Shown here: positions 1 to 49,610 of the stretch, piece after piece
How the letters are laid out: every line of letters begins with the position of its first letter
How positions within the stretch are numbered: the stretch's first letter is position 1
Assembly: GCA_036348995.1 (NCBI GenBank)
Contig: GCA_036348995.1_4855.1
Length of the DNA stretch: 49,610 bases
Reading direction: 5' to 3' (one strand)
Source of the DNA: Escherichia coli
GTDB lineage: Bacteria; Pseudomonadota; Gammaproteobacteria; Enterobacterales; Enterobacteriaceae
Notes under the pieces: generated by a model
What the model saw: the letters and a program-made list of their open reading frames with translations, nothing else
Told to the model about the DNA's origin: nothing
Databases searched by the model: none
Made by a program: the position numbers and the translations under genes

Positions 1-127
1 CAAATATTCGGCGGGAAATGAATCAGCAAGCACCCATCCAAGATACACAGACATCGCCATTACCGGAATGAACACCAGAAACGCGACCATGCCAGTGCAA
101 GCGAAACCCAGCACATACATGATCATG
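1..127. repeat. terminal direct repeat, copy 1 (identical to 49484..49610)
   Basis: 127/127 nt identity between window start and end, read directly; implies circular or terminally redundant genome. Confidence 0.95.
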
Positions 128-316
128 ATGGCAACGTCTGCGCCGAACATTATTTTTTACCGCGCGATGGTGAACGAGCGGAACCGTTTGGCTTCACTGC
201 ACCAGTTTTGCCGCCAGTTTTTGTGTTGCCAGTGGCGCGTGAGCGAGACGGACCGTTTGTTGAACCCATGTTTAAATCTCCTGTTGTTTGATTAGCATGA
301 TTTTAGCATATTCCTG

Positions 317-345
317 TTGACGTAGATTGATGGGGTGTTTATAGT
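317..345 (+). promoter_or_regulatory. sigma70-like promoter (TTGACG-N17-TATAGT) for first plus-strand island
   Basis: TTGACG 317-322, 17-nt spacer, TATAGT 340-345; near-identical cassette at 12729..12757. Confidence 0.5.
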
Positions 346-385
346 AATGACGTAGAAACAACAATAAATGTTAGAGGTGATGAAG

Positions 386-904
386 ATGCCAAACCATGTA
401 ACAAACAGAATCACGATTGTTTGTGCTGACAAGCAAAGCATTGATGAATTTAAAGATGGATGTATTACCAATGGTGCCATTGATTTTAATAAAATAATCC
501 CATTGCCACCATTTATCGCAAATGGCAATGGTTTGACGGTCGGGAGCAGAGAGGATGGTACTGGGCGTAATTGGTACAAATTCCACCTGGATAAATGGGG
601 AACGAAATGGAATGCTTATGATTGCTCAATTGTAGAGCAAGAAAATAAAATGATTATTACATTTGATACTGCATGGTCAGAACCTGAAGAAATAGTACGA
701 GAAATCCACAAATGGTTTCCTGAATTTATGTTAACACACGAATATTTTGATGAGGGTTGGGGTTTCTTTGGGTGTAAAAGATATGGAGCGCTTGGTATAT
801 TTGGAGGTACATATAAGGATAGGGTGGAAAATGAAGATTTATTTATGAAATTGTGCATTGAATTAAAAGGATACAATCCGGACGAAGATGAGGATGAAGA
901 ATAA
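386..904 (+). CDS. hypothetical Trp-rich protein with poly-acidic C-terminal tail (DEDEDEE)
   Basis: ORF with SD GAGGTGA 374-380; in-frame ATGs at 368/380/386; stop overlaps next start (TAATG). Confidence 0.55.
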   Translation: MPNHVTNRITIVCADKQSIDEFKDGCITNGAIDFNKIIPLPPFIANGNGLTVGSREDGTGRNWYKFHLDKWGTKWNAYDCSIVEQENKMIITFDTAWSEPEEIVREIHKWFPEFMLTHEYFDEGWGFFGCKRYGALGIFGGTYKDRVENEDLFMKLCIELKGYNPDEDEDEE

Positions 905-1713
905 TGACAACCCTATCCAAACGTTACGCAAACGCAGAAACGCGCAACGGTATTGCTGTTAACAAAACCTATCTCGTGCCAGTGGAGCGAATCTATCTGG
1001 AGCCGGGATATAACATCCGTGAAGCAGATGAGCAGCATGTGGAGTATTTCGCGCAGTGCTGGGAGTCAGGTCAGCCGCTACCAGCATTAACAGTTATTCC
1101 AGATGAGAAGGGAATCCGCATTCTTGATGGTCAGCATCGCTATCTCGGCGCATTGCGTGCTATTGATCGTGGCGCACCAATCGTTCGCATTGAGTGCAAA
1201 GATTTCACTGGCGATGAGGCGGATAAAATTGCCTTCATGGTGTCATCCAGCCAGGGTAAGCAGCTTGACCCGTTTGAGCGCGCGAAGGCTTACACGAGAC
1301 TGAAAGGCTTTGGCTGGACGAATGAAGAAATCGCCAAGAAGGTAGGGCGCTCAGTGTCTGATGTGCAAATGCATCTGTCGCTGGGTAATGTGCCAGCGGA
1401 GGTGAAAGCGCGCATCAGTGCAGGGCAAATCAGCTATGCAAATGCCGTAGCGGTAACGCGAGAGCATGGTGATGATGCGGTTAAAGTTATCGATGAGGCC
1501 GTGGAAGAGGCGAAGGAGCAAGGCAAGGATAAAGTTACAGCGAAGGTGCTGAGGTCGAAAAAGATTAAGCCAGTAGACCGCCTGATTGAGTTATTGAAGC
1601 AAGCCGACCATGTAATTCTTCCCGCTGGCCATGAGTTGAAGGAGGATGAGGAATTTATCCAGATTCCTGTTGCTGATATTCACGAGGTTATGGCAATTCT
1701 GGAGAAGATGTGA
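904..1713 (+). CDS. ParB-like nuclease-domain protein with DGQHR motif (DndB/DpdB/DUF262-like)
   Basis: motif ILDGQHRYLGALRA; translationally coupled to flanking genes. Confidence 0.7.
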   Translation: MTTLSKRYANAETRNGIAVNKTYLVPVERIYLEPGYNIREADEQHVEYFAQCWESGQPLPALTVIPDEKGIRILDGQHRYLGALRAIDRGAPIVRIECKDFTGDEADKIAFMVSSSQGKQLDPFERAKAYTRLKGFGWTNEEIAKKVGRSVSDVQMHLSLGNVPAEVKARISAGQISYANAVAVTREHGDDAVKVIDEAVEEAKEQGKDKVTAKVLRSKKIKPVDRLIELLKQADHVILPAGHELKEDEEFIQIPVADIHEVMAILEKM

Positions 1714-1886
1714 TGACACCAGAACAATTCATCGAAAAACAGCTGCGCGCCAAACTTCCTGGAATCGACCAGATGGCAATTGATGCGGCAATCCAGTATT
1801 ACAAGAGCAATCAGAGCGCAAAGAAGGGCGGTATTTTTGAAGAATGCATGAAGGTTGCAAAGCAACATATGATTAAGGTGAAGTGA
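1713..1886 (+). CDS. small hypothetical protein (57 aa)
   Basis: ATGA overlaps at both ends; hand translation MTPEQFIEKQLRAK... Confidence 0.45.
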   Translation: MTPEQFIEKQLRAKLPGIDQMAIDAAIQYYKSNQSAKKGGIFEECMKVAKQHMIKVK

Positions 1887-2422
1887 TGAAACTAAAAATC
1901 AGCAAATTATTACTTGAGTCAGCATTAATATTTCAGGCGCGCAATGATGTGCGATATTACCTGAATGGCATCTGCTTTATGACTGATGGTCGTATTGCGT
2001 CAACTGACGGTCATCGCGCATTCATTGGTGGCAGCCATGACAATAAGCTGACAGAAAGTGTGATTATCAAGATTGGCAAGTCACCAACAAAACGCTATGA
2101 GTACGCCATACTTGATACTAAGTCGAAAATTGCAACGTATCATGATGAAGCTGGTGTGATGGTTGGCTCTGGTATCTGCGAAGAGATTGATGGTCGATTC
2201 CCTGATATTGATCGCGTGATACCAAAGGAAACGAAAGCAGCAGAGGAAATTAGCTTCAATTCTGGCTACCTTGTTGATATTGAGAAAGTGGCGAAGCTGT
2301 TTAACCCTAAATTCAGTAGCGTTAAGTTTGAACTGAATGGAAATACAAATGCCGCAGTTTGCTGTCTTAGTGCGCCAACTGGCGAGACTGCGAAGATTGT
2401 TGTTATGCCTATTCGCCTGTAG
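1886..2422 (+). CDS. truncated DNA polymerase III beta sliding-clamp (DnaN) homologue, about 1.5 domains
   Basis: motifs DVRYYLNG, STDGHRAF, DGRFPDIDRVIPKE, SFNSGYLVD and C-terminal IVVMPIRL match E. coli DnaN domain II and end of domain III (from memory). Confidence 0.75.
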   Translation: MKLKISKLLLESALIFQARNDVRYYLNGICFMTDGRIASTDGHRAFIGGSHDNKLTESVIIKIGKSPTKRYEYAILDTKSKIATYHDEAGVMVGSGICEEIDGRFPDIDRVIPKETKAAEEISFNSGYLVDIEKVAKLFNPKFSSVKFELNGNTNAAVCCLSAPTGETAKIVVMPIRL

Positions 2423-2464
2423 CAATCAAAAGACCCTGACTAGGTGTTTTGTTTATAATAAATA

Positions 2465-2506
2465 TTGACGTAGATACCTAATGACCGCAATATGAGTGAT
2501 GTAGAT
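2465..2506 (+). promoter_or_regulatory. promoter region with TTGACGTAGAT and GTGATGTAGAT motifs upstream of PP-loop gene
   Basis: TTGACG 2465-2470; GTAGAT 2501-2506; SD AAGGAG 2511-2516. Confidence 0.4.
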
Positions 2507-2526
2507 ATAAGAAAGGAGCGACGGAC

Positions 2527-3339
2527 ATGAATCAAGTTATTAGCTTTTCAGGCGGTAGAACTTCAGCGTTTATGACGCTGGAGGTGCTGAAGATACATCC
2601 AGAAGCAGAGGTTATATTTATGGACACTGGAGCAGAGCACCCAAAAACGTATGAGTTTATTCGCAACTTCGCAAAGCATTTCAATGTCGCCGTGACGTGT
2701 CTTCGTGTGGTGCCAAATCATGAGATGCGCAAAGCAAGTACGTATGAGCAGCTAACCGTCGATGAGATTGGTCCAGACCTTGAGCCGTGGCGGAGGGTGT
2801 TGCGCAAGTACGGTCATCCATATGTTGGTGGGGCGTTTTGCACAGACAGAATGAAGACTGTGCCATTCACGAAATACTGCAATGAAAAATACGGGAAAGG
2901 AAATTACGAAAGGTGGCTTGGTATAAGGATTGATGAGCCAAACAGACTAAAAAACCGGGCTGATGGTTTTCATTACCTTGCAGACATCAGCGACTTTGAA
3001 AAGCAGGATATCCTTGACTGGTGGTCAACGCAACCATTCGACCTTGGTATTCAGGAGCATCTTGGTAATTGCGTTTTCTGCATCAAGAAGAGCCTGCAGA
3101 AAGTTGCACTTGCTGCAAAGGATGAGCCGGAACTTGCTGCTGAATTTTGGAAGATGATTCAGGATGAAGATAAAAAACCAGACAAGATAATGTATCGTTC
3201 AAACAGAAGCCTTGGCGACGTTATAGCTTTATTTAACGATGTAAGCAGGAATGAACTGGCATCACGGATGACTTCAATGCGCCAGTACGATCCTGGTTCA
3301 TGCAGCGAGAGTTGCGAAGCATTTTCTAATGAGAATTAA
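2527..3339 (+). CDS. PP-loop ATP-pyrophosphatase superfamily enzyme (PAPS-reductase/DndC/QueC-like) with C-terminal Cys cluster
   Basis: N-terminal SFSGGRTS PP-loop; CxxC and CxxxC near C-terminus; SD AAGGAG. Confidence 0.75.
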   Translation: MNQVISFSGGRTSAFMTLEVLKIHPEAEVIFMDTGAEHPKTYEFIRNFAKHFNVAVTCLRVVPNHEMRKASTYEQLTVDEIGPDLEPWRRVLRKYGHPYVGGAFCTDRMKTVPFTKYCNEKYGKGNYERWLGIRIDEPNRLKNRADGFHYLADISDFEKQDILDWWSTQPFDLGIQEHLGNCVFCIKKSLQKVALAAKDEPELAAEFWKMIQDEDKKPDKIMYRSNRSLGDVIALFNDVSRNELASRMTSMRQYDPGSCSESCEAFSNEN

Positions 3340-3343
3340 TGAC

Positions 3344-3370
3344 AAGCCCTCAATCGAGGGCTTTATTTAT
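3344..3370. terminator. bidirectional intrinsic terminator
   Basis: hairpin AAGCCCTC-AATC-GAGGGCTT followed by T-run. Confidence 0.7.
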
Positions 3371-3591
3371 TCATCTTCGCTACCTGCGTGACGGCGACGT
3401 TTTGGCTTTTCATCACCATCTTTTTTTGCTGGCGTCGCAACCTCAAATGATTTTGGAAGCTCAGGCATGACGCGCAGTTTTGGTAGCAGATGCTCGTCTG
3501 GTTCGGTAATAACCTCGCCAAGCTGCAATTCACGAATCTTGCCTTTCTCTTTAACAAAGATTCCGCGAGCGATCACTTCGTATTTAGCCAT
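3367..3591 (-). CDS. hypothetical protein downstream of capsid gene
   Basis: ORF track; position in head module. Confidence 0.4.
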   Translation of the reverse strand: MAKYEVIARGIFVKEKGKIRELQLGEVITEPDEHLLPKLRVMPELPKSFEVATPAKKDGDEKPKRRRHAGSEDE

Positions 3592-3632
3592 TATTCACCT
3601 CAATTTATAAAGGGGCTTTCGCCCCCTTTTTA

Positions 3633-4703
3633 TTACACCGCAGTTTGCGTTCCGTAACCGTTGAACACTTTGGACTTACCAGTGAAATCCTTACGGATTT
3701 GCAGGCCCATAGCAGACCACACGAGGAAGTTGAAGTTATCGTGCGGGTTGACGCGAGCTGCCGCATAGGTGGAAACGGGCTGAGCAACACGCGGGCGGAT
3801 GTACATGTCGTTGCGAACATAGCCAACGAAATGGTTGCCAGTCAGCAGGAAGTTGGTGCCAATCTTGCCGATGCGACCATTGCCGAACTGCGTGATGTAC
3901 TGCTCAACTGTGCCACCTTTGAAACCAGCCGCATCAGAATACGGACGCATGAAGCTACGACGTACCGCCGGGGAAACCCACAGAGTCACCTGCTCAAATA
4001 CGTTCTGCGCATCCAGAATTGCCTGGAAATCCTGATTGAAGAAGGTCACGATTTCGTCTGGCGTTGCGGTTTGCAGGTCGATATTCAGGCCGCTGGAAGC
4101 ATTCAGGTTAACCTGAATAGTGTTCGGGTGGTTGGTGATACCATAGCCAGTGTAAACGCCGTTCACGTTCAGAGTCTGGTCGCCAGTCAGCAGATACTGC
4201 GCCATGTCTGAACGCAGATTAAAGGTGACGTTAGCCTGATCGTCCAACAGTGGGTCAAAACCTTCAGACTGCATACCCAGCAGTTCGCGCCATTCGCGAC
4301 TGTAGCCAGTCTTGAAGATTGGAATCACATCACCAGTGTAATCGTAGCGAGTTTTATCCAAATCTTCCGGTTCCTGACCAGACAGGGTGCGCACAACCTT
4401 GCCAGCATCGGAAGCAATGCGGCTGATTGCCACAGTCTTACCAATGTTGATGTTTGCCGCGATACCCATCAGGTCAGCCATCATGTCCTGACCAGCTTCG
4501 TTGCGGAAAACGCGGGTGGTTACGTTGTCCACGTCGCGCCAGTAATCTTTCGTTACCAGTGCGGTAGCGTTCACACCGTAAGTTTTCGCCAGTTCAGCTT
4601 CTGCATTGCAGAACACCTTACGGTCGATGGTGAGATGTTTCCATTGGTCAGCCACCACTGCGGAGTTGGCTACCAAGTCTTTGGTAAAAATAATCTTTTC
4701 CAT
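3633..4703 (-). CDS. major capsid protein (putative)
   Basis: 356-aa ORF in lambda-like order protease/scaffold - decoration - capsid; no specific motif recognised. Confidence 0.6.
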   Translation of the reverse strand: MEKIIFTKDLVANSAVVADQWKHLTIDRKVFCNAEAELAKTYGVNATALVTKDYWRDVDNVTTRVFRNEAGQDMMADLMGIAANINIGKTVAISRIASDAGKVVRTLSGQEPEDLDKTRYDYTGDVIPIFKTGYSREWRELLGMQSEGFDPLLDDQANVTFNLRSDMAQYLLTGDQTLNVNGVYTGYGITNHPNTIQVNLNASSGLNIDLQTATPDEIVTFFNQDFQAILDAQNVFEQVTLWVSPAVRRSFMRPYSDAAGFKGGTVEQYITQFGNGRIGKIGTNFLLTGNHFVGYVRNDMYIRPRVAQPVSTYAAARVNPHDNFNFLVWSAMGLQIRKDFTGKSKVFNGYGTQTAV

Positions 4704-4705
4704 TA

Positions 4706-6462
<1,757 letters not shown>

Positions 6463-6798
6463 CGCGTAGCTCCACGGTTAGTTTGTGGACGAATTATAAC
6501 ACAGGGAGATGTAGCACCATGAGGCGGTAGCCGGTGCAAATAATGGCGAATCAGTTAGTGCGTATAGCGTGAGAAAGAAAGTGATAGGGATTATGTTCAT
6601 GGGCCGCCTCCTGATTAAATGATAGCAGCCCATGATGAACAAAAGATATACAGGGTTAGTCTGAAATCACATCATCCATGAATGCAAGCGCAGCACCTGA
6701 CAGGCAGAACAGAGCGCCATAGCAAATCATCTGGTACAGACTATCAGCCTCAAATACCCGCGCGAATGCGTAGGCTGATAATATCCAAAGTAATGGAA

Positions 6799-6987
6799 TC
6801 ATAATCTACCTCTGTTTTCTTTGTAGAGTGCATCGCAGATTTTTTGGTACTCCCTCTGAAACCAGTCTATGTTCCTGTTGTAATCACTACCTATTGCCTC
6901 AATCTTCTTTGTCGCCATTGCACTTGCTGCATTAATCAATGCAACCTGAACCTCAACAGGCAGCTCTGGAAATTTTGGCTCACTCAT
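6799..6987 (-). CDS. hypothetical protein
   Basis: ORF track; overlapping stop/start with neighbour. Confidence 0.35.
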   Translation of the reverse strand: MSEPKFPELPVEVQVALINAASAMATKKIEAIGSDYNRNIDWFQREYQKICDALYKENRGRL

Positions 6988-7310
6988 AACCCAGCCTCCT
7001 GTTTTGCGCGATGCACGTATGACATAAACTTGCCAATCGGCATTTCCTTACGGATTTGCGCCAATATAGCCCCGTGGATCATCCTTTCCTCGCCAAAATA
7101 CAGCTTATCGAGTCGCGTTTTGATGAGTGCTCGCGTGCGCTTCATGTGGTCGCGTGCCTTAAGTGCTTTCTCATGCCAGACGCGATCATTCTTCTTATCT
7201 GCATATTGCAGCTGACGCTCGACGGTTTCGATTTCAAACGCCAGTTGCACGTCATAATCTTCAAGCTGAATGATGTCTGCTTTCATGATGTCGTTTAATG
7301 GGATAATCAT
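6984..7310 (-). CDS. hypothetical protein
   Basis: ORF track. Confidence 0.4.
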   Translation of the reverse strand: MIIPLNDIMKADIIQLEDYDVQLAFEIETVERQLQYADKKNDRVWHEKALKARDHMKRTRALIKTRLDKLYFGEERMIHGAILAQIRKEMPIGKFMSYVHRAKQEAGL

Positions 7311-7609
7311 TTACTTAACTCCTTCAACATATCGTAAGCACCGCGAGTATATGGATGGTCGTAAGGGTTCCTTTCCCAATCTTGAATTTGCTTCTTCTCC
7401 CATTCACTTAGCTTCTTGCTGTTTAAATACAAAGCTGGATTAACGCTCTTATCAAGCATGTACGGATTTCCAATCCACTTTTCAAATTCTTTCTGTGTCA
7501 TCTTCGCCTCCTCCACTATCCAGCCCATCTCTTTACGGTTATTGGCAATAAACTCATCCGCTGTTACAAACAGAGTTCTGCCAGATTTATGCTTAATAGC
7601 CCATCTCAT
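7307..7609 (-). CDS. hypothetical protein
   Basis: ORF track. Confidence 0.4.
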   Translation of the reverse strand: MRWAIKHKSGRTLFVTADEFIANNRKEMGWIVEEAKMTQKEFEKWIGNPYMLDKSVNPALYLNSKKLSEWEKKQIQDWERNPYDHPYTRGAYDMLKELSK

Positions 7610-7734
7610 TTAGTACGTCCTCAGCAAGTTTGCGGAACATGATTTGCACTCTTGCCACCTTGCGCCACTCAGCTTCGGTGAGAATCACGTCCTCCTGCTG
7701 TGGCATTCCTGACATTTCGCATGGCGGTAATGGC

Positions 7735-8223
7735 TCATACTCCTGCTTCTTGCGTTTCGCTTTCCCCATGATTACCTCTTACATTGCGAAGAAGTGAATT
7801 AAACAGATTGCTCACGTTTACTTCCTGCTCCTGCCATGAGTAACGCCATAGCTTCTTGTGGTGGTCATAGCTTCGCGTCACATCGCCGTTATGAAACATG
7901 ATTCGGATGCGGCTTTTCACGATGCGATAATCAATGCCAGTGGCAGCGCTGATTTCTTTCACCTCTGCGCCAGCGCTATCAAGCAAATGACACTTAATTG
8001 CATCATCAATACCAGCGGCATCATCAGAGATGAAATATTTATACTGCCACTTCCCACCGCGAATCACTGACTTCTCTCGGCGAATGAAGCCAAGTGCGAG
8101 CATCTCATGCAAACGATGCGTTGTGGTGCTTGAATGCTTACCGCCGCAATGCTTTTCAATGTATGCTCGCGTTGCGCCAGGATGATTGAGAATCACGCGC
8201 ATGATTTGTGACTTATAGTCCAT
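7735..8223 (-). CDS. hypothetical protein, possible DNA-binding
   Basis: ORF track, start moved to internal Met (MDYKSQ...) after HNH stop; DNA-binding role is a guess. Confidence 0.35.
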   Translation of the reverse strand: MDYKSQIMRVILNHPGATRAYIEKHCGGKHSSTTTHRLHEMLALGFIRREKSVIRGGKWQYKYFISDDAAGIDDAIKCHLLDSAGAEVKEISAATGIDYRIVKSRIRIMFHNGDVTRSYDHHKKLWRYSWQEQEVNVSNLFNSLLRNVRGNHGESETQEAGV

Positions 8224-8734
8224 AATCGCGCTCCGATGCTGCCTGGTTGAAGTCGTCGACGGTGTAGAGGTGTCCGTGATTTTTGAATTTCCCTTGTTTT
8301 TCACTCCTGTACTTAATTAACGCATTAATAGCATCTTGCTTTGTGTCAAAGTGACCAATTGTTTTTCTCATGCAATCAGCACGCCATTTTCCTCTACATG
8401 AAACAAACCACACACCCTTGACGCCAGACCTATTGGTGCTTGGCTGTGGCTTATTCCATTCATTTTGTTGTCTTGTTGCCTTTCTCAGATTGCAAATTCT
8501 GTTGTCATCCTTTACACCGTTAATGTGATCTATTTCATGTTCAGGCCATTCACCGTAAACATAAAACCATGCCAATCTATGAGCCAATCTCTTTTTTCCT
8601 AGCAGCCTTATGTGTATATATCCCCTGGATGTTTTTGTTCCGCATGCATTACCGTTCTTTCTCCTGAACTCACCTGTGTCCGGATTATAGTCAATTAACT
8701 GCAATACAGTATCGTGATTAAGATCGCATTTCAT
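8213..8734 (-). CDS. HNH homing endonuclease with AP2-like domain
   Basis: EIDHINGVKDDNRICNLR HNH motif; GVKGVW...GKWRA AP2-like. Confidence 0.8.
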   Translation of the reverse strand: MKCDLNHDTVLQLIDYNPDTGEFRRKNGNACGTKTSRGYIHIRLLGKKRLAHRLAWFYVYGEWPEHEIDHINGVKDDNRICNLRKATRQQNEWNKPQPSTNRSGVKGVWFVSCRGKWRADCMRKTIGHFDTKQDAINALIKYRSEKQGKFKNHGHLYTVDDFNQAASERDYGL

Positions 8735-8970
8735 TAGTATTCACCCTCAAAATCACTATCTTTATAAGTAAACCCCCCTCTCGTATTCCATGACTTCACC
8801 GCCGAAGAGGCAACAAGGTAGTCATCTGTGCGCACATTACATGATGAGCAATACACATGAGATAAAACCAATTCATCGGACAGGTAAACCTCAAGCGAGC
8901 TGCAGAAAGGGCACTCCAGCAATCCTTCATCGTTCATTATCGGCATATGTGGTGCGCTCATTTTAACCAT
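8734..8970 (-). CDS. zinc-ribbon protein, Lar-like (restriction alleviation family) candidate
   Basis: CPFC...CSSC pattern in about 78 aa. Confidence 0.4.
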   Translation of the reverse strand: MVKMSAPHMPIMNDEGLLECPFCSSLEVYLSDELVLSHVYCSSCNVRTDDYLVASSAVKSWNTRGGFTYKDSDFEGEY

Positions 8971-9152
8971 TCCCCCAAGTTGTTAAATTTAGGCATATCG
9001 CCAGACCAATCGATAACGTCTTTCTGCTGGCTGCGCTTACGTTGCAGTCGGTTACGCACCTCTCGCAATTCGCACTCCAACCATTCGCGAGTGCGCTCAA
9101 CTTCATTCAGTCGCTGGATTAACGATTTTTCGTACAGTTCGTCATGCGCCAT
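8958..9152 (-). CDS. hypothetical protein
   Basis: ORF track. Confidence 0.35.
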   Translation of the reverse strand: MAHDELYEKSLIQRLNEVERTREWLECELREVRNRLQRKRSQQKDVIDWSGDMPKFNNLGEWLK

Positions 9153-9212
9153 TTGTAATTTCTCCCGTAGAATTTAATAACAACGTGCTCAACGCACAGA
9201 TAACCTTCATCC

Positions 9213-9440
9213 TCAACCGTTACTGGTTGAACTATAAACCACCGCAGATATAAGCTCGTCAGCCTTTTCACGACCCGCAACCTCCGCTTCAAGTGCCAGT
9301 GAACACATGGCAGTTTCCACATACTTAATGGTATCCTCGCGAACGTTAAGGATTTCCATAACCTCGCGAACTTCCTTCTGATATCTCGCTGCTATTTCTT
9401 TGTATCGCATTTCCACATCACCTTTTTCGTTGTGGTACAA
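9213..9440 (-). CDS. hypothetical protein
   Basis: ORF track; divergent from plus island at 9511. Confidence 0.35.
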   Translation of the reverse strand: MYHNEKGDVEMRYKEIAARYQKEVREVMEILNVREDTIKYVETAMCSLALEAEVAGREKADELISAVVYSSTSNG

Positions 9441-9510
9441 TCTACGTCAATAAGTATTGACTAAATGATGTAGATTGGTCAACAATAATTTTCGAAAAGG
9501 AGTAGTAAAT

Positions 9511-9726
9511 ATGCCAAGACCACGACGCGAGCCGATGGACATTATCACCAGCATTGTGGAGAAGCGGCAGCCGCTGACACTCCGTGATGTTCGCTACTTT
9601 GCCCGTTGCTATGTGGCAATGGCTGATATGCCTAAAGATGAGATGTACCAGATGATTCGGGCCAACTTCAGTGTTGACGAGAATAATAAAGTCACAATGA
9701 AAAGGGGTGATGATGAATTGGAATGA
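9511..9726 (+). CDS. hypothetical protein
   Basis: SD AAAGGAG then ATG 9511. Confidence 0.4.
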   Translation: MPRPRREPMDIITSIVEKRQPLTLRDVRYFARCYVAMADMPKDEMYQMIRANFSVDENNKVTMKRGDDELE

Positions 9727-10210
9727 TGTATTCGAATACCGTGATGGTCAGTTGTATTGGAAGATAAGGCCTGCGAATAGGGTTAAGGTTGGTGACATTG
9801 CTGGGTCAAAAAACAATAAAGGCTATCTTTTATTTGATTTCAAAGGCAAAAAACACCCTGCGCACAGGGTGATCTGGGAAATGCATTACGGTACTATTCC
9901 GGATGGAATGGAAATTGACCACATAAACCACATCCGTGATGACAACAGAATTGAAAATCTTCGCCTTGCTAGTCATGCGGAAAATACCCGCAACATGTCA
10001 AAGCACAGATACAACACTAGTGGAGTGACTGGTGTGTGCTGGCATAAGCACCAAAGGAAGTGGGTAGCACAGATAATGTTTGACGGAAAGTATACATGCC
10101 TAGGTTATTTTGTCGATTTTGATGAGGCTGTAAGATGCAGAAAATCAGCAGAATTAAATTTAGGATTTCACAGCAATCATGGGGATTTAAAAAGAAATGA
10201 ACCTGAATGA
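9707..10210 (+). CDS. HNH homing endonuclease (NUMOD4-like N-term, HNH, AP2-like C-term)
   Basis: EIDHINHIRDDNRIENLR; GVTGVCWHKHQRKWVAQI. Confidence 0.85.
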   Translation: MMMNWNDVFEYRDGQLYWKIRPANRVKVGDIAGSKNNKGYLLFDFKGKKHPAHRVIWEMHYGTIPDGMEIDHINHIRDDNRIENLRLASHAENTRNMSKHRYNTSGVTGVCWHKHQRKWVAQIMFDGKYTCLGYFVDFDEAVRCRKSAELNLGFHSNHGDLKRNEPE

Positions 10211-10442
10211 CATTGATGTAGTTGAGACTGTTAAATACAACAAATACCTGCACGAGATTAAGCCCGGTGTATTTGTTGACGTGTATGATGTGCTCATGGC
10301 GTGGAATGTCACCAACCCAGCATTGCAGCATTTGGTCAAGAAGGCGTTGCAAGCTGGCGAGCGCGGACACAAATCACGCGAACAAGATTTACAGGACATC
10401 ATTGACAGCGCAATTCGCGCAAAAGAACTGGAGATTAAATAA
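10197..10442 (+). CDS. hypothetical protein
   Basis: ORF track. Confidence 0.4.
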   Translation: MNLNDIDVVETVKYNKYLHEIKPGVFVDVYDVLMAWNVTNPALQHLVKKALQAGERGHKSREQDLQDIIDSAIRAKELEIK

Positions 10443-10750
10443 TGGCATTCTGCGACATCACAATCGCGCAACGAAACGCGAACTACACCAATATTGCTGA
10501 CACATCAGCACAACTGGTATCGCTGAACAGCGACGGCAGCGCAGTGCTGAAAATCGGCACTGAAACAGCGCAATTCATCGTGCAGAATCTGTCACAGGCA
10601 AACGCAAAGCAGGTGCTGATTAGCACGGGTAGCGTTCTGTTTCTGGCTGGTAATTACAATGCACCTAATCTTGAGTGTTCACTGGTGCGCATCGTTGAAA
10701 CTGCGGTCGAGGAATTTGTTGATGAGTCAACAACCTTGCCAGCAGAGTGA
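10442..10750 (+). CDS. hypothetical protein
   Basis: ORF track. Confidence 0.4.
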   Translation: MAFCDITIAQRNANYTNIADTSAQLVSLNSDGSAVLKIGTETAQFIVQNLSQANAKQVLISTGSVLFLAGNYNAPNLECSLVRIVETAVEEFVDESTTLPAE

Positions 10751-10881
10751 GCCACCAAAACCATCAGCATGGTGTGAGCAAATGGAGCGCAATGCGAAAG
10801 ATGGTGATGAGGCGTACACTTATTTTCAGCTGAAGCAGATGTGGAAGCAGAGGGAAAACTCAGAGCAAACAAATTAAACAC

Positions 10882-10906
10882 AAGCCCCATTGCGGGGCTT
10901 TTTTTC
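10882..10906. terminator. intrinsic terminator
   Basis: hairpin AAGCCCC-ATTGC-GGGGCTT plus T-run. Confidence 0.7.
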
Positions 10907-11246
10907 ATCCCTTAAACTTTATCCAGCCGAACATTCTGACGCCAAGCCACATAACGCCAGCCCTCAACGATGATACTCCGCTATCCTTCAGCGCCTGCCT
11001 GAAGCAATCATCAGCGAAATGCCTGTCTGAATGGGTTGCATACAGATAATCATGAACGGCTGCCGCTTTCTGCCCCACATCACCAATAAAAGCAAACAGG
11101 TAAGGAAATCGCGGAACGCTGGCGAAATCAGTGCGAAATCCTGCTGGCACTTTTATTTCCTGATGCCGAAACTCATAGATTAGCGGCTCAATTAGTGTCC
11201 ACGTTGAGTTTTTGTTCAGCTTGACGATAAGGTCGGATTTGAACAT
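10905..11246 (-). CDS. hypothetical protein (DUF1353-like?)
   Basis: FRTDFASVPRF motif recalled from DUF1353; uncertain. Confidence 0.35.
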   Translation of the reverse strand: MFKSDLIVKLNKNSTWTLIEPLIYEFRHQEIKVPAGFRTDFASVPRFPYLFAFIGDVGQKAAAVHDYLYATHSDRHFADDCFRQALKDSGVSSLRAGVMWLGVRMFGWIKFKG

Positions 11247-11735
11247 TTATTTTTGTCTCCTTGTCAGTGATTCGTATTGCTTCTGGCAGGTCAATCCTGC
11301 TTCTCTTGCCTTGTCAGCATAATCTGCCAGTTGTCGATTTCTTTCGACAGATTTGCTGAGCACGTCGGAGAGCAAAACTCCGGTGTCTGCGGCTGGATTG
11401 CCAATGGACTCAGCGGTGGAATATCCGACGAGCTGCTTGCGGATGTTTGCGAGCTGTTGCTGCAACCTGCCAGACTTAGCAGCAGCATTGACAACATCAT
11501 TGCGCGCAGCATCAATCCTTTGCTGTGCGTCTGCCTGAATCTTTTGCAGTTCTGCATTGCGTCGTTGCTCCTCTTGTTCGTCTGCGGTCTTTTGTTCGGC
11601 GACTGCTTTTGCATATCCAGCGGCATATTGCTGTTCGCCGTAGCTGGATACTTTATTTGCCGCCCACAACACGCCAGCAGCAACAATTATAATAAGTGTC
11701 AGGGGTCGCCAGTATTTAGCGAGAATCGACATCAT
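11247..11735 (-). CDS. i-spanin (Rz-like)
   Basis: N-terminal TM, Q/A/R-rich coiled-coil; downstream of endolysin. Confidence 0.7.
   Translation of the reverse strand: MMSILAKYWRPLTLIIIVAAGVLWAANKVSSYGEQQYAAGYAKAVAEQKTADEQEEQRRNAELQKIQADAQQRIDAARNDVVNAAAKSGRLQQQLANIRKQLVGYSTAESIGNPAADTGVLLSDVLSKSVERNRQLADYADKAREAGLTCQKQYESLTRRQK
11291..11512 (-). CDS. o-spanin (Rz1-like lipoprotein) nested in the Rz frame
   Basis: LAGC lipobox then Pro-rich segment, embedded out of frame in Rz. Confidence 0.6.
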   Translation of the reverse strand: MLRAMMLSMLLLSLAGCSNSSQTSASSSSDIPPLSPLAIQPQTPEFCSPTCSANLSKEIDNWQIMLTRQEKQD

Positions 11736-11955
11736 TTCGCAGCCTCCGGTTTTCCTTCCTCATGCCGTGCATTTTGCCGAACATTGACAACACGAGCACG
11801 GAATAGCTTATCCCTTTGACTACCGAATCTGGTATCTCGGATTTCAGGTCATCTGGCATAAACATCCATACATGCGTCATGGAGTCAGGCCACAGCTCAA
11901 GGTACGAGCAAAATGAAAGCCAGACACCAATGAACCAGTTGCTTAGTTTTTTCAT
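11716..11955 (-). CDS. small membrane protein, possible holin
   Basis: two hydrophobic stretches; sits between endolysin and spanins. Confidence 0.3.
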   Translation of the reverse strand: MKKLSNWFIGVWLSFCSYLELWPDSMTHVWMFMPDDLKSEIPDSVVKGISYSVLVLSMFGKMHGMRKENRRLRNDVDSR

Positions 11956-12419
11956 GCCGCAGCTCCACCTGCGGCCTTATACACATCAATCAGCTTATCC
12001 AGTTTCTGCTCATGCTGACCATAACCAGCGCCCGGCAATGAAGCCCAGCGGGAACGGCACTTGTGAATAGCATCAGCGATGCGACCGGCCTCGATGTCGG
12101 CATTGGCTTTGCATTCGCGGATTAACTGCATTGCAATGGCATCCTGCGATGCAGGGGAGAAGTCCGGTAAACGCAACTGCTTTTTGTATGCGTCATAAAA
12201 CTTAGCCAGCACCTGATAGCGTCCGGCGGCAGTGGATTTGATGCCCAAATTAGGCAGGCTAATCAGCTTCCGTGGGTGATCGTAATAGTCGGTAAACAGT
12301 GAGCCACCAACAATCACATCATAGCCATGATTATTGGTTTTCTGTCGTCCGTTATCCGTGCCCTCGCTGTACGCCAGCATATCCAAAAACGCCTTCATGT
12401 TTTTGCTAATAGCCATACC
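11952..12419 (-). CDS. endolysin, lambda R-type lytic transglycosylase
   Basis: KAFLDMLAYSEGTDNGRQKTNNHGYDVIVGG...WASLPGAGYGQHE closely matches lambda R (from memory). Confidence 0.9.
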   Translation of the reverse strand, partial: GMAISKNMKAFLDMLAYSEGTDNGRQKTNNHGYDVIVGGSLFTDYYDHPRKLISLPNLGIKSTAAGRYQVLAKFYDAYKKQLRLPDFSPASQDAIAMQLIRECKANADIEAGRIADAIHKCRSRWASLPGAGYGQHEQKLDKLIDVYKAAGGAAA

Positions 12420-12684
12420 AGTAAACCTCTTTTTCAGCTTTGCGTTTTGCTTTGTCGCCAGTCTTCTCGCCCCACACGATGAAATGCGCAACAGCACATG
12501 AGAAACAGCGTAGATTGTGCTTCTTCAGAAGCGTTGATTTACGGAAAGTGTCAATACCAATGTCGGTGGCGAGGCTTGTCAGTGCGTCGAACTGATTCTG
12601 TGTTGTCTCGGTGGTGATGTAAGGCGATATATCCACGGTATCAGCGATTCCAAACGCATCTTTGCCGCGTTGCGATAGTTTCAT
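12406..12684 (-). CDS. hypothetical protein upstream of endolysin (not holin-like)
   Basis: ORF track; not hydrophobic. Confidence 0.35.
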   Translation of the reverse strand: MKLSQRGKDAFGIADTVDISPYITTETTQNQFDALTSLATDIGIDTFRKSTLLKKHNLRCFSCAVAHFIVWGEKTGDKAKRKAEKEVYWYGY

Positions 12685-12728
12685 TCTGCCTCCTGTTCAA
12701 ATAATAACTAATTCTATCACAACGGCTA

Positions 12729-12757
12729 TTGACGTAGATTGTGTGGTAGTGCATAGT
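12729..12757 (+). promoter_or_regulatory. sigma70-like promoter (TTGACG-N17-CATAGT)
   Basis: near-duplicate of the 317..345 cassette, including the downstream GAGGTGATGAAGATG leader. Confidence 0.5.
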
Positions 12758-12789
12758 ATCTACATCAAACGGTGAATGAGGTGATGAAG

Positions 12790-13104
12790 ATGAAAATTAA
12801 CAATAGAGAAGAATTAATTAAACTGCTGGAGTTAGCGAAAGAAAAAGGCGCATTGAAGTCAATTGATGATTTGAGCTTGCGCGATATACGCATAGAGACG
12901 CCTGATGGCGCAAGATTTCGTATTGAATGGTATTGCAATATATGCGCACTGAAGAACGCTGGCTTTTCAATGTGGTTTGACTGCATTGTATTTACGCAAA
13001 CTCACCCATGCTTCCTGAATGAGATCAGGTTGTCATATCAAGGGGTGGTAACTGGCGTTATAGGTAAGCCACTAGACCATTTAACAAAGTCATTCGAGGT
13101 GTAA
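12790..13104 (+). CDS. hypothetical protein
   Basis: leader identical to that of the gene at 386. Confidence 0.45.
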   Translation: MKINNREELIKLLELAKEKGALKSIDDLSLRDIRIETPDGARFRIEWYCNICALKNAGFSMWFDCIVFTQTHPCFLNEIRLSYQGVVTGVIGKPLDHLTKSFEV

Positions 13105-13246
13105 TCATGGTAATGGTCAAACTCAAAGAAAACGGACACTGCGGAGTGTTCAGCCTCGAGCAAATCAAAATCCGTCCGTGCGGCAAGGTGGTTGCGCCAT
13201 TTGGCCTTGTACAGATGCGTGAAGTTGAGATTGTTGAATATATCAA

Positions 13247-13555
13247 GTGAGGTTGGTGATGAAAGAATTTAAAGGCACGCCGGGTCCGTGGCATGTAAGT
13301 GACGAAGGTTGCGTCGTCATTCGAGATGACTACTTCTTTAGTCATGTAGCTAGTAACATTGGGTATCCATCTGATGAAGAGGATATGGCGAATGCTAATC
13401 TCATCGCATCATCACCGGAACTACTATCCGCACTCCAGCAACTACTGGAAATCTACGACGACAACTCAGGCAAAGTCTGGACAACATCAAGCAAGCGTCG
13501 CGCTCTGGATGGTGCGCGTGATGCGGTTAATAAGGCGTTGGAGGAAAATCAATGA
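13247..13555 (+). CDS. Ead/Ea22-like protein (putative)
   Basis: GTPGPW...ASSPELLSALQ pattern recalled from lambdoid Ead/Ea22 proteins. Confidence 0.4.
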   Translation: MRLVMKEFKGTPGPWHVSDEGCVVIRDDYFFSHVASNIGYPSDEEDMANANLIASSPELLSALQQLLEIYDDNSGKVWTTSSKRRALDGARDAVNKALEENQ

Positions 13556-13785
13556 ACTTATCCATAGACGAAATATATAGTTTATGCAAAAAGCAAGACA
13601 AGATGTTCGCATTGATTTTTGACCTTCCAGTTGATGGCTCTGTAACATTTGAGTGGCGCTGGATTGGATTAAATGACGGTAATAATTATAGATATTCAAA
13701 ATCAATAGCAATGAGCAATCTTAAGCAGGCTAGATTACCACAAACGTTAGTAGCCGATATAGCAAACGAGGATTATTGGAAATGA
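13552..13785 (+). CDS. hypothetical protein
   Basis: ORF track. Confidence 0.4.
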   Translation: MNLSIDEIYSLCKKQDKMFALIFDLPVDGSVTFEWRWIGLNDGNNYRYSKSIAMSNLKQARLPQTLVADIANEDYWK

Positions 13786-14390
13786 AACTTATCGACTTGT
13801 TAGTTCAAGAATTACCTAAGCGTGGTGGGTGGCCTGAGGGTTCGCTGTCAATTACTCAAGATAATGACGGTTCGCTGTGCGTATGGGACACAAATGACCC
13901 ACACTATGATGGGTTATCATGGAAACATCACACAGGAAATAGCCTTATGTATTTCTGGCACGGAGAAGGGTCTATGCCATTATCTTCCGACCACAAGGAG
14001 TCGATAGTAACCTACTGGCAATACAAAGCAGCGCTCTCCGCATCGCAAAAGCCAACATGGAACGGAGAAGGCCTGCCGCCAGTGGGGTGTGAGTGTGAAT
14101 GCTATGTTGATGAGGGTGTAATTCATTGCATTGTTGTTGGTTATGATTTTGACGGGAAGGCTGTTGTGATGCGCAACGTTCCTGCCCGCAAATACTTCTC
14201 CATTCAGGCCAGCTCAGGGCGCATAAGACCACTACGCACCGAAGCAGAAAGGAAGCGCGATGAGGCAATTGAGGCAATTCTATCTGATATGAGAACCATA
14301 CCATGTAACATAAGTCTGCGTGATGAGGTTGCTGTTATTTACGACGCCATCGCAGCAGGCAAAATTCCCGGCGTGAAACTGGAGGATTAA
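13776..14390 (+). CDS. hypothetical protein
   Basis: ORF track. Confidence 0.45.
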   Translation: MEMKLIDLLVQELPKRGGWPEGSLSITQDNDGSLCVWDTNDPHYDGLSWKHHTGNSLMYFWHGEGSMPLSSDHKESIVTYWQYKAALSASQKPTWNGEGLPPVGCECECYVDEGVIHCIVVGYDFDGKAVVMRNVPARKYFSIQASSGRIRPLRTEAERKRDEAIEAILSDMRTIPCNISLRDEVAVIYDAIAAGKIPGVKLED

Positions 14391-14391
14391 C

Positions 14392-14469
14392 ATGTGGCCT
14401 ATATGTAAGCATTGCGGTCGCATGTGCCTTACTAATTGGTGCAAGAAATGTGACAGGACATCAAAATAA
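14392..14469 (+). CDS. Cys-rich microprotein (25 aa, zinc-ribbon-like)
   Basis: GGAGG SD 6 nt upstream of ATG; MWPICKHCGRMCLTNWCKKCDRTSK. Confidence 0.35.
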   Translation: MWPICKHCGRMCLTNWCKKCDRTSK

Positions 14470-14479
14470 AACCAAGCCC

Positions 14480-16835
<2,356 letters not shown>

Positions 16836-16863
16836 TCACATTTCTGTAAGGGTCATTATATCA

Positions 16864-17376
16864 TCAAGCGCCGTGGTTCTCATGGAAGCCGAGTTTCCTT
16901 TCAGCCGATTTCCTCGCCAGTACAGCATCTTCAAATCGCGCATGTCTCCCGAGACTGTGCATCACACCATCTTTTTTTATGTATGCATACCACTTTTCTG
17001 TCAGATTGCACCACGATACACCAACAACACCTGACGTATTTCTTGATGTTTTACTCCTATTCATGGCGTTTTGCTGGCGAGACACGAGTCTTAAGTTTTC
17101 AATGTGGTTATCTGTTCTTATGTGGTTCACATGGTCAATCTCCATTCCATCTGGTATCTCACCATTGTGCATTTCCCATATAATGCTGTGAACAGATTTC
17201 ACCTCTTGATTTACTTTTACATACAAGTAGCCATTTGTCGGGGATAGTCTTCCAGCGATATCGCCTGGCTTATTGTATCTATTCCTGTTAACCTTTAACC
17301 AGAAAATTTTCCCGTCAGAGTAATGAAATATTTCATTCCAGTTCATCTCAGTCACTCCACCTTTCCAGTTTATCAA
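16864..17376 (-). CDS. HNH homing endonuclease (NUMOD4/HNH/AP2-like), start may be internal
   Basis: EIDHVNHIRTDNHIENLR; paralogous to 9707..10210. Confidence 0.8.
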   Translation of the reverse strand: MINWKGGVTEMNWNEIFHYSDGKIFWLKVNRNRYNKPGDIAGRLSPTNGYLYVKVNQEVKSVHSIIWEMHNGEIPDGMEIDHVNHIRTDNHIENLRLVSRQQNAMNRSKTSRNTSGVVGVSWCNLTEKWYAYIKKDGVMHSLGRHARFEDAVLARKSAERKLGFHENHGA

Positions 17377-17539
17377 TTACAACATCGCGACCTTTGCTTT
17401 CGTGGCCTTTCACCCTGTCGCAATTAAAAAACATATCAAATGCTCTTTCTGGGTCAGATGCAGTAGAAACAGCGCAAACCTTGGTAACAACATCGCCACC
17501 ATTAAGCACTTCAGCATGAATAAAATAAACGCTCATCAC
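17348..17539 (-). CDS. hypothetical protein
   Basis: ORF track. Confidence 0.3.
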   Translation of the reverse strand: MMSVYFIHAEVLNGGDVVTKVCAVSTASDPERAFDMFFNCDRVKGHESKGRDVVIDKLERWSD

Positions 17540-17701
17540 TCAATCTCCTCACCATTAACCCAGCGCTGCAGGACTTCGATTAGCTGCGCGGCTTGGTGCT
17601 TATCAATCTGAACCCAGTCGTCACACTGCCTTAAATTGATTACTCGCTCTGTATTTATATACAGACTGTAGCATTCATTTGTTTTTTCAATAACCATAAC
17701 A

Positions 17702-17908
17702 TCACCCCCTCAAAAAATCATTCTTGCAGCAGATACCCTTGTATCCACGCTTCTTTTGCAGGTTAACGAAAACATCATCAATAACGCGCAGCAGGAAATC
17801 CTCGTCGATGTCATACCGACGACAAATCACCTCATCAGGCACACCAGCGCGTGCCAGTGAATAAACCTGTTCTTTTTCCTCCTGTGTGAATCCTGCATAG
17901 CTGCGCAT
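17702..17908 (-). CDS. small hypothetical protein, possible DNA-binding
   Basis: internal Met start with GGAG SD; DNA-binding role is a guess. Confidence 0.35.
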   Translation of the reverse strand: MRSYAGFTQEEKEQVYSLARAGVPDEVICRRYDIDEDFLLRVIDDVFVNLQKKRGYKGICCKNDFLRG

Positions 17909-18006
17909 AGTGATATCTCCGATAAGCCTGATGTAGATTATACTATGCGCTCGGTGTAGATTGGTCAAGTGTGGTGATGCGGATTTATCAACAACAATAA
18001 TAAATG

Positions 18007-18035
18007 TTGACGATGGCATGCTGGTGATGTAGATT
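18007..18035 (+). promoter_or_regulatory. sigma70-like promoter TTGACG-N17-TAGATT
   Basis: exact spacing; preceded by two more GTAGATT motif copies at 17929-17964. Confidence 0.55.
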
Positions 18036-18070
18036 TAAATTAACCGGAAATACTTATGTGAGGTGATGAG

Positions 18071-18247
18071 ATGTTTGAAGCATACAAGTCAAAAATAACT
18101 GGCAGCACATATCTGTTTGCACCAGCTAATGGGCTGGTTTTTGTTCATCGTGATAGAGATAACATTGAATCCACGAGAATGACAAAAGAGGATATAGATG
18201 TGTATGTGCGAAACGGAGTTATGGAAAGAGTGGAGTATTCAGCATGA
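18071..18247 (+). CDS. hypothetical small protein (moron)
   Basis: SD AGGTGA; plus-strand island with its own promoter and terminator. Confidence 0.4.
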   Translation: MFEAYKSKITGSTYLFAPANGLVFVHRDRDNIESTRMTKEDIDVYVRNGVMERVEYSA

Positions 18248-18426
18248 GCCATACAAGACCAAGAGTTGACAGGAAGGTAAGAGAAAAGGCAATAGAGCAT
18301 TTTAAAAGTCACCATGGGAACCATTCCAACGAGGTGATTGTTGGTATAGATATAGAGAAGATGAAAGAAACCGCAAAACACTACAAAGGAAGGGTTAATC
18401 TTGCAGACTACGGAATAATGGAGTAA
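18244..18426 (+). CDS. hypothetical small protein (moron)
   Basis: ORF track; ATGA overlap with previous gene. Confidence 0.4.
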   Translation: MSHTRPRVDRKVREKAIEHFKSHHGNHSNEVIVGIDIEKMKETAKHYKGRVNLADYGIME

Positions 18427-18427
18427 G

Positions 18428-18458
18428 AAAAGCCCTCATTCGAGGGCTTTATTTTTAT
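18428..18458. terminator. bidirectional intrinsic terminator
   Basis: hairpin AAAGCCCTC-ATTC-GAGGGCTTT plus T-run. Confidence 0.7.
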
Positions 18459-20989
18459 CGCCTGCGCCGGATTAGCATCCCGCTACCGCGCTGAACGATA
18501 TGGTCATTGAGTGCGTAACGAACTGCATCCCAGTAGTGGTTGTATGCATCAACAATATCCGTGAGCACATTCCCTGTCAGCTTATCGACCTTGTAGCTGT
18601 ACATTGCTGCCTCATTCTGCATCTCCTTGCATCGTTCGTGAATGATGATGCTGTCGCAGCCGCGTAACCATGTTACTCCATCCTCGACACTTCCGGGCCA
18701 TTTCGTGCATGGGTGAATGTCAAGTCCTGAACGCTTGATGTGGCTGATGGTTTCTGGTCGTGCGCAGTCGGCATACCATCGCGCGCGCTTAGCCATCGGG
18801 AATGATTGCTCCATCGCAGCTGGCGTATCGGTAATTTCAAGGCCGACCTTGCCGTACTCGCGATTAATATAAATGTTGCGTCGTCCGACCGGTAATTCTT
18901 CGATATAAACCTCAACCATTGCGGTAGGGTCCGTACTGAATCCGAAGTCCATCCCGAAGTATGGTCCATGCCATTCAGGTTTGACCTCGAAGTTATCAAT
19001 GCGCCACTTGCCACCAAATACCTGCTCGTCATTCCTCTTGTTAAAGCGCCCACCCCAAACCCATTGATAGCGGTCGAAGTCTGTCTCTTTCATGCGTTGC
19101 ATTTGGCTTGGCAGTGGAGTATCCCAAAACCACGGATTATCTGAATAGTTACACTCAATAATCAGGTTTTCTTCGTCCTCGTAAATACCGCCATTGGAAC
19201 GCAGTTTACTGTAAAACGGCTCAACCCACGTCTTCCATGTAGGGTCGTGCTCCTTATTTGGGTTGAATGTCACCCATATCTCAGAGCCGTCTGCGCGAAT
19301 GGTTGGAGTGAGGATTTCCCAGCTTGTCTGGCTAACGTTTTCAGCCTCCTCAACCCAAGCAACTGTAATGCCAGCAAAACCTTTAACGGTAGTCTGGTTG
19401 CGATACAGACCTTTAAAGCGGAACTTTGCTTTCGTTACCTTGTGTGTTATTTCGTTGTTGATGACGCGAAACTCTTTTGTCTCGCCCTTCCTGTCAATCT
19501 CGTCTTTCAGCTCCTGATATGAACTATCCTCAATAGACTGCTGAATCTCACGAAAACAAGCTATCCTGTCAGGCTTAAAGCGTGCACGCTCGGTAAGTAT
19601 TGTAGTTACTGTTCTTGTTTTTCCGCTGTTATGTGTAACCGTGCCATCAGCAAGCAGGAAAAGATGATCGCCATCAAGAGTGAATCCAGCGTATTCACCA
19701 TGCCCGGCATAAGACAATGACACCTCAGTCATCTTTCCACGGGTTGACTTGGTTTTCTCTGCCATCTTCCTTTTTACTCGGCATGGGATTGTATGAAGGT
19801 CACCACTAACGAACACCTCCCACACATCCTTTTCGTATATTCTTTTCTCGCCTTTATATTCAAAGGTGACATCGGTCTTTTTAATTATGCTTGACTTGAA
19901 GCCAAGCGATCTTGCCACATCCATCAAAGAGAAGGCTATATCTTTATTTATTGATGTAAAACAATAGCTTTTCTTTTCTTTGTGGTAATGCGAATCAGTA
20001 TCCAATAGCCCAGCCAGAATCTGAAGTCTTACCTCTCTGCTGTTTTTGATATAGCAGTCAGGTATGTGTTTATTATTAATCACCCCAAGCTGCTGCATTT
20101 TAGTTAGTAACGGGTTGGTGTTTTTCCCCATACCAGCAGCTCGACCATTAGTTATCGCATAGACGGGGCATCTATCATCGTCGCGAACCTTTACCTGCAT
20201 CCCGTATTGGCTTGCCACGTTGTAAAGGTAGTCAACTATCTCTGGATCAGGTGTGCACACTTCAACACTACGAGATGAGCCATCACCTAACCATAAACCA
20301 AGAAAGTACGGGTCAACTGGAACGCTTTGCTCCTGAAAATCCCATCCTGTTCGCCAACCTTTAAAGACATGACGGAACTTTTTGGAAGTTGCGCGCGACA
20401 AATATTCTGAAACACCGATATTAAGTATTTCCGGGTCATTTGGGTAATAACGATAAATTCTTTTACCATCAGGTGTTTTCGTCTCATTACTGATGGCAGA
20501 TGGGACCTTTCGTAATGACAGTATGTGACTTGAATTGACGGTGTAGTCATCAGCATATTTTTGATGAACCGTGTACATGTCATCAAATCCACGGCAGATG
20601 CTTAAAACATTTCGTGGTTTACTGTCTGGCCCCATAACCTTATCGCCAACAACGATATCCTCTACGCGTTTTAGGCTACCATCAAACATCCTCACCATCG
20701 TGCCGATGGCTAAGCATCCGCGCCCGCCAAACACAATCTTATTTCGCTTGGGGTAAAGTAGCTTTTCCAGCTTTTCTGGTATCAGGTGGTCAACGTTAAT
20801 ATCAGAGTCGCTAACGTCATCAACTCCGCTTTGCGTCATTTTGAGTTTGCGAACAATCTTCTTATCTGTATTAACAACACCGAACACAGCAGATTCAGGC
20901 GTATCAATCACGCCATCGCCAATAATCTCTTCAAGTTTTTCAATTGCTGGTGCTGACAGTCTTTTGCGTGCCATATATAGATTCCTCAT
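18455..20989 (-). CDS. terL: terminase large subunit interrupted by an intein
   Basis: Walker A GGRG|SGKT split by a 363-aa insertion; 481-aa extein. Confidence 0.9.
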   Translation of the reverse strand: MRNLYMARKRLSAPAIEKLEEIIGDGVIDTPESAVFGVVNTDKKIVRKLKMTQSGVDDVSDSDINVDHLIPEKLEKLLYPKRNKIVFGGRGCLAIGTMVRMFDGSLKRVEDIVVGDKVMGPDSKPRNVLSICRGFDDMYTVHQKYADDYTVNSSHILSLRKVPSAISNETKTPDGKRIYRYYPNDPEILNIGVSEYLSRATSKKFRHVFKGWRTGWDFQEQSVPVDPYFLGLWLGDGSSRSVEVCTPDPEIVDYLYNVASQYGMQVKVRDDDRCPVYAITNGRAAGMGKNTNPLLTKMQQLGVINNKHIPDCYIKNSREVRLQILAGLLDTDSHYHKEKKSYCFTSINKDIAFSLMDVARSLGFKSSIIKKTDVTFEYKGEKRIYEKDVWEVFVSGDLHTIPCRVKRKMAEKTKSTRGKMTEVSLSYAGHGEYAGFTLDGDHLFLLADGTVTHNSGKTRTVTTILTERARFKPDRIACFREIQQSIEDSSYQELKDEIDRKGETKEFRVINNEITHKVTKAKFRFKGLYRNQTTVKGFAGITVAWVEEAENVSQTSWEILTPTIRADGSEIWVTFNPNKEHDPTWKTWVEPFYSKLRSNGGIYEDEENLIIECNYSDNPWFWDTPLPSQMQRMKETDFDRYQWVWGGRFNKRNDEQVFGGKWRIDNFEVKPEWHGPYFGMDFGFSTDPTAMVEVYIEELPVGRRNIYINREYGKVGLEITDTPAAMEQSFPMAKRARWYADCARPETISHIKRSGLDIHPCTKWPGSVEDGVTWLRGCDSIIIHERCKEMQNEAAMYSYKVDKLTGNVLTDIVDAYNHYWDAVRYALNDHIVQRGSGMLIRRRR
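19628..20716 (-). mobile_element. intein with LAGLIDADG homing endonuclease inside terL P-loop
   Basis: starts Cys (CLAIG), ends HN followed by Ser; LGLWLGDGS and LAGLLDTDS motifs. Confidence 0.85.
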
Positions 20990-21073
20990 CAGGGCATCAT
21001 TGAAGTGAATACGGCAGGCGGTGATGAGTCGCTTTTCGGGTGCCCCCTAGCCGCATTAATTATTATAAATCAG

Positions 21074-21517
21074 TTACTGTTGTTGCTCCAGTAACTTCTC
21101 CAGTCGCTCAAGGCGCGCAGCTAGTTCGGTTAATTCTTTCACGTCAAGCCCAACCTTAATCATAGACACAACCTGAGACGCAACATCAATTGGAAGCTCG
21201 CCACTGGAGACAGATTGAATGACATCCTCTATCTGCTCAACTGGCGTGGCGTCTTTGCGGTATTTAAAATTAACCGGAGGTGCCATGCTTTTTTGCACGG
21301 GGCTGATGCGCAGGAATATCTCCTTCAGCATTTGCACACCCTGAGTCGGGTTTTCCTCAGTCATTCTGATTGACGTCCTGATGAATGCGTCAAGGAATTC
21401 CTCCTCGCCAAGCCCGCATCGCTTTAATGCCTCAATAAGCCTGTTTCTGTAGCTTAATCCTCTGCCAGCAGGCTGGTATTCAGAGGAAAATTTCATGACA
21501 GGGTTTGGATTAGCCAT
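21074..21517 (-). CDS. terminase small subunit (putative)
   Basis: 147 aa immediately upstream of terL, coiled-coil C-terminus. Confidence 0.5.
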   Translation of the reverse strand: MANPNPVMKFSSEYQPAGRGLSYRNRLIEALKRCGLGEEEFLDAFIRTSIRMTEENPTQGVQMLKEIFLRISPVQKSMAPPVNFKYRKDATPVEQIEDVIQSVSSGELPIDVASQVVSMIKVGLDVKELTELAARLERLEKLLEQQQ

Positions 21518-21561
21518 TCTGTTTTCGTCTTTTCGTATTTCGATATCGTTAGTTTAACACA

Positions 21562-21590
21562 GATAAAAAAGAACCCGCACAAGGCGGGTT
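21562..21590 (-). terminator. intrinsic terminator ending the leftward early operon
   Basis: hairpin AACCCGC-ACAAG-GCGGGTT with A-run on plus strand (U-run on minus transcript). Confidence 0.6.
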
Positions 21591-22076
21591 AAAGGTTGGG
21601 TGATGATATGAGTGAAAGCAATGGTGGTTATGCGTTTATTGTACACCATCGTTATCGCGCTTGCCAGCATAGCACCATGCATTTTCTGTTCGCGTCTGCA
21701 CATGAACGATTTCAAACGCATCAGGGAATGTCTTTGCGACCTTCGCGATAAAATCGTCCAATTCGTGTTGCTTGGCGAGTTGCCAAACCTTCGCTTTAGT
21801 TGTTTGCATTCGCAAAAGCCCTCGTAGAACACATGCACTTGATGTCATGCACGCCACTGTCAGGAACAACCTCAATGCGATTGCTGAGTTGCACCATCAT
21901 GTAATGACAGGTCATCATGCCGCCCCAGTATCGTTTCCACATGAATTCCATTGCTTCATTGATGTCATCAAACATAATGCAAAACTCCCGCAATAGCTTC
22001 TACCAGCGCCAACACATAAACAGCAAGGAAAATTTTGGCGCCAGTGGTATACCGGCGTCGTTGGTGGTTGTTCATA

Positions 22077-22328
22077 TTACCCATTGCTAACCTCTCTTAA
22101 CTCAGCCGTAAGAGCCATAATCATCCCATCCTCTCTTTCCCATAAAATCTCACCACCCTCAGACATCACAAGCTGCCATACAATCTGTGCAGCCTCTTCT
22201 GTCACATCTCTTGGGGGTTTATTGCCAACACGAACTCTCATTCCTGACTTATGTTCTTTCATCATTGCAAGAACAATTTTTTTACTTAACGGAGAGAATC
22301 CAAGCTGTAATTTTGGTGTGCTGCTCAT
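22077..22328 (-). CDS. hypothetical early protein
   Basis: ORF track. Confidence 0.4.
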   Translation of the reverse strand: MSSTPKLQLGFSPLSKKIVLAMMKEHKSGMRVRVGNKPPRDVTEEAAQIVWQLVMSEGGEILWEREDGMIMALTAELREVSNG

Positions 22329-22391
22329 TCGTAAATCTCCACTAAAGCGTGCGCCACATAGAGCGCACTGATAATTAATATGAAAGGGTAA

Positions 22392-22607
22392 CTATTCGCT
22401 TTTAGCCAGGCTTTCGAATTGCTGGCTGGTGGTGTCATGCTCCGCCTCAATAAGCATGCCATCAATAATCTTCCTTGACTCATCAACGAGTCTGTTAAAT
22501 CCAGCATCATTAATGACAGGAACTGGCACAAACCTGATTCCTGCTGACGCAAGCGCATTAGCCATCTCAAGCAATTGCCTCAATTCAACTGGCGATGCTC
22601 TTTTCAT
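22392..22607 (-). CDS. hypothetical early protein
   Basis: ORF track. Confidence 0.4.
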   Translation of the reverse strand: MKRASPVELRQLLEMANALASAGIRFVPVPVINDAGFNRLVDESRKIIDGMLIEAEHDTTSQQFESLAKSE

Positions 22608-23053
22608 TGCTTGGCTCCTTGTTCTTCCAGAAAAATACGCATAGCCTCAAGCATCTCTCCCGTGTCATACGGAGACAACCTGTCACGCAGGATGTGCTCA
22701 ATGCTGTTAATGAACCTGCTGATTGCTTTGCGTTCAATTTCAGCCAGGAAGGCGTCGGTTGCTGGCGTTTCTTTGTCGCACATGAACTCAAGCGCGTCAT
22801 TCCCATCAATATTGCAGAACTCCCATGCTGACGAATAGAACTCGATTCCAGGCCAGACTAATAGTTTATTCATTTTGTAATTTAGCCCCGCATTCTCCGC
22901 AGCCAGCGCCGCGCAAGCTCGCTCTGCGATATCGAGTCTTGTTGCAAGAGCCTTGTAATCAGAATATTTAACATATGATTCGGAGATATCATCGCCATCC
23001 GTATTGAGCCACGCGTCGTTGCAGTTTACTGCGTATGTTTTAACTTCACTCAT
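22604..23053 (-). CDS. hypothetical early protein
   Basis: ORF track. Confidence 0.45.
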   Translation of the reverse strand: MSEVKTYAVNCNDAWLNTDGDDISESYVKYSDYKALATRLDIAERACAALAAENAGLNYKMNKLLVWPGIEFYSSAWEFCNIDGNDALEFMCDKETPATDAFLAEIERKAISRFINSIEHILRDRLSPYDTGEMLEAMRIFLEEQGAKQ

Positions 23054-23283
23054 ACCCTAACTCCCATAATTTCTTCGTAATAACCATCTTCTTTAAACTC
23101 AATCTTTGCGATTGTGAGCGCATCCTCATCAGTGATGTCAATCGCTTTGAATTTGCACTTCGCCAGCACGATGCAGACAGACATGATTAGCCACTTGTTC
23201 CACCAGCGCACTCGCCTGATTGTCCTGCTTGCATACATTGTGTTCTGCACTAACCAGAACTCGTATGTTTTTACTTTTTCCAT
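23050..23283 (-). CDS. hypothetical early protein
   Basis: ORF track. Confidence 0.4.
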   Translation of the reverse strand: MEKVKTYEFWLVQNTMYASRTIRRVRWWNKWLIMSVCIVLAKCKFKAIDITDEDALTIAKIEFKEDGYYEEIMGVRV

Positions 23284-23287
23284 ATCA

Positions 23288-23911
23288 TCACCCTATTTCA
23301 CATATCATATAAACTTTCCTCATTAGGCCGTCAAACAGCATTGGGTGTATAGAATCACATAACCCCTTCATTTGCTTTGCTTGCTTTATCTTTTCATTCT
23401 TCCATGCCTGATGCGCTTCAATCACCGAACTGAAATAGCCTAAAAATACTGTACGACCATTACCATCACCTATGTGCGCCTGATAAGCGCCAGAACACTT
23501 ATTAAATGACACACCTATAGGCAAGTCACCTCTCGAGGCATTCCTTGCTGTCACGAAGTTGTTTAGGTGTGGAGGAACGTAAACACATGCTTCAGGTGAG
23601 TAAGTCAAATTACCCGGAATCAATATATCCTTATCAAGGTGCCACCCTTCGACGTAATGGTTCTTCCACCACAAATTAAAGTTTGAAAACAGCAGCCACT
23701 CATTACAACAAGTAACATGCTCATAGGTTTTGTGTTGTTTTTTGTATTCATCATCAAAACACCTCCTGAGCATTTGATACCATTGGCTATATCCATAATG
23801 CTGCACCTTTTTACCATCAACTTTCATCGCCACACCGAAGCCACAATCATTAACTCCAACACCAAATATTGGCTTTCTTTTCCCTTTCTTTATATCTCTG
23901 TTAAGCTCCAT
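23288..23911 (-). CDS. divergent HNH/AP2-like endonuclease candidate
   Basis: C-terminal AP2-like GVSFNKCSGAYQAHIGDGNGRTVFLGYF; WHLDKD...SPEACVYV core. Confidence 0.4.
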   Translation of the reverse strand: MELNRDIKKGKRKPIFGVGVNDCGFGVAMKVDGKKVQHYGYSQWYQMLRRCFDDEYKKQHKTYEHVTCCNEWLLFSNFNLWWKNHYVEGWHLDKDILIPGNLTYSPEACVYVPPHLNNFVTARNASRGDLPIGVSFNKCSGAYQAHIGDGNGRTVFLGYFSSVIEAHQAWKNEKIKQAKQMKGLCDSIHPMLFDGLMRKVYMICEIG

Positions 23912-24038
23912 TTTTATGGAGAGATTTTTCTTTTGCATTTCTTTTCCTCATGGCCTTTAGTCTGCAATATGGACAGCAGTACTTCTTGTCACTTCTGCAT
24001 CCTGGCAACAGTTCTTTCCCGCACATCAAGCACTTCAT
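23901..24038 (-). CDS. zinc-ribbon microprotein (about 45 aa)
   Basis: MKCLMCGKELLPGCRSDKKYCCPYCRLKAM from hand translation. Confidence 0.3.
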   Translation of the reverse strand: MKCLMCGKELLPGCRSDKKYCCPYCRLKAMRKRNAKEKSLHKNGA

Positions 24039-24141
24039 TATTAATCCTCACAATAAAGATAACACATAGCTGTTATCATATCAAGATGATAATGCAAGCC
24101 ATTATCACAATAAAAATATCAAAAAGTGATAGCTTTCCCGG

Positions 24142-24324
24142 TCAGAACACGATAATCAGCTCATCCATTACTCTTCGCTTGCCTTCACCATTAAACACGC
24201 GCACAACGCGATTTACGCGTACAGATTCCATTGCATTGCGTGCCTGCTTGCTCATAAAGTTCTGCGCGCCAACGTGACCGAGTTCCTGTTCAAGCTTCTC
24301 ACGACGATAGATAGTCTTTGCCAT
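24142..24324 (-). CDS. hypothetical early protein
   Basis: ORF track. Confidence 0.4.
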   Translation of the reverse strand: MAKTIYRREKLEQELGHVGAQNFMSKQARNAMESVRVNRVVRVFNGEGKRRVMDELIIVF

Positions 24325-24504
24325 TTGTTAAACCTCATAAGAGTTAATGATTGCCTTAATGCGACGGCGATACCACTGCATGATGTGTTCGTTATGCCAG
24401 TTGCTCATTCTGTTACTCCTTATACCCTGATTTAGAAACTGCCACTGCGATAATGATGAACGCCACAATAACCAGACTGGCGATGAATTCGAATGATGCG
24501 CCTG

Positions 24505-24651
24505 TCATTTACTTAACCCATACGCCGAGATTAAAGCCTGCATTGCTGCATTCCAGAATGCTTCTGCAGGAATACTGTTGTTTGTGCGCTCAACTGCAAT
24601 GCGTGCCATAGCCTGTGCATCTTCAAATTCTTCACGGTCTTTGATTTTCAT
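24505..24651 (-). CDS. first gene of leftward early operon (48 aa)
   Basis: SD GAGGGTGA then ATG at 24651 (minus); hand translation. Confidence 0.4.
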   Translation of the reverse strand: MKIKDREEFEDAQAMARIAVERTNNSIPAEAFWNAAMQALISAYGLSK

Positions 24652-24681
24652 TTCTTCACCCTCAGTTGTTTCGATAAGTTC

Positions 24682-24710
24682 AATCTACATCAGTTGTGAT
24701 TCTACGTCAA
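24682..24710 (-). promoter_or_regulatory. leftward early promoter TTGACG-N17-TAGATT
   Basis: on minus strand: TTGACG at 24705-24710, TAGATT at 24682-24687. Confidence 0.55.
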
Positions 24711-24720
24711 CACACAGAGA

Positions 24721-25310
24721 AAGAAAAATCACGACTAAATGTTAGTGAACGTTAGCTTACATATATAGTTACATACATTACTAATAGTAACCTTTGTTTA
24801 TTACCTCTATAAAGTATATTAAGATCTTCTCTATATTTATTATAGATATTAGTAGCTTAGGTCGCAGAAACACGAAAACCAGCAATTAAGCTGGTTGATT
24901 TCAGTGGTTTCTATTTTTTTCTAATTTCTTCTACTTTCCGACCCGATGGGAAATGAAATTCCTTTTGTTTTTAGATGCTTCCAAGCGTTTTATTCTCTAT
25001 TTTCTATTTCCCGAGAATCATTTTGGTTTTTTTTCTTTCCAGAATTTTTTTTCAAAAGTTCTAGGTTTTTAGGAATTTAGAAATTAGAACTTAAACCTTT
25101 GATTTTACTGGTGTTCCATTTCCCAGTCATCTGGGAAATGGAAATTTGCATGTTATTGAAAATCAAGGTGAATTTCTATTTTCCACACCTTTATACTCCC
25201 GTCTGGAGGAATCGTCAATACTCATAACCAGAACAATCGACGTGGAATGTGTTGACTGCTCGTTTGTATTTTTTTATACTTTTATCAAAGTTCAGATCAA
25301 TGTGAGGCAA
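24721..25310. promoter_or_regulatory. AT-rich divergent control region with iterons and perfect inverted repeat; candidate origin
   Basis: no ORFs; repeated TTCTATTTTC and GGGAAATG(A/G)AAAT; 11-bp IR CCATTTCCCAG-TCAT-CTGGGAAATGG at 25116..25141. Confidence 0.45.
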
Positions 25311-25313
25311 GTG

Positions 25314-25532
25314 ATGAGTATTGAATACCGATTCGGGAGTGCGATAGCTGAGGTTTATGATTTTGTGTGCAACATGTCGGTTGGTGAAGAAAGGGTTTTT
25401 CATTTTGATGAATTTGTTGTTAATGATTTATCCAGTTTCAGAATGAGCCTTAGCAAGATTGCTGCAAGGAATGGATGGATGTTTAAGACGCGGGCTAAGG
25501 AAGATGGTTTGTGGGTGAAGAGAATTAAATGA
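25314..25532 (+). CDS. hypothetical early protein (paralogue of next gene C-terminus)
   Basis: ends ...GLWVKRIK; next protein ends ...TAYVERIK. Confidence 0.45.
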   Translation: MSIEYRFGSAIAEVYDFVCNMSVGEERVFHFDEFVVNDLSSFRMSLSKIAARNGWMFKTRAKEDGLWVKRIK

Positions 25533-25547
25533 AGAGTGGGGTGAGAT

Positions 25548-25970
25548 ATGAAGAAGTACTACATTGAGGTGGTTGGCGCTGGTGGTAAGAAAATGTATGT
25601 CTGCGGTCGCTATGGTTTTGTGCATGATTTTGCCTATGCAAGCCGCTTCAGGACAAAAGAAGAGGCTGAGAAGAATTTAGCTAAACGTAGAATGAGTCTT
25701 TCATACAAAATAAAATGTGATGAGCCACGAGTGAAAGAACTGGCTGTATCTGTACGTGAATCAAAGAGGACCATGGATGATGAGGCTCGCGGTTTCGTCT
25801 GGAGGCTTGGAGTTGGGCGTGGAAAGCATTTTGTTTTTGATGGATCTACCTTAATAAGTACGGCTAATCAGTTGCAAAAGGCTTTATACAGAGTTGGAAG
25901 GGAGTCAGAAAAAAAATTCAGTGTCAAGATGGTTACGCGCGATACTGCTTATGTGGAGAGAATTAAATGA
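25548..25970 (+). CDS. hypothetical early protein
   Basis: SD GGGGTGAG; ATGA overlap with primase. Confidence 0.45.
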   Translation: MKKYYIEVVGAGGKKMYVCGRYGFVHDFAYASRFRTKEEAEKNLAKRRMSLSYKIKCDEPRVKELAVSVRESKRTMDDEARGFVWRLGVGRGKHFVFDGSTLISTANQLQKALYRVGRESEKKFSVKMVTRDTAYVERIK

Positions 25971-28300
25971 TGATTGGTTATGAAGATTACCGTAGATGCA
26001 GCTTCCCTATTATCGACATTCATCCAATGGATGAGGAGCGCAACTGTACTTGTGGCGATCCGGAATGCAAGGCTGCGGGAAAACATCCGATTATGAGTAA
26101 CTGGCAGCTTGGTATCCAGTGGGATGATGAGCAGATTGAAAGCATGGCTAAGTATGGCAAGTTACAGTCATTCGGTGTTCTTGTGAATGGGTACCTTGTT
26201 GTTGATATTGACCCAAGAAATGGCGGTGATGATGGATATGAGGCGTTGTGTGATGCGTTAGATATTGAACTTGCTGATGAATCTGGTTTTACGGTTAAGA
26301 CTGGTGGCGGTGGTCGTCACATCTATTACAAACTTCCTGCTGGTGTGAAGTTGCGATCTCATGACAGGAGATTTAATGGCATTGACTTTAAATCATCTGG
26401 TTTCGTTATTGGCTGCGGCTCTTTCCATAAGTCAGGTAACTTTTATGAAGCTGAGCATGGTTCTCCTTCTGAGATAACTGAAGCTCCGTCTCAACTTATT
26501 GAACTTCTGCTTCGCCCTGAGAGAGCAGAAGATGAGGTTTTCTCGCTTGATAGTAAAAATTACAGCATTGCTGAAATGGAGGACATGCTCAGGTACATCA
26601 AGGATGGCGATGAGTACAATCCGTGGATAAATGTTGGGATGGCTATCCATGAAGCAACTGACGGTAATGGGTTTGACCTGTGGAACAACTGGTCATCACA
26701 GTTCAGCAAATACCGACCAGAAGAGATGGATGCCAAATGGCATTCCTTTGGTAAAGATGGAATTGACGACAAGATAACCGCAGGCACTCTTGTTTATCTG
26801 GCACAAGAGGGCGGATGGGTAAGGCAAGTAACTTTTGAGGCTACGCCAGAGGAAATTGAGAAACTTGAGTCTTTCGAGCGGGAAATGGCAATGGGTGTTG
26901 GTGAATGCCCTGTAGAGTACAAAAGCGTTGATGTCCGTTATCCGCCGGGTTTTGTTGGTCGCCTTGCTGCATGGATTAATAAGAACTGTGCAGAGAAGCG
27001 CGAGAATATTGCAGCACTTGCCGCACTACATGCCGCATCCATGATTTGCGGAGCGTCATCTGATATTTACCTTACAAACAGGAAGGCTTTACCAAATCTT
27101 TTTGCTGTTGGCATTGCGGGTTCCGGTTCAGGTAAAGGTGATGTTCTTGCAGCACTACAAAAGATAATTGATTGCTCAGGATTGAGTAAGACTGTCGCCG
27201 GTAAGATACGTTCAGAGCGTGCGATATATGAAGGTCTGTGTGCTAACCAGATGTTTAATATCATCATGGATGAGATTGGGATAAAACTTGGGAGTGTTGT
27301 TGGTCAGAAAGTAAGCGAATACAACATGGCAACCGCTGGTGCGATCATGGAGGCTTACACGTCAGAAGTTCTTTATTGTGACCAGCGTGTTACTGAGGAT
27401 TTCATTAAGTCTTTCGAAAAGAGAAAGGCTATGCTGTTGATGGCTATTGAGGAAAATGAGATACAGGCAGACCCAGTTGACATTAAGTGTCAGTTTGATG
27501 ATGTGATAAACAGAATTGACGGAGCTATAAGGAATCCATTTTTTTCAATCTTTGGTGTGTCTACTGATGATCAGTTTAAGCGCCTTATTACTGAAGAAAA
27601 CATTAAGTCAGGTCTTATGGGGCGCGCAATGATTATGCAGGAGTTGCAGGAGATTGCTGACGAAAACGAAAGCGTCAACTACTGTGATCTACCTATGGAT
27701 ATGCAACTGACCATAAAAACAATAATAAATGGCGGAACGGCTGGGCACAAAAACTGGACAGATTCAATCATCAGCCAAAAAGAAAGAAGGATTATAAAAG
27801 CTACACCTGAAGTTTCTCAGCTCGCTAAGGAGTTCTTCTCATGGATTAAAACCGTTGCAAGAAAGCATGTAGAAAACGGTACTGGTTATCACCCATTGAT
27901 AAACAGATGTGCTGTTAAAGTTGCAAAGATTGCTGGAATTCTCGCGTGCGATACCGGCGTCATAACCATGGAGCACTTGCGATATGCAGTAGCATTAACA
28001 ATTAAATCAACAAGCGACCTGATGATGCGTGCTGACAGCATTGCCGGAGCGAAGTCTAAAGCTATGGAGGAAAGGGTTGAAGGCCTGTTCTCCATGGTTA
28101 AAGAACATGTGAAACGCGGAATGACTAAAACAGCAATGATTAAAGGGGTAGCAAAAGATGGTGGATATAAGCGCGCAGATGTCGAGAGGTGTGTGGATAA
28201 GTTGCTATCCGATGGGGTTATTTGCATTGATGAAAGCGCAAAAAGAACATCCAACAGAGCAGTTATTTACAAATTAACAAATGATGAGGTTGAAATATGA
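25967..28300 (+). CDS. DNA primase (PrimPol-type N-domain) with C-terminal P-loop domain
   Basis: VVDIDPRNGG, GGGGRHIYY, GSGSGKG. Confidence 0.75.
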   Translation: MMIGYEDYRRCSFPIIDIHPMDEERNCTCGDPECKAAGKHPIMSNWQLGIQWDDEQIESMAKYGKLQSFGVLVNGYLVVDIDPRNGGDDGYEALCDALDIELADESGFTVKTGGGGRHIYYKLPAGVKLRSHDRRFNGIDFKSSGFVIGCGSFHKSGNFYEAEHGSPSEITEAPSQLIELLLRPERAEDEVFSLDSKNYSIAEMEDMLRYIKDGDEYNPWINVGMAIHEATDGNGFDLWNNWSSQFSKYRPEEMDAKWHSFGKDGIDDKITAGTLVYLAQEGGWVRQVTFEATPEEIEKLESFEREMAMGVGECPVEYKSVDVRYPPGFVGRLAAWINKNCAEKRENIAALAALHAASMICGASSDIYLTNRKALPNLFAVGIAGSGSGKGDVLAALQKIIDCSGLSKTVAGKIRSERAIYEGLCANQMFNIIMDEIGIKLGSVVGQKVSEYNMATAGAIMEAYTSEVLYCDQRVTEDFIKSFEKRKAMLLMAIEENEIQADPVDIKCQFDDVINRIDGAIRNPFFSIFGVSTDDQFKRLITEENIKSGLMGRAMIMQELQEIADENESVNYCDLPMDMQLTIKTIINGGTAGHKNWTDSIISQKERRIIKATPEVSQLAKEFFSWIKTVARKHVENGTGYHPLINRCAVKVAKIAGILACDTGVITMEHLRYAVALTIKSTSDLMMRADSIAGAKSKAMEERVEGLFSMVKEHVKRGMTKTAMIKGVAKDGGYKRADVERCVDKLLSDGVICIDESAKRTSNRAVIYKLTNDEVEI

Positions 28301-28692
28301 TTAACTACAAGTTCATCGTAATGAAAGGATTGTTTGATTACTTTGAATCCGAAGACCCTGAAGGTGGTCATCACAACGCAATCTCTCTGATGACAGGTAA
28401 ACACCTGATGGAGGTTTACTACTGGAAGTTTCCCGTATTCCGTTGCAATATGGGAGTCTGCATTGATGATGACGTTTTGTTTTGCAGGATAAAATACAAA
28501 AACAATATTGGCATAGTAACAGCTGCATACAGGGATGTTGCAAAAAAATCAGGGAACTGGCATCCAAGCGAAGTATTCGCTGGTGACGCACTATTTAATT
28601 TCTGTAAGGCGTTTGGTGTTTTGTATGAGGATGTAAGCAAAGAGTATAGCGGAAGGCGTGAGAAAGATAGCTTAAGCTCAAAAGGAGCATAA
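28297..28692 (+). CDS. hypothetical protein
   Basis: ORF track. Confidence 0.4.
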   Translation: MINYKFIVMKGLFDYFESEDPEGGHHNAISLMTGKHLMEVYYWKFPVFRCNMGVCIDDDVLFCRIKYKNNIGIVTAAYRDVAKKSGNWHPSEVFAGDALFNFCKAFGVLYEDVSKEYSGRREKDSLSSKGA

Positions 28693-28695
28693 CAA

Positions 28696-28724
28696 AAAGC
28701 CCGCAAACGCGGGCTTTATTATTT
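28696..28724. terminator. bidirectional intrinsic terminator
   Basis: hairpin AAAGCCCGC-AAAC-GCGGGCTTT plus T-run. Confidence 0.7.
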
Positions 28725-28964
28725 AACAATCCATTTTGTAACAGCTGGCCTTAAATCTTCCTTTCTGAAAACTCCACCAGTAAGTTTCTCGGCATCAATT
28801 GCTGCTGTAGCGCTAATTCTTCCTCTTGACACCCACTGATTGACAGCCTGTTTTGACACACCAAGAAACCTTGCCAGTTGTGATTGCCCTCCAACATAAT
28901 CAATCAGCTCTGATAGCTTTGTCTGTTCCATTTCTCTTATCTGTTCTGCGATGCTTTTCATGTG
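28719..28964 (-). CDS. Cro/YdaS-like helix-turn-helix regulator
   Basis: QSQLARFLGVSKQAVNQWVSRGR; lone minus-strand gene inside replication island. Confidence 0.55.
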   Translation of the reverse strand, partial: HMKSIAEQIREMEQTKLSELIDYVGGQSQLARFLGVSKQAVNQWVSRGRISATAAIDAEKLTGGVFRKEDLRPAVTKWIVK

Positions 28965-29095
28965 TTTACCTCTGCTATCTGTATGCAGCAATAATGAACT
29001 CAAAAAAAATTTTCGTCAAGGTATTGCGTTTACCATCACGTTGACGTATCTTTAAGTCACACCAGCGATATGCTGAGTTAAATCGAGAGGACACT

Positions 29096-29938
29096 ATGAG
29101 CTTATCAATGATTCAAAAACCAAAACCGGCAGCACCAATCATAACATTGGTTGGTACTCCAGGTGTAGGCAAGACAACTCTTGCAGCGCTATTCCCAAGC
29201 CCAGTGTTTATTCAGGCTGAAGAGATCACTGGTGTTTTTGACGACTGGGATGATGAAAAGAAACCAGATTCATTTCCTGTACTGAAGCGAGCTGATGCTA
29301 AACGCAAAACAAGCACAAAGGATGATTTGCTGTCACAGCTACGCGCATTAATTACTGAGGAACATAATTACAAAACGCTTGTAATTGACTCAATCACAAG
29401 CCTGCATTCAATGTTTGAACATGAGGTTTGTGAAAATTACGGTGTTGACAACGTTGGTTCTGCGGCTGGCGGTTACAATAAAGGATATATTGTTGTTTCT
29501 GAAATGCACGCTGAAATAATAAATGCATGTAAGTATCTTCGCAAAGAAAAAGGGATGAGCATTATTTATCTTGCACACGCAGGTGTTAAAAAGATGAAGA
29601 ATCGCCCTGATGCTGATGAATACACCGTTTACACACTTGACATGCATGATGCTTCAGTTTCTGGTTATGTGAATCTTAGTGATGCTGTTATTTACATCAG
29701 AAATGAAGAGTTTGTGAAAGGGACTGAGACTGATAAGAAAGGGCAAGTCACTAAGTTTGGGAAGGTTGTTCAGACTGGTCAGCGAGTTCTTATCACCTCT
29801 GGTGACGGTCGGGTTGGGTATGTTAATGCAAAAAACAGATACAACCTTGAACCTGAAATTCCTTTTGAAAAAGGTGAGAACCCACTTTTGAGTGAGATTA
29901 AATATTATGCATCTATACGAGATAACCAAACAGCTTAA
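29096..29938 (+). CDS. Sak4-like RecA-fold ATPase (recombination)
   Basis: Walker A GTPGVGKTT; adjacent to SSB-like gene. Confidence 0.6.
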   Translation: MSLSMIQKPKPAAPIITLVGTPGVGKTTLAALFPSPVFIQAEEITGVFDDWDDEKKPDSFPVLKRADAKRKTSTKDDLLSQLRALITEEHNYKTLVIDSITSLHSMFEHEVCENYGVDNVGSAAGGYNKGYIVVSEMHAEIINACKYLRKEKGMSIIYLAHAGVKKMKNRPDADEYTVYTLDMHDASVSGYVNLSDAVIYIRNEEFVKGTETDKKGQVTKFGKVVQTGQRVLITSGDGRVGYVNAKNRYNLEPEIPFEKGENPLLSEIKYYASIRDNQTA

Positions 29939-30386
29939 TGAACTGCTGGCGATGGAGGATATTCCACGTGAGCAGATTGAAGATACCATCAATCTTATTG
30001 AAGAGGAGTTTGAAGGAAAGGCTGAAATGGTTGCTGCTTACATTCGTGAGCTTGAAGCTGATGAAGCTGGACTTAAATCCGAGATTGACCGTCTTTCTGA
30101 GCGTAAGCGTGTCTTAGTTGCGAAGATTGATAACCTTAAAGATTATCTTCGTCAAAACATGATGGCGTCAGGAAAGACAAATATCAAAGGTAAGTTGTTC
30201 AGTATCACTCTTGGCAAACCGTCACCAGTTCTTGATGTGTTTGTTCCTGTTGAACAGCTTCCTGAGCAGTACCGGGTTGTGAAAGTGTCGGCAGATAACG
30301 CAGCAATTAAAAATGCGATAAAAGCCGGGATTGAAATTAAGGGTTGTGCCATCACCGACGGCAAACCGAAACTGATCATCAAATAA
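29907..30386 (+). CDS. hypothetical protein (Gp157-like?)
   Basis: position between Sak4-like and SSB-like genes. Confidence 0.35.
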   Translation: MHLYEITKQLNELLAMEDIPREQIEDTINLIEEEFEGKAEMVAAYIRELEADEAGLKSEIDRLSERKRVLVAKIDNLKDYLRQNMMASGKTNIKGKLFSITLGKPSPVLDVFVPVEQLPEQYRVVKVSADNAAIKNAIKAGIEIKGCAITDGKPKLIIK

Positions 30387-30403
30387 ATCGAGAGGACACA
30401 AAA

Positions 30404-30925
30404 ATGGGTTTCTGGAATCTTTCTGACGGTAAAGCTGTTGAATCTAAATCTGAATTTGAACTTGGTGGTGGTTTTGAAGTAATTCCTGATGGTAGCCGTG
30501 TTCTTGCTGCCGTTGAAGAATGTAAAGACGACCAGTGGGAAGGTGAGCGATTCTTCAATCTTAAGTGGCGAATCCTTGAGGGTGAGTATAAAAATCGCAT
30601 CATCTTCCAGAAGCTGAAAGTATTTAGCTCAAAAGAAAAGCAGCGCGACAATGCTATCACTATGCTTGCAGCAATTGACACAAACGCCGGTGGTAAGCTG
30701 ATGGCATCAGGGAAAGAGCCGACTGATTTTGCTATTGCCAGCGCGCTTGCAAATCGCCCAATGATTCTTCTTCTGCGCGTTTGGGAGTCTGAGGATAAGC
30801 AAAAAACTGGTAACTATGTGGCTGGCGTTTTCAGTCGTCAACAGACAAAAGCAGCACCTGCTCCTAAGCAATCTGCACCGTCTAACGAGCCTCCGATGGA
30901 CTTTAGTGATGATGTGCCTTTTTAA
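30404..30925 (+). CDS. ssDNA-binding-like protein with SSB-type acidic C-terminal tip (PMDFSDDVPF)
   Basis: C-terminus matches E. coli SSB tip; N-terminal domain divergent. Confidence 0.6.
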   Translation: MGFWNLSDGKAVESKSEFELGGGFEVIPDGSRVLAAVEECKDDQWEGERFFNLKWRILEGEYKNRIIFQKLKVFSSKEKQRDNAITMLAAIDTNAGGKLMASGKEPTDFAIASALANRPMILLLRVWESEDKQKTGNYVAGVFSRQQTKAAPAPKQSAPSNEPPMDFSDDVPF

Positions 30926-30978
30926 TTTAGATTGGAATGACAGGGCCATTCGTGGCCCTTTTTATTCGAGAGGACACT

Positions 30979-32847
30979 ATGAAAGTACAGCTTAGAACAT
31001 ACCAACAAGAAGCTGTTGATTCTGTTATAGGTCATATTCGTTCAAGCGTTTCATCGTGCATGATCATCTTGCCTACAGGGTCTGGAAAAAGCGTTGTTGT
31101 TGCATCAATCGCCGATTGGGTATTTAAAAATACTGGAAAGCGCGTTCTGTGTGTTGCCCCAACAAGCGAGTTAGTTGTGCAAAACAGGCAGCGTTATCTT
31201 TCTCTGACAGGAGAACCAGCCAGCATGTTCAGTGCAAAGGCTGGACCAAAGAACCTGCGTCATCCGGTGGTGTTTGGTTCACCAGTTACAATCAAGAACT
31301 CAATAGAGATGTTTGGTGACAAGTATGGTGCTGTCATTATTGATGAGTGCGATGGAATAACACCAACCATTAAATTTATTATTAATGAAATGAAGCGTCG
31401 CAATCCAAAGCTGCGTGTTATTGGAATGACTGCTACGCCTTACCGCCTTGGAACTGGATACATCTACAAAGAGCACTACCTCGATGGTCCTACAGATGAA
31501 GAAACTGCCATTGACCCATATTATGATAAGGTTGTTTATGAGCTTGAGGCTAAATTCCTCATTGAAAACGGATACCTTACGCCGCCAGTTACAGAGCCTG
31601 TTGTTGATGAATATGATACGTCTTGTCTTGAAAAGGATAAGTTGGGTCGGTACACAACATCTTCAGTTGAAAAGGCGATGGTTGGCAAAGGAAGGAAGAC
31701 ATCACGTATTGTTGAAGATATTATCCGTCGCTCTGTTAATCGGCGCGGAACGATGATTTTTGCCAGTACTAAGAAACACGCTATGGAGATAATGGAGTCA
31801 CTTCCTCCCGGTTCTTATAGTTATGTTTTTGGTGATATGCCAACAGCAGATCGCAACAAGGCAATATCAGACTTCAAGGCACAAAAAGTTAAATACATCG
31901 TTAACCAGAATATCCTTACTGTAGGGGTGGATGTTCCTCATTGTGATCATATAGCAGTCATGAGAGCCACAGAATCACCAAGGCTCTACCAGCAAATAAT
32001 TGGCAGAGGGACGCGCCTTTATGAAGGCAAGGAAGATTTTCTTGTCAGCGATTACGCAGGCAACATTCAGCGCCACTTTTCTGAGACTGGGGACTTATTC
32101 ACTCCAGAAATAAAAGCAACAAGGAAAAAACCATCCGTGCCAATGGATGTTAAATGCCCTCTTTGTGGCTTTATTAATGAATTTGGTGTGCGTCCAAATC
32201 CTGAAAATCTTGAAGTTGACAAGGAAGGTTACTGGCTTGATTTGGCTGGTGACAGGGTGATGATTGATATTTTTGATAAATCAGGTGAAAAAATTGGAAG
32301 CAAGCCTATGCCTGCTCATTTTGGGAGGAGGTGTAAAAACTACGTTATGCACGGGCCATTAAGGGAAATGCACAGGTGTACTTATAAGTGGTCGGTGAAA
32401 GAGTGTCCTGATTGTGGATTTGAAAATGATATAGCGGCAAGAAACTGCACATCATGCGGTGCTGAAATCATTGACCCAAACCAAAAGCTAAAAGAAGAAG
32501 CTGACAGGCTTGATTCTTCTCCTTATGCAACAAAGCAATCAAGCGTAACCATGATGAACATCATGAAGCATTACGTTTCAAGTGGTGAAGATTTGGTGCA
32601 CGTAAAATTTGCTATTGACCAGAAGCCATTTTTTGTTAGCAAGTTCTACAACCCAAACTCTGAGAAGGAATGGATGAAGAAGGAGTGGGAAGAGTTTTGC
32701 GGGAAGTGCTTTGGTGAATCTGACATGTCAATTGAGGATGCAATAGCAAGAAGAGATGAAGCTGTCGCGCCATCAGTGATCATGTTCAGAAGAGACAAGG
32801 GTAGTAAATATTTCAACGTTAAAGGCATGTATTGGGGGGTATTATGA
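30979..32847 (+). CDS. SF2 DNA helicase with C-terminal zinc ribbons
   Basis: LPTGSGKS, DECD, TATP, QIIGRGTR; CPLCGF and CPDCGF. Confidence 0.85.
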   Translation: MKVQLRTYQQEAVDSVIGHIRSSVSSCMIILPTGSGKSVVVASIADWVFKNTGKRVLCVAPTSELVVQNRQRYLSLTGEPASMFSAKAGPKNLRHPVVFGSPVTIKNSIEMFGDKYGAVIIDECDGITPTIKFIINEMKRRNPKLRVIGMTATPYRLGTGYIYKEHYLDGPTDEETAIDPYYDKVVYELEAKFLIENGYLTPPVTEPVVDEYDTSCLEKDKLGRYTTSSVEKAMVGKGRKTSRIVEDIIRRSVNRRGTMIFASTKKHAMEIMESLPPGSYSYVFGDMPTADRNKAISDFKAQKVKYIVNQNILTVGVDVPHCDHIAVMRATESPRLYQQIIGRGTRLYEGKEDFLVSDYAGNIQRHFSETGDLFTPEIKATRKKPSVPMDVKCPLCGFINEFGVRPNPENLEVDKEGYWLDLAGDRVMIDIFDKSGEKIGSKPMPAHFGRRCKNYVMHGPLREMHRCTYKWSVKECPDCGFENDIAARNCTSCGAEIIDPNQKLKEEADRLDSSPYATKQSSVTMMNIMKHYVSSGEDLVHVKFAIDQKPFFVSKFYNPNSEKEWMKKEWEEFCGKCFGESDMSIEDAIARRDEAVAPSVIMFRRDKGSKYFNVKGMYWGVL

Positions 32848-33299
32848 TTTTTCCAGAAGGCGTTAAGGTATATGGTGATTTAGATTACAGAAACAAAAAG
32901 TGCCCGTCAGAAGATGCTGAGCTGGAGACTTTTGTTAATCAGATAAGGAGGCTATATCCTGACTTTGCAAGAGTTATGATTCATGTACCAAATGAAGGAA
33001 AGCGTAAAGGGTATGAAGTTGAAAACCTGAAGAAAAAAGGCGCGCTAAACTTCGGGGCGTCAGACATCATCATCATAGGAAAGCAATCATTCGTTATGGA
33101 GATGAAAAGAATGGATCATACTTTATCAAAATGGCAGCCCGGTCAAATGGCATACTTAAAGGCGGCAAAAGAATTAGACTCATTCGCGTGTGTATGCCTT
33201 GGTTGGGAGGCTGCAATGATGGCATTTAATGACTGGAGAGCAATAAATTACCCAAACTATAAAAAACCATCAGAGCCATTGATATTTGATGGTTTTTAG
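32844..33299 (+). CDS. VRR-NUC domain nuclease
   Basis: PD-(D/E)xK-like GASDIIII...FVMEMKR; ends at TAG 33297-33299. Confidence 0.7.
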   Translation: MIFPEGVKVYGDLDYRNKKCPSEDAELETFVNQIRRLYPDFARVMIHVPNEGKRKGYEVENLKKKGALNFGASDIIIIGKQSFVMEMKRMDHTLSKWQPGQMAYLKAAKELDSFACVCLGWEAAMMAFNDWRAINYPNYKKPSEPLIFDGF

Positions 33300-33416
33300 C
33301 AACCACGCCAGCAATCAGGGCAACAATCGCAACGGCAACAGCAGCCACAAAAACAACAAAGCCAACAAGGAGGAAATGAGCCTCCGATGGATTTCGATGA
33401 CGACATTCCGTTCTAA
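33300..33416 (+). other. in-frame post-amber extension encoding Q-rich linker plus E. coli-type SSB tip (MDFDDDIPF)
   Basis: same frame as VRR-NUC; AAGGAGG at 33367-33373 and ATG at 33387; stop TAA 33414-33416. Confidence 0.5.
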
Positions 33417-33425
33417 TGATAAAAA

Positions 33426-33465
33426 TAACCCCGCTTCGGCGGGGTTATTGTTAAATGGTTTTTAT
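33426..33465. terminator. bidirectional intrinsic terminator
   Basis: hairpin TAACCCCGC-TTCG-GCGGGGTTA with T-runs on both sides. Confidence 0.7.
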
Positions 33466-35736
33466 TTGCCACCGTCGATCATAGTAATGGGCGAATCCGC
33501 TATACGTCAAAGTCATGTGAACAATAGCCATTGATATTGATGCTGACGGGCAGCTGACACGGATGAATGTTTGTCCGCCAGTAACTAACTTCTGCACATT
33601 AAACCCTGACAGGCTTTTATCCCCCGCGTCAATGTTACTCCATAAAGCCCCCGATGCTACGTTGGCCTGACTGCTCCCGGATATGCTAAACATTACGCGA
33701 CCCCCGGCCTCTTTACCACTAAGCCCATTTTTGTTTACTGGAATTATTGACATTTCCCCTGCGAGGAAACACGCACCATACCTTGATTCTTCGCCGACCG
33801 TGGTTAGCAGGATGTCTACAGCTCGGTTCCACGGCAGTATGAACGTTGCCGTCTCTGTTTTTACTTCGTTAAAGTAGGCGCCCGCCGTCACATTTATTGA
33901 TGAAAGAGTTACGCCGTCGTAGGAATTGCGTCCTTCTAATGGTGCGTGACCATACACCCTATTACCTGACTTAATACTCCGAACTCTGGTGTCAGATGAT
34001 CTTGAATTGTTCGTAACTTTAACGAATCTAAAATTATCTCCTAAAACCAGAGAGTTACCGTAAGACTCCACGTTTCCTGACGTATTTTTGTTTATTAAGT
34101 TAATATGATAATCCGCCTTAACGTAGCCGGAGTCCAGCATAATACTGCCACTCGGCATTCTTGCCTCGCTTGATGGCATTTCAATGAAATGGGTGACACC
34201 AGTATTCATTGAACTTTGAATCCAACATGACAATCCTTTAATGGTGAACTTAAACTGGTCATCTGTTTCGGCATAATCAGAGAAATCAATACCCACAGTG
34301 CCGTTTATGCCCTCGATACCCATGCCGTCTATGGTTACGGACCGCAACTGCCCGCCTACACGATGTGGTCGTATACAACCATCAGCGGCGATATTTGACG
34401 CAGTTACGTACATAACAGGGTATCCACCGGCTACAGGCTCGTATGTACTTCTGTCTATGGAATAACCCCACAGAAAGCCATCGTCACAGTGGTGCGCCCA
34501 TATAGAATTAATGTTGGTGCTGGTATTTCCGCTAAGAGCAAGTCCGTACTTGCAATCGTACATATAGATGTTTTCTATTGTACTGACGAAAGTAAGAGAC
34601 GGTAGCGCGAATTTATAATGATAGAACTCAACATTACGAATCGTGTACAGTTTACCTCCACCACCGGATAATGTGGACCCACTTATCATTAACGGGCATC
34701 CAACATAATCTGCGTCAGCATTTCTGAAAGCAATGTTTTCAACAGAAAGGTTATGCCCCCACGAGGTACTTACGAATCCACCAGTTGTCGATGTGTATAT
34801 AATGCTTTTACGGGGAGAGTCGCCAATAAGGTTAAGCATTACACCATCCCATCTGTACGCACTAATGTCAATCTGTGTGCTGCCGATATAGATGGGCTGT
34901 TCAATTAATAAAGGAATATTGTGCGCAATACTTGCGGTATACGCGGCCAGCATCGCGGCCCCGTCGTCATGGGTGGTGGAAAGATTAGCGGCTCCCATGC
35001 TTGGTGCTTTAGGGTACGGAGTTCCCTGAATGGTGTTGCCGTCGATATATGGGGCATCCATCCACGCACCAAACATCTTAGGGGTAATTCCGCGAACTTC
35101 TGACAAGTCTCTCTTCCAGCGTTTACCTCCACTAGTAACTATAACAACGCCGTTGTCATCATTGGTGGCAGAGTCTGTTAAGTCCGCATAAAACCACCCG
35201 CCACCAGAATCACCAGACTCATTTGGTGCAATTGATGTTGTATGTTTTTCTACAAAAATGCGCTGTCCATCAATATCAGGTTCAATAGTTCTTAATGTTG
35301 ATATATCAACGCATTTGCCGATTAACTTAAATCCATCGTTTTTATTTAATTGACTCCTTAATGAAGCATCGCCAACACTAACCCACGCGCCAAGACCAAT
35401 ACCTCCAGAAGTTTCTGGAGTTGAGCCAGCAGTTACTGTTTTAGGGAATTCACCATCCCAGCGATAGTATTCACCAGTTTCCTTATAACGAAGCACCTGA
35501 TTTGGAAGTGCCAATGAAGCGCCATCTTCAAAGCTGTCCATCGTGATATAGCCATAATTACGGATAGCTTCTTCTGCGGTGTACTGAAATCCAGCAATTG
35601 TCCAGCGGCGAACACCGAAGCGATCGGTGTAGTAATGCGCATCAGATGTCACTACCTCGTCGATTTTCCCTGCATTGAATTTCAGGTCACGAGGATCTTC
35701 TGACGGAATTGGTTTATTGGTTGGTGTGGTAGCCAT
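33451..35736 (-). CDS. tail fiber / tailspike (receptor-binding, possible beta-helix depolymerase)
   Basis: 761 aa, last gene of tail operon, Gly/Asn-rich repeats. Confidence 0.6.
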   Translation of the reverse strand: MATTPTNKPIPSEDPRDLKFNAGKIDEVVTSDAHYYTDRFGVRRWTIAGFQYTAEEAIRNYGYITMDSFEDGASLALPNQVLRYKETGEYYRWDGEFPKTVTAGSTPETSGGIGLGAWVSVGDASLRSQLNKNDGFKLIGKCVDISTLRTIEPDIDGQRIFVEKHTTSIAPNESGDSGGGWFYADLTDSATNDDNGVVIVTSGGKRWKRDLSEVRGITPKMFGAWMDAPYIDGNTIQGTPYPKAPSMGAANLSTTHDDGAAMLAAYTASIAHNIPLLIEQPIYIGSTQIDISAYRWDGVMLNLIGDSPRKSIIYTSTTGGFVSTSWGHNLSVENIAFRNADADYVGCPLMISGSTLSGGGGKLYTIRNVEFYHYKFALPSLTFVSTIENIYMYDCKYGLALSGNTSTNINSIWAHHCDDGFLWGYSIDRSTYEPVAGGYPVMYVTASNIAADGCIRPHRVGGQLRSVTIDGMGIEGINGTVGIDFSDYAETDDQFKFTIKGLSCWIQSSMNTGVTHFIEMPSSEARMPSGSIMLDSGYVKADYHINLINKNTSGNVESYGNSLVLGDNFRFVKVTNNSRSSDTRVRSIKSGNRVYGHAPLEGRNSYDGVTLSSINVTAGAYFNEVKTETATFILPWNRAVDILLTTVGEESRYGACFLAGEMSIIPVNKNGLSGKEAGGRVMFSISGSSQANVASGALWSNIDAGDKSLSGFNVQKLVTGGQTFIRVSCPSASISMAIVHMTLTYSGFAHYYDRRWQIKTI

Positions 35737-35775
35737 TATAATAAATGCTCCTTTGTGAATTTGATGTATATTGTA

Positions 35776-39116
<3,341 letters not shown>

Positions 39117-39122
39117 TTACTG

Positions 39123-40505
39123 TCAGACGTTGAATTTTATTGTTGTGATGTATTTGCTGCCCCACGCAGAATCTGCTTGGGGGATGGTAGCGTAATCTCC
39201 AACCGCCTGAACGTTTACCACGGATCCGTCTGAATAGGTAATGTCGATGCTTGTTGCGCCATTCATTGCTACTTTTGCGGATGAAGCCTGACGTGTAACT
39301 GGCGCTGCGTCGGTTACTATTGGTGATGTTGCGAACGCAGCTTTTTCTATTTGCATTGCACACGCAAGAACACCGCTGACACCATCCCCGGGAAAAGAGG
39401 GGGCTTGCGAATTATCGTACACCCAGGCTGCTAAAAGTAGAGAAGATGCGCCGCCGGTTTTGACCGCGACTGTTTCTGTAAATCTGTACCATCCGTTCCC
39501 GCAAGAAACGATGGTACTTTGTGCCGCGCCCCCAGAAATGGTTCCGTCGGCTAAATTTGCCCTACAATCGGAAATAAACCCCGCGTCATCGGCGGCCCGT
39601 AGGCGTGCATAATTATAGCCATTCGCCTTAGCCAAGTAACTAAGCGTGTATGTATCTCCCTCCGCAAAAGCGGAAGACACTGATTGCTGTACGATATGGT
39701 TGCCATTGGTGAGTGTTGGGGTTAAAGAAAATGCGCCGCCGTTAATAATCGAGTCGGCGATGCTAGCTACCGTTGTGCTAGCTACCGTTGTGCTAGTTTT
39801 ACTCCAGGATGAGTCAGATAATTGAGATGATTTAACTAGAATATTAGACGATGCCACCTCTGGTGGCACACGCCCAACAGCAACACCATCAATAAACGTA
39901 AGAGGCCATTCATTGGCTGCGGATTGTACAAGATTGCCGTTTCTGTTGATGTAGTAAACCTGTGGTCCATCATACACAATGCGGCTATCAAGCGTGGATG
40001 ACAGCATGTTAATTGGCATATGCAATATAGGTGTCATATAGACTTGCGGAAGTTCACGGTTAACAACTTCATCCAGCCAGCTATACCATCTGTAATCCAG
40101 TTCAACCAGAATATCATCGAACTCGTCCATCGTGTTGTTGAGTTTCTTAGCGATAACATTTCCAGTCCACGTAACCACTCCACCATCAATACTGGTCTGC
40201 ACCGGATAATCGGTAAAGTGCAGCGTCTGCTCCTGCAATCCGCTGCCGCCGAGGTCAATCATCATGGTGAACCAGTTGTTTGCCTTGTTGAGGTAGCTAG
40301 GACTACGCAACCACTGGATAAATGCACGCTCCTCCGCCAGCGTGAAAACCCACGTCAGACTCCATGTCGCCGCAATATCAGTTGTCAGCTTCTGAAAAAT
40401 TGGTGCTCCGACCGCAGGCTGGTCACTGCGGAACGGGGTTTGCTGTGTCATGTTTTTACTGGCACGCTGTGCGAGTGGCAGCCAGTCAGGGTATTTGACT
40501 ATCAT
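39123..40505 (-). CDS. minor tail protein with C-terminal extension
   Basis: 460 aa directly downstream of tape measure. Confidence 0.5.
   Translation of the reverse strand: MIVKYPDWLPLAQRASKNMTQQTPFRSDQPAVGAPIFQKLTTDIAATWSLTWVFTLAEERAFIQWLRSPSYLNKANNWFTMMIDLGGSGLQEQTLHFTDYPVQTSIDGGVVTWTGNVIAKKLNNTMDEFDDILVELDYRWYSWLDEVVNRELPQVYMTPILHMPINMLSSTLDSRIVYDGPQVYYINRNGNLVQSAANEWPLTFIDGVAVGRVPPEVASSNILVKSSQLSDSSWSKTSTTVASTTVASIADSIINGGAFSLTPTLTNGNHIVQQSVSSAFAEGDTYTLSYLAKANGYNYARLRAADDAGFISDCRANLADGTISGGAAQSTIVSCGNGWYRFTETVAVKTGGASSLLLAAWVYDNSQAPSFPGDGVSGVLACAMQIEKAAFATSPIVTDAAPVTRQASSAKVAMNGATSIDITYSDGSVVNVQAVGDYATIPQADSAWGSKYITTIKFNV
39771..39806. repeat. tandem 15-bp repeat (2.4 copies) inside minor tail gene
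   Basis: TGCTAGCTACCGTTG x2 plus TGCTAG; encodes repeated TTVAS. Confidence 0.8.
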
Positions 40506-40618
40506 GTGGAATCCTCTTTGCTTTGTTGATGTATTTTAGCACGGCGCAAGTTTCACCACTCCATCATGAGCTGGTTTAAAATGCATCCGTTCCATGATGT
40601 TTTGCCATCTAAAATAGA

Positions 40619-40648
40619 TTGCAAAAATTCTACATTTGAATGTAGGAT
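40619..40648 (+). promoter_or_regulatory. promoter with palindromic operator CTACATT-TG-AATGTAG
   Basis: inverted repeat at 40630..40645 between TTGCAA and TAGGAT. Confidence 0.45.
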
Positions 40649-40679
40649 TTAATTGTCACATTAAACAGGAGAAATAATC

Positions 40680-41250
40680 ATGAAACTGCAAACATTAGAG
40701 TTCCCGTACGGAGAGATCACTTTCGACCGTGAAAATTTTATTAACGTTAATGAGCTTGTTAACCAGATGAACCGCTGGAGACTGGATAATGGGATGGGGA
40801 CAAGAGAAATACGACAGGTAATGGCAACTGATGCATTTAAGGTCTTGCTTGCATCTGGCTGTATATATAGCAGAGCAATACAGCACATATTTCCATTTCC
40901 TTGTCATCGACCGATTCATTACGCAGAGACAGGTTGAGTTGCGAAATATTGGTGCGGTAAGTTTCGTGGAACTTAATGCTGCCGTCAGCAGAATGCTTGA
41001 ACGCACTGAGGGTAGAATTGGTCATAGTGGGCATTTCATTCAGGTGGCAAAGTCAGTCAAGGAGTCGATAGATATCCGTGAAGTTACTGGGTTTGACACA
41101 TGGGACTCTCAGGATGCAAAAACTAACCAGTTACGCAGTGATATCCAGAAGTCTCTTGTCACACTTCTGGATATGGAAGCGGTCAACTCATGGGATGAAC
41201 TGAAAGAAACGATACCGAGGGTCGTACGTAAATGCGCTGATAAGATTTAA
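40680..41250 (+). pseudogene. plus-strand moron gene split across two frames at a TATATATA run
   Basis: frame A 40680..40937 and frame B 40831..41250 overlap by 107 nt; junction near 40872-40880. Confidence 0.3.
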
Positions 41251-41254
41251 AGTA

Positions 41255-41280
41255 AAGCCCCGTGAGGGGCTTCTTTTTAC
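41255..41280. terminator. bidirectional intrinsic terminator
   Basis: hairpin AAGCCCC-GTGA-GGGGCTT plus T-run. Confidence 0.7.
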
Positions 41281-43655
41281 TCTGTTGCTCTCCTGTTGGT
41301 ATTAAAGTTCCTTGAGATGGATTGACTCATTGGGCCGCCTTCATTCATATCGGATATAAATGTCTCAATAGTTATCGAGCCATCACCGTTATCAGTGGCT
41401 CTGCTTGTTGCGCTGGCATTGCTTGAATTATTGTAAACATTATTATAAACCACAACTCCGCCACCTCCACCGGAAATATCCTTATTGCTGATAACCTTTC
41501 CTGAGTTACCAGGTATCATGTATTGCCTGCCAGTGCTCGCCTGGAATATTTCTGGTGCGTTTCCCTCGCCAACTTCGTACATGCTTCCGGCGCTAACAGG
41601 ACCGCCATTCTTGCGCTTGCCAGCAATCCCCATCGCCAGCGCCCCAAGGACAGCACCTACACCAATTGCAGCCGCCCCTCCGAATGAACCGATTGATGCT
41701 ACGATTGCCGCTGGAGTCCATGCTGCAGTAGTGGTTGCTGCCGCCGCAGTGGATGCTGCTGTTGTGGTTGCCAGCCCTGCTGTTTGCGCCGCTGTGGTTG
41801 TCGCTGTGGCTGCAACCTGAGCAGTCTGCCCCATGACCGCAGATTTAACCCACTGCACGCCCATTTCAACAAAGCTGTTTACCAGAGAATTCAGCACCGT
41901 AGAGCCGAGGCTGCGCATGGCATCCTGAACGCTCATTGTTCCGGTAAGCAATCCGGTAATGCTGTTTGACGCTGTGCTCATCGCTGAATCAAGAGCAGTG
42001 CCGAACAGTTGCGCCCCGAGGCTTTGCTGCTGCCATTCAGCCCACATAGCATCCATTCGCTGCTGGCGATATTGTGCCTCAATTGCTGCGCGAGTCCGCT
42101 CAATCTCCGTGATTTTCTGCGGATATGCTGCGGCGTAGGCGTCAAGGTCAGCCATGCGTTGCTGATATTCACTATCAATGCCAGTAGTTGGCGACGCAAT
42201 GGCGCGCAATCCCTGATATGATTTTTCTACGCGCTGCTTTTCTTTCTCCGCAGCTGCCTGTTCCTTCAGTGCATTCTTCTGGTCCCAAATCTTAGCCGCG
42301 TACTCACCAGCCAGTTTTATTTGCTCCTGAGTGGCAGCCTTGCCAAGCGATTGTTGCGCGTTGAGAATTGCTTGTTCTCGGGATAGTTCGCTGGTAGATG
42401 TGGCATTGAGCATGGTTTGCTGGCGTAATTTTTCCAGCTTTTCAGCTACTGACTCAGCTTGCCGTTCTTCGGCGCTTTTTCCCTTTCCTTTTCCTTTTTT
42501 GTCTTTTGTTGGCGCTTTAGGCACTGTCAAATGCGCCTGAGCTTTTGCTGCTTCTCCTGTTGACTTAGTTACGGCATCCATATCTGAGACCAAAGTTGCA
42601 GCCTGATTTGCCACCGCCGCTATTGCCTGATTTTGTGCCGCCCATCCGTCAATGCCAACCCATGACCAAGTTCTAGCCCTGCGACTGAACATTTCGGCTG
42701 TTGACGTCAAATCAGAAATAACCTCTGCTGCACTTACAGTTTGACCAGTAAGTCTGTTTATTGCTGAAGTGATAGAATCAATAACAGAAACAAAAGTGGA
42801 GCTGGCTCCGGTTGCATCGTTTATGCTTGCTATCATTTTTGCAAATGATGTTTCAAGACTGCCAGTAGCCTGAGATATAGAGCGCGGTAGTTTTGCGAAC
42901 TCAGCATTGACGACGCTTGTTCTGTCCTGAATAGCGTTCAGCGCATCTTCTGCCGTCAGTTTTCCGTCGAGCATTCTGGCACGAAGTTCACCCATTGAAA
43001 TGCCAAGTCCAGCGGCTATCTGGCGTGCAAGTTCAGGCATCTGTTCAAGGATGGAGTTGAATTCTTCGGCGCGGATTGTGCCAGATGCTATTGATTGACC
43101 GAACTGACGTAATGCGTTCGCCATTTCTTCGGTTGATGACCCACCGATTCGACCTATTTTTTGCAGGGTATCTGTAAGGTTAAGAACCTGCGCATTTGTA
43201 GCGCCAGCCTCTTTCAGTGATGACGTCAATGTTTCCCACAGCTTCGTGGTATCACTCAGGCTTGCGCCAGTGGTTGAGGCGATATTTGTCAGCGAATTGA
43301 AGGTTTCCTTCGCGGTCTCAGCATCTCCTGTTAACCTTTTTATCCTTGCCTGTAGCTGCGTCATGTTATCAGCTATATCAAGGAAAGCCTTACCCCATCC
43401 AATGATTAATGACACTGAGATTGCGCCAGCAAGCATCGACATGCTGGTTTTAAGCCCTGAAGCTGCGCTGCCAGCATTCTTCATTCCGCTGCCAGCATTT
43501 CTGGCATTTTTATCCAGTTTACCAAGCGCACTTGTGGTTTTGTTGGTTGATGATTCAAGGTCATCCAAAGTCTTATTGGCTGTTGTCGCGCCAGCTTTCA
43601 GACCTTTAACATCCATCCCGACTTCATAGACAATTCCGCCGACTTCTTCAGCCAT
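41277..43655 (-). CDS. tail tape measure protein
   Basis: 792 aa, Ala/Gly/Gln-rich helical repeats, between chaperone-like and minor tail genes. Confidence 0.85.
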   Translation of the reverse strand: MAEEVGGIVYEVGMDVKGLKAGATTANKTLDDLESSTNKTTSALGKLDKNARNAGSGMKNAGSAASGLKTSMSMLAGAISVSLIIGWGKAFLDIADNMTQLQARIKRLTGDAETAKETFNSLTNIASTTGASLSDTTKLWETLTSSLKEAGATNAQVLNLTDTLQKIGRIGGSSTEEMANALRQFGQSIASGTIRAEEFNSILEQMPELARQIAAGLGISMGELRARMLDGKLTAEDALNAIQDRTSVVNAEFAKLPRSISQATGSLETSFAKMIASINDATGASSTFVSVIDSITSAINRLTGQTVSAAEVISDLTSTAEMFSRRARTWSWVGIDGWAAQNQAIAAVANQAATLVSDMDAVTKSTGEAAKAQAHLTVPKAPTKDKKGKGKGKSAEERQAESVAEKLEKLRQQTMLNATSTSELSREQAILNAQQSLGKAATQEQIKLAGEYAAKIWDQKNALKEQAAAEKEKQRVEKSYQGLRAIASPTTGIDSEYQQRMADLDAYAAAYPQKITEIERTRAAIEAQYRQQRMDAMWAEWQQQSLGAQLFGTALDSAMSTASNSITGLLTGTMSVQDAMRSLGSTVLNSLVNSFVEMGVQWVKSAVMGQTAQVAATATTTAAQTAGLATTTAASTAAAATTTAAWTPAAIVASIGSFGGAAAIGVGAVLGALAMGIAGKRKNGGPVSAGSMYEVGEGNAPEIFQASTGRQYMIPGNSGKVISNKDISGGGGGVVVYNNVYNNSSNASATSRATDNGDGSITIETFISDMNEGGPMSQSISRNFNTNRRATE

Positions 43656-44371
43656 TATGTATTCCTCGCTTTTTTCGCTTTGCGTTCAGCCAGTGCCTTC
43701 ATGCGCTCGCGGTCTGCTTTAGCCTGATCGTACTCTGCCGCACGTTCTTCTTTCGTTAACCCTTTCGGCTCTGGATATTTATTCTTAATCATCATCTGAA
43801 ACTCTGTCATGGACAGGTTTTCAGCCTCATCGCGCGTCATGTCGAAATGCGTGCGTGCTGAGATGATGTATTGCGACGCATGAAACTCGTTTGTGGTTTT
43901 CTTACCTTGCCCTTCCAGACGCTCAGGCACTTTGAGTGGGGATTTGCCAATGATGCCGTGCTGCATCAGGTTGCGTGCAATAATAATAATGTCACTCACT
44001 GGCATGATGCCTGGAACATATCGCACGCCGCGCGGTGTTGGCTTCCATCCGCCAATCAGCACAGAAACATCATCTTCACAGCATGACTGCATGACGATAT
44101 AGGCTGCACTCAGCACATGGCGACCATACACAGGCTTACTGATAGTCTTCATGACCTGCATCTGCGCACCAAATGGCAGGCATTCTACGTGCTGTAATGG
44201 CGCGACATAATCAATGCCATTGAGTCTGGCGTATATCTCGACGATTTCTTTTGGTGTGCCGATTTCATTCATGGCGCGGAATGATGGCTTGAAGAAAAAA
44301 CTCCTGTCAGAAAGCGAGATGCGCATCTCCCCGATTTCTGTTAGTGGCGTGCGATTGCTCATGTTTTGCAT
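43655..44371 (-). CDS. tail assembly chaperone (putative)
   Basis: position immediately upstream of tape measure. Confidence 0.35.
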   Translation of the reverse strand: MQNMSNRTPLTEIGEMRISLSDRSFFFKPSFRAMNEIGTPKEIVEIYARLNGIDYVAPLQHVECLPFGAQMQVMKTISKPVYGRHVLSAAYIVMQSCCEDDVSVLIGGWKPTPRGVRYVPGIMPVSDIIIIARNLMQHGIIGKSPLKVPERLEGQGKKTTNEFHASQYIISARTHFDMTRDEAENLSMTEFQMMIKNKYPEPKGLTKEERAAEYDQAKADRERMKALAERKAKKARNT

Positions 44372-44411
44372 CCTGAATTTGACTGATGTTGATTATATCA
44401 TCTCAGTGGTG

Positions 44412-44440
44412 TTGACACCTGCAAGGCGGTGATGTAGATT
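44412..44440 (+). promoter_or_regulatory. sigma70-like promoter TTGACA-N17-TAGATT
   Basis: exact spacing; GGTGATGTAGATT block. Confidence 0.55.
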
Positions 44441-44479
44441 CAAGTCATCGAAACGAGTGATGAATAAATGAGGTGAGTT

Positions 44480-44773
44480 ATGAAAATTAAAACGTTGATT
44501 GCATCAGTGCTATTTGCTTCCTCCTTTGCGGTAAGCGCAACCTCTGAGGTTTGCAAAAACATCGGAGAAATCGCCATGAACACTGCCGATGCTCGCGATA
44601 ACGGCATCAGTAAGAATCTTGCTGAGGTGGTAGTTAAGGGTTCCACAAAAAACAACGAATCAGCAGAAATAATTGGCCTTGCTATCGTAGAAATGGTTTA
44701 TGCACGCAAGGATATGACTAAAGAGCAATTGCGTGATGTATCTATTGCTTTGTGCGAAAAGAATGGCATGTAA
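44480..44773 (+). CDS. secreted/periplasmic small protein (signal peptide)
   Basis: N-terminal MKIKTLIASVLFASSFAVSA; SD AGGTGAG. Confidence 0.5.
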   Translation: MKIKTLIASVLFASSFAVSATSEVCKNIGEIAMNTADARDNGISKNLAEVVVKGSTKNNESAEIIGLAIVEMVYARKDMTKEQLRDVSIALCEKNGM

Positions 44774-44805
44774 TATAAACAAGTTATTAACAGTTGAGGT
44801 TAGCT

Positions 44806-45000
44806 ATGGACGTTGTTATTTTGTTGTTTTTCGCTGGATTGGTTATATTTGCTTATCTTCTCCCGTCATTTGTGGCATTGCAAAGAAAGCACACAAATAC
44901 GACTGCAATCTGCGTACTGAATATTCTTGTCGGTTGGAGTTTTATTGGATGGGTTGCAGCACTTGTTTGGGCATTAGTTAACAGTGGCGACAAGAAATGA
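44806..45000 (+). CDS. superinfection immunity (Imm)-like membrane protein
   Basis: two TM helices with ICVLNILVGWSFIGWVAALVWAL pattern; SD GAGGT. Confidence 0.5.
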   Translation: MDVVILLFFAGLVIFAYLLPSFVALQRKHTNTTAICVLNILVGWSFIGWVAALVWALVNSGDKK

Positions 45001-45140
45001 ACGAACAAACAAAAGCAGACCTGATTTTCTACACTGAATTGTATGTCGATGCAGGTTACGATTACGAAGAAGCAGAGCGCATGGCGAAAGATTTGCTTCG
45101 TGTGATTGGTGTGATTTTTGAAGAGGATAAGGTGATATGA
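44997..45140 (+). CDS. hypothetical small protein (47 aa)
   Basis: ATGA overlaps at both ends; hand translation. Confidence 0.3.
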   Translation: MNEQTKADLIFYTELYVDAGYDYEEAERMAKDLLRVIGVIFEEDKVI

Positions 45141-45322
45141 GCCAATGGATTAAGTGTAGTGAGAAGATGCCAGAGCCTTATGTGTACGTTCTTGTAACCG
45201 ATGGTTTTGTTGGCTGTGAGGTTATGCGTGTTAATTCAGATGGCTACTGGGGTCCTGCAAAAAGTTTATATCACGGTGATATCACCCACTGGATGCCACT
45301 TCCAGAACCACCACAAGAATAG
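45137..45322 (+). CDS. hypothetical small protein
   Basis: ORF track. Confidence 0.4.
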   Translation: MSQWIKCSEKMPEPYVYVLVTDGFVGCEVMRVNSDGYWGPAKSLYHGDITHWMPLPEPPQE

Positions 45323-45326
45323 AACA

Positions 45327-45352
45327 AAGCCCCTTTCGGGGCTTTTTCTTTA
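45327..45352. terminator. bidirectional intrinsic terminator
   Basis: hairpin AAAGCCCC-TTTC-GGGGCTTT plus T-run. Confidence 0.7.
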
Positions 45353-46069
45353 TCAGGATACAGTGCACGCCGTGCTGATAATAATTTCAGGGTCAGTAGA
45401 TGAGTCTGTCACCGTGACGGTATACACGCCAGCGGTAGGGCTTGCCAGAGATGCGCCAGATTCGCCTCCTACAACCACACCATCTTTGCGCCATACATAA
45501 GTGTAAGGAGAGACACCACCTTCAACAGCAACGGTTAACGGTCTGCCAGCAGTGCCAGTTGATGGCAGGTCGGTGGTGAATGCCAGAGGTTCAAGGCTTT
45601 CGACGGTAACGCTGTCAGAATCGTAAACCTTGAACTCAAGGCTACCAGTTACGATGTCGTTAGTGCCACCTTCATAGCTGATACTGGTGATGTTGCAGTA
45701 CGCAGTAACGATAGTCGCACCAGTCACCTGACGCACCCACAAGGAAGGCTGGCGACGCGCTTTCAGTTCAGTGGCGTAAATTTCAACCAGACGATGGAAA
45801 CCAAACTCATCGCTCGGGTCATTCTTGCGGATTTCAACCTCTGCACTGATGGTCATATCAGAGCTGGTAACGAGAGTGGAAACAAAGCCGCCAGTGGTAT
45901 CAGCTTCCGACGTGGTAGTCTGCGGGGAGTAGTCAACGCCTTTACTGGTGGTTGAGCCTAAATACTTCCAGTCTCCTGCTTCCGGAACTGCGTCGCCGCA
46001 CCCTTCAGCAAGGAACAGTCGGGTCATGCGACCGACCAGAACGCCTTTATCATTTGCACAAATAGCCAT
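45353..46069 (-). CDS. major tail protein with C-terminal Ig-like domain
   Basis: 238 aa; C-terminal GVYTVTVTD Big-like segment; position upstream of chaperone and tape measure. Confidence 0.65.
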   Translation of the reverse strand: MAICANDKGVLVGRMTRLFLAEGCGDAVPEAGDWKYLGSTTSKGVDYSPQTTTSEADTTGGFVSTLVTSSDMTISAEVEIRKNDPSDEFGFHRLVEIYATELKARRQPSLWVRQVTGATIVTAYCNITSISYEGGTNDIVTGSLEFKVYDSDSVTVESLEPLAFTTDLPSTGTAGRPLTVAVEGGVSPYTYVWRKDGVVVGGESGASLASPTAGVYTVTVTDSSTDPEIIISTACTVS

Positions 46070-46208
46070 TTCGATCTCCGAATTGTGTTAGCTGCTAACG
46101 TGGTGATTATATCACAGCAGTATAAGCAACCTTGCTTGTCACGATAAGCAGATTGATTTGATGAGTTTGTGTTGATGTAGATAATGGAGTTAAACAAAGG
46201 AGGAAATC

Positions 46209-46880
46209 ATGAACGCATTAATGAATGTTGGTAAAGTGCAAACCATGTCAAGCCGTGAGATTTCGGAGTTGACCGGGAAACGGCATGACAATGTTTTGGC
46301 TGACATACGAAAAATGTTAGCTGAAATTCAATCTCCTGAAAAGTTAGGAGATTACAAAGACAGCAGAGGGCGCACGTATCAAATGCTTCTTTTGGATAAA
46401 GAGGAAACGTTAATCCTGATTTCAGGGTACAGCATAAAAATGCGCGCGGCTATCATCCGGCGCTGGCAGGAACTGGAATCACAAGTGAGCAAACCAGCAC
46501 TACCTGATTTCACCAACCCGGCGGAAGCTGCGCGTGCGTGGGCCGCTGAGTACGAACAGAAATTAATTGCGCAGGAGAAGCTATCGATAGCAGCACCAAA
46601 AGCCGAGGTTTATGACCGCATCATCGACCGAAACAATCTTTACAATGCAACACAGGTTGCACAGAAGTTTGGACAGTCAGCAGTATGGCTAAACAGACAG
46701 CTTGAGCAATTCGATGTGTACAATCGCTCTGTTAAGCGTGGACGAGTCTTCCAGCAATGGTTCATCGACAAAGGATACGGCATTATGCGCGAGACAGAAA
46801 CAGGGCACTCACAAGCTATGTTTTATGCTGAAGGAGAGATGTGGATTATCGGCAAGCTAACTGACGAAGGCTTGATTTAA
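46209..46880 (+). CDS. antirepressor (Rha N-terminal domain + KilA-C/AntC domain)
   Basis: SSREISELTGKRHDNVLADIRKM; C-terminal AQKFGQSAVWLNRQL...WFIDKGYG. Confidence 0.75.
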   Translation: MNALMNVGKVQTMSSREISELTGKRHDNVLADIRKMLAEIQSPEKLGDYKDSRGRTYQMLLLDKEETLILISGYSIKMRAAIIRRWQELESQVSKPALPDFTNPAEAARAWAAEYEQKLIAQEKLSIAAPKAEVYDRIIDRNNLYNATQVAQKFGQSAVWLNRQLEQFDVYNRSVKRGRVFQQWFIDKGYGIMRETETGHSQAMFYAEGEMWIIGKLTDEGLI

Positions 46881-46888
46881 CATCATAG

Positions 46889-46917
46889 TTGACAGTGATT
46901 ATTTTGTGGTGTAGATT
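46889..46917 (+). promoter_or_regulatory. sigma70-like promoter TTGACA-N17-TAGATT driving leader and tRNA
   Basis: exact consensus spacing; no terminator between it and the tRNA. Confidence 0.55.
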
Positions 46918-46924
46918 TGGATTT

Positions 46925-47287
46925 AACAGAGATTGGTTCCCTGATTTAATTTAATTACAGCCAATCCTTCAATTACAATTAGCGGTCGAGAGACGCCGGA
47001 CGCGTAACCGGCACACAACAGGTAAGAGCATTGGGTAATGTCAGCCTTGGTTCGAAGTTGAAAGACATGCGGTAATACCCAGCCCAAGTTCCAGTGCTCT
47101 TTCCGTTGAGGTGAATGAGCTAGATGGTGATGTAAAGGCTCACCATGGCGACGAATGCAGTCCGGGATAGCACCGGACACCACAACACTTAATATCCAGC
47201 ATTATCGCAATCATATGTAGGGGTATGTATGGGTTACGGGGCTGGGTGTTAAGAAAGCACGCTGGCAATGCTTAAACCAGCACTTAT
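46925..47287 (+). ncRNA. candidate structured leader RNA upstream of tRNA
   Basis: about 360 nt without convincing ORF; local hairpins such as GCCGG-ACGCGTAA-CCGGC. Confidence 0.25.
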
Positions 47288-47364
47288 GGACGCGTAGCTT
47301 AATTGGTTAAAGCAACCGAATCATAATCGGATGATTGAAGGTTCAAATCCGTCCGTGTCCACCA
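47288..47364 (+). tRNA. tRNA with anticodon CAU (Met or Ile2-type), CCA encoded
   Basis: hand-folded cloverleaf: 7-bp acceptor stem, D-arm GCTT/AAGC, anticodon loop ATCATAA, T-loop TTCAAAT. Confidence 0.75.
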
Positions 47365-47369
47365 AATTA

Positions 47370-47396
47370 AAAGCCGCTTTATGCGGCTTTATTTAT
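47370..47396. terminator. bidirectional intrinsic terminator
   Basis: hairpin AAAGCCGC-TTTAT-GCGGCTTT plus T-run. Confidence 0.7.
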
Positions 47397-47767
47397 TTCA
47401 CAACACGCAAAAGCAACTCATGCACAGGGCGCTTCTCTTCCGTCAACATTGGTCGTCCGAGAGGAGCCTGCAACTGGATGTAGTTAACGCATGAATCAAT
47501 CGGATGGGTTTTGATGTATTCGATAATCTCCAGCGCCTTCGCATCAACATCCGACACGTTATATTGCCCTTGTTTGCCTACAACATACAGCGAAAAATAG
47601 AAGTCACCGCCGAGGTCATCCATAACCTGCGTTCCGCCGTTGGATTGCAGGACAATAAATTGCTCGTTTCCGTCTCCGGTGTCATTCCAGAACTGCAACT
47701 GCGAAGTCCAGCCATCATACAATCCTGCATCCTGAAGATATGCATCAACCAGTTCAAGCATATTCAT
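47393..47767 (-). CDS. tail terminator / tail completion protein (putative)
   Basis: position upstream of major tail gene. Confidence 0.4.
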   Translation of the reverse strand: MNMLELVDAYLQDAGLYDGWTSQLQFWNDTGDGNEQFIVLQSNGGTQVMDDLGGDFYFSLYVVGKQGQYNVSDVDAKALEIIEYIKTHPIDSCVNYIQLQAPLGRPMLTEEKRPVHELLLRVVK

Positions 47768-48165
47768 TAGAGTGTCATCTCCTTCTTAATCACGCCATCA
47801 ACAAGGTCTTTTGTGCGCTGCGCTGCTTTGGTCAGGAATTGTGGCTCCCCTCCCGGACTCCAATATGTGCCATTGCCGTTGCTACGCGGTTTGCCTGCAA
47901 GTTTTCCGCTGGCGTTATGGACGTACAGCGCATATTTTGCAGAGTAGCCAACCTTGCCAGTGATTCGCGTTCCGCTAACTTCCACGGTGTCAAACTGACT
48001 GTTAATCAGAGTCGATGTATCAATCGGCGTCAACGTGGCTGATTCGGTGCGGATGATGTATGTCGCTGACTTGATTGCCCTCACCGCTTTTTCTGCCGTG
48101 ATAGTGCCGACTATCTGCTCAGTTTTCCGAATCGCCTCCTGAATGCCCCTTAATTTCGCTGGCAT
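47767..48165 (-). CDS. neck protein (HK97 gp10-like, putative)
   Basis: position and size. Confidence 0.4.
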   Translation of the reverse strand: MPAKLRGIQEAIRKTEQIVGTITAEKAVRAIKSATYIIRTESATLTPIDTSTLINSQFDTVEVSGTRITGKVGYSAKYALYVHNASGKLAGKPRSNGNGTYWSPGGEPQFLTKAAQRTKDLVDGVIKKEMTL

Positions 48166-48512
48166 TATGTCACCAGTGCAAAATCAGGCGGCTCACTTCT
48201 TTGGAAAGTGTTGCCATAATTGATCACATTCAGAATCTGGTTTGCGCCAGCATCCAGCGGGTCAGCCTCTGTCACAGCGCCAATCATGATGTAATCACCT
48301 ACCTTAGCGCCAGTGTATTCTGTCCAGAATGTATTCTTCTGCACAATCTCATTGCCTTTCGCATCTGTCGATACATCATCATTAAAGCCATAATCGCACA
48401 TGATGCTTACTGGCGCGTCAAAAGTCGGCTTGCCGTACTTGTCAGTGCCGCTTTTGTGCCAGATGGTGCATGGTTGCGTGTAGGAAAATCGAGCCAGTGA
48501 AGTCATTTGCAC
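48165..48512 (-). CDS. head closure / head-tail adaptor (putative)
   Basis: position and size. Confidence 0.4.
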   Translation of the reverse strand: MQMTSLARFSYTQPCTIWHKSGTDKYGKPTFDAPVSIMCDYGFNDDVSTDAKGNEIVQKNTFWTEYTGAKVGDYIMIGAVTEADPLDAGANQILNVINYGNTFQRSEPPDFALVT

Positions 48513-48931
48513 TTACTCCCAAGCACAACCGCAAACCACGGTTTGCCGCCGCCGTCCGGGTCTTCCACCAAATCGCCAGTACATCCGGCTGTATCCAGTA
48601 GCTTCATCTGGTTGTACAGCGCCACCCACGGCTTGCTGCCGTAAGCAAATGATTGTGACGCGCCAGAAGGTGCACTTTGACTGGTAACGTATCGACCAGC
48701 AGTATTTGCGCTAATCAGGATTGAAGCCCACAGCATGATCGCATTTTGTCGGCATTCATCATTTGGATAGTTCAGTTCAAGGCACTCACTGATTGATGCC
48801 ACAAGACATAAAATTCCAGACGCATCCGTTGTGGTGATAGTCATTCCACGTGATGCCATCTGGCTTACTAATTCTTCAGGTGTTGGTGCTGCCATTTTTT
48901 TTCGACTCCCGTACCTTCCACCACATCTCAA
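48503..48931 (-). CDS. head-tail connector protein (putative)
   Basis: position and size. Confidence 0.35.
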   Translation of the reverse strand: MRCGGRYGSRKKMAAPTPEELVSQMASRGMTITTTDASGILCLVASISECLELNYPNDECRQNAIMLWASILISANTAGRYVTSQSAPSGASQSFAYGSKPWVALYNQMKLLDTAGCTGDLVEDPDGGGKPWFAVVLGSKCK

Positions 48932-49160
48932 ACAGGTTTTTTATTACCAGTGACAGAGCGCCGAGGATTGATGCTACTGCCGCCCACTCTGTCAGGCTGT
49001 GTGGAATCATAGCCTCAAAATAAGATTGCGTGACAGGTGTTTGCTCTGCGACTTTCAGGCCGATGCCAGTGCCAATAGAAGCATATCCAGCCTTATCAAT
49101 CACCTGCCCTGCCGTTCCGCTTATAATCTGCTCTGCGACTTGCCTTAGTGCTCCGTTCAT
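48876..49160 (-). CDS. small membrane-anchored protein
   Basis: C-terminal hydrophobic helix. Confidence 0.3.
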   Translation of the reverse strand: MNGALRQVAEQIISGTAGQVIDKAGYASIGTGIGLKVAEQTPVTQSYFEAMIPHSLTEWAAVASILGALSLVIKNLFEMWWKVRESKKNGSTNT

Positions 49161-49192
49161 TGCGTGTCTCGCTGATGATATGTTTCCAGCAC

Positions 49193-49609
49193 TTATAGAT
49201 TTGAATCAGCGAAAAAACAATGGCGACCACGCCAAGAATAATGTCCAATTTCGCCGCCCCATTTAAAAGTGATGGAAAGGATGAACAGATGGATGCCGAT
49301 AATAATAAATGCGTACTGCGCATGAAGCGGCGTTTCTACAGGCGTGATAAATTCCCATACGAATGACTCTATCGCAACCAGCCATTCGTAAAGGCTCATT
49401 GTCAGCACGCAGAGCGCCATCTTTGTACTTTTGCGCAGTGCAATAGCCGGGAACAACCAGACCATAGACTGCGCAAGGTAATACAAATATTCGGCGGGAA
49501 ATGAATCAGCAAGCACCCATCCAAGATACACAGACATCGCCATTACCGGAATGAACACCAGAAACGCGACCATGCCAGTGCAAGCGAAACCCAGCACATA
49601 CATGATCAT
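49193..49609 (-). CDS. multi-pass membrane protein, 5-prime end runs off the window into the terminal repeat
   Basis: 3-4 hydrophobic segments; in copy 1 an upstream in-frame ATG lies at 148-150. Confidence 0.4.
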   Translation of the reverse strand: MIMYVLGFACTGMVAFLVFIPVMAMSVYLGWVLADSFPAEYLYYLAQSMVWLFPAIALRKSTKMALCVLTMSLYEWLVAIESFVWEFITPVETPLHAQYAFIIIGIHLFILSITFKWGGEIGHYSWRGRHCFFADSNL

Positions 49610-49610
49610 G
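49484..49610. repeat. terminal direct repeat, copy 2 (identical to 1..127)
   Basis: exact 127-nt match to window start. Confidence 0.95.

Follow-up and report, generated by a model that had tools for sequence, protein, structure and literature searches.

A phage-encoded "mini-beta" protein consisting of domain II and half of domain III of the DnaN sliding clamp, with the client-binding pocket retained

The pocket of the bacterial beta sliding clamp (DnaN) is a hub managing polymerases, repair enzymes and replication regulators, and is an antibiotic target. The E. coli protein is a three-domain chain of 366 amino acids (PDB 1MMI/2POL), and a shorter dnaN product made from an internal start, beta*, was reported in the 1990s as UV-inducible. 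Full-length phage DnaN proteins and T4 gp45 assemble into complete rings (a dimer of three domains or a trimer of two), which function together with a clamp loader and a polymerase of the phage or the host. The herpesvirus factors UL44, PF-8/ORF59, BMRF1 and UL42 have two full domains per chain and edge-to-edge sheet pairing, their partner is the C-terminus of the virus's own polymerase, and those of the UL44/PF-8 type are loader-independent, C-shaped dimers.

The window, i.e. the whole stretch of DNA analysed (49,610 nt, assembled as a complete circle whose ends overlap by 127 bp), encodes a protein of 178 amino acids, here called mini-beta. It shared domain II, the last half of domain III, the pocket and a C-terminal VVMPxRL motif with E. 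coli DnaN, but it was half as long, basic instead of acidic, short of one channel helix and devoid of the head-to-tail dimer interface, making a beta2 ring impossible. Like beta*, it is a naturally occurring beta shortened at the N-terminus, without domain I but with the pocket; beta*, however, has complete domains II and III and is encoded within host dnaN, whereas mini-beta is a separate, diverged phage gene from which half of domain III is gone. No sequence relationship to the herpesvirus factors was detectable, though the clamp fold is common to both, and sheet pairing in those factors contrasts with the half-domain completion predicted for mini-beta. The full-length phage clamps, some of which were found by the same fold search, are likewise phage-borne members of the clamp family. 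The short phage "Pol III beta" proteins of PHROG 3007 belong to the same family as mini-beta, with no difference in kind.

The gene lies in a five-gene block on the + strand (368-3339) with the following features:

317..345, + strand: putative sigma-70-like promoter upstream of the block, TTGACG-17-TATAGT (10/12 consensus matches; a consensus match only, in a fitting position)
904..1713, + strand: ParB-like protein (HTH_ParB, KorB), which regularly precedes mini-beta in this group of phages
1710..1886, + strand: 58-aa ORF (phrog_4439, function not assigned), whose stop codon overlaps the mini-beta ATG
1886..2422, + strand: mini-beta coding sequence, 178 aa plus stop; ATG at 1886 is the true start and GTG at 1883 a mechanical alternative
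3344..3363, + strand: intrinsic-terminator-like hairpin and T-run, directly 3' of the last gene of the block

The ATG at 1886 was preceded by a Shine-Dalgarno-like AAGGTG and overlapped the stop codon of the 58-aa ORF (TGATG), and the product is therefore 178 residues long; the initial annotation had called a real ORF at 1886-2422, but its length of 179 residues derived from the GTG at 1883. The TGATG overlap suggests translational coupling of the two genes. The 58-aa ORF accompanied mini-beta in the closely related Bas79 and was not conserved with it in more distant lineages, and the ParB-like protein was found in about 45 of 79 mini-beta loci.

The similarity of mini-beta to DnaN was far beyond chance: 31% identity to MG1655 DnaN over beta 136-250 (BLASTP, E 4e-12), E-values of 6e-11 to 4e-10 against the beta clamps in the PDB (phmmer), and 1.1e-30 for the family profile against the PDB, so that the relationship first proposed from a few motifs was significant in a profile alignment. 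By score, the protein fell far below the thresholds for a complete DnaN (TIGR00663, 37.6 bits vs. a cutoff of 137.65) and for its individual domains (PF02767, 17.8 bits and PF02768, 15.1 bits, both vs. cutoffs of 27), and the Pfam scan gave no match to PF00712. At 178 residues it is not the three-domain chain of approximately 366 residues that defines DnaN; it does have the homology and the fold of clamp domains II and III. The AlphaFold2 (AF2) model of the monomer was of high confidence (pLDDT 97.2, pTM 0.91), and a fold search identified it as a DNA clamp. Two structural units were distinguished:

1886..2224, + strand: domain II equivalent, aa 1-113 (beta ~130-249), with helix 7-16 and strands as in beta
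2228..2419, + strand: single beta-alpha-beta-beta-beta unit, aa 115-178, corresponding to beta 313-366, the second half of domain III

The C-terminal 65 residues scored 29.5 bits against beta 309-366 vs. 7.9 bits against beta 247-312, and the alignment with DnaN started at beta 136; consequently, the protein lacks domain I, and of domain III it lacks the first half (beta ~253-312). As initially assigned, mini-beta is built of domain II of a DnaN-type clamp and the C-terminal half of its domain III, and corresponds to a 90-degree arc of the clamp ring bearing the client-binding pocket. The head-to-tail dimer interface is missing too, because neither of the segments that form it (the end of domain I, the first half of domain III) is present. 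At the position of helix alpha2 of domain II (aa 62-80), the model had a loop and a strand (73-77), and this channel helix is, on the model, lost in this mini-beta lineage.

The residues lining pocket subsites I and II of beta have been listed (PMC11139829), and 15 of the 17 mapped residues of that list were identical in mini-beta. Segments that carry pocket residues are the following:

1946..1969, + strand: DVRYYLNG, aa 21-28 (beta 150-157); R23 and L26 are pocket R152 and L155
2003..2017, + strand: TDGHR, aa 40-44 (beta T172-R176); one wall of pocket subsite I, with H175 bridging both subsites
2189..2227, + strand: DGRFPDIDRVIPK, aa 102-114 (beta 238-250); inter-domain connector with pocket residues P242, R246 and V247
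2255..2269, + strand: FNSGY, aa 124-128; N125 and Y128 are beta N320 and Y323 (pocket subsite II)
2399..2419, + strand: VVMPIRL C-terminus, aa 172-178 (beta V360-L366); pocket floor

Three of the motifs from which the gene was first recognized, DVRYYLNG, TDGHR and DGRFPD, were identical to E. coli beta (150-157, 172-176 and 238-243). The VVMP.RL motif was also correct (VVMPIRL vs. VVMPMRL at beta 360-366), but GFN.SY.LD was only approximate, mini-beta reading SFNSGYLVD. Twelve alignment columns were conserved in at least 90% of the family: D21, R23, Y25, L26, G28, T40, G42, H43, P106, Y128, M174 and P175 (beta D150, R152, Y154, L155, G157, T172, G174, H175, P242, Y323, M362 and P363). P106 was invariant among 132 family sequences, and M174 and P175 were conserved in at least 91% of the family. 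These positions are, according to the alignment, largely pocket residues, and judged by its residues mini-beta carries a hydrophobic client pocket comprising subsites I and II, in agreement with the retention of the cleft proposed at the outset. Most family members ended within a few residues of a VVMPIRL-type motif; some distant members diverged there, phage X29 ending in CLLLCQ and Bcep43 carrying an extension.

Mini-beta is a member of a large, old phage family and not a recent host fragment. The family comprised 172 clusters at 50% identity (E<=1e-10) and was represented in 276 phage records and in no fewer than 513 IMG/VR contigs (related loci were searched with a 19-sequence alignment). 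Length was 165-215 aa in 131 of the best 150 clusters, and the match covered at least 80% of the protein in 268 of the 276 phage records. The description as a fragment of host-type DnaN had therefore to be abandoned: this is a diverse family of fixed short length, and identity to DnaN is 31%. Mini-beta matched PHROG 3007 along its entire length (E 4e-61, residues 1-178), with the length range and the DVRYYLNG/TDGH/FPD/MPxR motifs of that family, and numerous short phage homologues were found in BFVD (TM up to 0.89; family members 0.82-0.89). Named members include Bcep43 gp15, Schulenburg gp7, Cato gp36, yong1 gp27 and a protein of Pantoea phage LIET2. The lambdoid variant was not matched by megablast in any of 5,426 complete E. 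coli genomes. No study of a structure, partner or phenotype for this family was found in the literature searched.

The genomes carrying the gene differed in their replication strategy: host Pol III-dependent lambdoids, phages encoding Pol I or PolB, and polymerase-less lytic phages. In the window, a scan of all ORFs of at least 150 aa outside longer ORFs gave a Prim-Pol as the only polymerase-like domain, so the initial statement that this genome encodes no DNA polymerase held for the complete circular assembly. As a general rule, the tie between mini-beta and a missing polymerase did not: phage SE1 encodes a Pol I and carries mini-beta, and in PEi21 mini-beta (frameshifted in its record) overlaps a PolB-like gene by 4 nt. 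The lack of a polymerase was consequently rejected as a general explanation for the gene. In approximately 28 lambdoid contigs and Hafnia phage yong1, mini-beta occupied a constant place in the order cI | cro-cII-[mini-beta]-O/initiator-DnaB or DnaC-like. Other neighbours were RecT/YqaJ/DnaB, a SNF2-type helicase, or SSB/Dam/DnaQ-like exonuclease, and in several lytic phages mini-beta stood alone within a head or tail module, in many cases on the opposite strand. Overall, gene context leans towards a replication role.

Phage-encoded partners were sought through the canonical clamp-binding motifs. A strict QLxLF/QxxLxF scan of all 81 ORFs of the window gave no clamp-binding motif, and none was found in the SE1 Pol I, the SE1 helicases or the mini-beta neighbours in Bas79, X29 and Bcep43. 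Three candidates were discarded: QVNVL at the N-terminus of a 428-aa head protein, a chance match since in the Bas79 homologue it lies away from the N-terminus and Bcep43 gp14 lacks it; the end of the Lumpael Dam protein, which adjoins its mini-beta (...QAEMMFEGKTMI; not seen elsewhere, p ~0.05); and QLKVxL in O proteins, which sits inside the winged-helix domain and is structural. The PolB of PEi21 carries an internal QLLMRW. Of the cII-like proteins whose genes lie immediately before a lambdoid mini-beta, 7 of 19 ended in Q[IV]x[MI]x[FY], as did yong1 CII; the other 12 were without it. Lambda CII has the same tail, which is an FtsH degradation signal, and lambda is not known to carry a mini-beta; the CII tail is a lead only. 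The search thus yielded no conserved canonical motif in a phage protein, which points to host clients.

The linked-dimer AF2 model reached a pTM of 0.78 over 386 residues in a single run that was based on a shallow alignment (22 rows) and had no negative control. Strands 121-125 and 145-149 formed only in this model, being absent from that of the monomer, and I122 and F124 were hydrophobic in 89% and 100% of the family. The half-domain at aa 115-178 is thus predicted as a self-pairing surface, two such half-domains forming a whole clamp domain and the dimer an open arc of three domains that has two-fold symmetry and carries two pockets. With this self-complementation predicted, the initial statement that the fragment "cannot form a ring" can no longer be considered established, though the modelled dimer may be the mere completion of a familiar fold. 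The family was basic (pI ~8.3 vs. 5.25 for beta), with exposed conserved lysines on the retained helix (K134, K137 and K142). The modelled pairing of half-domains into a symmetric open arc and the basic family pI are the new elements here.

The reading that we tentatively prefer is that of an open clamp remnant, possibly DNA-associated, which docks host clamp clients for phage DNA replication. The protein would probably be expressed early, from the sigma-70-type promoter; the arc would sit on DNA without a clamp loader, via its basic helix face (conserved K/R at 19, 23, 134, 137 and 142), and would present canonical pockets to proteins with beta-binding motifs. Its clients would be host proteins, foremost Pol III alpha/epsilon, with Pol I, ligase, Hda, MutS/L or delta as further possibilities, brought to, or held at, phage replication or recombination intermediates. 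Several considerations weigh against it: the dimer comes from the single AF2 run described above; some distant members diverge at the C-terminal motif; no single "coupling" account fits all the replication modules carrying the gene; host beta and its loader are already in the cell, so a second platform is unexplained; and the lone copies in head or tail modules resemble a host-interaction accessory gene, which a decoy fits equally. In a bolder form, possible though doubtful, half-domain complementation would generate an undescribed clamp, either a two-fold, three-domain C-clamp with pockets on opposite faces or a D2 tetramer of twelve half-domains, serving many phages of Proteobacteria as a loader-independent platform by which host clients (Pol III, Pol I, ligase, mismatch repair, Hda) are connected to transactions on phage DNA.

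The decoy just mentioned would be a soluble sponge titrating host clamp-binding motifs off the beta ring, with no role on phage DNA, so that host replication, repair or regulation (e.g. Pol III, delta/clamp loader, Hda, MutS/L, translesion polymerases) is shut down or rewired. Conservation of the pocket together with loss of the ring-forming parts is what such a protein would look like, and its occurrence in unrelated lytic phages as a moron-like lone gene within structural modules, in some cases equipped with terminators of its own, its presence with or without a phage polymerase and the lack of partner motifs in the phage-encoded proteins searched all point the same way. Many carriers, however, including this genome and the lambdoids, rely entirely on host Pol III and beta and would be harmed by indiscriminate titration; a sponge does not need a basic pI or conserved exposed lysines on a channel-facing helix; and a constructive role would better account for where the gene sits, at the head of replication operons, and for its coupling to a polymerase gene. 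We consider the pure decoy rather unlikely. An improbable alternative is a closed clamp of new geometry, in which four copies (12 half-domains) form a D2 ring through two kinds of symmetric interface, encircling DNA, sliding along it as a processivity factor and exposing pockets on both faces. The arithmetic is suitable, the 1.5 domains of mini-beta being 3/12 of the half-domain units of the beta ring and presumably contiguous along the arc, AF2 predicts one of the two interfaces needed and the family is basic; but the channel helix of the outer domain II half-domain, at the edge of the second interface, is lost in this lineage, and a faceless ring would not suit the host clamp loader.

Poisoning of host beta dimers, as initially proposed, would require mini-beta to mix with host beta monomers and to break or block host rings. 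Homology to beta is the only argument in its favour, both surfaces of the beta dimer interface are absent from mini-beta, host beta has no free half-domain to complement and self-complementation is predicted instead, all of which makes this mechanism very improbable. Even less credit can be given to a functionless, decaying remnant of a once full-length phage dnaN: the protein is truncated with respect to DnaN and the PEi21 copy is frameshifted, but the same short architecture, conserved motifs, intact ORFs and a confident fold were maintained across at least 172 divergent clusters, with near full-length matches in almost all phage records. Finally, PHROGs and many RefSeq records label the family "RusA-like (Holliday junction) resolvase". 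Apart from this label nothing speaks for such an activity; the RusA domain (PF05866) gave no Pfam match at E<=1, no nuclease motif was seen, and sequence and fold are those of a clamp, so the label is wrong.

A widespread phage protein keeping only the pocket would be a natural minimal pocket module, showing which uses the pocket has outside the ring, and could show by what means phages, whether or not they encode a polymerase, exploit host clamp clients; a self-complementing half-domain assembly, if true, would extend the known clamp architectures. The question is directly testable in the close relatives Bas77, Bas79 and Bas80 (BASEL phages, E. coli K-12).

The resolvase label, which has spread into RefSeq via Pharokka/PHROGs, needs correction. 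Short phage members of the family are elsewhere annotated as "DNA polymerase III beta subunit", and GenBank notes already name Bcep43 gp15 "DNA Pol III b subunit fragment".

The gene for mini-beta, the half-size phage relative of the beta sliding clamp DnaN, was an intact ORF. It stood fourth in a block of five genes on the + strand, bounded by a sigma-70-like promoter and a terminator-like hairpin and convergent with capsid genes on the opposite strand:

317-345, + strand, sigma-70-like promoter, 5' of the five-gene block
368-904, + strand, DUF1281_C/Api92-like protein (gene 1)
904-1713, + strand, ParB-like protein (gene 2)
1710-1886, + strand, 58-aa ORF (gene 3)
1886-2422, + strand, mini-beta (gene 4)
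2527-3339, + strand, PAPS-reductase-like protein (gene 5), matching the SspD and BrxP models (PADLOC SspD 3e-12, BrxP 6e-7)
3344-3363, + strand, terminator-like hairpin, 3' of the block

A Shine-Dalgarno-like sequence (AAGGTG) precedes by a few bases the ATG at 1886, which overlaps the stop of the 58-aa ORF (…GTGAAGTGATGAAA…); the product therefore has 178 aa (MKLKIS…VVMPIRL), the 179 aa of the initial annotation having come from a GTG at 1883. The ParB-like and PAPS-reductase-like genes flank mini-beta within one operon, a pairing that resembles IbrB/IbrA; Bas79 has no PAPS-reductase-like gene, and carries a methyltransferase gene between its ParB-like gene and the 58-aa ORF. Both ends of the window (1-127 and 49484-49610) were identical over 127 bp, so that it represents a complete genome from a circular assembly, with 49,483 bp of unique sequence. 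Its DNA shared about 91-92% identity with Salmonella and E. coli siphophages such as LPST10, BS5, IME207 and Skate, and with the BASEL phages Bas77, Bas79 and Bas80.

Similarity of mini-beta to DnaN was well beyond chance. Searched with phmmer against PDB sequences, it retrieved 38 beta clamps at E<=1 and no other matches, the best being Enterobacter and E. coli beta (E 6e-11 to 4e-10; residues 7-153 on beta 136-288); BLASTP against MG1655 DnaN gave 31% identity over beta 136-250 (E 4e-12), and a profile of 132 diverse family members matched E. coli beta at E 1.1e-30. The AlphaFold2 monomer model built on the same 132-member alignment was very confident (pLDDT 97.2, pTM 0.91). The protein scored below the curated DnaN model TIGR00663 (37.6 bits vs. 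a cutoff of 137.65), and two Pfam half-matches (17.8 and 15.1 bits) were under their cutoffs of 27: mini-beta is related to DnaN without itself being one.

Residues 1-113 were equivalent to domain II. Clamp domains are internally duplicated, so HMMER can place the last 65 residues on either half of domain III; with a profile of these residues alone, beta 309-366 reached 29.5 bits and beta 247-312 only 7.9 bits. By this difference, mini-beta consists of domain II joined to the second beta-alpha-beta-beta-beta unit of domain III and lacks beta ~253-312; the DnaN likeness and the domain II plus partial domain III composition proposed in the initial annotation were both borne out. The AlphaFold2 model showed a further loss, beyond those in the initial annotation: a loop and short strand (residues 62-80) took the place of domain II's second channel helix, and a proline at position 68 was common to 61% of the family. 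Judging by their sequences, some distant members (Bcep43 gp15, P0209, P0230) may keep a helix at this position.

The part retained was the client pocket, the cleft where polymerases and repair proteins dock on beta. Subsite I of beta comprises R152, L155, T172, G174, H175, R176, L177, P242, R246, V247, V360 and M362, and subsite II H175, N320, Y323, V344, M362, P363, M364 and R365 (PMC11139829). Fifteen of the 17 mappable residues were identical in mini-beta, the exceptions being L177 (A in mini-beta) and M364 (I in mini-beta). Among 132 aligned family members, only 26-49% identical to the query, the columns conserved in at least 90% were M1, D21, R23, Y25, L26, G28, T40, G42, H43, Y128, M174 and P175, and P106 was invariant. 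Apart from M1, these corresponded to beta D150, R152, Y154, L155, G157 and T172 (D21 to T40) and to G174, H175, P242, Y323, M362 and P363 (G42, H43, P106, Y128, M174 and P175 respectively). Most members ended, like beta, within a few residues of a (V/I)(V/I)MPxR(L/I/V) motif. With conserved columns that were largely pocket residues, selection in the family has acted chiefly on the client pocket. By the published residue lists (PMC11139829), the pocket is assembled from the II-III connector together with the leading half of domain II and the trailing half of domain III; we infer that the kept pieces are three consecutive half-domain units, a quarter arc of the ring with the pocket at its centre.

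This architecture is old and fixed. A search of 1.84 billion cluster representatives (50% identity clusters) recovered 172 clusters at E<=1e-10; among the best 150 of these, 131 had lengths of 165-215 aa, and the match was near whole-length in most. Mini-beta was detected by tblastn in 276 phage records (phages of Salmonella, Escherichia, Klebsiella, Vibrio, Acinetobacter, Burkholderia, Proteus and others) and by a pattern scan in at least 513 IMG/VR contigs; BFVD held many short phage homologues, with TM up to 0.89, along with looser matches in phages that infect Gram-positive bacteria. It is thus a member of an old phage family and not, as its description as a fragment of host-type DnaN might imply, a recent piece of host dnaN; a pseudogene reading was also rejected. 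Some records already reflect the similarity: the note on Bcep43 gp15 reads “DNA Pol III b subunit fragment”, and other entries have “DNA polymerase III beta subunit” or “beta clamp domain protein”. Mini-beta matched PHROG 3007 (E 4e-61), whose label, “RusA-like Holliday junction resolvase”, is widespread in RefSeq phage records (e.g. NC_054646.1, NC_054645.1, NC_048113.1). No RusA match was obtained even at E<=1 and the fold is that of a clamp, so this identity was rejected and the name is a systematic mislabelling. No study of the family was found in the full-text literature searched: its existence is already in databases, sometimes misnamed, while its architecture, probable assembly and function are undescribed in that literature.

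With its twin missing, the lone half of domain III should expose a core normally shared with that twin; I122 and F124, in its first strand, were hydrophobic in 89% and 100% of the family. Two copies joined by a 30-residue Gly-Ser linker were modelled with AlphaFold2 on a 22-row alignment built likewise, giving pTM 0.78 over 386 residues in a single run on this shallow alignment without a negative control (the ceiling for two independently placed halves is ~0.45), with disorder confined to the linker. Residues 121-125 and 145-149 were regular strands in both copies but non-strand in the monomer model, the pattern expected if the first strand pairs with the partner sheet. The half-domains are thus predicted to self-complement, two of them restoring a complete clamp domain about a true two-fold axis. 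Such a dimer would form an open arc of three domains (II, III:III', II') carrying two pockets; if the intra-domain pseudo-dyad of clamp domains is radial, these pockets would face opposite sides. The family was also basic (median pI 8.25, query 8.29; E. coli beta 5.25, its equivalent part 5.8), with conserved basic positions at 19, 23, 134, 137, 142 and 177, K134 and K137 lying on the non-hydrophobic face of the kept domain III helix. This basic character would be compatible either with binding to DNA or with steering the acidic tails of clients electrostatically.

Gene contexts were surveyed at 79 IMG/VR loci. About 45 resembled the window (ParB-like/58-aa/capsid), about 28 were lambdoid (cI-like repressor on one side; cII-like, mini-beta, replication protein O and DnaB-like helicase on the other) and in 3 mini-beta was directly 5' of a SNF2/DEAD helicase. 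The cultured Hafnia phage yong1 showed the order rexB-rexA-cI, then cro-cII-mini-beta-initiator-replication protein-…ninB-ninG. Elsewhere the gene followed RecT/YqaJ near DnaB, lay among RdgC, DnaQ-like exonuclease, Dam and SSB (Vibrio phages X29 and XM1), stood between two methyltransferases adjoining primase (Lumpael), or was a lone gene within head/tail modules, often on the opposite strand (Bcep43, Schulenburg, Isfahan, Cato). These unrelated placements indicate that mini-beta moves among sipho-, myo- and podophages that are related neither to one another nor in their replication systems; in ordered early regions it keeps company with replication/recombination genes.

No DNA polymerase gene was found among all window ORFs of at least 150 aa outside longer ORFs, in agreement with the initial annotation, and the annotated relative Bas79 likewise had none; the replication/recombination set comprised a Prim-Pol/PriCT-2/DUF3987 protein, an AAA_24 ATPase, a Gam-like protein, a DUF669 protein and a SNF2/DEAD helicase. 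A missing polymerase as the general companion of mini-beta was ruled out by Guernseyvirinae phage SE1, which has a Pol I gene, and by Edwardsiella phage PEi21, whose mini-beta ORF (28500-29069, - strand; frameshifted in its record and split into two ORFs) overlaps the stop of a PolB-like gene (29066-31183, - strand) by 4 nt, which suggests translational coupling.

Canonical-motif scans of the window and carrier phages gave no conserved clamp-binding-motif candidate among phage proteins, and the isolated matches were not consistent across lineages. The Lumpael Dam methyltransferase (15219-15860, - strand), encoded next to mini-beta, ends …LTQAEMMFEGKTMI, a Q-x-x-M-x-F resembling the motifs through which Pol III alpha and epsilon bind the clamp; it was absent from the methyltransferases of other carriers and may be a chance match. 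The PEi21 PolB-like polymerase has an internal QLLMRW (residues 570-575). The cII-like proteins directly 5' of lambdoid mini-betas often have the C-terminus Q[IV]x[MI]x[FY] (e.g. …DDSQVTMNF), as in yong1 (3684-3983, + strand) and neighbour-protein cluster c24 of six other carriers (L060, L064, L066, L067, L085 and L086), resembling the hexameric clamp-binding motif; this tail was missing in 12 of 19 such proteins, and in lambda CII the same tail is the FtsH degradation signal. Given the lack of a lineage-consistent phage motif, conserved host clients are the most economical reading of the pocket ligands.

Mini-beta is a clamp remnant in which the client pocket is kept and everything needed for the beta2 ring is lost. 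It would bind the clamp-binding motifs of host proteins and, judging from its basic charge and replication-module contexts, may dock these clients on or near phage DNA as a loader-independent platform, functionally closest to the open herpesvirus clamps; we favour this possibility tentatively, at somewhat less than an even chance. The main rival, a pure decoy titrating host clients, would suit the moron-like placements but sits poorly with the many carriers that depend on host Pol III and beta, and we consider it rather improbable. Poisoning of host beta dimers, also raised in the initial annotation, is unlikely, both interface elements being absent; the functional ideas put forward there are thus supported in part. 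A closed tetrameric ring would supply 12 half-domains, hence a full circle, and is a long shot.

The large terminase subunit of the window (18455-20989, - strand, 844 aa) was interrupted by an intein, with Hint and LAGLIDADG homing-endonuclease domains at residues ~91-374, N-terminal to Terminase_3 and Terminase_3C. The genome also had free-standing HNH homing-endonuclease genes, at least four in number and three of them in one PHROG (phrog_99), at scattered positions:

8213-8734, - strand, HNH homing endonuclease
9707-10210, + strand, HNH homing endonuclease
16864-17376, - strand, HNH homing endonuclease
23288-23938, - strand, HNH homing endonuclease

In one lambdoid carrier (L079) the DnaB-like helicase (9820-12210, + strand) had 797 aa vs. 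~460 aa in relatives, with a sub-threshold LAGLIDADG match in its middle part (21.7 bits vs. a cutoff of 22.5, E 2.4e-4); from this length and central match, it probably carries an intein.

Follow-up and report, generated by a model that had tools for sequence, protein, structure and literature searches.

Positions 17929..18035 of the window (the whole 49,610-nt stretch of DNA analysed here) carry three tandem copies of a short, promoter-like word that recurs in other control regions of the same sequence. A sequence-only reading had taken these sites for a genome-wide family of sigma-70 promoters sharing an invariant block. The question raised by the locus is whether the shared word is simply a part of these promoters or, in addition, a site through which they are controlled.

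The first 127 bases of the window recur at its end (1..127 = 49484..49610, 100% identical), and the window is therefore a complete genome of 49,483 bp whose assembly closes into a circle. By Megablast, it belongs to a cluster of virulent enterobacterial siphophages (Skatevirus/Cedarrivervirus) whose members include Shigella phage Sf11 (Cedarrivervirus), Salmonella phages LPSTLL and Segz_1 (Segzyvirus), and E. coli phages swi2, C1, and Sa179lw. Identity to cluster relatives is ~90% over 55-75% of the length, and Klebsiella KpV2811 and "Vibrio" pYD38-A (Roufvirus) are more distant relatives; the BASEL paper treats the cluster as Skatevirus and its relatives, with Roufvirus at the root (PMC11990801). 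Our own gene calls gave a mosaic layout, with long minus-strand structural/lysis operons broken up by short operons on the plus strand; these contain small genes, mostly unknown, and each such operon is closed by a stem-loop terminator. In the searchable literature, we found no paper on transcription or the timing of gene expression in the Skatevirus-Roufvirus cluster, and searches for the word itself or for promoters of these phages returned only primers and genome announcements.

A short asymmetric word at sigma-70 promoters

The word common to the sites is TGRYGTAGAT(T), hereafter the box. The window holds 13 exact copies where 0.24 are expected, a number reached in 0 of 100 shuffles; when up to one mismatch is allowed, there are 27 matches to TGAYGTAGAT (6.0 expected) and eight to the 12-mer GTGATGTAGATT (0.21 expected). 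The repeat is therefore real, and every site at which the sequence-only reading had placed it does hold a copy. The invariant block of that reading survives as a common word and not as the 12-mer, which occurs exactly only twice in the window: what is invariant is the core TG..GTAGA, with R at position 3 and Y at position 4, while positions 10-11 are T/T (75% and 63%, respectively). All 13 exact copies are intergenic and 5' of genes, in a window of which 9.3% is intergenic, and together with the near copies they are spread over nine control regions. With each orthologous group from 84 genomes or loci reduced to a single representative, we found TGRY ahead of 65 of 534 independent (non-orthologous) GTAGA sites against ~8 expected; among these 534 sites, the sole information beyond TGRY and GTAGA is T at positions 10 and 11, and there is neither a conserved flank nor dyad symmetry around the box. 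Set beside the sites of host regulators (CRP, FNR, MetJ, Fur, LexA, DnaA, and others), the box partly resembles the left half and centre of the CRP consensus, as well as the TTGAT-N4 of FNR, with the second half-site missing.

The box consists of a -35-like half (TGACG) abutting a -10-like half (TAGATT), and its sites fall into two architectures (Table 1). In class B, the box comprises the -10 and the five bases preceding it, within TTGACR-17-TAGATT. This pattern has four exact matches in the window (18007, 24710 on the minus strand, 44412, and 46889), and it is to these sites, and not to the rest, that the proposed TTGACR-N17-TAGATT family can be applied. The sites at 317, 2465, and 12729 had been assigned the same architecture; here (class A), the box instead lies on the -35 hexamer (TTGACGTAGATT), with TAGATT running into the spacer, and a separate -10 begins exactly 17 bp after TTGACG. 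In class A, the predicted start site is itself covered by a second box, whose orientation is forward at 348 and 2497 but inverted at 12757-12767. The minus-strand promoters at 9482 and 17968 follow the class A plan with inverted boxes and read TTGACC-AATCTACATCA...AATACT...TGACGTAGATT (9482..9439) and TTGACC-AATCTACACC...TAGTAT-AATCTACATCA (17968..17929).

Sigma-70 hexamers (a -35 close to TTGACA and a -10 with A at position 2 and T at position 6) spaced by 16-18 bp are present at 317, 2465, 12729, 18007, 24710 (minus), 44412, 46158, 46889, 9482 (minus), and 17968 (minus), and the copies at 9466, 9440 (minus), 17929, 17952, and 12758 (minus) are box-only, with no such hexamer pair. Boxes occur singly or as direct or inverted pairs at 10, 17, 23, 25, and 30-31 bp, and a co-oriented gene start lies 19-131 nt downstream of every copy; the sigma-70 promoter position is upstream of, and co-oriented with, a gene at all sites. 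At P46889, ~360 nt of non-coding DNA follow, and then tRNA-Met (47288..47364). The identification of box promoters as sigma-70-type promoter regions of short, terminator-bounded non-structural operons is supported, and these operons, with timing read from gene content alone, are probably early or middle.

Table 1. Promoters, boxes, and candidate regulatory genes in the window, in order of position
Feature	Coordinates	Strand	Details
P317	317..358	+	-35 TTGACG 317-322; -10 TATAGT 340-345
P317 box 1, TGACGTAGATT	318-328	+	on the -35
P317 box 2, TGACGTAGAA	348-357	+	across the predicted start site
P317 operon	386..3339	+	contains the ParB-like gene
ParB/Spo0J-family protein	904..1713	+	ParB-HTH and KorB domains; in the P317 operon
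P2465	2465..2507	+	-35 TTGACG 2465-2470; -10 CAATAT 2488-2493; drives 2527..3339 (PAPS-reductase-like)
P2465 boxes, TGACGTAGATA and TGATGTAGATA	2466-2476; 2497-2507	+	on the -35 and over the start site; 31 bp apart
MarR-like protein, second candidate regulator	7735..8223	-	apparently two tandem winged-helix units
Divergent control region with inverted box pair	9433..9482	both	TGACGTAGATT 9439-9449 (minus); TGATGTAGATT 9466-9476 (plus)
Extended -10, TGGTACAAT	9433-9441	+	
Minus-strand promoter	9482..9453	-	TTGACC-18-AATACT; one box in the spacer, one over the start
Extended -10, TGATAGAAT	12711-12719	-	faces the lysis operon
P12729	12729..12767	+	-35 TTGACG 12729-12734; -10 CATAGT 12752-12757
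P12729 boxes	12730-12740; 12757-12767		on the -35; inverted, over the start site
68-aa core protein, candidate box-binding regulator	17702..17908	-	first gene beside the densest box cluster
Focal boxes, TGATGTAGATT, GGTGTAGATT, and TGATGTAGATT	17929-17939; 17952-17961; 18025-18035	+	
Minus-strand promoter	17968..17940	-	TTGACC-17-TAGTAT; drives 17702..17908; overlapped by boxes 17929 and 17952
Degenerate box copy, GTGATGCGGATT	17974-17986	+	
P18007	18007..18035	+	TTGACG-17-TAGATT; drives 18071..18426
P24710	24682..24710	-	TTGACG-17-TAGATT; drives 24651 leftwards (small ORFs, then terminase)
P24710 boxes, TGACGTAGAAT and TGATGTAGATT	24699-24709; 24682-24692		on both hexamers
Cro/YdaS-like HTH protein	28719..28961	-	in the replication module, which has no boxes
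Extended -10, TGATATAAT	44392-44400	-	back-to-back with P44412; faces the tail operon
P44412	44412..44440	+	TTGACA-17-TAGATT; box 44430-44440 is the -10 region
Extended -10, TGATATAAT	46106-46114	-	faces the major tail gene
Promoter of 46209..46880	46158..46185	+	TTGATG-16-GATAAT; drives 46209..46880 (Rha/Ant-like)
Box, TGATGTAGATA	46173-46183	+	overlaps spacer and -10 of the 46158 promoter
P46889	46889..46917	+	TTGACA-17-TAGATT; box TGGTGTAGATT 46907-46917

For the focal region, three tandem promoter copies had been described. Three good copies are indeed present, but only the one at 18025 has a -35 and forms a canonical plus-strand promoter; the first two overlap the minus-strand promoter of 17702..17908, with box 17929 on its -10/start and box 17952 on its spacer. 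The arrangement is kept in Sf11 and LPSTLL. The mechanical ORF 17702..18019 is an over-extension of this minus-strand gene: the gene actually begins with the ATG at 17908, which is preceded by GGAG at a distance of 8 nt, and the shortest homologues start at this same Met.

The second promoter class has the consensus extended -10 TGMTADAAT. The window contains eight such words against 3.9 expected, a count that is not significant by itself; seven of the eight lie on the minus strand directly upstream of structural/lysis operons (300, 12711, 16855, 38352, 40533, 44392, and 46106), and the word is read on the opposite strand just upstream of several box promoters. The box is distinct from this element, as its TG lies at -17/-16, with R and Y at -15/-14, and an extended -10 has TG at -15/-14 (TGnTATAAT). 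At four sites, a box promoter is paired back-to-back with the extended -10 promoter of a structural or lysis operon, and at 300, 12711, and 44392 the gap from the extended -10 to the -35 of the divergent box promoter is only 8-11 bp, so that both polymerase footprints must overlap there. The genome has two promoter classes: box promoters for non-structural operons, nearly all of whose promoters bear the box here and in relatives, and TGMTADAAT extended -10 promoters for structural and lysis operons.

Conservation and turnover in related phages

The box is found in more than 80 related genomes, reaching as far as Roufvirus, at a density of 2.2 per 10 kb against 0.08 expected (84 loci). Exact copies number nine in Sf11, ten in LPSTLL, eight in KpV2811, and eight in pYD38-A, and they stand at equivalent as well as non-equivalent promoters. 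Across these relatives, the box is held constant next to spacer bases that are free to vary; part of this invariance is due to shared ancestry, as many of the compared genomes are close relatives.

At P317, the promoter ahead of the ParB-like operon, we compared 43 unique orthologues. Zero to one of the 43 sequences deviate per column in the -35 TTGACG, and the same holds for the TAGATT that follows it; of the next ten spacer columns, eight have 7-20 deviating sequences and the remaining two have 3 and 0, no sequence deviates in the -10 TATAGT, and the 2-3 nt linker takes seven different forms. In the start-site box (TGAYGTAGAA), deviating sequences again number only 0-2 per column, except for 6 at the Y position, so that both this box and the TAGATT downstream of the -35 match the hexamers in invariance. 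The earlier statement that conservation extends beyond the needs of sigma-70 is borne out by these 43 orthologues, in which a TAGATT that is no hexamer and a box at the start site are held invariant next to a free spacer. An extra, operator-like function is plausible for this reason. The more specific proposal of an operator half-site did not hold, as the box is asymmetric, without a conserved flank, and thus not half of a palindrome; the palindrome at 40630..40645, which had been offered for comparison, has no more than ATGTAG in common with the box and does not count as a copy.

Other promoters show both retention and turnover. Orthologues of P12729 keep ATCTACATCA of the inverted start-site box while the next four bases are free, and in Vi II-E1 both boxes of this promoter are mutated together. 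P44412 has 30 unique orthologues; in Roufvirus, this promoter differs in its spacer and carries TGACGTAGATT. In LPSTLL, the orthologue of the 9482 minus-strand promoter has a forward box on its -35 in place of the inverted box in the spacer, and Sf11 has an extra box on the -35 of the 18007 plus-strand promoter. Distant contigs in which ParB is only 71% identical have the same three box placements, and in loci whose ParB is 44-46% identical the box is absent and no motif obviously takes its place. Beyond the cluster, a search of IMG/VR with TTGACR-N12-TGRYGTAGATT gave, among the matches listed, only single coding-region matches in unrelated contigs, a number that we estimate to be what chance would give.

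The promoters at 317 and 12729 had been described as near-duplicate cassettes, leader included, that were moved by recombination. Identical stretches are confined to TTGACGTAGATTG, ATAGTA, and the generic SD-plus-start GAGGTGATGAAGATG, and an identity of ~57% over 112 aligned columns gives no support to such a transfer between them; yet, in relatives, the P317 promoter-leader is joined to many different first genes. Promoter-leader junctions are mosaic boundaries in this sense, and the box finding accounts for them. What we observe directly is the box with its positions and selective conservation, together with the existence of two promoter classes.

How much of this pattern is due to the promoters themselves? 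Sigma-70 recognition accounts for the hexamers and their spacing, and the boxes could all belong to strong sigma-70 promoters of common ancestry, whose extra bases adjust the binding of polymerase or make up weak promoters, overlapping or in tandem, with TAGATT as a second -10, and to which no further factor would bind. TAGATT does retain A-11 and T-7, but its G at -10, like the TG of TGRYG at -17/-16, is invariant across genera despite being non-consensus for sigma-70, and a TAGATT placed after a functional -35 has no known sigma-70 role, though it is conserved like the hexamers while the neighbouring spacer is free. Similarly, TGACG supplies five of the six bases of a -35, the 17-bp geometry is perfect at four sites, and UP-like AATAATAAAT tracts lie ahead of several -35s, but most box-only copies are without any -35. 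Individual copies also make poor promoter elements: box 348 (TGACGTAGAA) has no T at -7 and would be a poor -10, the TAGATA of box 2497, if used as a -10, would place the start inside the SD AAGGAG (2513-2518), and at box 46173 the usable -10 is GATAAT, which is 3-4 nt out of register with the box. Every copy points at a nearby gene start, and this co-orientation fits promoters alone, or a phage-specific single-element promoter, as well; inverted copies at start sites or in spacers, however, are senseless as elements of the promoter on which they lie, and strand-specific sigma recognition does not fit start-site boxes that occur in both orientations (with 17929 a further inverted example). No tested regulator is universally retained, which also speaks for this explanation, and on balance we regard it as possible but doubtful.

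Candidate binding proteins

The box is probably the binding site of a regulator. Two candidates had been put forward in the sequence-only reading, the Cro-like and the MarR-like proteins, and neither is retained in step with the box. Three of the five genomes that carry boxes (LPSTLL, KpV2811, and pYD38-A, with 8-10 boxes each) lack the Cro-like gene, and its own control region (28962..29095) contains no box; we rejected it as the binder. For the MarR-like protein, the tandem winged-helix reading comes from sub-threshold Pfam hits and an alignment. Its second recognition helix (Y-x-I-x-K-x-R-x-R) is conserved and its AF2 model is poor (pLDDT 54). The protein is only 38% identical in Roufvirus, where the box is the same, and its candidacy is weakened by a 45,367-bp relative (L156) in which it is cut to the first 23 residues while nine boxes are kept in 20 kb.

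The ParB-like protein might appear better placed, with the boxes serving as its sites in a KorB-style global silencer (or, alternatively, as operators of the Cro-like protein). It is a genuine ParB/Spo0J homologue, 78-95% conserved, with a partly degenerate GERR motif (GQHR), and the best-conserved box pair lies on the promoter of its own operon. In CHRF_10023.1, however, the gene is reduced to 33 C-terminal residues and 15 boxes persist, as counted genome-wide in this one member of the lineage; the same deletion junction is found in SB28, ST44/46/65, KE08/12/13, and CHRF_10034, a lineage of at least nine phages. Sites of ParB and KorB are, moreover, palindromic, the box is asymmetric, and we found no recurrent palindrome in the window genome. 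We rejected the ParB-like protein on these two grounds, and consider control of the boxes by either it or the Cro-like protein highly improbable.

The best candidate box binder would be the 68-aa HTH-like product of 17702..17908. Its predicted fold, from one AF2 model, has three helices, like sigma region 4 or a LuxR/GerE HTH, although Foldseek matches of the model are non-specific (E of at least 0.39) and the product has no Pfam hit. The promoter of the gene is itself covered by two boxes, and phage records, 206 for this gene versus 156 for the MarR-like one, favour it by co-occurrence.

The same small protein enters into a different explanation, in which it, for example, retargets the polymerase and the box is a self-contained promoter for this phage-redirected enzyme, forming a middle class that overlaps host-type early promoters, by analogy with T4 late or middle promoters. 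The sigma-region-4-like predicted fold would suit such a role, as would a compact 11-bp element strictly oriented to genes, with leaders of 12-124 nt, and boxes without a -35 ahead of 9511, 9410, and 46209. In class A, the centre of the box falls near -30, where T4 promoters have the MotA box, but the register of the box on TTGACG/TAGATT places these exactly as host hexamers at 17-bp spacing, and no MotA, AsiA, gp55, or sigma-family domain was found among ~60 proteins scanned against Pfam. Transcription from copy 2497 would again begin within the SD, and tandem copies at 10-31 bp would amount to redundant promoters. We consider this explanation unlikely.

A putative operator and its counterparts in other systems

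Our preferred reading, to which we give a probability of about 0.5, is that the sigma-70 promoters of the non-structural operons carry an asymmetric operator for a trans-acting repressor. Box promoters would constitute one host sigma-70 class, driving the short, terminator-bounded non-structural operons of a virulent siphophage, with the box covering the -35, the -10, or the start site, oriented either way and often present twice per promoter. A trans-acting DNA-binding protein, most likely phage-encoded but conceivably a host factor, would occupy the boxes and exclude RNA polymerase, and this occupancy would shut off the whole promoter class together. Shut-off would, in turn, also free the back-to-back extended -10 promoters from competition (four pairs, three of them at 8-11 bp). 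Our inference covers the binding of a protein, its repressive effect, the timing, and which protein binds. A single assumption, that of a sequence-specific double-strand binder occluding polymerase, would cover all box placements. In a more specific form, which we think improbable, the predicted sigma-region-4-like domain of the 68-aa protein might bind the 11-bp "promoter mimic" at -35, -10, or start, compete with sigma-70, and flip polymerase to the extended -10 structural promoters.

The closest functional analogues of such a site would be the dispersed asymmetric operators of P1 C1 and L5 gp71. Like the box, the P1 C1 operators are asymmetric, present in many copies genome-wide, single or paired, in either orientation, and overlap the -35 or -10 of ordinary sigma-70 promoters; scattered over many promoters, sites of this kind could let one factor control many operons. 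The P1 site is 17 bp long and the box 11 bp, however, and the window phage is virulent, without a lysogeny module, and has no Pfam repressor domain that we could find besides the dispensable Cro-like one. The box nonetheless has the features of a dispersed asymmetric phage operator, being non-palindromic, present in many copies, and overlapping promoters. The 13-bp asymmetric operator/stoperator of L5 gp71 (GGTGGMTGTCAAG) is likewise short and present in ~10-30 copies per genome, and both it and the box can double as a promoter element since each contains a -35 hexamer. Most L5 stoperators, however, are located inside transcribed regions and share one orientation relative to transcription, whereas box copies lie in promoter regions, with both orientations at start sites, so the box does not have stoperator placement; no gp71-like protein is evident in the window phage.

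Other systems resemble the box in fewer respects. KorB operators of RK2 are scattered at promoters, and the KorB/KorA regulon similarly has one operator type at many promoters of a small replicon, with a ParB-family gene in a controlled operon; KorB operators are, however, 13-bp palindromes, and the box, which is asymmetric and outlasts loss of the ParB-like gene, shows neither the palindromic site nor the ParB dependence of such a regulon. T4 middle promoters combine a phage-specific word near -30, as in class A, with a host-type -10, but box promoters keep the -35 TTGACG, boxes also lie at -10 and +1 and are sometimes inverted, and there is no MotA/AsiA homologue; the pattern is thus not that of MotA-dependent promoters, in which the MotA box replaces the -35. 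At the lambda PR' sigma-70 pause site, a -35-like TTGACT lies 1 bp from a -10-like element, much as a -35-like pentamer abuts a -10-like hexamer in the box, of which class A has a copy in the initial transcribed region. We rejected sigma-dependent pausing as the role of the start-site box, as both orientations occur and copy 348 is without the final T that is essential for it; we also found no Q-type antiterminator domain. Nor does the asymmetric box resemble the operators of a lambda-type Cro/CI switch, where palindromes cluster at cro/cI and the repressor is always present. We do not assign the box to any named family.

As a general principle, phage regulators that act through operators dispersed over sigma-70 promoters are well known. 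The box is a real, well-conserved, promoter-associated word that defines a regulon-like promoter class previously undescribed in this phage group. The Skatevirus-Roufvirus cluster includes many Salmonella, E. coli, Shigella, and Klebsiella phages under development for therapy and biocontrol, and for these the box also yields a shortlist of regulators and defined promoter parts for phage engineering. At the sequence level, the box maps one promoter class and the extended -10 maps the other, which together give a testable model of a temporal switch. If the 68-aa protein did act in the way outlined above, it would constitute a one-protein early-to-late switch in a large cluster of virulent siphophages (Skatevirus, Cedarrivervirus, Segzyvirus, Macdonaldcampvirus, and Roufvirus).

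Putative extended -10 promoters, palindromes and a possible replication origin

Besides the box promoters, which carry the 11-base word TGRYGTAGATT, the window contains a set of consensus extended -10 elements, TGMTADAAT, that lack a -35 hexamer and lie immediately 5' of the structural and lysis operons. Judged from the sequence, these elements form a second promoter family, distinct from the box promoters; at three of the sites, a box promoter points the opposite way, its -35 at a distance of 8-11 bp from the extended -10.

Features located in the window
Feature	Coordinates	Strand	Remarks
Extended -10, TGMTADAAT	300-308, 12711-12719, 16855-16863, 38352-38360, 40533-40541, 44392-44400, 46106-46114	minus (all)	consensus match
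DUF1281_C/Api92-like protein	386-904		box-promoter driven
PAPS-reductase-domain protein	2527-3339		box-promoter driven
Large terminase	18455-20974	minus	839 aa
Three adjacent palindromes	24058-24107		GATAA/TTATC arms; GATAACACATAGCTGTTATC, TTATCATATCAAGATGATAA, TGATAATGCAAGCCATTATCA
AT-rich non-coding region	24711-25313		600 bp; GC about 0.39; upstream of primase module
Second dyad	40600-40626		5' of small plus-strand genes at 40680
Imperfect 12+12 palindrome	40625-40650		AAATTCTACATT/AATGTAGGATTT; 5' of small plus-strand genes at 40680
tRNA-Met	47288-47364

The AT-rich region has the look of an iteron-bearing replication origin: around 24947-25185, the words GGGAAATGRAA/TTCYATTTCCC repeat in both orientations, and a perfect 10+10 palindrome is among them (25117-25140). 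The three palindromes with GATAA/TTATC arms fall in an intergenic gap of a minus-strand operon of small ORFs, and the last of them resembles a Fur-box-like dyad. The imperfect palindrome and the second dyad upstream of the small plus-strand genes may represent a separate operator and are unrelated to the box.

RNA features, regulator genes and genome ends

An Rfam match to int-alpA RNA (RF02996; 40.1 bits against a gathering score of 35.8) was found on the minus strand at 20994-21057, in the gap that separates the large terminase gene from a 147-aa gene. About 360 nt (46924-47287) that contain no convincing ORF separate tRNA-Met from the box promoter P46889; because relatives carry tRNA-Ser/Arg or other inserts at this place, the segment may be a leader that undergoes processing, or else an RNA that has escaped recognition.

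Natural deletions affecting regulator-like genes were found among relatives (L084, CHRF_10023.1, 1250-2700; L156, 10001-10165). The ParB-like gene is cut to 33 residues in the SB28/ST44/ST46/KE lineage, with an HTH+HNH insert upstream, and the MarR-like gene is cut to 23 residues in L156, a relative of 45,367 bp. The two ends of the window are an exact 127-bp repeat (1-127 = 49484-49610), which looks like an overlap left by the assembler on a genome that is circular or circularly permuted; the true length is therefore 49,483 bp.

The P317 leader and variable genes

The 5' leader that follows the box promoter P317, ACAACAATAAATGTTAGAGGTGATG (window 358-388), is near-invariant across 63 unique sequences (the window plus orthologues in the related loci L005-L083), whereas the gene that comes next is not the same throughout and shows many different N-termini; the window's own first gene (386-904) is missing in four relatives. 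The promoter-leader of P317 thus serves as a mosaic junction. Its strong Shine-Dalgarno-plus-start, GGTGATGAAGATG (373-388 and again at 12777-12792), differs from GGTGATGTAGATT, the context of class-B boxes (those forming the -10 region), at only 2 of 13 positions, and both sites thus turn up as one-mismatch box matches. This likeness is probably coincidental, since the spacer varies in relatives.

The large terminase is shared at full length and 92% identity with KpV2811 and pYD38-A; the terminases of Sf11 and LPSTLL align to only 46% of it, which suggests that an element, either an intein or an endonuclease, is inserted in the window's allele. The PAPS-reductase-domain and DUF1281_C/Api92-like genes were found only in this genome among the five compared, and are possibly anti-defence or DNA-modification cargo.

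Follow-up and report, generated by a model that had tools for sequence, protein, structure and literature searches.

The large terminase gene (terL) in the stretch of Escherichia coli DNA analysed here (contig GCA_036348995.1_4855.1 of assembly GCA_036348995.1; 49,610 nucleotides, hereafter the window) raises the question of how a DNA-packaging ATPase can operate when its Walker A motif is split by a 363-residue insertion, and of whether that insertion is a mobile element in its own right. Our results indicate, with a probability of roughly 0.9, that the insert is a class-1, PI-SceI-type bifunctional intein, lying in frame at GGRG/SGKT (the slash marks the insertion point) of a Terminase_3/PBSX-family terminase and capable of both self-splicing and homing. 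The in-frame insertion, the combined Hint and LAGLIDADG architecture and the presence of the mapped catalytic residues are established from the sequence; that the intein splices and that it cleaves DNA is what we infer from them.

The interrupted terminase gene

The initial annotation had described a 363-residue insertion, running from Cys to His-Asn and followed by Ser, exactly within GGRG/SGKT of an 844-residue open reading frame. These features map precisely as described, the insertion spanning residues 92 (CLAIGT...) to 454 (...VTHN) in the numbering of that frame, with ...KIVFGGRG before Cys1 and SGKTRTV after the terminal His-Asn. The figure of 844 residues is correct for the mechanical open reading frame (18455..20989, minus strand) and not for the protein. 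The true start is probably the ATG at 20974, giving 839 residues, as judged from the annotated orthologues, all of which begin with MARKRL, five codons after the mechanical start, and from a GAGGA located 8 nt upstream of that ATG. Translation of 20716-19628 as read on the plus strand meets stops throughout, so the intein lies on the minus strand, a correction to the initial annotation. The coordinates of all features are collected in Table 1.

Table 1. Features of the terL locus, with positions numbered from the first letter of the window.
Feature	Position	Strand	Description
terL, large terminase precursor	18455..20974	minus	839 aa, 96.4 kDa; Terminase_3, Terminase_3C and TIGR01547 matches
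N-extein	20717..20974	minus	86 aa, ends ...KIVFGGRG, first half of Walker A; GGRG at 20717-20728
Intein (predicted)	19628..20716	minus	363 aa, 41.1 kDa; class-1 type, PI-SceI-like, bifunctional
Hint domain, N-terminal part	20318..20716	minus	intein residues 1-133; Hom_end_hint on residues 1-87
Cys1	20714-20716	minus	predicted N-terminal nucleophile
Block B NSSH, Asn61/His64	20525-20536	minus	putative splicing residues
LAGLIDADG homing endonuclease domain	19817..20317	minus	intein residues ~134-300; Hom_end and LAGLIDADG_3; includes Lys216
LAGLIDADG motif 1, LGLWLGDGS	20276-20302	minus	intein residues 139-147; Asp145
LAGLIDADG motif 2, LAGLLDTDS	19991-20017	minus	intein residues 234-242; Asp241
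Hint domain, C-terminal part	19628..19816	minus	intein residues 301-363; blocks F and G: DGDHLFLLADGTVTHN
His362-Asn363	19628-19633	minus	His362 near-invariant; followed by Ser+1
C-extein	18455..19627	minus	390 aa and stop; Ser+1 at 19625-19627
SGKT, second half of Walker A	19616-19627	minus	within the C-extein
High-identity island	19500..21100		94-97% nt identity; common to KpV2811, pIS4-A and 11 IMG/VR contigs

The host gene had been identified as that of a large terminase, and profile searches bear this out: terL matches Terminase_3 at E 6e-32 and also Terminase_3C (Pfam), and the unspliced precursor reaches 135 bits against TIGR01547 (cutoff 105). When spliced in silico, TerL scores 128 bits against PF04466 (cutoff 23.2) and 47 bits against PF17288 (cutoff 26.7), and these matches span ATPase and nuclease domains alike. 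On these profile matches the extein is a Terminase_3/PBSX-family large terminase, of which the C-extein supplies, downstream of SGKT, the remainder of the ATPase and an RNase H-like nuclease domain.

With the insert removed, TerL reads GGRGSGKT, the same as intein-free orthologues, and the intein-less form of the gene would read …GGCGGGCGCGGA/AGCGGAAAAACA… across the insertion point. Alignment with the orthologues of swi2 and STGO-35-1 (82-83% identity), in which GGRGSGKT is unbroken, produces an exact 363-column gap, and in tblastn searches with the spliced TerL the match breaks exactly at residue 87 in 13 intein-bearing IMG/VR contigs.

Splicing residues and the endonuclease domain

The proposal of an intein with a LAGLIDADG endonuclease is sustained by both profile and structural comparisons. 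Three Pfam profiles hit the insert above their cutoffs, namely Hom_end_hint (E 1.7e-21), Hom_end (3e-10) and LAGLIDADG_3 (2e-7), and a phmmer search against the PDB aligns it end to end with PI-SceI, from C1 to HN, at E 1.3e-20, so that chance resemblance can be dismissed; the alignment covers intein residues 1-55 and resumes at residue 134, corresponding to PI-SceI 207. The NCBIfam intein matches are marginal and add little to the Pfam and PDB matches, TIGR01443 (intein_Cterm) scoring 16.1 bits in the whole protein (cutoff 15.6) and missing the cutoff when the insert is scanned by itself. An AlphaFold (AF2) model of the intein (pLDDT 93.6, pTM 0.90) has PI-SceI structures as its best PDB matches in Foldseek (E 1.6e-28, TMq 0.77) and also matches Prp8 intein structures, in keeping with a Hint fold; its endonuclease part matches the PI-SceI endonuclease domain and I-DmoI at E of about 1e-5. 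In the model this domain is predicted to adopt the two-motif, pseudo-dimeric alpha-beta-beta-alpha-beta-beta-alpha fold, the two motifs being those quoted in the initial annotation. The DNA-recognition region of PI-SceI has a reduced counterpart in the N-terminal Hint part, and blocks F and G align with DSDHQFLLANQVVVHN of PI-SceI.

Re-inspection of the splice junctions found Cys1, Asn61/His64, His362-Asn363 and Ser+1 all in place, and they are conserved in the family. Among 60 family members C1, H64, D145, D239 and N363 do not vary, and N61, K216, D241 and H362 reach 90% conservation or more. Each of these nine occurs in the window copy, and no splicing or endonuclease residue that could be mapped is missing from it. 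The PI-SceI positions aligned with Asp145, Asp241 and Lys216 are 218, 326 and 301, respectively.

Following established intein chemistry, the 96-kDa precursor would be unable to bind ATP until the intein had removed itself. Splicing would begin with an N-S acyl shift at Cys1, followed by attack of Ser+1 on the resulting thioester (trans-esterification) and by cyclisation of Asn363, in which His362 and the His64 of block B would help; an O-N shift would then restore the peptide bond, leaving a TerL whose GGRGSGKT loop is whole and releasing the 41-kDa intein. The computed mass of the spliced product (476 residues, 55.3 kDa) agrees with the size of about 55 kDa anticipated for it. The isolates that carry the intein in terL presumably package DNA, which a split P-loop would prevent unless it were spliced; this is indirect evidence that splicing occurs. 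The freed intein would be a LAGLIDADG endonuclease, with metal bound, on comparative evidence, by Asp145 and Asp241. In a mixed infection it would cut the P-loop-coding site of an intein-free terL allele, and repair templated by the intein-bearing genome would bring in the intein and, with it, several hundred bases of flanking sequence.

Insertion in the catalytic P-loop means that terminase activity would be strictly gated by splicing, and P-loop inteins have been argued to be able to act as sensors (PMC4760082, PMC5050341). It is thus conceivable that the insert is a domesticated regulator, whose conditional splicing (e.g. in response to redox state or metal via Cys1) times terminase activation late in infection. 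We regard this as quite improbable, since the sequence carries no sign of such regulation, the intein is missing from about two thirds of the close TerL relatives, and both the retention of a full endonuclease domain and the signature of horizontal spread described below fit a selfish element.

Distribution and signs of recent movement

The same intein, 94-98% identical and at the same site, occurs in plaque-forming phages of several genera, including at least seven named isolates (Segz_1, ST44, ST46, ST65, KpV2811, pIS4-A and pYD38-A), and in 13 IMG/VR contigs; the recorded isolation hosts of the carriers are Salmonella, Klebsiella, Aeromonas and Vibrio. Among close IMG/VR TerL relatives 13 loci have the intein and ~24 lack it, and intein-bearing and intein-free alleles were both found in one metagenome. 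The segment is therefore sporadic rather than a conserved domain of homologous terminases. That GenBank entries call the product simply 'terminase large subunit' and say nothing of an intein might be taken to suggest a non-splicing accessory domain or an artefact of assembly or annotation; this reading is effectively refuted by the splitting of a loop that is intact in orthologues, by the presence of all the splice-junction residues and of the Hint fold, and by the recurrence of the insert in these isolates and metagenomic contigs.

The claim that the insertion is selfish and mobile finds support in an island of high nucleotide identity, which is centred on the intein, fades into the C-extein and has outer limits that vary by genome, in genomes that are otherwise 45-75% identical. 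Between two phage lineages dS is 0.05-0.19 over the N-extein and intein compared with 1.4-1.9 over the C-extein. This contrast points to the island being a co-conversion tract left by recent homing; transfer of the intein across phage genera appears to be recent. Ordinary mosaic recombination of the terL 5' module, with no involvement of an endonuclease, could also yield such an island, and the window is itself mosaic, its backbone resembling the intein-free phages LPSTLL, swi2, Sf11 and C1 and its terL resembling ST46 and Segz_1. No close empty target site was found among the intein-free alleles: of 60 nt compared, 20-29 are mismatched to the sequence flanking the intein (10 of the 24 intein-free loci examined gave no match to the simple P-loop pattern used for this site comparison); in the closest of them the Ser+1 codon is TCA rather than AGC. 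The GC content is 0.431 for the intein, 0.442 for the N-extein and 0.488 for the C-extein, a mild difference that we do not count as evidence of foreign origin.

The state of the endonuclease bears directly on how the intein has spread. Motif 2 ends in Ser242. Gly occupies this position in at least 90% of relatives, and all five orthologous copies compared share the Ser, a substitution which could weaken the endonuclease. Values of dN/dS are 0.05-0.16 for the intein overall and 0.15-0.36 for the endonuclease domain, i.e. somewhat above those of the Hint parts, on small counts. An intein that still splices but has a dead or dying endonuclease, being inherited vertically and spread only through ordinary phage mosaic recombination, would account for the loss of the near-invariant Gly, for the dN/dS of up to 0.36 (in one pair) and for the mosaic nature of the window, with its intein-free-like backbone. 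We nevertheless consider this unlikely: the counterparts of the PI-SceI active site are intact, dN/dS is well under 1, as expected of purifying selection on the intein, and none of 18 intein copies has a frameshift or deletion. The intein-centred island, with its gradual flank decay and genome-specific breakpoints, is moreover what repeated break-initiated conversion is expected to leave. An active homing intein thus remains our preferred reading.

More distant relatives, 35-44% identical along the entire intein, endonuclease included, occupy P-loops in no fewer than twelve unrelated NTPase families, the hosts seen comprising terminase, DnaB, SF2 helicases, PhoH, thymidine kinase, dTMP kinase, RecA, RuvB, ABC ATPases and zeta toxin. 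The insertion register is GK/[ST] in 82 of 106 relatives and G/[ST]GK[ST], that of the terL intein, in 21 of the 106. Other Terminase_3 inteins (P0006, P0019 and P0032, with GGRG-type loops, and P0023) use the register three residues downstream; a neighbour-joining tree groups the terL intein with these, but with a bootstrap of only 42/100, on which we base no claim of a sister relationship. A shift of register within Terminase_3, from GGRGSGK/S to GGRG/SGKT, may possibly have occurred. We tentatively suggest, at rather less than even odds, that the terL intein is the tip of a large PI-SceI-like class-1 clade, whose endonucleases tolerate or target P-loop-coding DNA and which jumps non-allelically between unrelated Walker A motifs in two registers three residues apart, with phages as vehicles and the terL copy still homing among enterobacterial siphoviruses.

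Significance and relation to known inteins

Inteins in terminase P-loops are well documented. The terL intein is unannotated, and our search of the literature on these specific phages found no description of it; a 2025 preprint on actinophage inteins discusses neither P-loops nor Terminase_3. Since both the type of element and its site are already well known, its interest is modest and current understanding is not overturned. There are practical consequences in that the terL products of these phages are labelled 'terminase large subunit' at 839 residues, whereas the mature motor protein would have 476, and the intein must first be removed before expression, modelling or TerL phylogenies are undertaken from carrier genomes. 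Several of the carriers are cultured isolates recorded on Salmonella or Klebsiella hosts, and both alleles co-occur in one metagenome, which makes these phages a practical choice for crosses in which intein homing and co-conversion are quantified. The finding of one intein lineage across the P-loops of many unrelated ATPases also bears on why inteins concentrate there.

The top match in both sequence and structure is PI-SceI, the Saccharomyces cerevisiae VMA1 intein (PDB 1VDE, 1LWS, 1LWT, 1DFA). In both, a two-motif LAGLIDADG endonuclease is set into a Hint domain, and both have Cys1, the block B NxxH and a C-terminal HN; each lies within the catalytic region of a P-loop ATPase. They differ in size (363 versus 454 residues), with ~90 PI-SceI residues from the DNA-recognition part of domain I absent from the terL intein between residues 55 and 134, in the +1 nucleophile (Ser versus Cys) and in the host protein (a bacteriophage terminase versus a eukaryotic V-ATPase), and their identity is only ~23-24%.

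With respect to site, the closest parallels are the mycobacteriophage TerL inteins at P-loops (TerL1-a and TerL1-b among others), for which splicing and cleavage of intein-less alleles have been demonstrated experimentally (Kelley et al. 2016, PMC5050341). Like the terL intein, they are sporadically distributed and bear signs of horizontal transfer (PMC5050341). Among terminase families of mycobacteriophages, however, inteins were reported there only in Terminase_1, Terminase_6 and Pham3880 exteins (PMC5050341), whereas the extein here is Terminase_3/PBSX. Inteins in the helicases of Klebsiella phage JD001 and of Salmonella phage FSL SP-031, together with DnaB site b, PhoH and thymidine kinase inteins, are 35-44% identical to the terL intein and likewise occupy Walker A loops, but they reside in other host proteins and mostly in the register three residues downstream. 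The cluster 1 inteins of Anaeramoeba home to P-loops in proteins that are not homologous to one another (PMC10710043) and provide a further example of related inteins in the Walker A motifs of unrelated proteins; they are described as class 3 and belong to a eukaryote, in contrast with the class-1, PI-SceI-like intein of terL, which is carried by phages.

An intein in the Walker A loop of TerL

Comparison with intein-free homologues delimits precisely the 363-residue insert in the large terminase. Residues 92-454 of the terL ORF, running from CLAIGT to TVTHN, are flanked by KIVFGGRG and SGKTRTV, and the alignment with the TerLs of Escherichia phage swi2 and Salmonella phage STGO-35-1 (both 474 residues; 82-83% identical) is broken by one gap only, of exactly 363 columns, with GGRG-SGKT being uninterrupted in these phages. 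The initial annotation, which was made from the sequence alone, had proposed an intein beginning with Cys, ending with His-Asn and followed by Ser inside GGRG/SGKT; its coordinates are correct to the base, on the minus strand, and both of the LAGLIDADG-type motifs that it quoted are found. Since swi2 and STGO-35-1 lack the insert, the segment is not a conserved non-splicing domain of homologous terminases. Megablast searches of phage genomes likewise gave two groups, i.e. 11 records that span the whole of terL, and ~45 records, including swi2 and STGO-35-1, that match query positions 1-1170 alone, stopping at the C-terminal junction. A plus-strand reading of the same coordinates was rejected, its translation being full of stops.

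The proposed terL length of 844 residues holds for the ORF, but is probably five residues too long for the product. All annotated orthologues start at MARKRL (ATG 20974); GAGGA lies 8 nt upstream of this ATG, and the earlier ATG, which adds five codons (20974-20989, minus strand), overlaps that ribosome-binding site. The precursor is thus most likely of 839 residues (96.4 kDa), with the most likely products being a free intein of 41.1 kDa and a spliced TerL of 476 residues (55.3 kDa). The Pfam profiles Terminase_3 and Terminase_3C match the full ORF, as does NCBIfam TIGR01547 (PBSX-family large terminase; 135 bits versus a cutoff of 105). Removal of the 363 residues raises the Terminase_3 score from 111 to 128 bits; the match then begins at profile position 3 and runs across an uninterrupted GGRGSGKT Walker A motif. 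The gene order, from upstream to downstream, of a 147-residue ORF, terL, portal and head-morphogenesis genes is that of a typical packaging module. The 147-residue ORF occupies the place expected for a small terminase subunit.

Features of the window (residues numbered from Cys1 of the intein)
Feature	Coordinates	Strand	Details
terL ORF	18455-20989	-	844 codons
Intein	19628-20716	-	363 residues
LAGLIDADG motif 1, LGLWLGDGS	20276-20302	-	intein residues 139-147
LAGLIDADG motif 2, LAGLLDTDS	19991-20017	-	intein residues 234-242
147-residue ORF just upstream of terL	21074-21517	-	only phrog_9747, E 4e-63; function unknown
Portal gene	15411-16826		
170-residue ORF, HNH endonuclease	16864-17376	-	phrog_99, E 1e-63
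216-residue ORF, another HNH endonuclease family	23288-23938	-	phrog_953, E 7e-74
Single tRNA-Met (CAT) gene	47288-47364	+	

Bases 1-127 of the window exactly repeat 49484-49610, resembling the overlap that an assembler with k=127 leaves when a genome is circular or circularly permuted. At about 49,483 bp without the duplicate, the phage genome in the window is probably complete. The 170-residue HNH ORF sits between the portal gene and terL, in a region (~16800-17700) that does not align with the phages Segz_1 or ST46, and the distance from the portal gene to terL is 1.6 kb in the window compared with ~0.64 kb in Segz_1. The ORF has the appearance of an inserted, free-standing homing endonuclease gene and would be a second selfish element, ~1 kb from terL. 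Because an ORF of a second HNH family is also present, the genome encodes at least three homing-type nucleases.

Fold, splicing and endonuclease activity

The insert matched the Pfam profiles Hom_end_hint (E 1.7e-21), Hom_end (3e-10) and LAGLIDADG_3 (2e-7), and a PDB sequence search identified yeast PI-SceI (E 1.3e-20), with the alignment spanning Cys1 to the C-terminal His-Asn and pairing blocks F and G, DGDHLFLLADGTVTHN, with DSDHQFLLANQVVVHN of PI-SceI. Asp145, Asp241 and Lys216 lie opposite the PI-SceI active-site positions 218, 326 and 301. A 60-sequence family alignment was used for an AlphaFold2 model (mean pLDDT 93.6; pTM 0.90), which has as its top PDB matches ten PI-SceI chains (E 1.6e-28 to 2.4e-24; TMq 0.71-0.77), followed by archaeal VMA inteins, PI-PfuI and Prp8 mini-inteins, with I-DmoI matching the endonuclease part. 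The insert is thus a PI-SceI-type bifunctional intein, although it lacks ~90 of the residues of PI-SceI, in the stretch between residues 55 and 134 that corresponds to the DNA-recognition region of PI-SceI.

Cys1, His64, Asp145, Asp239 and Asn363 are invariant across 60 relatives, and Asn61, Lys216, Asp241 and His362 are at least 90% conserved; all nine are present in the window copy. Residue 242 (19991-19993, minus strand) is Ser, whereas motif 2 ends with Gly in at least 90% of the relatives; the substitution is common to all five orthologous copies compared. The intein is 94-98% identical to those in terL of the isolates Segz_1, ST44, ST46, ST65, KpV2811, pIS4-A and pYD38-A; because it splits the catalytic P-loop, yet these isolates must package DNA, the intein-bearing terL is probably functional. 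The overall dN/dS of 0.05-0.16 (0.05-0.11 for the N-terminal Hint part, 0.15-0.36 for the endonuclease and 0.06-0.17 for the C-terminal Hint part) indicates purifying selection, although the counts are small, and each of the 18 copies examined retains its full length and reading frame. Judged from these comparisons, the insert is a splicing-competent intein with a probability of roughly 0.9, and its endonuclease is likely to be active at present.

Probable recent mobility between phage lineages

The window, together with Segz_1 and ST46, shares only 45-75% identity with the KpV2811/pIS4-A group around terL, but 94-97% over a block from ~19500 to 21100. Between the two lineages dS is 0.05-0.11 for the N-extein, 0.13-0.19 for the intein and 1.4-1.9 for the C-extein, the identity of which falls gradually, from 0.88-0.97 in the first 300 nt to ~0.84 and then ~0.73; the same pattern occurs in all 13 intein-carrying IMG/VR contigs. 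Under vertical descent, intein and extein would be expected to have equal dS; the unequal values imply that the intein and its near flanks have a far more recent common ancestor than the rest of terL. Such a contrast is what would be left by break-initiated gene conversion, i.e. homing with co-conversion.

Alternatively, the island of identity may have arisen by ordinary mosaic recombination instead of homing. The window genome is mosaic: its backbone is closest (~90% identical) to intein-free phages such as LPSTLL, swi2, Sf11, C1 and INT55, the C-exteins of which are only 80-83% identical, whereas its terL is 95-96% identical to those of ST46, ST65 and Segz_1, with ST46 and Segz_1 being the closest, such that the entire gene, beyond the intein alone, seems to have been exchanged. 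The 147-residue ORF is 90% identical in KpV2811, 92-95% in ST46 and 55-65% in pIS4-A and Segz_1; the upstream boundary thus differs by genome, marking variable recombination breakpoints adjoining the island. With respect to homing, a search of IMG/VR with the spliced TerL gave 13 loci that break exactly at residue 87, and are intein-bearing, and ~24 that match residues 1-476 contiguously, and are intein-free (10 of the 24 examined fail a simple GGRGSGK[ST] pattern). No closely matching empty target allele was found among them, the intein-free alleles differing at 20-29 of 60 nt round the site, with the closest having TCA rather than AGC as the codon for Ser+1, the first C-extein residue. Metagenome 3300045988 (among loci L029-L064) contains 11 intein-bearing and at least 12 intein-free contigs from closely related phages, and would allow homing to be tracked in a natural population.

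Relationship to other P-loop inteins

With only the intein as the query, a protein search gave 272 proteins at E <= 1e-10, with 33-45% identity among the matches listed, two fragments of the same allele aside. The hosts belong to many P-loop NTPase families, including thymidine kinase, DnaB, SF2 helicases, PhoH, Terminase_3, AAA_24, ABC ATPases, dTMP kinase, RecA, RuvB, AAA+ and zeta toxin-like kinases. In the 106 proteins for which both junctions were located computationally, residue -1 is Lys in 82 (GxxxxGK then [ST]) and Gly in 21 (G then [ST]GK[ST]), the latter being the register of the window intein. Four other Terminase_3 inteins, P0006, P0019 and P0032 (in GGRG-type loops) and P0023, use the downstream register, and the window site is therefore distinct from theirs; a rough neighbor-joining tree places the window intein with three of these four, with a bootstrap value of only 42%. 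Klebsiella phage JD001 (L007, 2393-5089) has a related intein (38% identity) in the Walker A motif, ATGGGK/T, of an SF2-type helicase. This gene is a 'putative helicase' in GenBank JX866719, but a 'terminase large subunit' in RefSeq NC_020204, a mislabel that we suspect was caused by intein-intein similarity.

P-loops are described as a hotspot for inteins, and terminases as a common target in phages (PMC4760082). Mycobacteriophage inteins are found most often in TerL, at sites within or adjoining the P-loop; splicing was shown for five representatives, and cleavage of the intein-less allele for two of these (PMC5050341). In that study inteins were found only in Terminase_1, Terminase_6 and Pham3880 (PMC5050341), whereas the window extein is of Terminase_3. 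In Anaeramoeba, related inteins described as class 3 are reported to home to P-loops in proteins that are not homologous (PMC10710043). For the carrier phages, GenBank names the gene solely 'terminase large subunit', and no paper connecting these phages with an intein was found in the literature searched. The overall results support the initial interpretation and establish the insert as real; their chief value is practical, in correcting the annotation of terL, while also offering a cultured phage system with both terL alleles, and the comparisons show a clear signature of recent inter-genus spread. The window intein is a new, hitherto unannotated example of a well-known kind, rather than a new kind.

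Follow-up and report, generated by a model that had tools for sequence, protein, structure and literature searches.

Theta plasmids such as pSC101, R6K, F and P1 have both direct and inverted iterons, an AT-rich unwinding element next to these, and a site for IHF, an arrangement to which the phage locus described here bears a likeness. The alpha protein of phage P4 combines a primase, a helicase and a C-terminal winged-helix domain that recognises short repeats in one polypeptide, and in this it resembles the phage protein considered below. The iterons of the SaPIs lie beside the rep gene, on both sides of an AT-rich centre, and are bound by the C-terminal winged helix of the Rep and PriRep helicases (PMC9371898). 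Proteins of the PriCT-DUF3987 kind are helicases too, and their C-terminal domain is small (PMC11724360).

The origins of most virulent siphophages are unmapped, including those of the widespread Skate/Sf11-like phages that are under development for biocontrol. A search of the literature for origins of this phage group, or for the termini of Sf11, found nothing; the seszw genome-reduction study was gene-targeted and dealt with a phage that has a different replication module, so that it is uninformative for the origin considered here. Comparison of one such phage with its relatives suggests that a segment of non-coding DNA is probably its replication origin, laid over the divergent early promoter region. 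Because the short repeats of this gap change from phage to phage in step with the C-terminal DNA-binding domain of the replication protein (PrimPol), the gap is very probably an origin.

The gap between the divergent early operons

The window, by which is meant the whole stretch of 49,610 nt that was analysed, is a circular assembly of a 49,483-bp phage genome, since its first 127 nt recur at 49484-49610. Megablast places the phage among the Skate/Sf11-like siphophages of Salmonella, E. coli, Shigella and Klebsiella, its identity to these relatives being ~88-93% over the matching parts, with no identical record. The non-coding gap between the divergent early operons is 662 nt long (24652-25313). 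Small early genes, read leftward, occupy the side to its left, and the genes bordering it and those further to the right are given in Table 1. No Rep_3-type initiator is present in this phage.

Table 1. Coordinates of the gap features and neighbouring genes in the window
Feature	Position	Strand	Remarks
48-aa gene	24505-24651	leftward	left border of gap
Leftward promoter-like site TTGACG-17-TAGATT	24682-24710	-	consensus scan
Conserved AT-rich block	24711-24876		candidate DNA-unwinding element
Hairpin AACCAGC-AATTAA-GCTGGTT	24877-24896		A-tract before, T-rich tail after; scored as terminator on minus strand
Three degenerate repeats, TTTCTATTTTTT / TTTCTAATTTCT / CTTCTACTTTCC	24908-24939	-	10-bp phase
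Iteron GGGAAATGAAAT	24948-24959	+	
Tandem iterons, minus-strand GGGAAATAGAAAATAGAGA	24994-25012	-	left of centre; equivalent ‘<<’ pair in relatives
T-rich central spacer	25013-25071		T8 runs at 25027-25034 and 25045-25052; within 24989-25088, second least stable 100 bp
Tandem degenerate iterons GGAATTTAGAAATTAGAAC	25072-25090	+	right of centre, orientation opposite to 24994-25012; repeat scan scored first unit alone (25072-25083), second unit by eye; adjacent ‘>>’ marks in layout map
Match AATCAAAGGTTTA to IHF consensus WATCARNNNNTTR	25092-25104	-	
Perfect inverted iteron pair TTCCATTTCCCAG-TCAT-CTGGGAAATGGAA	25114-25143		4-nt spacer
Iteron GGAAAATAGAAA	25173-25184	-	
Rightward promoter-like site TTGACT-17-TATACT	25252-25280	+	for gp1-PrimPol operon; 10/12 consensus positions
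72-aa gene (gp1)	25314-25532	rightward	right border of gap
140-aa gene	25548-25970		right of gap
777-aa replication protein (PrimPol)	25967-28300	+	Prim-Pol (AEP), PriCT_2, MCM-like AAA+ helicase (DUF3987), C-terminal winged helix
PrimPol C-terminal domain, aa ~701-777	28067-28297	+	proposed iteron-recognition winged helix
131-aa gene			right of PrimPol gene
Cro/YdaS-like HTH gene		leftward	right of 131-aa gene
Sak4-like ATPase gene			right of Cro/YdaS-like gene

The gap is the most AT-rich and the least stable DNA of the genome. Its GC content is 0.325, that of the whole genome 0.455. All ten of the genome's 400-nt windows with the least GC fall at 24626-24901, and the two least stable 100-bp windows, by nearest-neighbour duplex energy, are 24752-24851 (-102.6 kcal/mol; the genome averages -137 +/- 7.1) and 24989-25088. 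An initial annotation of this DNA had described an AT-rich segment of about 600 bp free of ORFs, flanked as a divergent control region, and both parts of that description hold. The ORFs of 44 and 42 aa inside the gap are not genes, since they have no ribosome-binding site and their translations are unrelated in relatives, and leftward and rightward sigma-70-like sites, both kept in relatives, flank the segment. Some 150 Skate-like phages, among them phages whose replication module is different, keep the first ~60 nt of the gap; gmqsjt-1, ECO111 and ECO95 keep the rightward promoter-like site, of which Sf11 and Sa179lw have an equivalent. A further, weak leftward promoter-like site, ATGACT-17-TAAAAT, runs from 25130 to 25102 and overlaps the perfect inverted pair.

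A tRNA scan found none in the region. BLAST of 24898-25313 against 50,697 phage records gave no significant match other than a weak one in the promoter region, and against plasmids it gave no significant match. Cumulative GC skew, proposed in the initial annotation as a check, falls to its lowest value in the genome at 25238, within the region, as that proposal would have it; the agreement is not independent, because gene orientation switches at the same place and the minimum is confounded with that switch.

A conserved meltable block and a terminator-like hairpin

It is in the conserved block left of the hairpin, and not in the repeat array, that the DNA is most easily melted. This block is ~90% identical in all phages that have this PrimPol module, whatever their class of repeat, and is absent from phages with the Skate-type replication module; its motif TGTTAGTGAACGTTAGCT has no second occurrence elsewhere in the window. 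Since phages with the Skate-type module share just the first ~60 nt or so of the gap, around the leftward promoter, the block, the hairpin and the iterons travel with the PrimPol module. The block is a strong candidate for an unwinding or loading site that is common to all classes, while specificity would be supplied by the array.

The hairpin had been reported near 24889-24908. It exists, but lies 12 nt to the left of that position. Its stem is kept by compensatory changes (CCAGC/GCTGG, CCCGC/GCGGG and CCCGG/CCGGG in different phages) and the flank ACACGAAAA is conserved. Because a compensated stem stands between a conserved A-tract and a T-rich tail, the element looks like a bidirectional intrinsic terminator, and its sequence suggests that it is a conserved element of that kind rather than an origin hairpin.

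Such a hairpin invites a reading in which a non-coding RNA is the main product of the region and the repeats are secondary: either a leftward transcript of ~200 nt would run from ~25095 into the terminator (24896 to 24877), or a rightward small RNA would start in the conserved block and end at that hairpin. A compensated terminator in the middle of a divergent region, with no obvious mRNA to terminate, is what such an RNA would explain, as it would explain a left block that is unusually conserved for non-coding DNA. However, a permissive Rfam scan of 24000-26000 gave only chance-level scores (23 bits, E 0.62, for the best, where the gathering threshold is 80), the conserved block has no good promoter, gmqsjt-1 does not keep, by eye, the -35 element of the supposed leftward promoter, and the sequence under the putative transcript diverges freely, the repeats excepted. 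It is quite unlikely, in our estimate, that the region exists mainly to make an RNA. A non-coding RNA that ends at the terminator is possible and would be compatible with origin function, and a dedicated origin transcript ending there may be a further element of the locus.

A single array of iterons

The initial annotation named two kinds of repeat, TTCTATTTTC and GGGAAATG(A/G)AAAT. Both are there, the former at 24995 and 25174 together with degenerate copies in 10-bp phase at 24908-24939, and the latter at 24948 and 25133, and they are opposite strands of a single motif, GGRAAATRGAAA. With at most two mismatches allowed, this motif occurs 10 times in 24898-25250 (sites spanning 24908-25184), against 0.94 +/- 0.98 copies and a maximum of 5 in 500 dinucleotide-preserving shuffles of that interval; the core GGGAAAT occurs 4 times where the shuffles give 0.17. 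As read from the sequence, a 7-nt unit is tandemly repeated at many of the sites (for example GGGAAAT-AGAAAAT-AGAGA and GGAATTT-AGAAATT-AGAAC). The whole window holds 31 matches to GGRAAATRGAAA at the same stringency, 10 of them in 24898-25250; those beyond the gap are all single and isolated, one of them being a near-match within the PrimPol gene at 26880. The array itself lies wholly in non-coding DNA, outside the PrimPol coding sequence.

The perfect palindrome had been given as 11 bp at 25116-25141. It is real, but its perfect arms extend to 13 bp. The pair is the longest palindrome of the genome and its sole inverted repeat of at least 13 bp, and none arose in 30 first-order Markov simulations. 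An exact search of IMG/VR and the JGI metagenomes for the palindrome gave no matches; relatives have, in its place, an imperfect inverted pair of their own iteron type.

The match to the IHF consensus is found at the homologous offset in all seven close genomes, L029, L031 and L037 also have a match, and in the class-C phages it is inverted; the chance of at least one such match in a shuffled gap is 0.135. We infer a role for this host factor at 25092-25104. Read by eye, the region has a single 8/9 match to the DnaA box TTATCCACA, namely TTTTCCACA at 25179-25187, which is not kept at the aligned position in gmqsjt-1.

Could the repeats be the product of low complexity in a non-functional AT-rich spacer? 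The + strand is 49% T over 24898-25100, and such a composition favours chance repeats. Dinucleotide-preserving shuffles of 24898-25250, however, never reach the observed counts, and layout and length are kept across phages while the sequence of the repeat switches class. A mere spacer is thus extremely improbable, and the chance reading is effectively refuted.

Constant layout and changing repeats in relatives

Six GenBank phages encode the 777-aa protein (gmqsjt-1, ECO111 5-P, Sf11, ECO95 1-6-1, Sa179lw and YX3973), and in these the gap is 640-670 nt long; in further contigs from IMG/VR, ENA and Logan it is 550-950 nt. Fifteen relatives that carry this PrimPol have an ORF-free region of 550-950 nt with a conserved layout. 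As a whole, the gap of the relatives begins with the promoter and the conserved AT block and continues with the terminator hairpin; then comes the array of repeats, whose centre is AT-rich or a homopolymer, and last the rightward promoter. Within the array the order is an inverted pair (‘< >’), ‘<<’, the homopolymer or AT-rich centre, ‘>>’, the IHF match, a second ‘< >’ and a last repeat. Opposed iterons stand around the centre in 8 of 10 mapped relatives of classes A, B and C, and in the window at 24994 and 25001 (‘<’) and 25072 and 25079 (‘>’). The centre has two T8 runs in the window, and C8-10 and G8 runs or T runs in the relatives. It is in 24898-25250 that the gap evolves fast, the sequence diverging while the layout stays.

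Three classes of repeat are well represented. Class A, GGGAAAT(G/A)GAAA, is found in the window, gmqsjt-1 and ECO111; class B, GGGAAGCG, in Sf11, ECO95, L014, L015, L025, L031, L032 and L037; and class C, G(G/T)(C/T)A(A/T)(A/T)TAG, for example GGCAAATAG, in Sa179lw, YX3973, L027 and L029. Further types, from phages that are more distant, are GACTTTAG (L017, L026 and L033) and TCTGTAAA (L036). In a second gene order, that of L017, L033, L035 and L036, a repeat-rich gap lies downstream of the PrimPol-gp3 pair, the repeats being less tidy in L017 and L035. There is one repeat cluster per genome in 7 of 7 genomes, a result that for class A rests on the GGGAAAT pattern, and in the window it lies 0.65 kb upstream of the PrimPol gene.

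Repeats that vary with one domain of the PrimPol

The PrimPols of the seven close genomes are 92-99% identical, and their helicase cores (residues 286-700) are 96-100% identical. Residues 706-777, in contrast, show 97-100% identity within a repeat class and 78-85% between classes, so that they sort exactly by iteron class (A, B or C), although with just three well-sampled classes this covariation comprises few independent switches. A genome scan covered the ORFs that have tblastn matches in all six other genomes. Among its 1371 40-aa windows, every within-class identity exceeded every between-class identity in 8 (seven complete genomes), and all 8 lie at 28067-28276, that is, in PrimPol residues ~701-770 and in shadow ORFs on the same DNA. 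A class-specific gene, looked for as one specific to class A, was not found in the seven complete genomes.

Class-B phages whose PrimPols are ~70% identical to that of the window all keep the wing motif KRTSHNVIIYKL together with GGGAAGCG. YX3973 and L027 have identical C-terminal domains and repeats (GGCATTTAG and GGCAAATAG, respectively) that differ at two central bases. Specificity is not read from the wing alone, since L036 has the wing motif of the window and the repeat TCTGTAAA.

A full-length AlphaFold model, for which 119 homologues were aligned, reaches a mean pLDDT of 87.7, and its predicted topology (helices at 700-716, 721-732 and 736-748, strands at 752-754 and 767-770) has the winged-helix order of helices and strands. 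It was used in place of a single-sequence model of the C-terminal 154 residues, which was unusable (pLDDT 50). A profile of the C-terminal domain matches winged-helix families weakly, the C-terminal domains of MCM proteins among them, and the helicase core matches the MCM-type AAA+ family and DUF3987. A homologue search with the C-terminal 138 residues returned 3 fragments only, and phmmer with the whole 777-aa protein gave no match among PDB sequences.

Other candidates for the determinant of specificity were rejected. The types of gp1 and of the 140-aa protein cross iteron classes, the gp1 proteins of Sf11 (class B) and Sa179lw (class C) being 85% identical; in gp3 and in the PrimPol N-terminus a class-A phage, gmqsjt-1, and a class-C phage, YX3973, share 99% identity. 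Throughout the classes the Cro-like regulator keeps an identity of 91-99% and for that reason cannot explain class-specific repeats; nor is there an iteron in the cro-sak4 intergenic region or at the cro promoter, so that a CI/Cro-type operator region was likewise set aside.

The invariance of the Cro-like protein also bears on the proposal that the region serves transcription control only. The repeats would then be operators for the PrimPol C-terminal domain or for another regulator, and replication would start elsewhere, for example in or downstream of the PrimPol gene. Inverted iterons are autoregulatory operators in iteron plasmids, and in the gap promoter-like sites flank the array, with the weak leftward site lying over the perfect inverted pair. 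A start downstream would have a parallel in pRN1, where the cis-essential sequence is reported to lie downstream of the replicase gene (PMC4234260). Yet the nearest iteron is ~70 nt upstream of the rightward -35 element, and on the other side ~200 nt, with the terminator in between, separate the array from the leftward promoter. A large array in two-sided, opposed orientation round an AT-rich centre, beside the least stable DNA, is typical of origins, and the genome has no second iteron cluster, with none at other promoters. The geometry of the array, the invariant regulator, the lack of repeats at other promoters and the adjacent least stable DNA together make transcription control unlikely as the sole role. 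Binding of the C-terminal domain to the repeats could serve autoregulation instead of initiation; the two functions are compatible, and the inverted pair may additionally be autoregulatory.

The class partition bears, too, on whether the gap marks a genome terminus or packaging site. The GenBank record of Sf11, and no other record of the group, has an exact terminal repeat of 335 bp that starts in the homologous gap and ends in gp1, as might be expected of a terminus. This repeat may be an assembly overlap, no paper describing it having been found; elsewhere in the group the records are opened at positions that bear no relation to the gap, and the 127-nt overlap of the window's own circular assembly is located elsewhere. 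In one relative the large terminase belongs to Terminase_3, a family usually associated with headful packaging, and in the terminase region, unlike the PrimPol C-terminal domain, no scan window shows a positive class partition. We therefore regard a terminus here as highly improbable.

Replication origin, by contrast with these readings, was the function for which the initial annotation had put the segment forward, and the comparison of genomes supports it: there is one cluster per genome, its class switches while the architecture is constant, and the switch is matched by the PrimPol winged helix alone.

A proposed model for initiation and a possible exchange of specificity

We infer that binding, melting and initiation would take place at this origin as follows. 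The 777-aa PrimPol/MCM-like helicase, made from the rightward promoter ~0.65 kb away, would recognise the GGRAAATRGAAA iterons by its C-terminal winged helix, the iterons being opposed around the T-rich centre and including the perfect inverted pair. The bound subunits may then assemble into a ring, as those of self-loading initiator-helicases do, and the ring would open nearby DNA that is easily melted, for which there are two candidates, the T-rich centre at 25013-25071 and the conserved AT block at 24752-24851, after which the Prim-Pol domain of the same protein would prime synthesis. The IHF-like site beside the inverted pair may bend the DNA, and the bidirectional terminator hairpin (24877-24896) could insulate the iteron array from the leftward early promoter.

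The most interesting aspect of the locus is the apparent exchange of a matched specificity cassette, iterons with winged helix, among phages that are otherwise near-identical. We suggest tentatively that the origin is such an exchangeable cassette and that near-identical virulent phages have repeatedly swapped only the array of ~350 nt and the winged helix of ~70 residues. It is equally tentative that the unwinding block, terminator and layout stay constant while these two parts are exchanged. If such swaps do occur, phages that infect a cell together would come to have replicon types that are mutually incompatible or do not interfere with each other, and the swaps could be a means of escape from origin-targeting interference by satellites or host defences.

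The locus provides a concrete candidate origin, a candidate recognition domain and natural specificity classes, which could be used in minimal replicons, in tests of phage-phage incompatibility and in the safer engineering of such phages. It also adds, from the enterobacteria, a PrimPol/MCM-like enzyme that seems to combine initiator, helicase and primase in one polypeptide. More generally, where genomes are mosaic, the covariation of non-coding repeats with a single protein domain can link an origin to its initiator before any experiment is made.

Comparison with known origins

In the theta plasmids the inverted iterons suggest how the inverted pair of the phage could act as an autoregulatory operator. 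The phage differs from these plasmids in having neither a Rep_3-type initiator nor a conserved DnaA box, its putative initiator being itself helicase and primase; a DnaA-dependent origin of the theta-plasmid or oriC type was rejected, the lone 8/9 DnaA match being unconserved by eye. An origin of the lambda type, inside the initiator gene, was rejected as well, the array being non-coding and the PrimPol gene having just the one isolated near-match. Phage P4 requires a second, distant repeat cluster, crr, and its primase is not an AEP Prim-Pol; in the present genomes, with one cluster each and only isolated single matches outside the gap, a P4-type origin (ori plus crr) was not found.

We know of no iteron origin with covarying specificity that has been described for BcMCM or SCCmec Cch. 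Both are related MCM-like proteins of mobile elements, BcMCM coming from a Bacillus cereus prophage (PMC2715239, PMC3273815) and Cch having a known structure (PDB 5dgk; PMC7581432). The ORF904 replicase of the Sulfolobus plasmid pRN1 (PMC2777425, PMC4234260) differs from the phage protein in that its helicase is of SF3. The cis-essential element of that plasmid is reported to be a sequence of 166 bp downstream of the gene (PMC4234260).

The greatest likeness is to the SaPI ori with its Rep or PriRep5 protein in Staphylococcus aureus (PMC9371898). There, too, a ring helicase is the initiator by virtue of a C-terminal winged helix; short iterons lie beside the rep gene, in opposed directions either side of an AT-rich centre; the primase of SaPI5 is fused to the helicase; and origin/Rep pairs are mutually specific (PMC9371898). 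Sequence homology between the phage protein and SaPI Rep was not detected, and there are differences of kind. The SaPI Rep prototypes belong to the SF3 clade, apart from MCM (PMC9371898), whereas the phage core is of the MCM-type AAA+/DUF3987 kind and the phage primase is an AEP Prim-Pol. The phage repeats are ~12 nt long and made of 7-nt sub-units, against 5-6 nt in SaPIs, and the array is upstream of the operon or, in the second gene order, downstream. The phage, moreover, is a virulent enterobacterial siphophage and not a satellite. What the window does hold of the SaPI type is a single repeat cluster, meltable DNA, opposed iterons, a predicted C-terminal winged helix and, as seen in the covariation, cognate specificity. 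We judge the locus, on this analysis, to be a further case of a well-known kind of origin, of which the SaPI ori/Rep system appears to be the closest described example.

Genome form and ends

The first 127 nt of the window are repeated exactly at its end (1-127 = 49484-49610). It follows that the window represents a circular assembly whose overlap is of k-mer size, which leaves a true genome length of 49,483 bp. In the record of the related phage Sf11 (MF158038.1), the 335 bp at the start are copied exactly at the end (3388-3722 of the Sf11 sequence L003 = 1-335 of L011). This copy starts inside the region homologous to the candidate origin and ends within gp1. It represents either a genuine repeat of the genome ends or an overlap left by assembly; we found no paper describing a 335-bp terminal repeat in Sf11. 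Cumulative GC skew over the window reaches its global maximum at 4234, a position opposite the minimum at 25238. The maximum may mark a terminus, or may simply reflect another switch in gene orientation.

Possible regulatory features of the candidate origin gap

A weak promoter-like site, directed leftward, shares part of its sequence with the perfect palindrome formed by the inverted iteron pair (see table), and a terminator-like hairpin on the same strand (24896->24877) lies some 200 nt downstream of it. A short A-rich origin transcript could run between the two. The -35 element of the site is not conserved in the related phage gmqsjt-1. The same holds, on reading by eye, for TTTTCCACA at 25179-25187, which matches the DnaA-box consensus at 8 of 9 positions and overlaps the last iteron. 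The gap also contains a conserved TGTTAGTGAACGTTAGCT (24740-24757) upstream of the leftward promoter. In distant relatives the equivalent stretch of the gap, close to the early promoter, holds the palindrome TAGACGTCTGGACGTCTA or one similar to it. A possible role for the TGTTAGTGAACGTTAGCT site is that of an operator for the Cro-like protein, which is invariant.

In relatives, paired homopolymer runs stand at the centre of the repeat array, either C8-10 followed by G8, or G7 and G6, and the window has two T8 runs (25027-25052) in the same place. These runs could be hot spots for sequencing error. Besides the palindrome, the genome holds just two perfect inverted repeats whose arms reach 11 bp or more, at 33424-33449 and 41141-41174; both are probably terminators.

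Features of the window and of relatives' sequences (L numbers; IGR, intergenic gap)
Feature	Position	Strand	Remarks
Homopolymer runs, L001	~5570-5650
Homopolymer runs, L031	IGR 303-352
Homopolymer runs, L032	IGR 684-730
Homopolymer runs, L035	IGR 213-270
Weak promoter-like site	25130->25102	-	overlaps perfect palindrome
46-aa ORF, leftward early operon	24328-24468	-	Pfam Nuclease_act PF08133, E 3.6e-8; phrog_6763
HNH homing-endonuclease-like gene, among early genes	23288-23938	-	phrog_953, E 7e-74
tRNA-Met (CAT) gene	47288-47364	+

Comparison with other phages

In more distant relatives, with PrimPol identities of 58-77% (L017-L026 and L033-L036, among them Yersinia phage vB_YenS_P400), the block from PrimPol to gp3 is inverted relative to cro and sak4, and a repeat-rich gap of about 600 nt lies downstream of gp3. 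Sf11 has tRNA-Ser and tRNA-Arg instead of the tRNA-Met of the window, and the HNH homing-endonuclease-like gene is absent from the corresponding place in gmqsjt-1. The family matched by the 46-aa ORF, PF08133, is that of T4 Stp, which activates the anticodon nuclease PrrC. The ORF may encode an anti-restriction peptide in a siphophage.

Follow-up and report, generated by a model that had tools for sequence, protein, structure and literature searches.

Three genes of one bacteriophage operon start directly behind the same 12 nucleotides, which raises the question of whether the repeat is an accident, a copied ribosome-binding site or a control site that their messages share. The window analysed here, a stretch of 49,610 nucleotides from the Escherichia coli assembly GCA_036348995.1, holds the complete ~49.5-kb genome of an E. 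coli/Shigella phage.

The leader and its operon

The element TCGAGAGGACAC occurs exactly three times in this genome, always on the + strand. The original prediction had placed identical 12-nt copies 1-4 nt ahead of three start codons, and positions and gaps were confirmed exactly: copy 1 (29083..29094) lies 1 nt before the ATG of sak4 (29096), copy 2 (30388..30399) 1 nt past the TAA stop of gp157 and 4 nt before the ATG of ssb (30404), and copy 3 (30966..30977) 1 nt before the ATG of the helicase gene (30979). Neither strand of the window holds a further copy at 0 or 1 mismatch, and the 9-mer core TCGAGAGGA has three sites only, which are the three leaders; the complete genome of Sf11 and that of Klebsiella phage 6991 likewise hold exactly three. 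Identity extends beyond the 12 nt in pairs of copies (16 nt, TAAATCGAGAGGACAC, between copies 1 and 2; 17 nt, TCGAGAGGACACTATGA, between copies 1 and 3). Written as TCGAGAGGACA(C/T), the leader is asymmetric, lacks dyad symmetry and is used in a single orientation. It precedes non-structural genes only, all in the recombination/replication operon, and was found in front of no other gene of the genome.

The protein identities that had been proposed from the sequence were likewise right. The operon begins with a Sak4-like ssDNA-annealing ATPase (29096..29938, + strand, 280 aa; Pfam AAA_24, 5.8e-27; PHROG 124, Sak4-like, 3.8e-45), followed by a siphovirus Gp157/Mu Gam-like protein (29907..30386, +; Pfam Sipho_Gp157, 2.7e-38; PHROG 253), the gene of which starts within the 3' end of sak4 (32-nt overlap) and has no leader. 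Next come a DUF669-family SSB (30404..30925, +, 173 aa; Pfam DUF669, 26 bits against a cut-off of 21; PHROG 9002, SSB, 3.9e-69), whose C-terminal tail ...APSNEPPMDFSDDVPF ends in PMDFSDDVPF and is almost the host SSB tip, and an SF2 helicase (30979..32847, +, 622 aa; Pfam ResIII and Helicase_C; PHROG 16, DNA helicase, 1.7e-87). The last gene encodes a nuclease-like protein (32844..33299, +, 151 aa; PHROG 824, unknown function; no Pfam match), annotated in relatives as VRR-NUC or type III restriction endonuclease; the start of its gene and the stop of the helicase gene overlap (ATGA), and this gene, too, lacks a leader. A bidirectional terminator-like hairpin (33420..33453) closes the operon. 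A Sak4-SSB module is thus present, with an AAA_24 Sak4-like ATPase, a DUF669 SSB whose C-terminal tip is acidic, and the Gp157 gene between them.

Upstream and divergent lies the gene of a Cro/YdaS-like HTH regulator (28719..28961, - strand; Pfam YdaS_toxin and P22_Cro; PHROG transcriptional repressor), with a promoter-like site, TTGACG-17-CATTAT, at 29019-28991 that is kept in relatives. The putative operon promoter (29024..29052, +; -35 TTGCGT at 29024-29029, 17-nt spacer, -10 TATCTT at 29047-29052) is absent from the listing of the consensus promoter scan and rests on phylogenetic footprinting between the Cro-like gene and sak4 across 10 relatives, where TTG(C/A)..-N17-(C)GTATCTT is conserved and the flanks are variable. 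Transcription would then start near 29059 and leader copy 1 would occupy about +24 to +35. A small 5'-UTR hairpin, CAGC-loop-GCUG (29063..29075, +), appears in the centroid fold; its stem is kept and its loop variable among relatives.

Conservation of the leader in related phages

Ahead of sak4 and of ssb, TCGAGAGGA shows no change in any of the 24 related genomes or contigs, the most distant of which are ~77% identical in nucleotide sequence, although all of these belong to one clade and the invariance therefore has limited independent history behind it. Conservation across related phages had been proposed as a check, with absence from relatives named as grounds for rejection; the element is present in all of them. 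At copy 1 the core is unchanged in 17 distinct relative contexts, and in more than 60 instances from the 24 genomes or contigs the leader, always on the coding strand, ends 1-5 nt short of an ATG. Positions 1-4 and 9 do not vary at all, and positions 10-11 hardly do (these two differ in the ssb leader of contig L064, with TCGAGAGGA intact). The bases immediately 5' of the leader vary freely (aaa, gat, tat, taa); A/U-rich bases (uaaa, auaa, uuau) stand ahead of every copy. Position 12 also varies and the copies are not homogenised, so gene conversion is not what maintains their identity. Most other orthologous ribosome-binding regions are no longer recognisably similar: between the E. coli/Shigella and the Klebsiella lineage, which are ~77% identical in coding DNA with TCGAGAGGA unchanged, other intergenic ribosome-binding regions match at 3-10 of 20 positions and the three leaders at 15-19 of 20. 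The leader also settles where sak4 and the helicase gene truly start, both starts being mis-called in the Sf11 record.

The third copy is facultative in the clade. Unrelated ribosome-binding sites replace the helicase leader in six relatives (gmqsjt-1, L025, L028, L052, L081 and L064), and in Sa179lw the third copy precedes a different, inserted 62-aa ORF, again at a distance of 1 nt. A strict three-gene regulon fails on these grounds; the helicase copy is dispensable in nature, and the constant pair is sak4 and ssb.

The ssb-helicase junction is a hotspot of insertion and recombination, and the leader marks the place where relatives acquire homing endonucleases and small accessory genes. In the relative L023, identity to the window is ~78% as far as ssb extends and 100% starting with the helicase ATG, its leader carrying the variants of the Klebsiella lineage, and two N-terminal alleles of the helicase (MKVQ and MKYT) occur behind one and the same leader. 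Directly 5' of copy 3 lies an intrinsic-terminator-like hairpin, AGGGCCATTCGTGGCCCT plus T-run (30942..30965, +; -23.2 kcal/mol, z = -2.3), a putative attenuator that is kept in most relatives, including those where the leader is lost. The promoter consensus scan gave no + strand promoter between this hairpin and the helicase ATG.

Ribosomal RNA pairing, RNA structure and proposed role

[quoted passage not shown] The leader is not an optimised Shine-Dalgarno sequence, nor merely a Shine-Dalgarno sequence, and its other invariant bases are presumably read by something else. Centroid folds showed no hairpin or other RNA structure common to the three leaders, the fold of the ssb leader is no more stable than those of its shuffled versions (z = -0.27 to -0.58), and no Rfam family matched the leader regions. 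No inverted repeat is shared beside the copies, the only hairpins there being the 4-bp 5'-UTR stem and the terminator. The leader is single-stranded in the predicted folds, and the absence of a common structure would suit an accessible linear site.

Our best reading, in which we place middling confidence, is that the leader is a shared mRNA translation-control site, most likely one that coordinates the amount of each protein made. The sequence, position and copy number of the leader, its conservation, its weak Shine-Dalgarno pairing, its lack of structure and the mosaic junctions are observations; action at the RNA level, the dosage logic and the existence of a trans-acting reader are what we infer from them. 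The leader would be the ribosome-binding region of each independently initiating cistron in an early operon sak4-gp157-ssb-(terminator)-helicase-nuclease, with gp157 and the nuclease-like gene, which overlap the genes before them, being translationally coupled. The reader of UCGA upstream and ACA downstream of GAGG would not be the anti-Shine-Dalgarno. An identical intrinsic initiation region would serve the annealase, its SSB partner and, as a rule, the helicase, and their relative output would be set by transcript level, the terminator before copy 3 lowering the dosage of helicase and nuclease. The leader may further expose its genes to one sequence-specific regulator, of phage or host, protein or RNA, and may double as a crossover point for the exchange or insertion of downstream genes, because it is the sole invariant stretch in diverged intergenic DNA. 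Against this reading, the helicase copy can be lost, and more distant Sak4-DUF669 modules do without a common leader. The earlier proposal of a shared operator or of matched initiation is partly supported, as it would predict bases outside GAGG that rRNA pairing does not explain, but falls as far as it joined three genes in one regulon.

That the leader is the RNA operator of a dedicated sequence-specific translational regulator (of phage or host) co-regulating annealase, SSB and helicase is a more tentative proposition, possible but on the doubtful side. Neither Pfam nor PHROG placed an RNA-binding domain in the module proteins or in ten small early proteins, and no RegA-like domain was seen in the 17 window proteins scanned or in the annotations of Sf11 and 6991. 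With only three copies, the leader offers no regulon-scale statistics; the same small number, together with the natural replacement variants at one site, makes its function directly testable. Were such a regulator to exist, the operon would combine two unusual translation-level devices, the second being the expression, past a stop codon, of a host-SSB-tip extension on the nuclease-like protein.

Alternative explanations

Repetition by itself is weak evidence, because some 12-mer reaches at least three copies in 47 of 200 dinucleotide-shuffled genomes. A control 11-mer, AACCTTGCCAG, is present four times in this genome, but the relatives do not conserve it. Only 6 of the 1378 pairs of ribosome-binding regions in the genome share at least 10 nt, and three of these six are the leader pairs. 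Chance does not account for where the copies sit, at three start codons in a single operon, or for their conservation in all 24 relatives; these features refute the chance repetition of a short word, to which we give next to no credence. More serious, though still rather improbable in our judgement, is that a workable initiation region was copied by recombination while the operon was assembled and acts in cis without a dedicated reader, being kept since changes lower expression or break the homology used in module exchange. The identity of the copies beyond 12 nt suggests copying over convergence, the copy-3 junction is a hotspot of gene swaps, the helicase gene works with other ribosome-binding sites in relatives, and about 1 in 10 unrelated Sak4 loci has some common leader of at least 10 nt (mostly A-rich plus a Shine-Dalgarno sequence). 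It sits poorly with the almost complete divergence of ordinary ribosome-binding regions between lineages of this phage group, with seven bases that do not pair with rRNA and are invariant or nearly so at two or three sites each, and with the variation at position 12, which speaks against gene conversion.

The SSB had been proposed as an autogenous repressor, which would bind the element on its own, the sak4 and the helicase mRNAs and block their translation. We consider this unlikely: ssb does bear a copy, translational autoregulation is a classic trait of ssDNA-binding proteins and the site is unstructured, but nothing points to the SSB specifically. Such proteins bind with little sequence specificity, so that an invariant 11-mer is unexpected, neither a pseudoknot nor a hairpin nucleation site of the T4 gene 32 type was found, and the element is absent from distant Sak4-DUF669 modules, which have no common leader at all. 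Equally improbable is an operator or roadblock at the DNA level, where a phage DNA-binding protein such as the adjoining Cro/YdaS-like regulator would bind the 11-bp site and stop transcription of the operon; asymmetric sites of one orientation in short intergenic gaps and the position of copy 1 just downstream of the putative transcription start would fit, whereas a DNA site would have no reason to lie always 1-5 nt from the ATG, a Shine-Dalgarno core is embedded in the element, and HTH dimers normally need the dyad symmetry that it lacks. Slightly less probable still is an RNA-processing site, at or just 5' of which a host or phage endoribonuclease (compare RNase E, which would act at the A/U-rich bases ahead of the element, or T4 RegB, which cuts within early Shine-Dalgarno sequences) would cut, yielding uniform 5' ends or jointly inactivating the three messages. 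The A/U-rich bases 5' of every copy and the single-stranded state of the element in predicted folds are in its favour, but that flank is the variable and not the invariant part, the RegB motif GGAG is missing, and no candidate nuclease gene was identified.

Comparison with known systems

T4 RegA is a single trans-acting repressor that recognises a short linear RNA site where translation of several early genes is initiated, replication and recombination proteins being among their products. The RegA sites, rich in A/U and degenerate, extend over the AUG, whereas the present leader is purine-rich, invariant and upstream of it. Autogenous translational control by ssDNA-binding proteins is known for T4 gp32 and the M13 gene V protein, and here as well control would act on the translation initiation of an SSB gene and its replication partners via an unstructured leader; gp32 autoregulation, however, needs a pseudoknot and a long unstructured A/U-rich tract, both of which are lacking here.

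The closest known kind of element is the SAS of Cluster K mycobacteriophages, described by Pope et al. 2011 (PMC3203893): a short asymmetric repeat of single orientation, a few nt before mostly ATG starts of non-structural genes only, with a Shine-Dalgarno core and conserved flanking bases incapable of 16S rRNA pairing, and conserved across sub-lineages, sometimes before different genes. Its consensus is GGGATAGGAGCCC with at most two deviations, 11-19 copies are spread over half a genome, and about half of the copies have 17-bp imperfect inverted repeats upstream (ESAS; PMC3203893). The leader, in the mRNA 5'-UCGAGAGGACA-3', resembles it in being short, asymmetric and repeated in one orientation (three + strand copies), in lying 1-5 nt from the ATG in all relatives, in joining a Shine-Dalgarno core to conserved non-pairing bases, which prompted the same argument, and in being confined to non-structural genes, kept across lineages and found before the unrelated ORF in Sa179lw. 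It differs in having three copies in one operon, no ESAS repeats beside them, a Gram-negative host and a weak Shine-Dalgarno core (strong in SAS). As its sequence is unrelated to the SAS consensus (GGGATAGGAGCCC against TCGAGAGGACA), it would be the same kind of element and not a member of the SAS family; we give about even weight to its being a clade-specific start-associated sequence. Such an element in E. coli, Shigella and Klebsiella phages matters since SAS function, according to a 2025 survey, is still without experimental verification after the 2011 description, and this phage group would, if a dedicated regulator exists, be the first genetically tractable model for it.

[quoted passage not shown] In HK620, experiments have shown the DUF669 protein to be an SSB, the last six residues of which are needed to stimulate Sak4, the activity of which depends on this cognate SSB (PMC5928155, Hutinet et al. 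2018). The constant bearers of the leader, sak4 and ssb, belong to families that are functionally linked there, a point in favour of shared control; the two are encoded together in both phages and the SSB tip is acidic in both. Unlike in HK620, the Gp157 gene separates them here, the tip is almost that of the host SSB, and another tip is encoded past the stop of the nuclease-like gene; no shared leader is known from HK620.

An SSB tip downstream of the nuclease-like gene

In frame past the TAG stop of the nuclease-like gene lies a 38-codon extension (33300..33416, + strand), which has no in-frame start codon and encodes a Q-rich linker and the end NEPPMDFDDDIPF*, the host SSB tip. The extension is under strong purifying selection, with a pN/pS of 0.10 in this frame and about 2.5 in the other two. 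At the DNA level the tip and the 3' end of E. coli ssb share 90-95% identity.

The phage genome and its relatives

Bases 1-127 of the window are identical to bases 49484-49610, so the window represents a phage genome that is complete and circularly closed (about 49,483 bp) and whose only tRNA is a tRNA-Met. The region containing the leaders is 95.7% identical to that of Shigella phage Sf11 (Cedarrivervirus) and 90-95% identical to those of Escherichia phage Sa179lw, Klebsiella phage YX3973 and Salmonella phage gmqsjt-1, and about 77% identical to that of a lineage of Klebsiella phages (RSU-F4K5, VLCpiS13b/c and 6991). Conservation was analyzed in 24 related genomes or contigs (here termed the clade) from GenBank phages and IMG/VR. 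No prophage or intermediate relative was detected in 185,579 bacterial species genomes, the closest Sak4 being 52% identical. In the window, a PrimPol-type primase is encoded upstream on the + strand (module at 25967-28961); the Klebsiella lineage has it on the opposite strand, in one transcript with the Cro-like regulator (module at 39563-42123 in phage 6991), and this difference in orientation indicates that the module is inverted between the lineages.

A leader repeated before three genes

The element TCGAGAGGACAC occurs as exact copies at 29083, 30388 and 30966 (+ strand), with the ATG following after 1, 4 and 1 nt, respectively, which confirms the observation of the original prediction; the genes encode a Sak4-like AAA_24 ATPase, a DUF669 SSB (ending in PMDFSDDVPF) and an SF2 helicase. 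No further copies with 0 or 1 mismatch were found in the window. Identity extends beyond the 12 nt, to 16 nt between copies 1 and 2 and to 17 nt between copies 1 and 3. The operon's two remaining genes, for Gp157 and a nuclease-like protein, lack a leader, each overlapping the gene before it. Three copies of some 12-mer are not rare in themselves (they occurred in 47 of 200 shuffles), but the placement of the leaders is exceptional: at least 10 nt are common to only 6 of the 1378 pairs of ribosome-binding regions in the genome, and the leader pairs make up three of these six. For a control repeat, AACCTTGCCAG, with four copies on one strand (4395, 10732, 28867 and 47950, +), one copy in Sf11 and none in phage 6991, the repetition is probably due to chance.

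The leader is not absent from relatives, which would have refuted the original prediction: its core proved to be invariant there, and conservation is strong. TCGAGAGGA is invariant at sak4 (17 distinct contexts), at ssb (9 contexts) and, wherever the site exists, at the third site (10 contexts); positions 10-12 vary slightly (ACA[C/T], AAA, AAT), and the bases directly 5' of the leader vary freely. The complete genomes of Sf11 and 6991 contain exactly three copies each. As a control, 41 orthologous starts were compared between the window and phage 6991 over the 20 nt preceding each; most intergenic ribosome-binding regions matched at only 3-10 of 20 positions and the three leaders at 15, 17 and 19. 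In a window-by-window comparison with the related contig L023, the block with copy 1 was 97.5% identical and its flanks 62% and 72%. The leader also bears on annotation: the GenBank/RefSeq record of Sf11 (loci 1909 and 3738 of the Sf11 sequence) begins Sak4 at its second ATG (M5) and the helicase at an ATG farther upstream, from which the frame runs through the terminator, and the conserved leader points to the starts that are equivalent to 29096 and 30979 in the window.

Candidate explanations of the leader

[quoted passage not shown] No common RNA structure was found, the leaders folding no better than shuffles (except for the terminator before copy 3), and no Rfam match was obtained in the leader regions. 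The search for an antisense partner in the genome returned only 8-nt complements within regions coded on the other strand, and no candidate RNA-binding regulator was found among the proteins scanned. A resemblance to T7-like promoters (CACTAT) was rejected by eye, because the upstream bases mismatch and copy 2 has no CACTAT.

A widespread portable leader was likewise rejected, because in IMG/VR, scanned with a 16-mer, all matches outside the clade were single copies in unrelated contigs. TCGAGAGGACAYNATG was found at 79 loci (19 clade members and 60 single-copy matches in unrelated contigs), and by a rough estimate the 60 are no more than expected by chance for so short a pattern in a collection of that size. 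More distant Sak4-DUF669 modules (Pseudoalteromonas H103, Alcaligenes CASP1, phiHSIC, a Proteus phage, Brucella Tb and 74 metagenomic loci) had ordinary, unrelated ribosome-binding sites. In one contig (L105, IMGVR_UViG_3300020047_002981; Sak4 66% identical), GGAGCAAGCA precedes sak4, a 225-aa P-loop ORF and gp157, which might have suggested that a sister lineage had altered its leaders in concert; it was not used as evidence because the promoter-leader region is present as an inverted duplication and one site lies within coding sequence, and the contig may be chimeric.

The closest known kind of element is the start-associated sequence (SAS) of Cluster K mycobacteriophages. Both share position, orientation and a Shine-Dalgarno core with conserved non-pairing flanks, both precede only non-structural genes and both are conserved across sub-lineages; they differ in sequence and copy number, and the extended inverted repeats (ESAS) are absent from the leaders described here. 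Likeness to a RegA-type operator is by analogy only, since no RegA-like protein was found among the proteins scanned, and the leader has neither the structure of a gp32-type operator nor the distribution of stoperators. The leader can be regarded as a new form of the SAS kind of element, occurring in a tractable host.

Its features point to an action on the mRNA at translation initiation: it is always on the coding strand, it keeps a fixed distance from the ATG wherever it occurs, the Shine-Dalgarno core is embedded in it, and Sa179lw reuses it for a foreign ORF. Seven of its invariant bases do not pair with rRNA, which makes a sequence-specific reader likely; the same argument from conserved non-pairing bases has been made for the SAS elements (Pope et al., PMC3203893). 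The constant bearers of the leader are sak4 and ssb, and in HK620 the products of the corresponding sak4 and DUF669 genes cooperate in a manner that depends on the SSB tip (PMC5928155). Together with the mRNA-level features, this cooperation leads us to favour a shared translation-control site. Such a site would make the annealase and its SSB initiate alike, would leave relative dosage to be set by transcript level, through the attenuator in front of the helicase, and would allow joint regulation. A cassette acting only in cis, a roadblock on the DNA, an RNA-processing site and autoregulation by the SSB are less probable. The interpretation given in the original prediction is partly supported.

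Organization of the operon and the third leader site

Conservation in the relatives indicates two back-to-back promoters in the Cro-sak4 intergenic region, i.e., the promoter of a Cro/YdaS-like regulator on the - strand and the predicted operon promoter TTG(C/A)..-N17-TATCTT at 29024-29052 (+). Between the latter and copy 1 lies a small 5' hairpin whose stem is conserved and whose loop varies. Copy 2 is located 1 nt 3' of the Gp157 stop codon, and copy 3 is directly preceded by a conserved terminator hairpin with a T-run (30942-30965). Because no promoter was found between this terminator and the helicase ATG, expression of the helicase and nuclease-like genes must depend on transcripts that read through it. 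Elsewhere in the genome, the promoter-like words TTGACGTAGAT (317, 2465 and 12729, +; 9450, -) and (G)TGATGTAGATT (9466, 17929, 18025 and 44430, +; 24692, -) recur, the second of which resembles an extended -10 (TGnTAGATT) about 17 nt after TTGAC(G/A) at 18004-18035 and 44412-44440; together they probably represent a family of sigma-70 promoters.

Among the relatives, the third copy is not always present, and inserted and selfish genes accumulate at a hotspot made up of the ssb-helicase junction and the helicase gene. At least seven forms of the junction were seen. The order terminator, leader, helicase is found in the window, Sf11, YX3973, RSU-F4K5, 6991 and others. In Sa179lw, terminator and leader are followed by an inserted 62-aa ORF (only weak matches, in JenP1-like phages, bear on its origin) and the helicase has another ribosome-binding site. 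VLCpiS13b carries an HNH-type endonuclease gene (annotated as 'endonuclease VII') upstream and retains the leader before the helicase. The leader is replaced, and a DUF3268 zinc-finger ORF is present, in gmqsjt-1 and the contigs L025, L028 and L081; it is also replaced in L052, where a 259-aa ORF bearing an HNH-like motif (by eye; no Pfam match) is present, and L064 has a different terminator and ribosome-binding site. In YX3973 and L023, the P-loop region of the helicase contains a LAGLIDADG intein. The loci concerned are 3700-3980 in L005, 3690-4170 in L006, 3440-4030 in L007 and 3780-6683 in L004, with others in L052 and L081. In L023, identity to the window switches from about 78% to 100% exactly between the leader, which has Klebsiella-lineage variants, and the helicase ATG; two helicase N-terminal alleles are found behind the same leader, which thus also acts as a crossover point.

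An SSB tip behind the nuclease-like gene

Directly 3' of the stop codon of the nuclease-like gene (TAG, from 33297), and in frame with it, 38 codons encode QPRQQSGQQSQRQQQPQKQQSQQGGNEPPMDFDDDIPF, followed by a stop (33300-33416, +). This extension is a Q-rich linker that ends, ahead of its stop codon, in NEPPMDFDDDIPF, identical to the C-terminal tip of E. coli SSB; upstream of the M of PPMDF it contains no in-frame ATG, GTG or TTG. All clade members in which the region is available show this arrangement. In the E. coli-type lineage, TAG (TAA in Sa179lw) is followed by the invariant caa cca cgc cag caa tca; in the Klebsiella lineage, an ATG comes immediately after TGA or TAA and opens an ORF of 22-24 codons that carries the same tip. 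Pooled pN/pS was 0.10 in the extension frame (linker 0.11, tip 0.09) and 2.6 and 2.5 in the other frames; among the synonymous changes are Arg cgg/aga/cga and Gly ggg/gga/ggc. At the DNA level, the tip and the 3' end of chromosomal E. coli ssb are 90-95% identical. An uninterrupted nuclease-tip fusion was found in none of 5.8 billion proteins, and our literature search returned no description of a nuclease stop followed by an SSB tip. Together, these findings suggest that the extension is translated, by programmed stop-codon read-through or unconventional re-initiation, and that its product may be a nuclease isoform or a micropeptide carrying the host SSB interaction tip.

The tail of the DUF669 SSB, APSNEPPMDFSDDVPF (30860-30925, +), is also nearly that of the host SSB, so the operon carries two copies of a host-like SSB tip; the DNA of the two is 74% identical over 43 nt (second tip at 33375-33417). 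A sub-threshold Rfam match to RsmY, a CsrA-sequestering sRNA, spans the tip-coding extension and the terminator (33332-33448, +; 29.4 bits against a gathering score of 57, E = 2.4e-4, full model length). GGA motifs and the terminator probably account for this match, because protein-level selection argues for a coding region.

Other shared or conserved initiation regions

Two further words are common to pairs of initiation regions: GAGGTGATGAAG (12 nt; at 386 and 12790), a near-perfect anti-Shine-Dalgarno complement, and GAGATTAAATA (11 nt), before the Gp157 gene (29907) and a 102-aa ORF (10442). The region upstream of the portal gene (16826, -; 4490 in phage 6991) is another unusually conserved initiation region, identical at 30 of 30 nt between the window and phage 6991, the portal proteins of which are only 61% identical.

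Follow-up and report, generated by a model that had tools for sequence, protein, structure and literature searches.

The 117-nt tail that follows the stop codon of a predicted VRR-NUC-like nuclease gene in the window (the whole 49,610-nt stretch of DNA analyzed here) is very probably a non-functional leftover of an ssb 3′ end, left at the joint of a module swap, and not a recoded extension of the nuclease. An earlier note had observed that the frame stays open past the TAG (33297–33299) into a Q-rich linker and the SSB tip MDFDDDIPF, and had offered amber readthrough, a separate nine-residue peptide, or the relic of an ancestral ssb gene as explanations. All of its sequence statements hold. 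The relic option fits best: the tail would be the right-hand scar of an 8.6-kb replacement, at a place occupied in sister phages by an entire ssb gene.

The ssb-like tail and the joint in front of it

In the nuclease frame, positions 33300–33413 give 38 open codons (QPRQQSGQQSQRQQQPQKQQSQQGGNEPPMDFDDDIPF), followed by TAA at 33414–33416. The last 13 residues encoded by the tail are NEPPMDFDDDIPF, as at the C-terminus of E. coli SSB, and the translation ends QGGNEPPMDFDDDIPF. The codons for MDFDDDIPF, the SSB C-terminal tip (33387..33413, plus strand), specify the same peptide as many functional phage ssb genes. The tail resembles ssb far more than chance would allow. Annotated ssb 3′ ends in hundreds of phage records match the 159 nt that start at 33297 (best E values 1e-45 to 1e-47); the remnant matches 394 phage records, and among the matches listed nearly all fall under annotated ssb genes. 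Tail DNA is 86–91% identical to real ssb 3′ ends. The 38-residue translation matches SSB PHROGs, covering only the C-terminal 30–35 profile positions. Two features of bacterial-type SSB (PF00436), the disordered linker and the acidic tip ending in IPF, are present; the OB-fold ssDNA-binding domain of that family is absent from the 38 codons. As a whole, the ssb remnant (33298..33416, plus strand) comprises the Q-rich linker, the tip, and its own TAA, without an OB fold, a promoter, or a start of its own. The sole in-frame start codon within the tail is ATG 33387, and none precedes codon 30.

Whole-genome blastn gives a collinear alignment of the window and Skatevirus PHA46_2, with roughly 70–98% nucleotide identity save for an 8.6-kb block (24715..33297). 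The alignment breaks off after 24714 and picks up again at 33298, within the 3′ end of the PHA46_2 ssb. That real ssb occupies the same locus, ahead of the same terminator and convergent tailspike gene. The position of the joint can be read directly from the alignment, in which real ssb genes have GGT CAG CAA CCA CGC... and the window has TTT TAG CAA CCA CGC.... Homology that resumes at the base after the block, an intact ssb in the sister phage, and a tail with neither OB fold nor early start are the marks of a remnant at a mosaic joint. In three different junction forms, however, joint and nuclease stop are only 0–3 nt apart, a closer fit than randomly placed joints should show, and this counts against a simple leftover.

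The block is a plus-strand replication/recombination module with no nucleotide homology to PHA46_2 by blastn. Pfam matches within it identify a PrimPol/D5-like protein (25967..28300), a Sak4-like AAA_24 protein (29096..29938), and Gp157 (29892..30386). These are followed, also on the plus strand, by a DUF669-type SSB (30404..30925; Pfam DUF669, E=1.1e-5; PHROG 9002 'single strand DNA binding protein', E=3.9e-69) and an SF2 helicase (30937..32847; Pfam ResIII, Helicase_C, and DEAD), whose stop overlaps the nuclease start. The DUF669 protein ends in PMDFSDDVPF, the second tip to which the earlier note had drawn attention, and its C-termini are conserved in relatives; the sequence matches point to it as the phage's own, functional SSB.

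In IME207, PHA46_2, ZX4, VLCpiS13f, and ZC2, the gene order is exo, Erf/recombinase, and a complete bacterial-type ssb. A convergent tail-fibre gene follows ssb in IME207, PHA46_2, ZX4, and ZC2 (the VLCpiS13f stretch ends with its record, and the gene is not in it), and a G+C-rich hairpin lies directly 3′ of ssb in IME207, PHA46_2, ZX4, and VLCpiS13f. The G+C-rich hairpin terminator of the window (33424..33449) was reported on the minus strand by a terminator scan and is also seen in the predicted fold of the plus-strand RNA. It lies between the convergent early operon and tailspike gene and is conserved in L001, L004, L005, L002, and L007. The tailspike gene itself (33451..35736, minus strand, from the ORF list) contains another swapped cassette in its distal part (33454..35356), where blastn found no homology to PHA46_2, and each close relative has a different tailspike or tail-fibre gene.

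The tail would then be the last 38 codons and stop of the bacterial-type ssb that sister phages hold at this locus. In the lineage of the window, the primase/helicase/exonuclease/Erf/ssb block would have been replaced by an incoming block with PrimPol, Sak4, Gp157, the DUF669 SSB, the helicase, and the VRR-NUC-like nuclease, although the direction and order of this replacement are inferred. The right-hand joint would have the native stop of the nuclease on one side and the interior of the ssb linker on the other. Loss of the ssb body would have cost nothing, because the new block brings its own SSB.

The nuclease gene and the tail in its relatives

The start codon of the nuclease ORF (32844..33299, plus strand), ATG 32844, overlaps the stop of the helicase gene as ATGA. 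The ORF encodes a VRR-NUC-like PD-(D/E)xK protein of 151 aa, with a native C-terminal Phe directly before the TAG. It matches PHROG 824 (E=7e-38). Residues D74, E86, and K88, invariant across 30 homologues, correspond to the PD-(D/E)xK catalytic residues. The earlier assignment of this protein to VRR-NUC appears sound by predicted fold and a weak profile match, and not by Pfam. VRR_NUC (PF08774) gives no match to the nuclease even at E<=10, and so none above the gathering score; no precomputed Pfam domain is assigned to any of the 58 homologue clusters, and a direct PDB sequence search with the nuclease returned no match. A profile search gave a weak match to PDB 4qbl_A 'VRR-NUC' (E=0.03). With an AF2 model of the nuclease (pLDDT 88.4), the top six Foldseek matches are 4qbl and 4qbo VRR_NUC structures (best E=5.4e-4, probability 1.0, TM 0.63/0.77).

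Homologues about 64–98% identical to the nuclease, including those of the tail-less L009 and L012, all end in Phe followed by a stop. The longest homologue in the 58 clusters is at most 152 aa, and no fused form is found among them. TAG stops are rare in this phage (two of 51 long ORFs). When C follows it, UAG terminates comparatively weakly in E. coli, so trace readthrough of the nuclease stop surely occurs. A sequencing error at this stop is ruled out by 12 independent assemblies that have a stop there.

Variation of the stop is observed directly. Among 12 distinct close (group-1) relatives, ten have TAG and two (Sa179lw and Sf11) have TAA; none has a sense codon, which the earlier note had proposed as the sign of a fused protein. 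A metagenome scan for junctions with NNN at the stop yielded one new contig, with TAG as well, and a Logan look-up yielded one more. The more distant (group-2) nuclease genes end in TGA or TAA.

An open, in-frame tail is present in the window, in ten of 11 other distinct group-1 genomes, and in both common junction types. Decay and absence of the tail are equally plain. In L021 the tail is interrupted at codon 8 by a second in-frame TAG; the remnant of L014 is short, lies in the +1 frame, and encodes the degenerate tip PPMEDDIPF; and L009, L012, and L015 have no ssb remnant. L009 and L012 still have the terminator in common with ssb-type phages. More distant relatives have a different, shorter ssb remnant or none at all, and the tip motif is found within 300 nt downstream of the nuclease in none of 68 distant loci. 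A segment that can be decayed, shifted, or absent is dispensable in the manner of a gene remnant, and L014, L021, and the three tail-less relatives supply the kind of case that the earlier note had named as grounds for calling it a relic. The TTT TGA C of L014 resembles the prfB shift site, but +1 frameshifting there was rejected as coincidence, with no upstream Shine–Dalgarno (SD) sequence and a degenerate tip.

Group-2 relics have a TGA ATG layout, in which the ATG is not derived from ssb and directly follows the stop in ten of 11 sequences (L029 has ATT in its place). An ATG so placed gives the arrangement of a translationally coupled micro-ORF and speaks against a simple relic. When it was asked whether the ATG is a vestige of the donor gene, a start codon within −4 to +15 nt of the nuclease stop was found in only 11 of the 68 distant loci.

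Tip conservation and alternative readings

Relic tips have pN/pS values of 0.03–0.09, as low as those of functional ssb tips, and no frameshift is present inside the tip codons of 20+ relic sequences. In group 1, pS is 0.20 in the nuclease, 0.16 in the first seven tail codons, 0.69 in the last 15, and about 1.1 in the last nine; diversity thus climbs from the joint toward the tip, and at synonymous sites the tip is 3–5 times as diverse as the nuclease next to it. Functional ssb 3′ ends and relic tails interleave, and the relics are as close or closer to functional tails than to each other. Identity to functional ssb tails is 100% over 131 nt for L028, 99% for L029, and 98.5% for L030, and for the window tail, identity is higher to the real ssb locus L039 (89.3%) than to the best relic (87.3%). 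Of 11 tip haplotypes from group-2 relics, seven also occur in real ssb genes, and in YX3973-type group-1 phages the tip, terminator, and fibre end are common to Klebsiella group-2 and ssb-type phages.

The high tip diversity and the interleaving of relic and functional ssb sequences point to repeated crossovers inside the remnant. The appearance of purifying selection on the tip is most simply explained as imported from functional ssb genes, and import is preferred to selection acting on relic tips in situ. Low pN/pS was considered as a sign of translation and rejected, because diversity rises along the tail and real ssb alleles fall among the relic ones, both of which indicate import. Together, the remnant and terminator still amount to about 150 nt homologous to ssb-type phages, and crossovers inside the remnant may accompany exchange of tailspike cassettes and re-import a 'fresh' tip from functional ssb genes. 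The tip would look selected because functional ssb tip sequence keeps arriving in this way.

As the earlier note had stated, AAGGAGG (33367–33373) lies 13 nt upstream of ATG 33387, and CCTCC (33381–33385) pairs with GGAGG in the predicted fold. The whole element (33367..33385, plus strand) is probably a by-product of the Q-G-G-N-E-P-P codons and not a dedicated ribosome-binding site. The stretch from AAGGAGG to ATG is coding sequence for QGGNEPPM, unchanged in functional ssb genes; the pattern GGAGG...CC(T/A)(C/T)C also occurs in the functional ssb genes L002, L003, L007, and L008 and is absent from group-2 relics. A start and ribosome-binding site kept beyond the parent coding sequence, as a micropeptide gene would have, are not seen. 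The only notable match in an Rfam scan of 32700–33700 was a sub-threshold RsmY (33332–33448; 29.4 bits, gathering score 57). This was set aside as a chance or terminator match: only the terminator CCCCGCUUCGGCGGGG pairs as in the RsmY consensus, and the internal hairpin fails to form. The real ssb 3′ end in L007 scores only 15–17 bits. No stimulatory readthrough element specific to the nuclease stop was found in the Rfam scan or the predicted folds.

Low-level readthrough could make a minor nuclease isoform, in which the Q-rich linker and SSB tip tether the predicted junction-cutting nuclease to tip-docking host or phage proteins. The frame of the tail in group 1, a UAG-C stop of a type used by only two long ORFs, and an intact tip peptide are all compatible with such a product, but neither stop identity nor stop context is conserved, with TAA in Sa179lw and Sf11 and TGA or TAA in group 2. 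The extension is not open and in frame in all relatives, given the second stop of L021 and the +1 frame of L014, and it is missing from L009, L012, L015, and the 68 distant loci. No sense codon at any of 12 junctions and no homologue above 152 aa leave this option of the earlier note without comparative support; all features of the tail derive from ssb, import accounts for its conservation, and the isoform is very unlikely. It is likewise highly improbable that a free small tip peptide serves as a decoy for SSB-tip binding pockets, whether MDFDDDIPF from ATG 33387 or, in group 2, 22–24 aa from the post-stop ATG. Such a peptide could draw on the AAGGAGG at 13 nt and on the post-stop ATG, not derived from ssb, of most group-2 relics. 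Against the nine-residue product, which the earlier note had also put forward, the SD-like GGAGG and the ATG are simply GG and M codons, the 13-nt spacing is poor, the GGAGG is paired in the predicted fold, and the second relic type lacks the arrangement. Nor is any one way of expressing the peptide conserved, because group 2 lacks an SD before the internal ATG and group 1 lacks a post-stop ATG; in L029, ATT stands where other group-2 relics have the post-stop ATG. An unstructured peptide of nine residues would also be expected to need micromolar levels to compete with SSB.

The remnant might alternatively be kept as useful DNA, a homology 'linker' for swaps of tailspike and recombination cassettes, selected at the level of the lineage. 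Crossovers clearly inside the remnant, the rise in diversity from joint to tip, the interleaving of relic and real tails, the tip, terminator, and fibre end common across groups, and the different tailspike of each close relative would suit this role. However, that the remnant is used in recombination is no proof that selection retains it, and the terminator is common to ssb-type phages and to L009 and L012 even though these two have no tail. Second-order selection for evolvability is also hard to demonstrate, and the proposal overlaps with that of a leftover ssb end, in which the same crossovers are a consequence and not a purpose; retention for this purpose seems unlikely. There is also a slim chance that the remnant is active, through occasional readthrough in group 1 or re-initiation at TGA ATG in group 2, giving a nuclease–tip fusion or a 22–24-aa peptide that docks on SSB-tip-binding host proteins as tether or decoy. 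This is kept alive by the joint at 0–3 nt from the stop in three forms, the group-2 ATG in ten of 11 sequences, and the lack of frameshifts in 20+ tips. The leftover ssb end is nevertheless the preferred reading, and the tail is probably not translated to a useful level.

Implications and comparison with known systems

The ssb scar is most likely an ordinary mark of phage mosaicism and not evidence of a recoded protein. It carries a caution, since an exact peptide motif in frame past a stop, together with a signature of purifying selection, mimics recoding. Both features are most simply inherited and then refreshed from a functional gene of sister phages by recombination across the module boundary. 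One mosaic breakpoint is here placed to the base, and the approximately 150 nt of ssb tail and terminator would form a crossover zone for tailspike and recombination cassettes in Skatevirus-like, Buchananvirus-like, and Klebsiella siphophages, which may also be useful for engineering the host range of these phages. For annotation, neither Sf11_gp12-like ORFs nor 'extended' nucleases should be called at this locus. If an active remnant were real after all, it would be a new phage route into the host network of SSB interactions, for a nuclease or for a decoy peptide.

Programmed readthrough is known from the Qbeta A1 protein (UGA) and retroviral gag-pol (UAG). The tail resembles such cases in having a stop followed by an open in-frame extension, but differs in that the stop type varies (TAG, TAA, TGA) and that some relatives have the extension broken by a stop, in another frame, or not at all. 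The nuclease resembles the stand-alone VRR-NUC Holliday-junction nucleases (PDB 4QBL, 4QBO) in its predicted fold and D...E-x-K triad, and its gene sits in a Sak4/SSB/helicase recombination module. In contrast to those enzymes, it is too diverged for any Pfam match and is best described as a predicted nuclease.

The C-terminal peptide of SSB, SSB-Ct (...PMDFDDDIPF), is a docking peptide for genome-maintenance proteins (PMC10164576, PMC7913777). The tail end NEPPMDFDDDIPF is identical to that of many enterobacterial phage SSBs in this survey, but, unlike an SSB, the tail has no OB fold, start codon, or promoter and lies behind a stop codon, most probably untranslated. Sak4-type recombination modules with a cognate SSB have been described, as for HK620 Sak4 (PMC5928155; Lopes et al. 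2010, PMC2896510). Here too an AAA_24 Sak4-like protein is encoded close to an SSB with an acidic tip; unlike in HK620-type modules, this SSB is of the DUF669 type, and an ssb remnant, apparently from a displaced Erf-type module, lies downstream. A preprint that seems to tie SSB to the modularity of receptor-binding proteins is irrelevant, as 'SSB' there denotes the SSBH fold.

Extensive mosaicism has been described in the Skatevirus/Buchananvirus/Cedarrivervirus group (PMC11769527), in an account of the same phage group that makes no mention of this particular ssb scar. As cited there, joints or remnants at module boundaries were reported for the lambdoid phages HK97 and HK022 (Juhala et al. 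2000) and, as 'linker' sequences, for HK620 (Clark et al. 2001). The locus in the window shares with mosaic joints of tailed phages nucleotide homology that breaks off sharply at the edge of a gene, an alternative non-homologous module of analogous function, and a short conserved boundary stretch that is reused for homologous exchange. In contrast to the HK97, HK022, and HK620 joints, this one cuts into a gene on one side and leaves a recognisable 38-codon fragment, by coincidence in frame with the gene upstream.

The nuclease gene and its 3′ flank

The nuclease ORF (32844..33299, +) runs from ATG 32844 to a TAG stop at 33297–33299. An ATGA overlap at 32844–32847 joins the helicase stop to the nuclease start, a hint that the two genes are translationally coupled as part of the module. 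The label VRR-NUC, given to the product in the earlier note, holds by fold and profile but not by Pfam, where no VRR_NUC match was found even at E ≤ 10; a direct sequence search of the PDB also gave no match. Because Asp74, Glu86, and Lys88 are invariant in an alignment of 30 sequences, the alignment profile matches PDB entry 4qbl_A ('VRR-NUC') at E = 0.03, and the structures closest to the AlphaFold model (pLDDT 88.4) are the VRR_NUC entries 4qbl and 4qbo (probability 1.0, TM 0.63/0.77), the name VRR-NUC-like PD-(D/E)xK nuclease is justified by predicted fold rather than by a family model. Every homologue at about 64–98% identity, including those from relatives lacking the downstream tail, ends in Phe followed by a stop, so the nuclease natively ends at this codon. 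TAG stops are scarce in the window, terminating 2 of 51 non-overlapping ORFs of at least 100 aa (the nuclease and ORF 1883..2422, both followed by C).

Beyond the TAG, 38 open codons continue in the nuclease frame (33300–33413, +; TAA 33414–33416) and translate as QPRQQSGQQSQRQQQPQKQQSQQGGNEPPMDFDDDIPF, ending in the SSB tip MDFDDDIPF. ATG 33387 is the sole in-frame start codon within this tail. AAGGAGG (33367–33373, +) ends 13 nt before it, and the predicted RNA fold pairs GGAGG with CCTCC (33381–33385). A terminator scan places a G+C-rich hairpin terminator 3′ of the tail (33424–33449), and in the ORF list a convergent tailspike gene (−) ends at 33451. A second tip, PMDFSDDVPF, ends the SSB gene at 30404..30925 (+), which is assigned to DUF669/PHROG 9002. 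The reading frame, stop, ATG, AAGGAGG hairpin, and both tips are as the earlier note described them.

Two further features overlap the region. An 82-codon ORF in the +1 frame (33286–33534) spans the remnant, terminator, and tailspike 3′ end; its counterpart in phage Sf11, Sf11_gp12 (L004 4190–4372), is labelled a hypothetical protein; the gene call is almost certainly spurious. A sub-threshold Rfam match to RsmY covers 33332–33448 (+; 29.4 bits against a gathering score of 57, E about 1e-5), with the terminator CCCCGCUUCGGCGGGG as the only paired region agreeing with the RsmY consensus; the 3′ end of a real ssb gene (L007) scores only 15–17 bits.

A probable ssb 3′ remnant at a mosaic joint

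The tail is likely to be what is left, untranslated, of an ssb gene at a mosaic joint. Together with the terminator, it would now act as a zone of homologous crossover through which tailspike and recombination cassettes are exchanged. Hundreds of phage records match the 159 nt from 33297 (E down to 1e-47), nearly all listed matches lying under annotated ssb, so the tail is not a chance resemblance. The same nuclease and tail occur in the close relatives Sa179lw (Buchananvirus), Sf11 (Cedarrivervirus), ECO111 5-P, and YX3973. Tail DNA is 86–91% identical to the 3′ ends of complete, annotated bacterial-type ssb genes of IME207 (Shuimuvirus), PHA46_2 (Skatevirus), Bas82, and PSH-1. In IME207 and PHA46_2 the gene is last in an exonuclease–recombinase–ssb block and directly precedes the same terminator and convergent tail-fibre gene. 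Alignment sets GGT CAG CAA CCA CGC of ssb against TTT TAG CAA CCA CGC of the window, which marks the start of homology.

By whole-genome blastn, the window and PHA46_2 are collinear almost everywhere at 70–98% nucleotide identity. Window positions 24715..33297, encoding PrimPol/D5-like, Sak4-like AAA_24, Gp157, DUF669 SSB, SF2 helicase, and nuclease proteins, have no counterpart in PHA46_2; homology returns within the TAG, at its second base (33298). An 8.6-kb module was therefore replaced, and the tail is the scar at its right-hand end, bearing out the suggestion of a relic ssb 3′ end. The ssb-bearing module would be the one displaced, its ssb losing the body and retaining the last 38 codons.

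A second break in homology to PHA46_2 covers the distal two-thirds of the tailspike gene (33454–35356, −), and the N-terminal part (from 35357) is homologous. The distal part forms a second swapped cassette, directly adjoining the remnant and terminator, and tailspikes differ in every close relative. CAACCA lies directly 3′ of the nuclease stop in all three junction types: TAG CAACCA CGC (window 33297–33305), TGA AT(G/T) CAACCA TCA (L026/L029 near 1957–1968), and TGAC CAACAACCA TCC (L014, phage VLCpiS13b, near 3457–3470). It may be a microhomology used in joint formation. The interval between DUF669 SSB and helicase also varies, with a 2826-nt helicase annotation in YX3973 (L006 923–3748), an extra small ORF in Sa179lw (L001 1657–1872) and gmqsjt-1 (L012 768–1145), and an endonuclease gene in VLCpiS13b (L014 638–1120); such variation may reflect insertions or differing annotation.

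Stop codons, remnants, and translation

Twelve distinct junctions of close relatives (group 1) were collected from GenBank phages, IMG/VR, one Logan contig, and one metagenome contig with a search pattern allowing NNN at the stop. The nuclease ends in TAG in ten and TAA in two, and in none does a sense codon, which the earlier note had named as a sign of fusion, replace the stop. Second-tier relatives (group 2; nuclease identity 64–70%) use TGA or TAA. In most of them the remnant is of another, shorter kind, TGA ATG (A/C)AA CCA TCA ... NEPPMD(F)DDDIPF, which from CAA CCA TCA onward matches the Klebsiella-phage ssb-type 3′ end ...GWGKPQQPSNTQKPPANEPPMDFDDDIPF. Out-of-frame or decaying copies, proposed as the mark of a relic, were found among relatives. 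The tail of L021 has an in-frame TAG at codon 8, the L276 tip has three amino-acid changes (NESPMEFDDSIPF), and VLCpiS13b keeps an even shorter remnant in the +1 frame (tip PPMEDDIPF). Phages gmqsjt-1, ECO95 1-6-1, and Yersinia P400 have none, the terminator following the nuclease stop directly. No relic tip contains a frameshift. In VLCpiS13b (L014 3440–3510) the nuclease end, GAG TTT TGA C, resembles the prfB +1 shift site and is followed by the degenerate remnant DQQPSNSPPMEDDIPF in the +1 frame; since it has no upstream SD, this is probably coincidence and decay.

Translation of the tail is probably negligible. Amber readthrough yielding a nuclease–tip fusion, which the earlier note also raised, is highly improbable given the variable stop type and the interrupted L021 tail; no fused form occurs among the 12 junctions, in the 58 homologue clusters of a 5.8-billion-protein set (all at most 152 aa), or at 68 more distant nuclease loci (44–57% identity), where the 300 nt downstream never contain a tip-like motif. 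A free tip peptide or coupled micro-ORF is equally improbable. The SD-like GGAGG...CC(T/A)(C/T)C...ATG is simply the codons for GGNEPPM (NEPSM in Bas82); functional ssb genes have it in the same form, and group-2 relics lack it. Some points still speak for the rival readings: three junction forms each put the joint within 0–3 nt of the nuclease stop, relic tips are free of frameshifts, TAG is rare among the long ORFs of this phage, and an ATG, not ssb-derived (real ssb has CAG there), directly follows the stop in 10 of 11 group-2 relics.

This TGA ATG (L010, L011, L013, L024–L031, e.g., L011 3457–3534; ATT in L029) opens a 22–24-codon ORF, MKPSNTQKPPANEPPMDFDDDIPF, and judged by sequence the arrangement is that of a putative translationally coupled micro-ORF. 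Several IMG/VR ssb loci among L035–L193 encode about 15 residues beyond the tip (...MDFDDDIPFAPIGLPYPRHAIYVI before the stop), leaving the canonical tip internal. The tip motif is thought to require a free C-terminus, and an internal tip is hence unexpected.

Tip diversity and phage mosaicism

Relic tips differ from one another almost exclusively at synonymous sites (pN/pS 0.03–0.09, compared with 0.08–0.13 in functional ssb tips), which on its own would argue for translation. This is outweighed by three observations. Across one common set of ten group-1 genomes, the nuclease has a synonymous diversity of 0.20 and the first seven codons of the tail 0.16; the figure rises to 0.69 over the final 15 codons and to about 1.1 over the final nine, which exceeds what could arise in place since the group-1 common ancestor. 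Relic and functional sequences interleave: group-2 relics L028, L029, and L030 are 100% (over 131 nt, through the terminator and beyond), 99%, and 98.5% identical to real ssb loci, 7 of the 11 tip haplotypes among group-2 relics also occur unaltered in real ssb genes, and the window itself matches the real ssb locus L039 best (89.3% over 177 nt, tailspike end included), ahead of the best relic (87.3%). Functional ssb genes also contain each of the relic variants MDDDIPF, NETP, NEPT, and DDSIPF. Finally, in YX3973-type group-1 phages the 3′ half of the tip, the terminator, and the end of the fibre gene are common to Klebsiella phages of group 2 and of the ssb type, and crossover has therefore taken place within the tip codons. 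Together these point to import of the tip by recombination rather than translation; the remnant would have been repeatedly overwritten by sequence selected elsewhere. That it is retained by selection as a recombination linker, a reading that overlaps with the remnant explanation, is improbable.

Some phage SSBs are known to carry host-like tips, and they are of current interest as defence-system triggers. Sak4-plus-SSB modules, which the block with its Sak4-like AAA_24 protein and DUF669 SSB resembles, have been described (PMC5928155 and PMC2896510). On an ssb-remnant scar PMC11769527, the one paper searched on this phage group, is silent; it reports extensive mosaicism for exactly this set of genera. 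Sharp gene-boundary joints and short conserved boundary sequences reused in recombination are classic in phage mosaicism (Juhala 2000 and Clark 2001, cited in PMC11769527). The sharp joint at the nuclease stop and the boundary sequence reused for crossover have the same character. The scar is a fresh instance of this known mosaicism with no new mechanism, and it is chiefly useful as a case study in which recombination gives a dead fragment the look of a selected, recoded extension.
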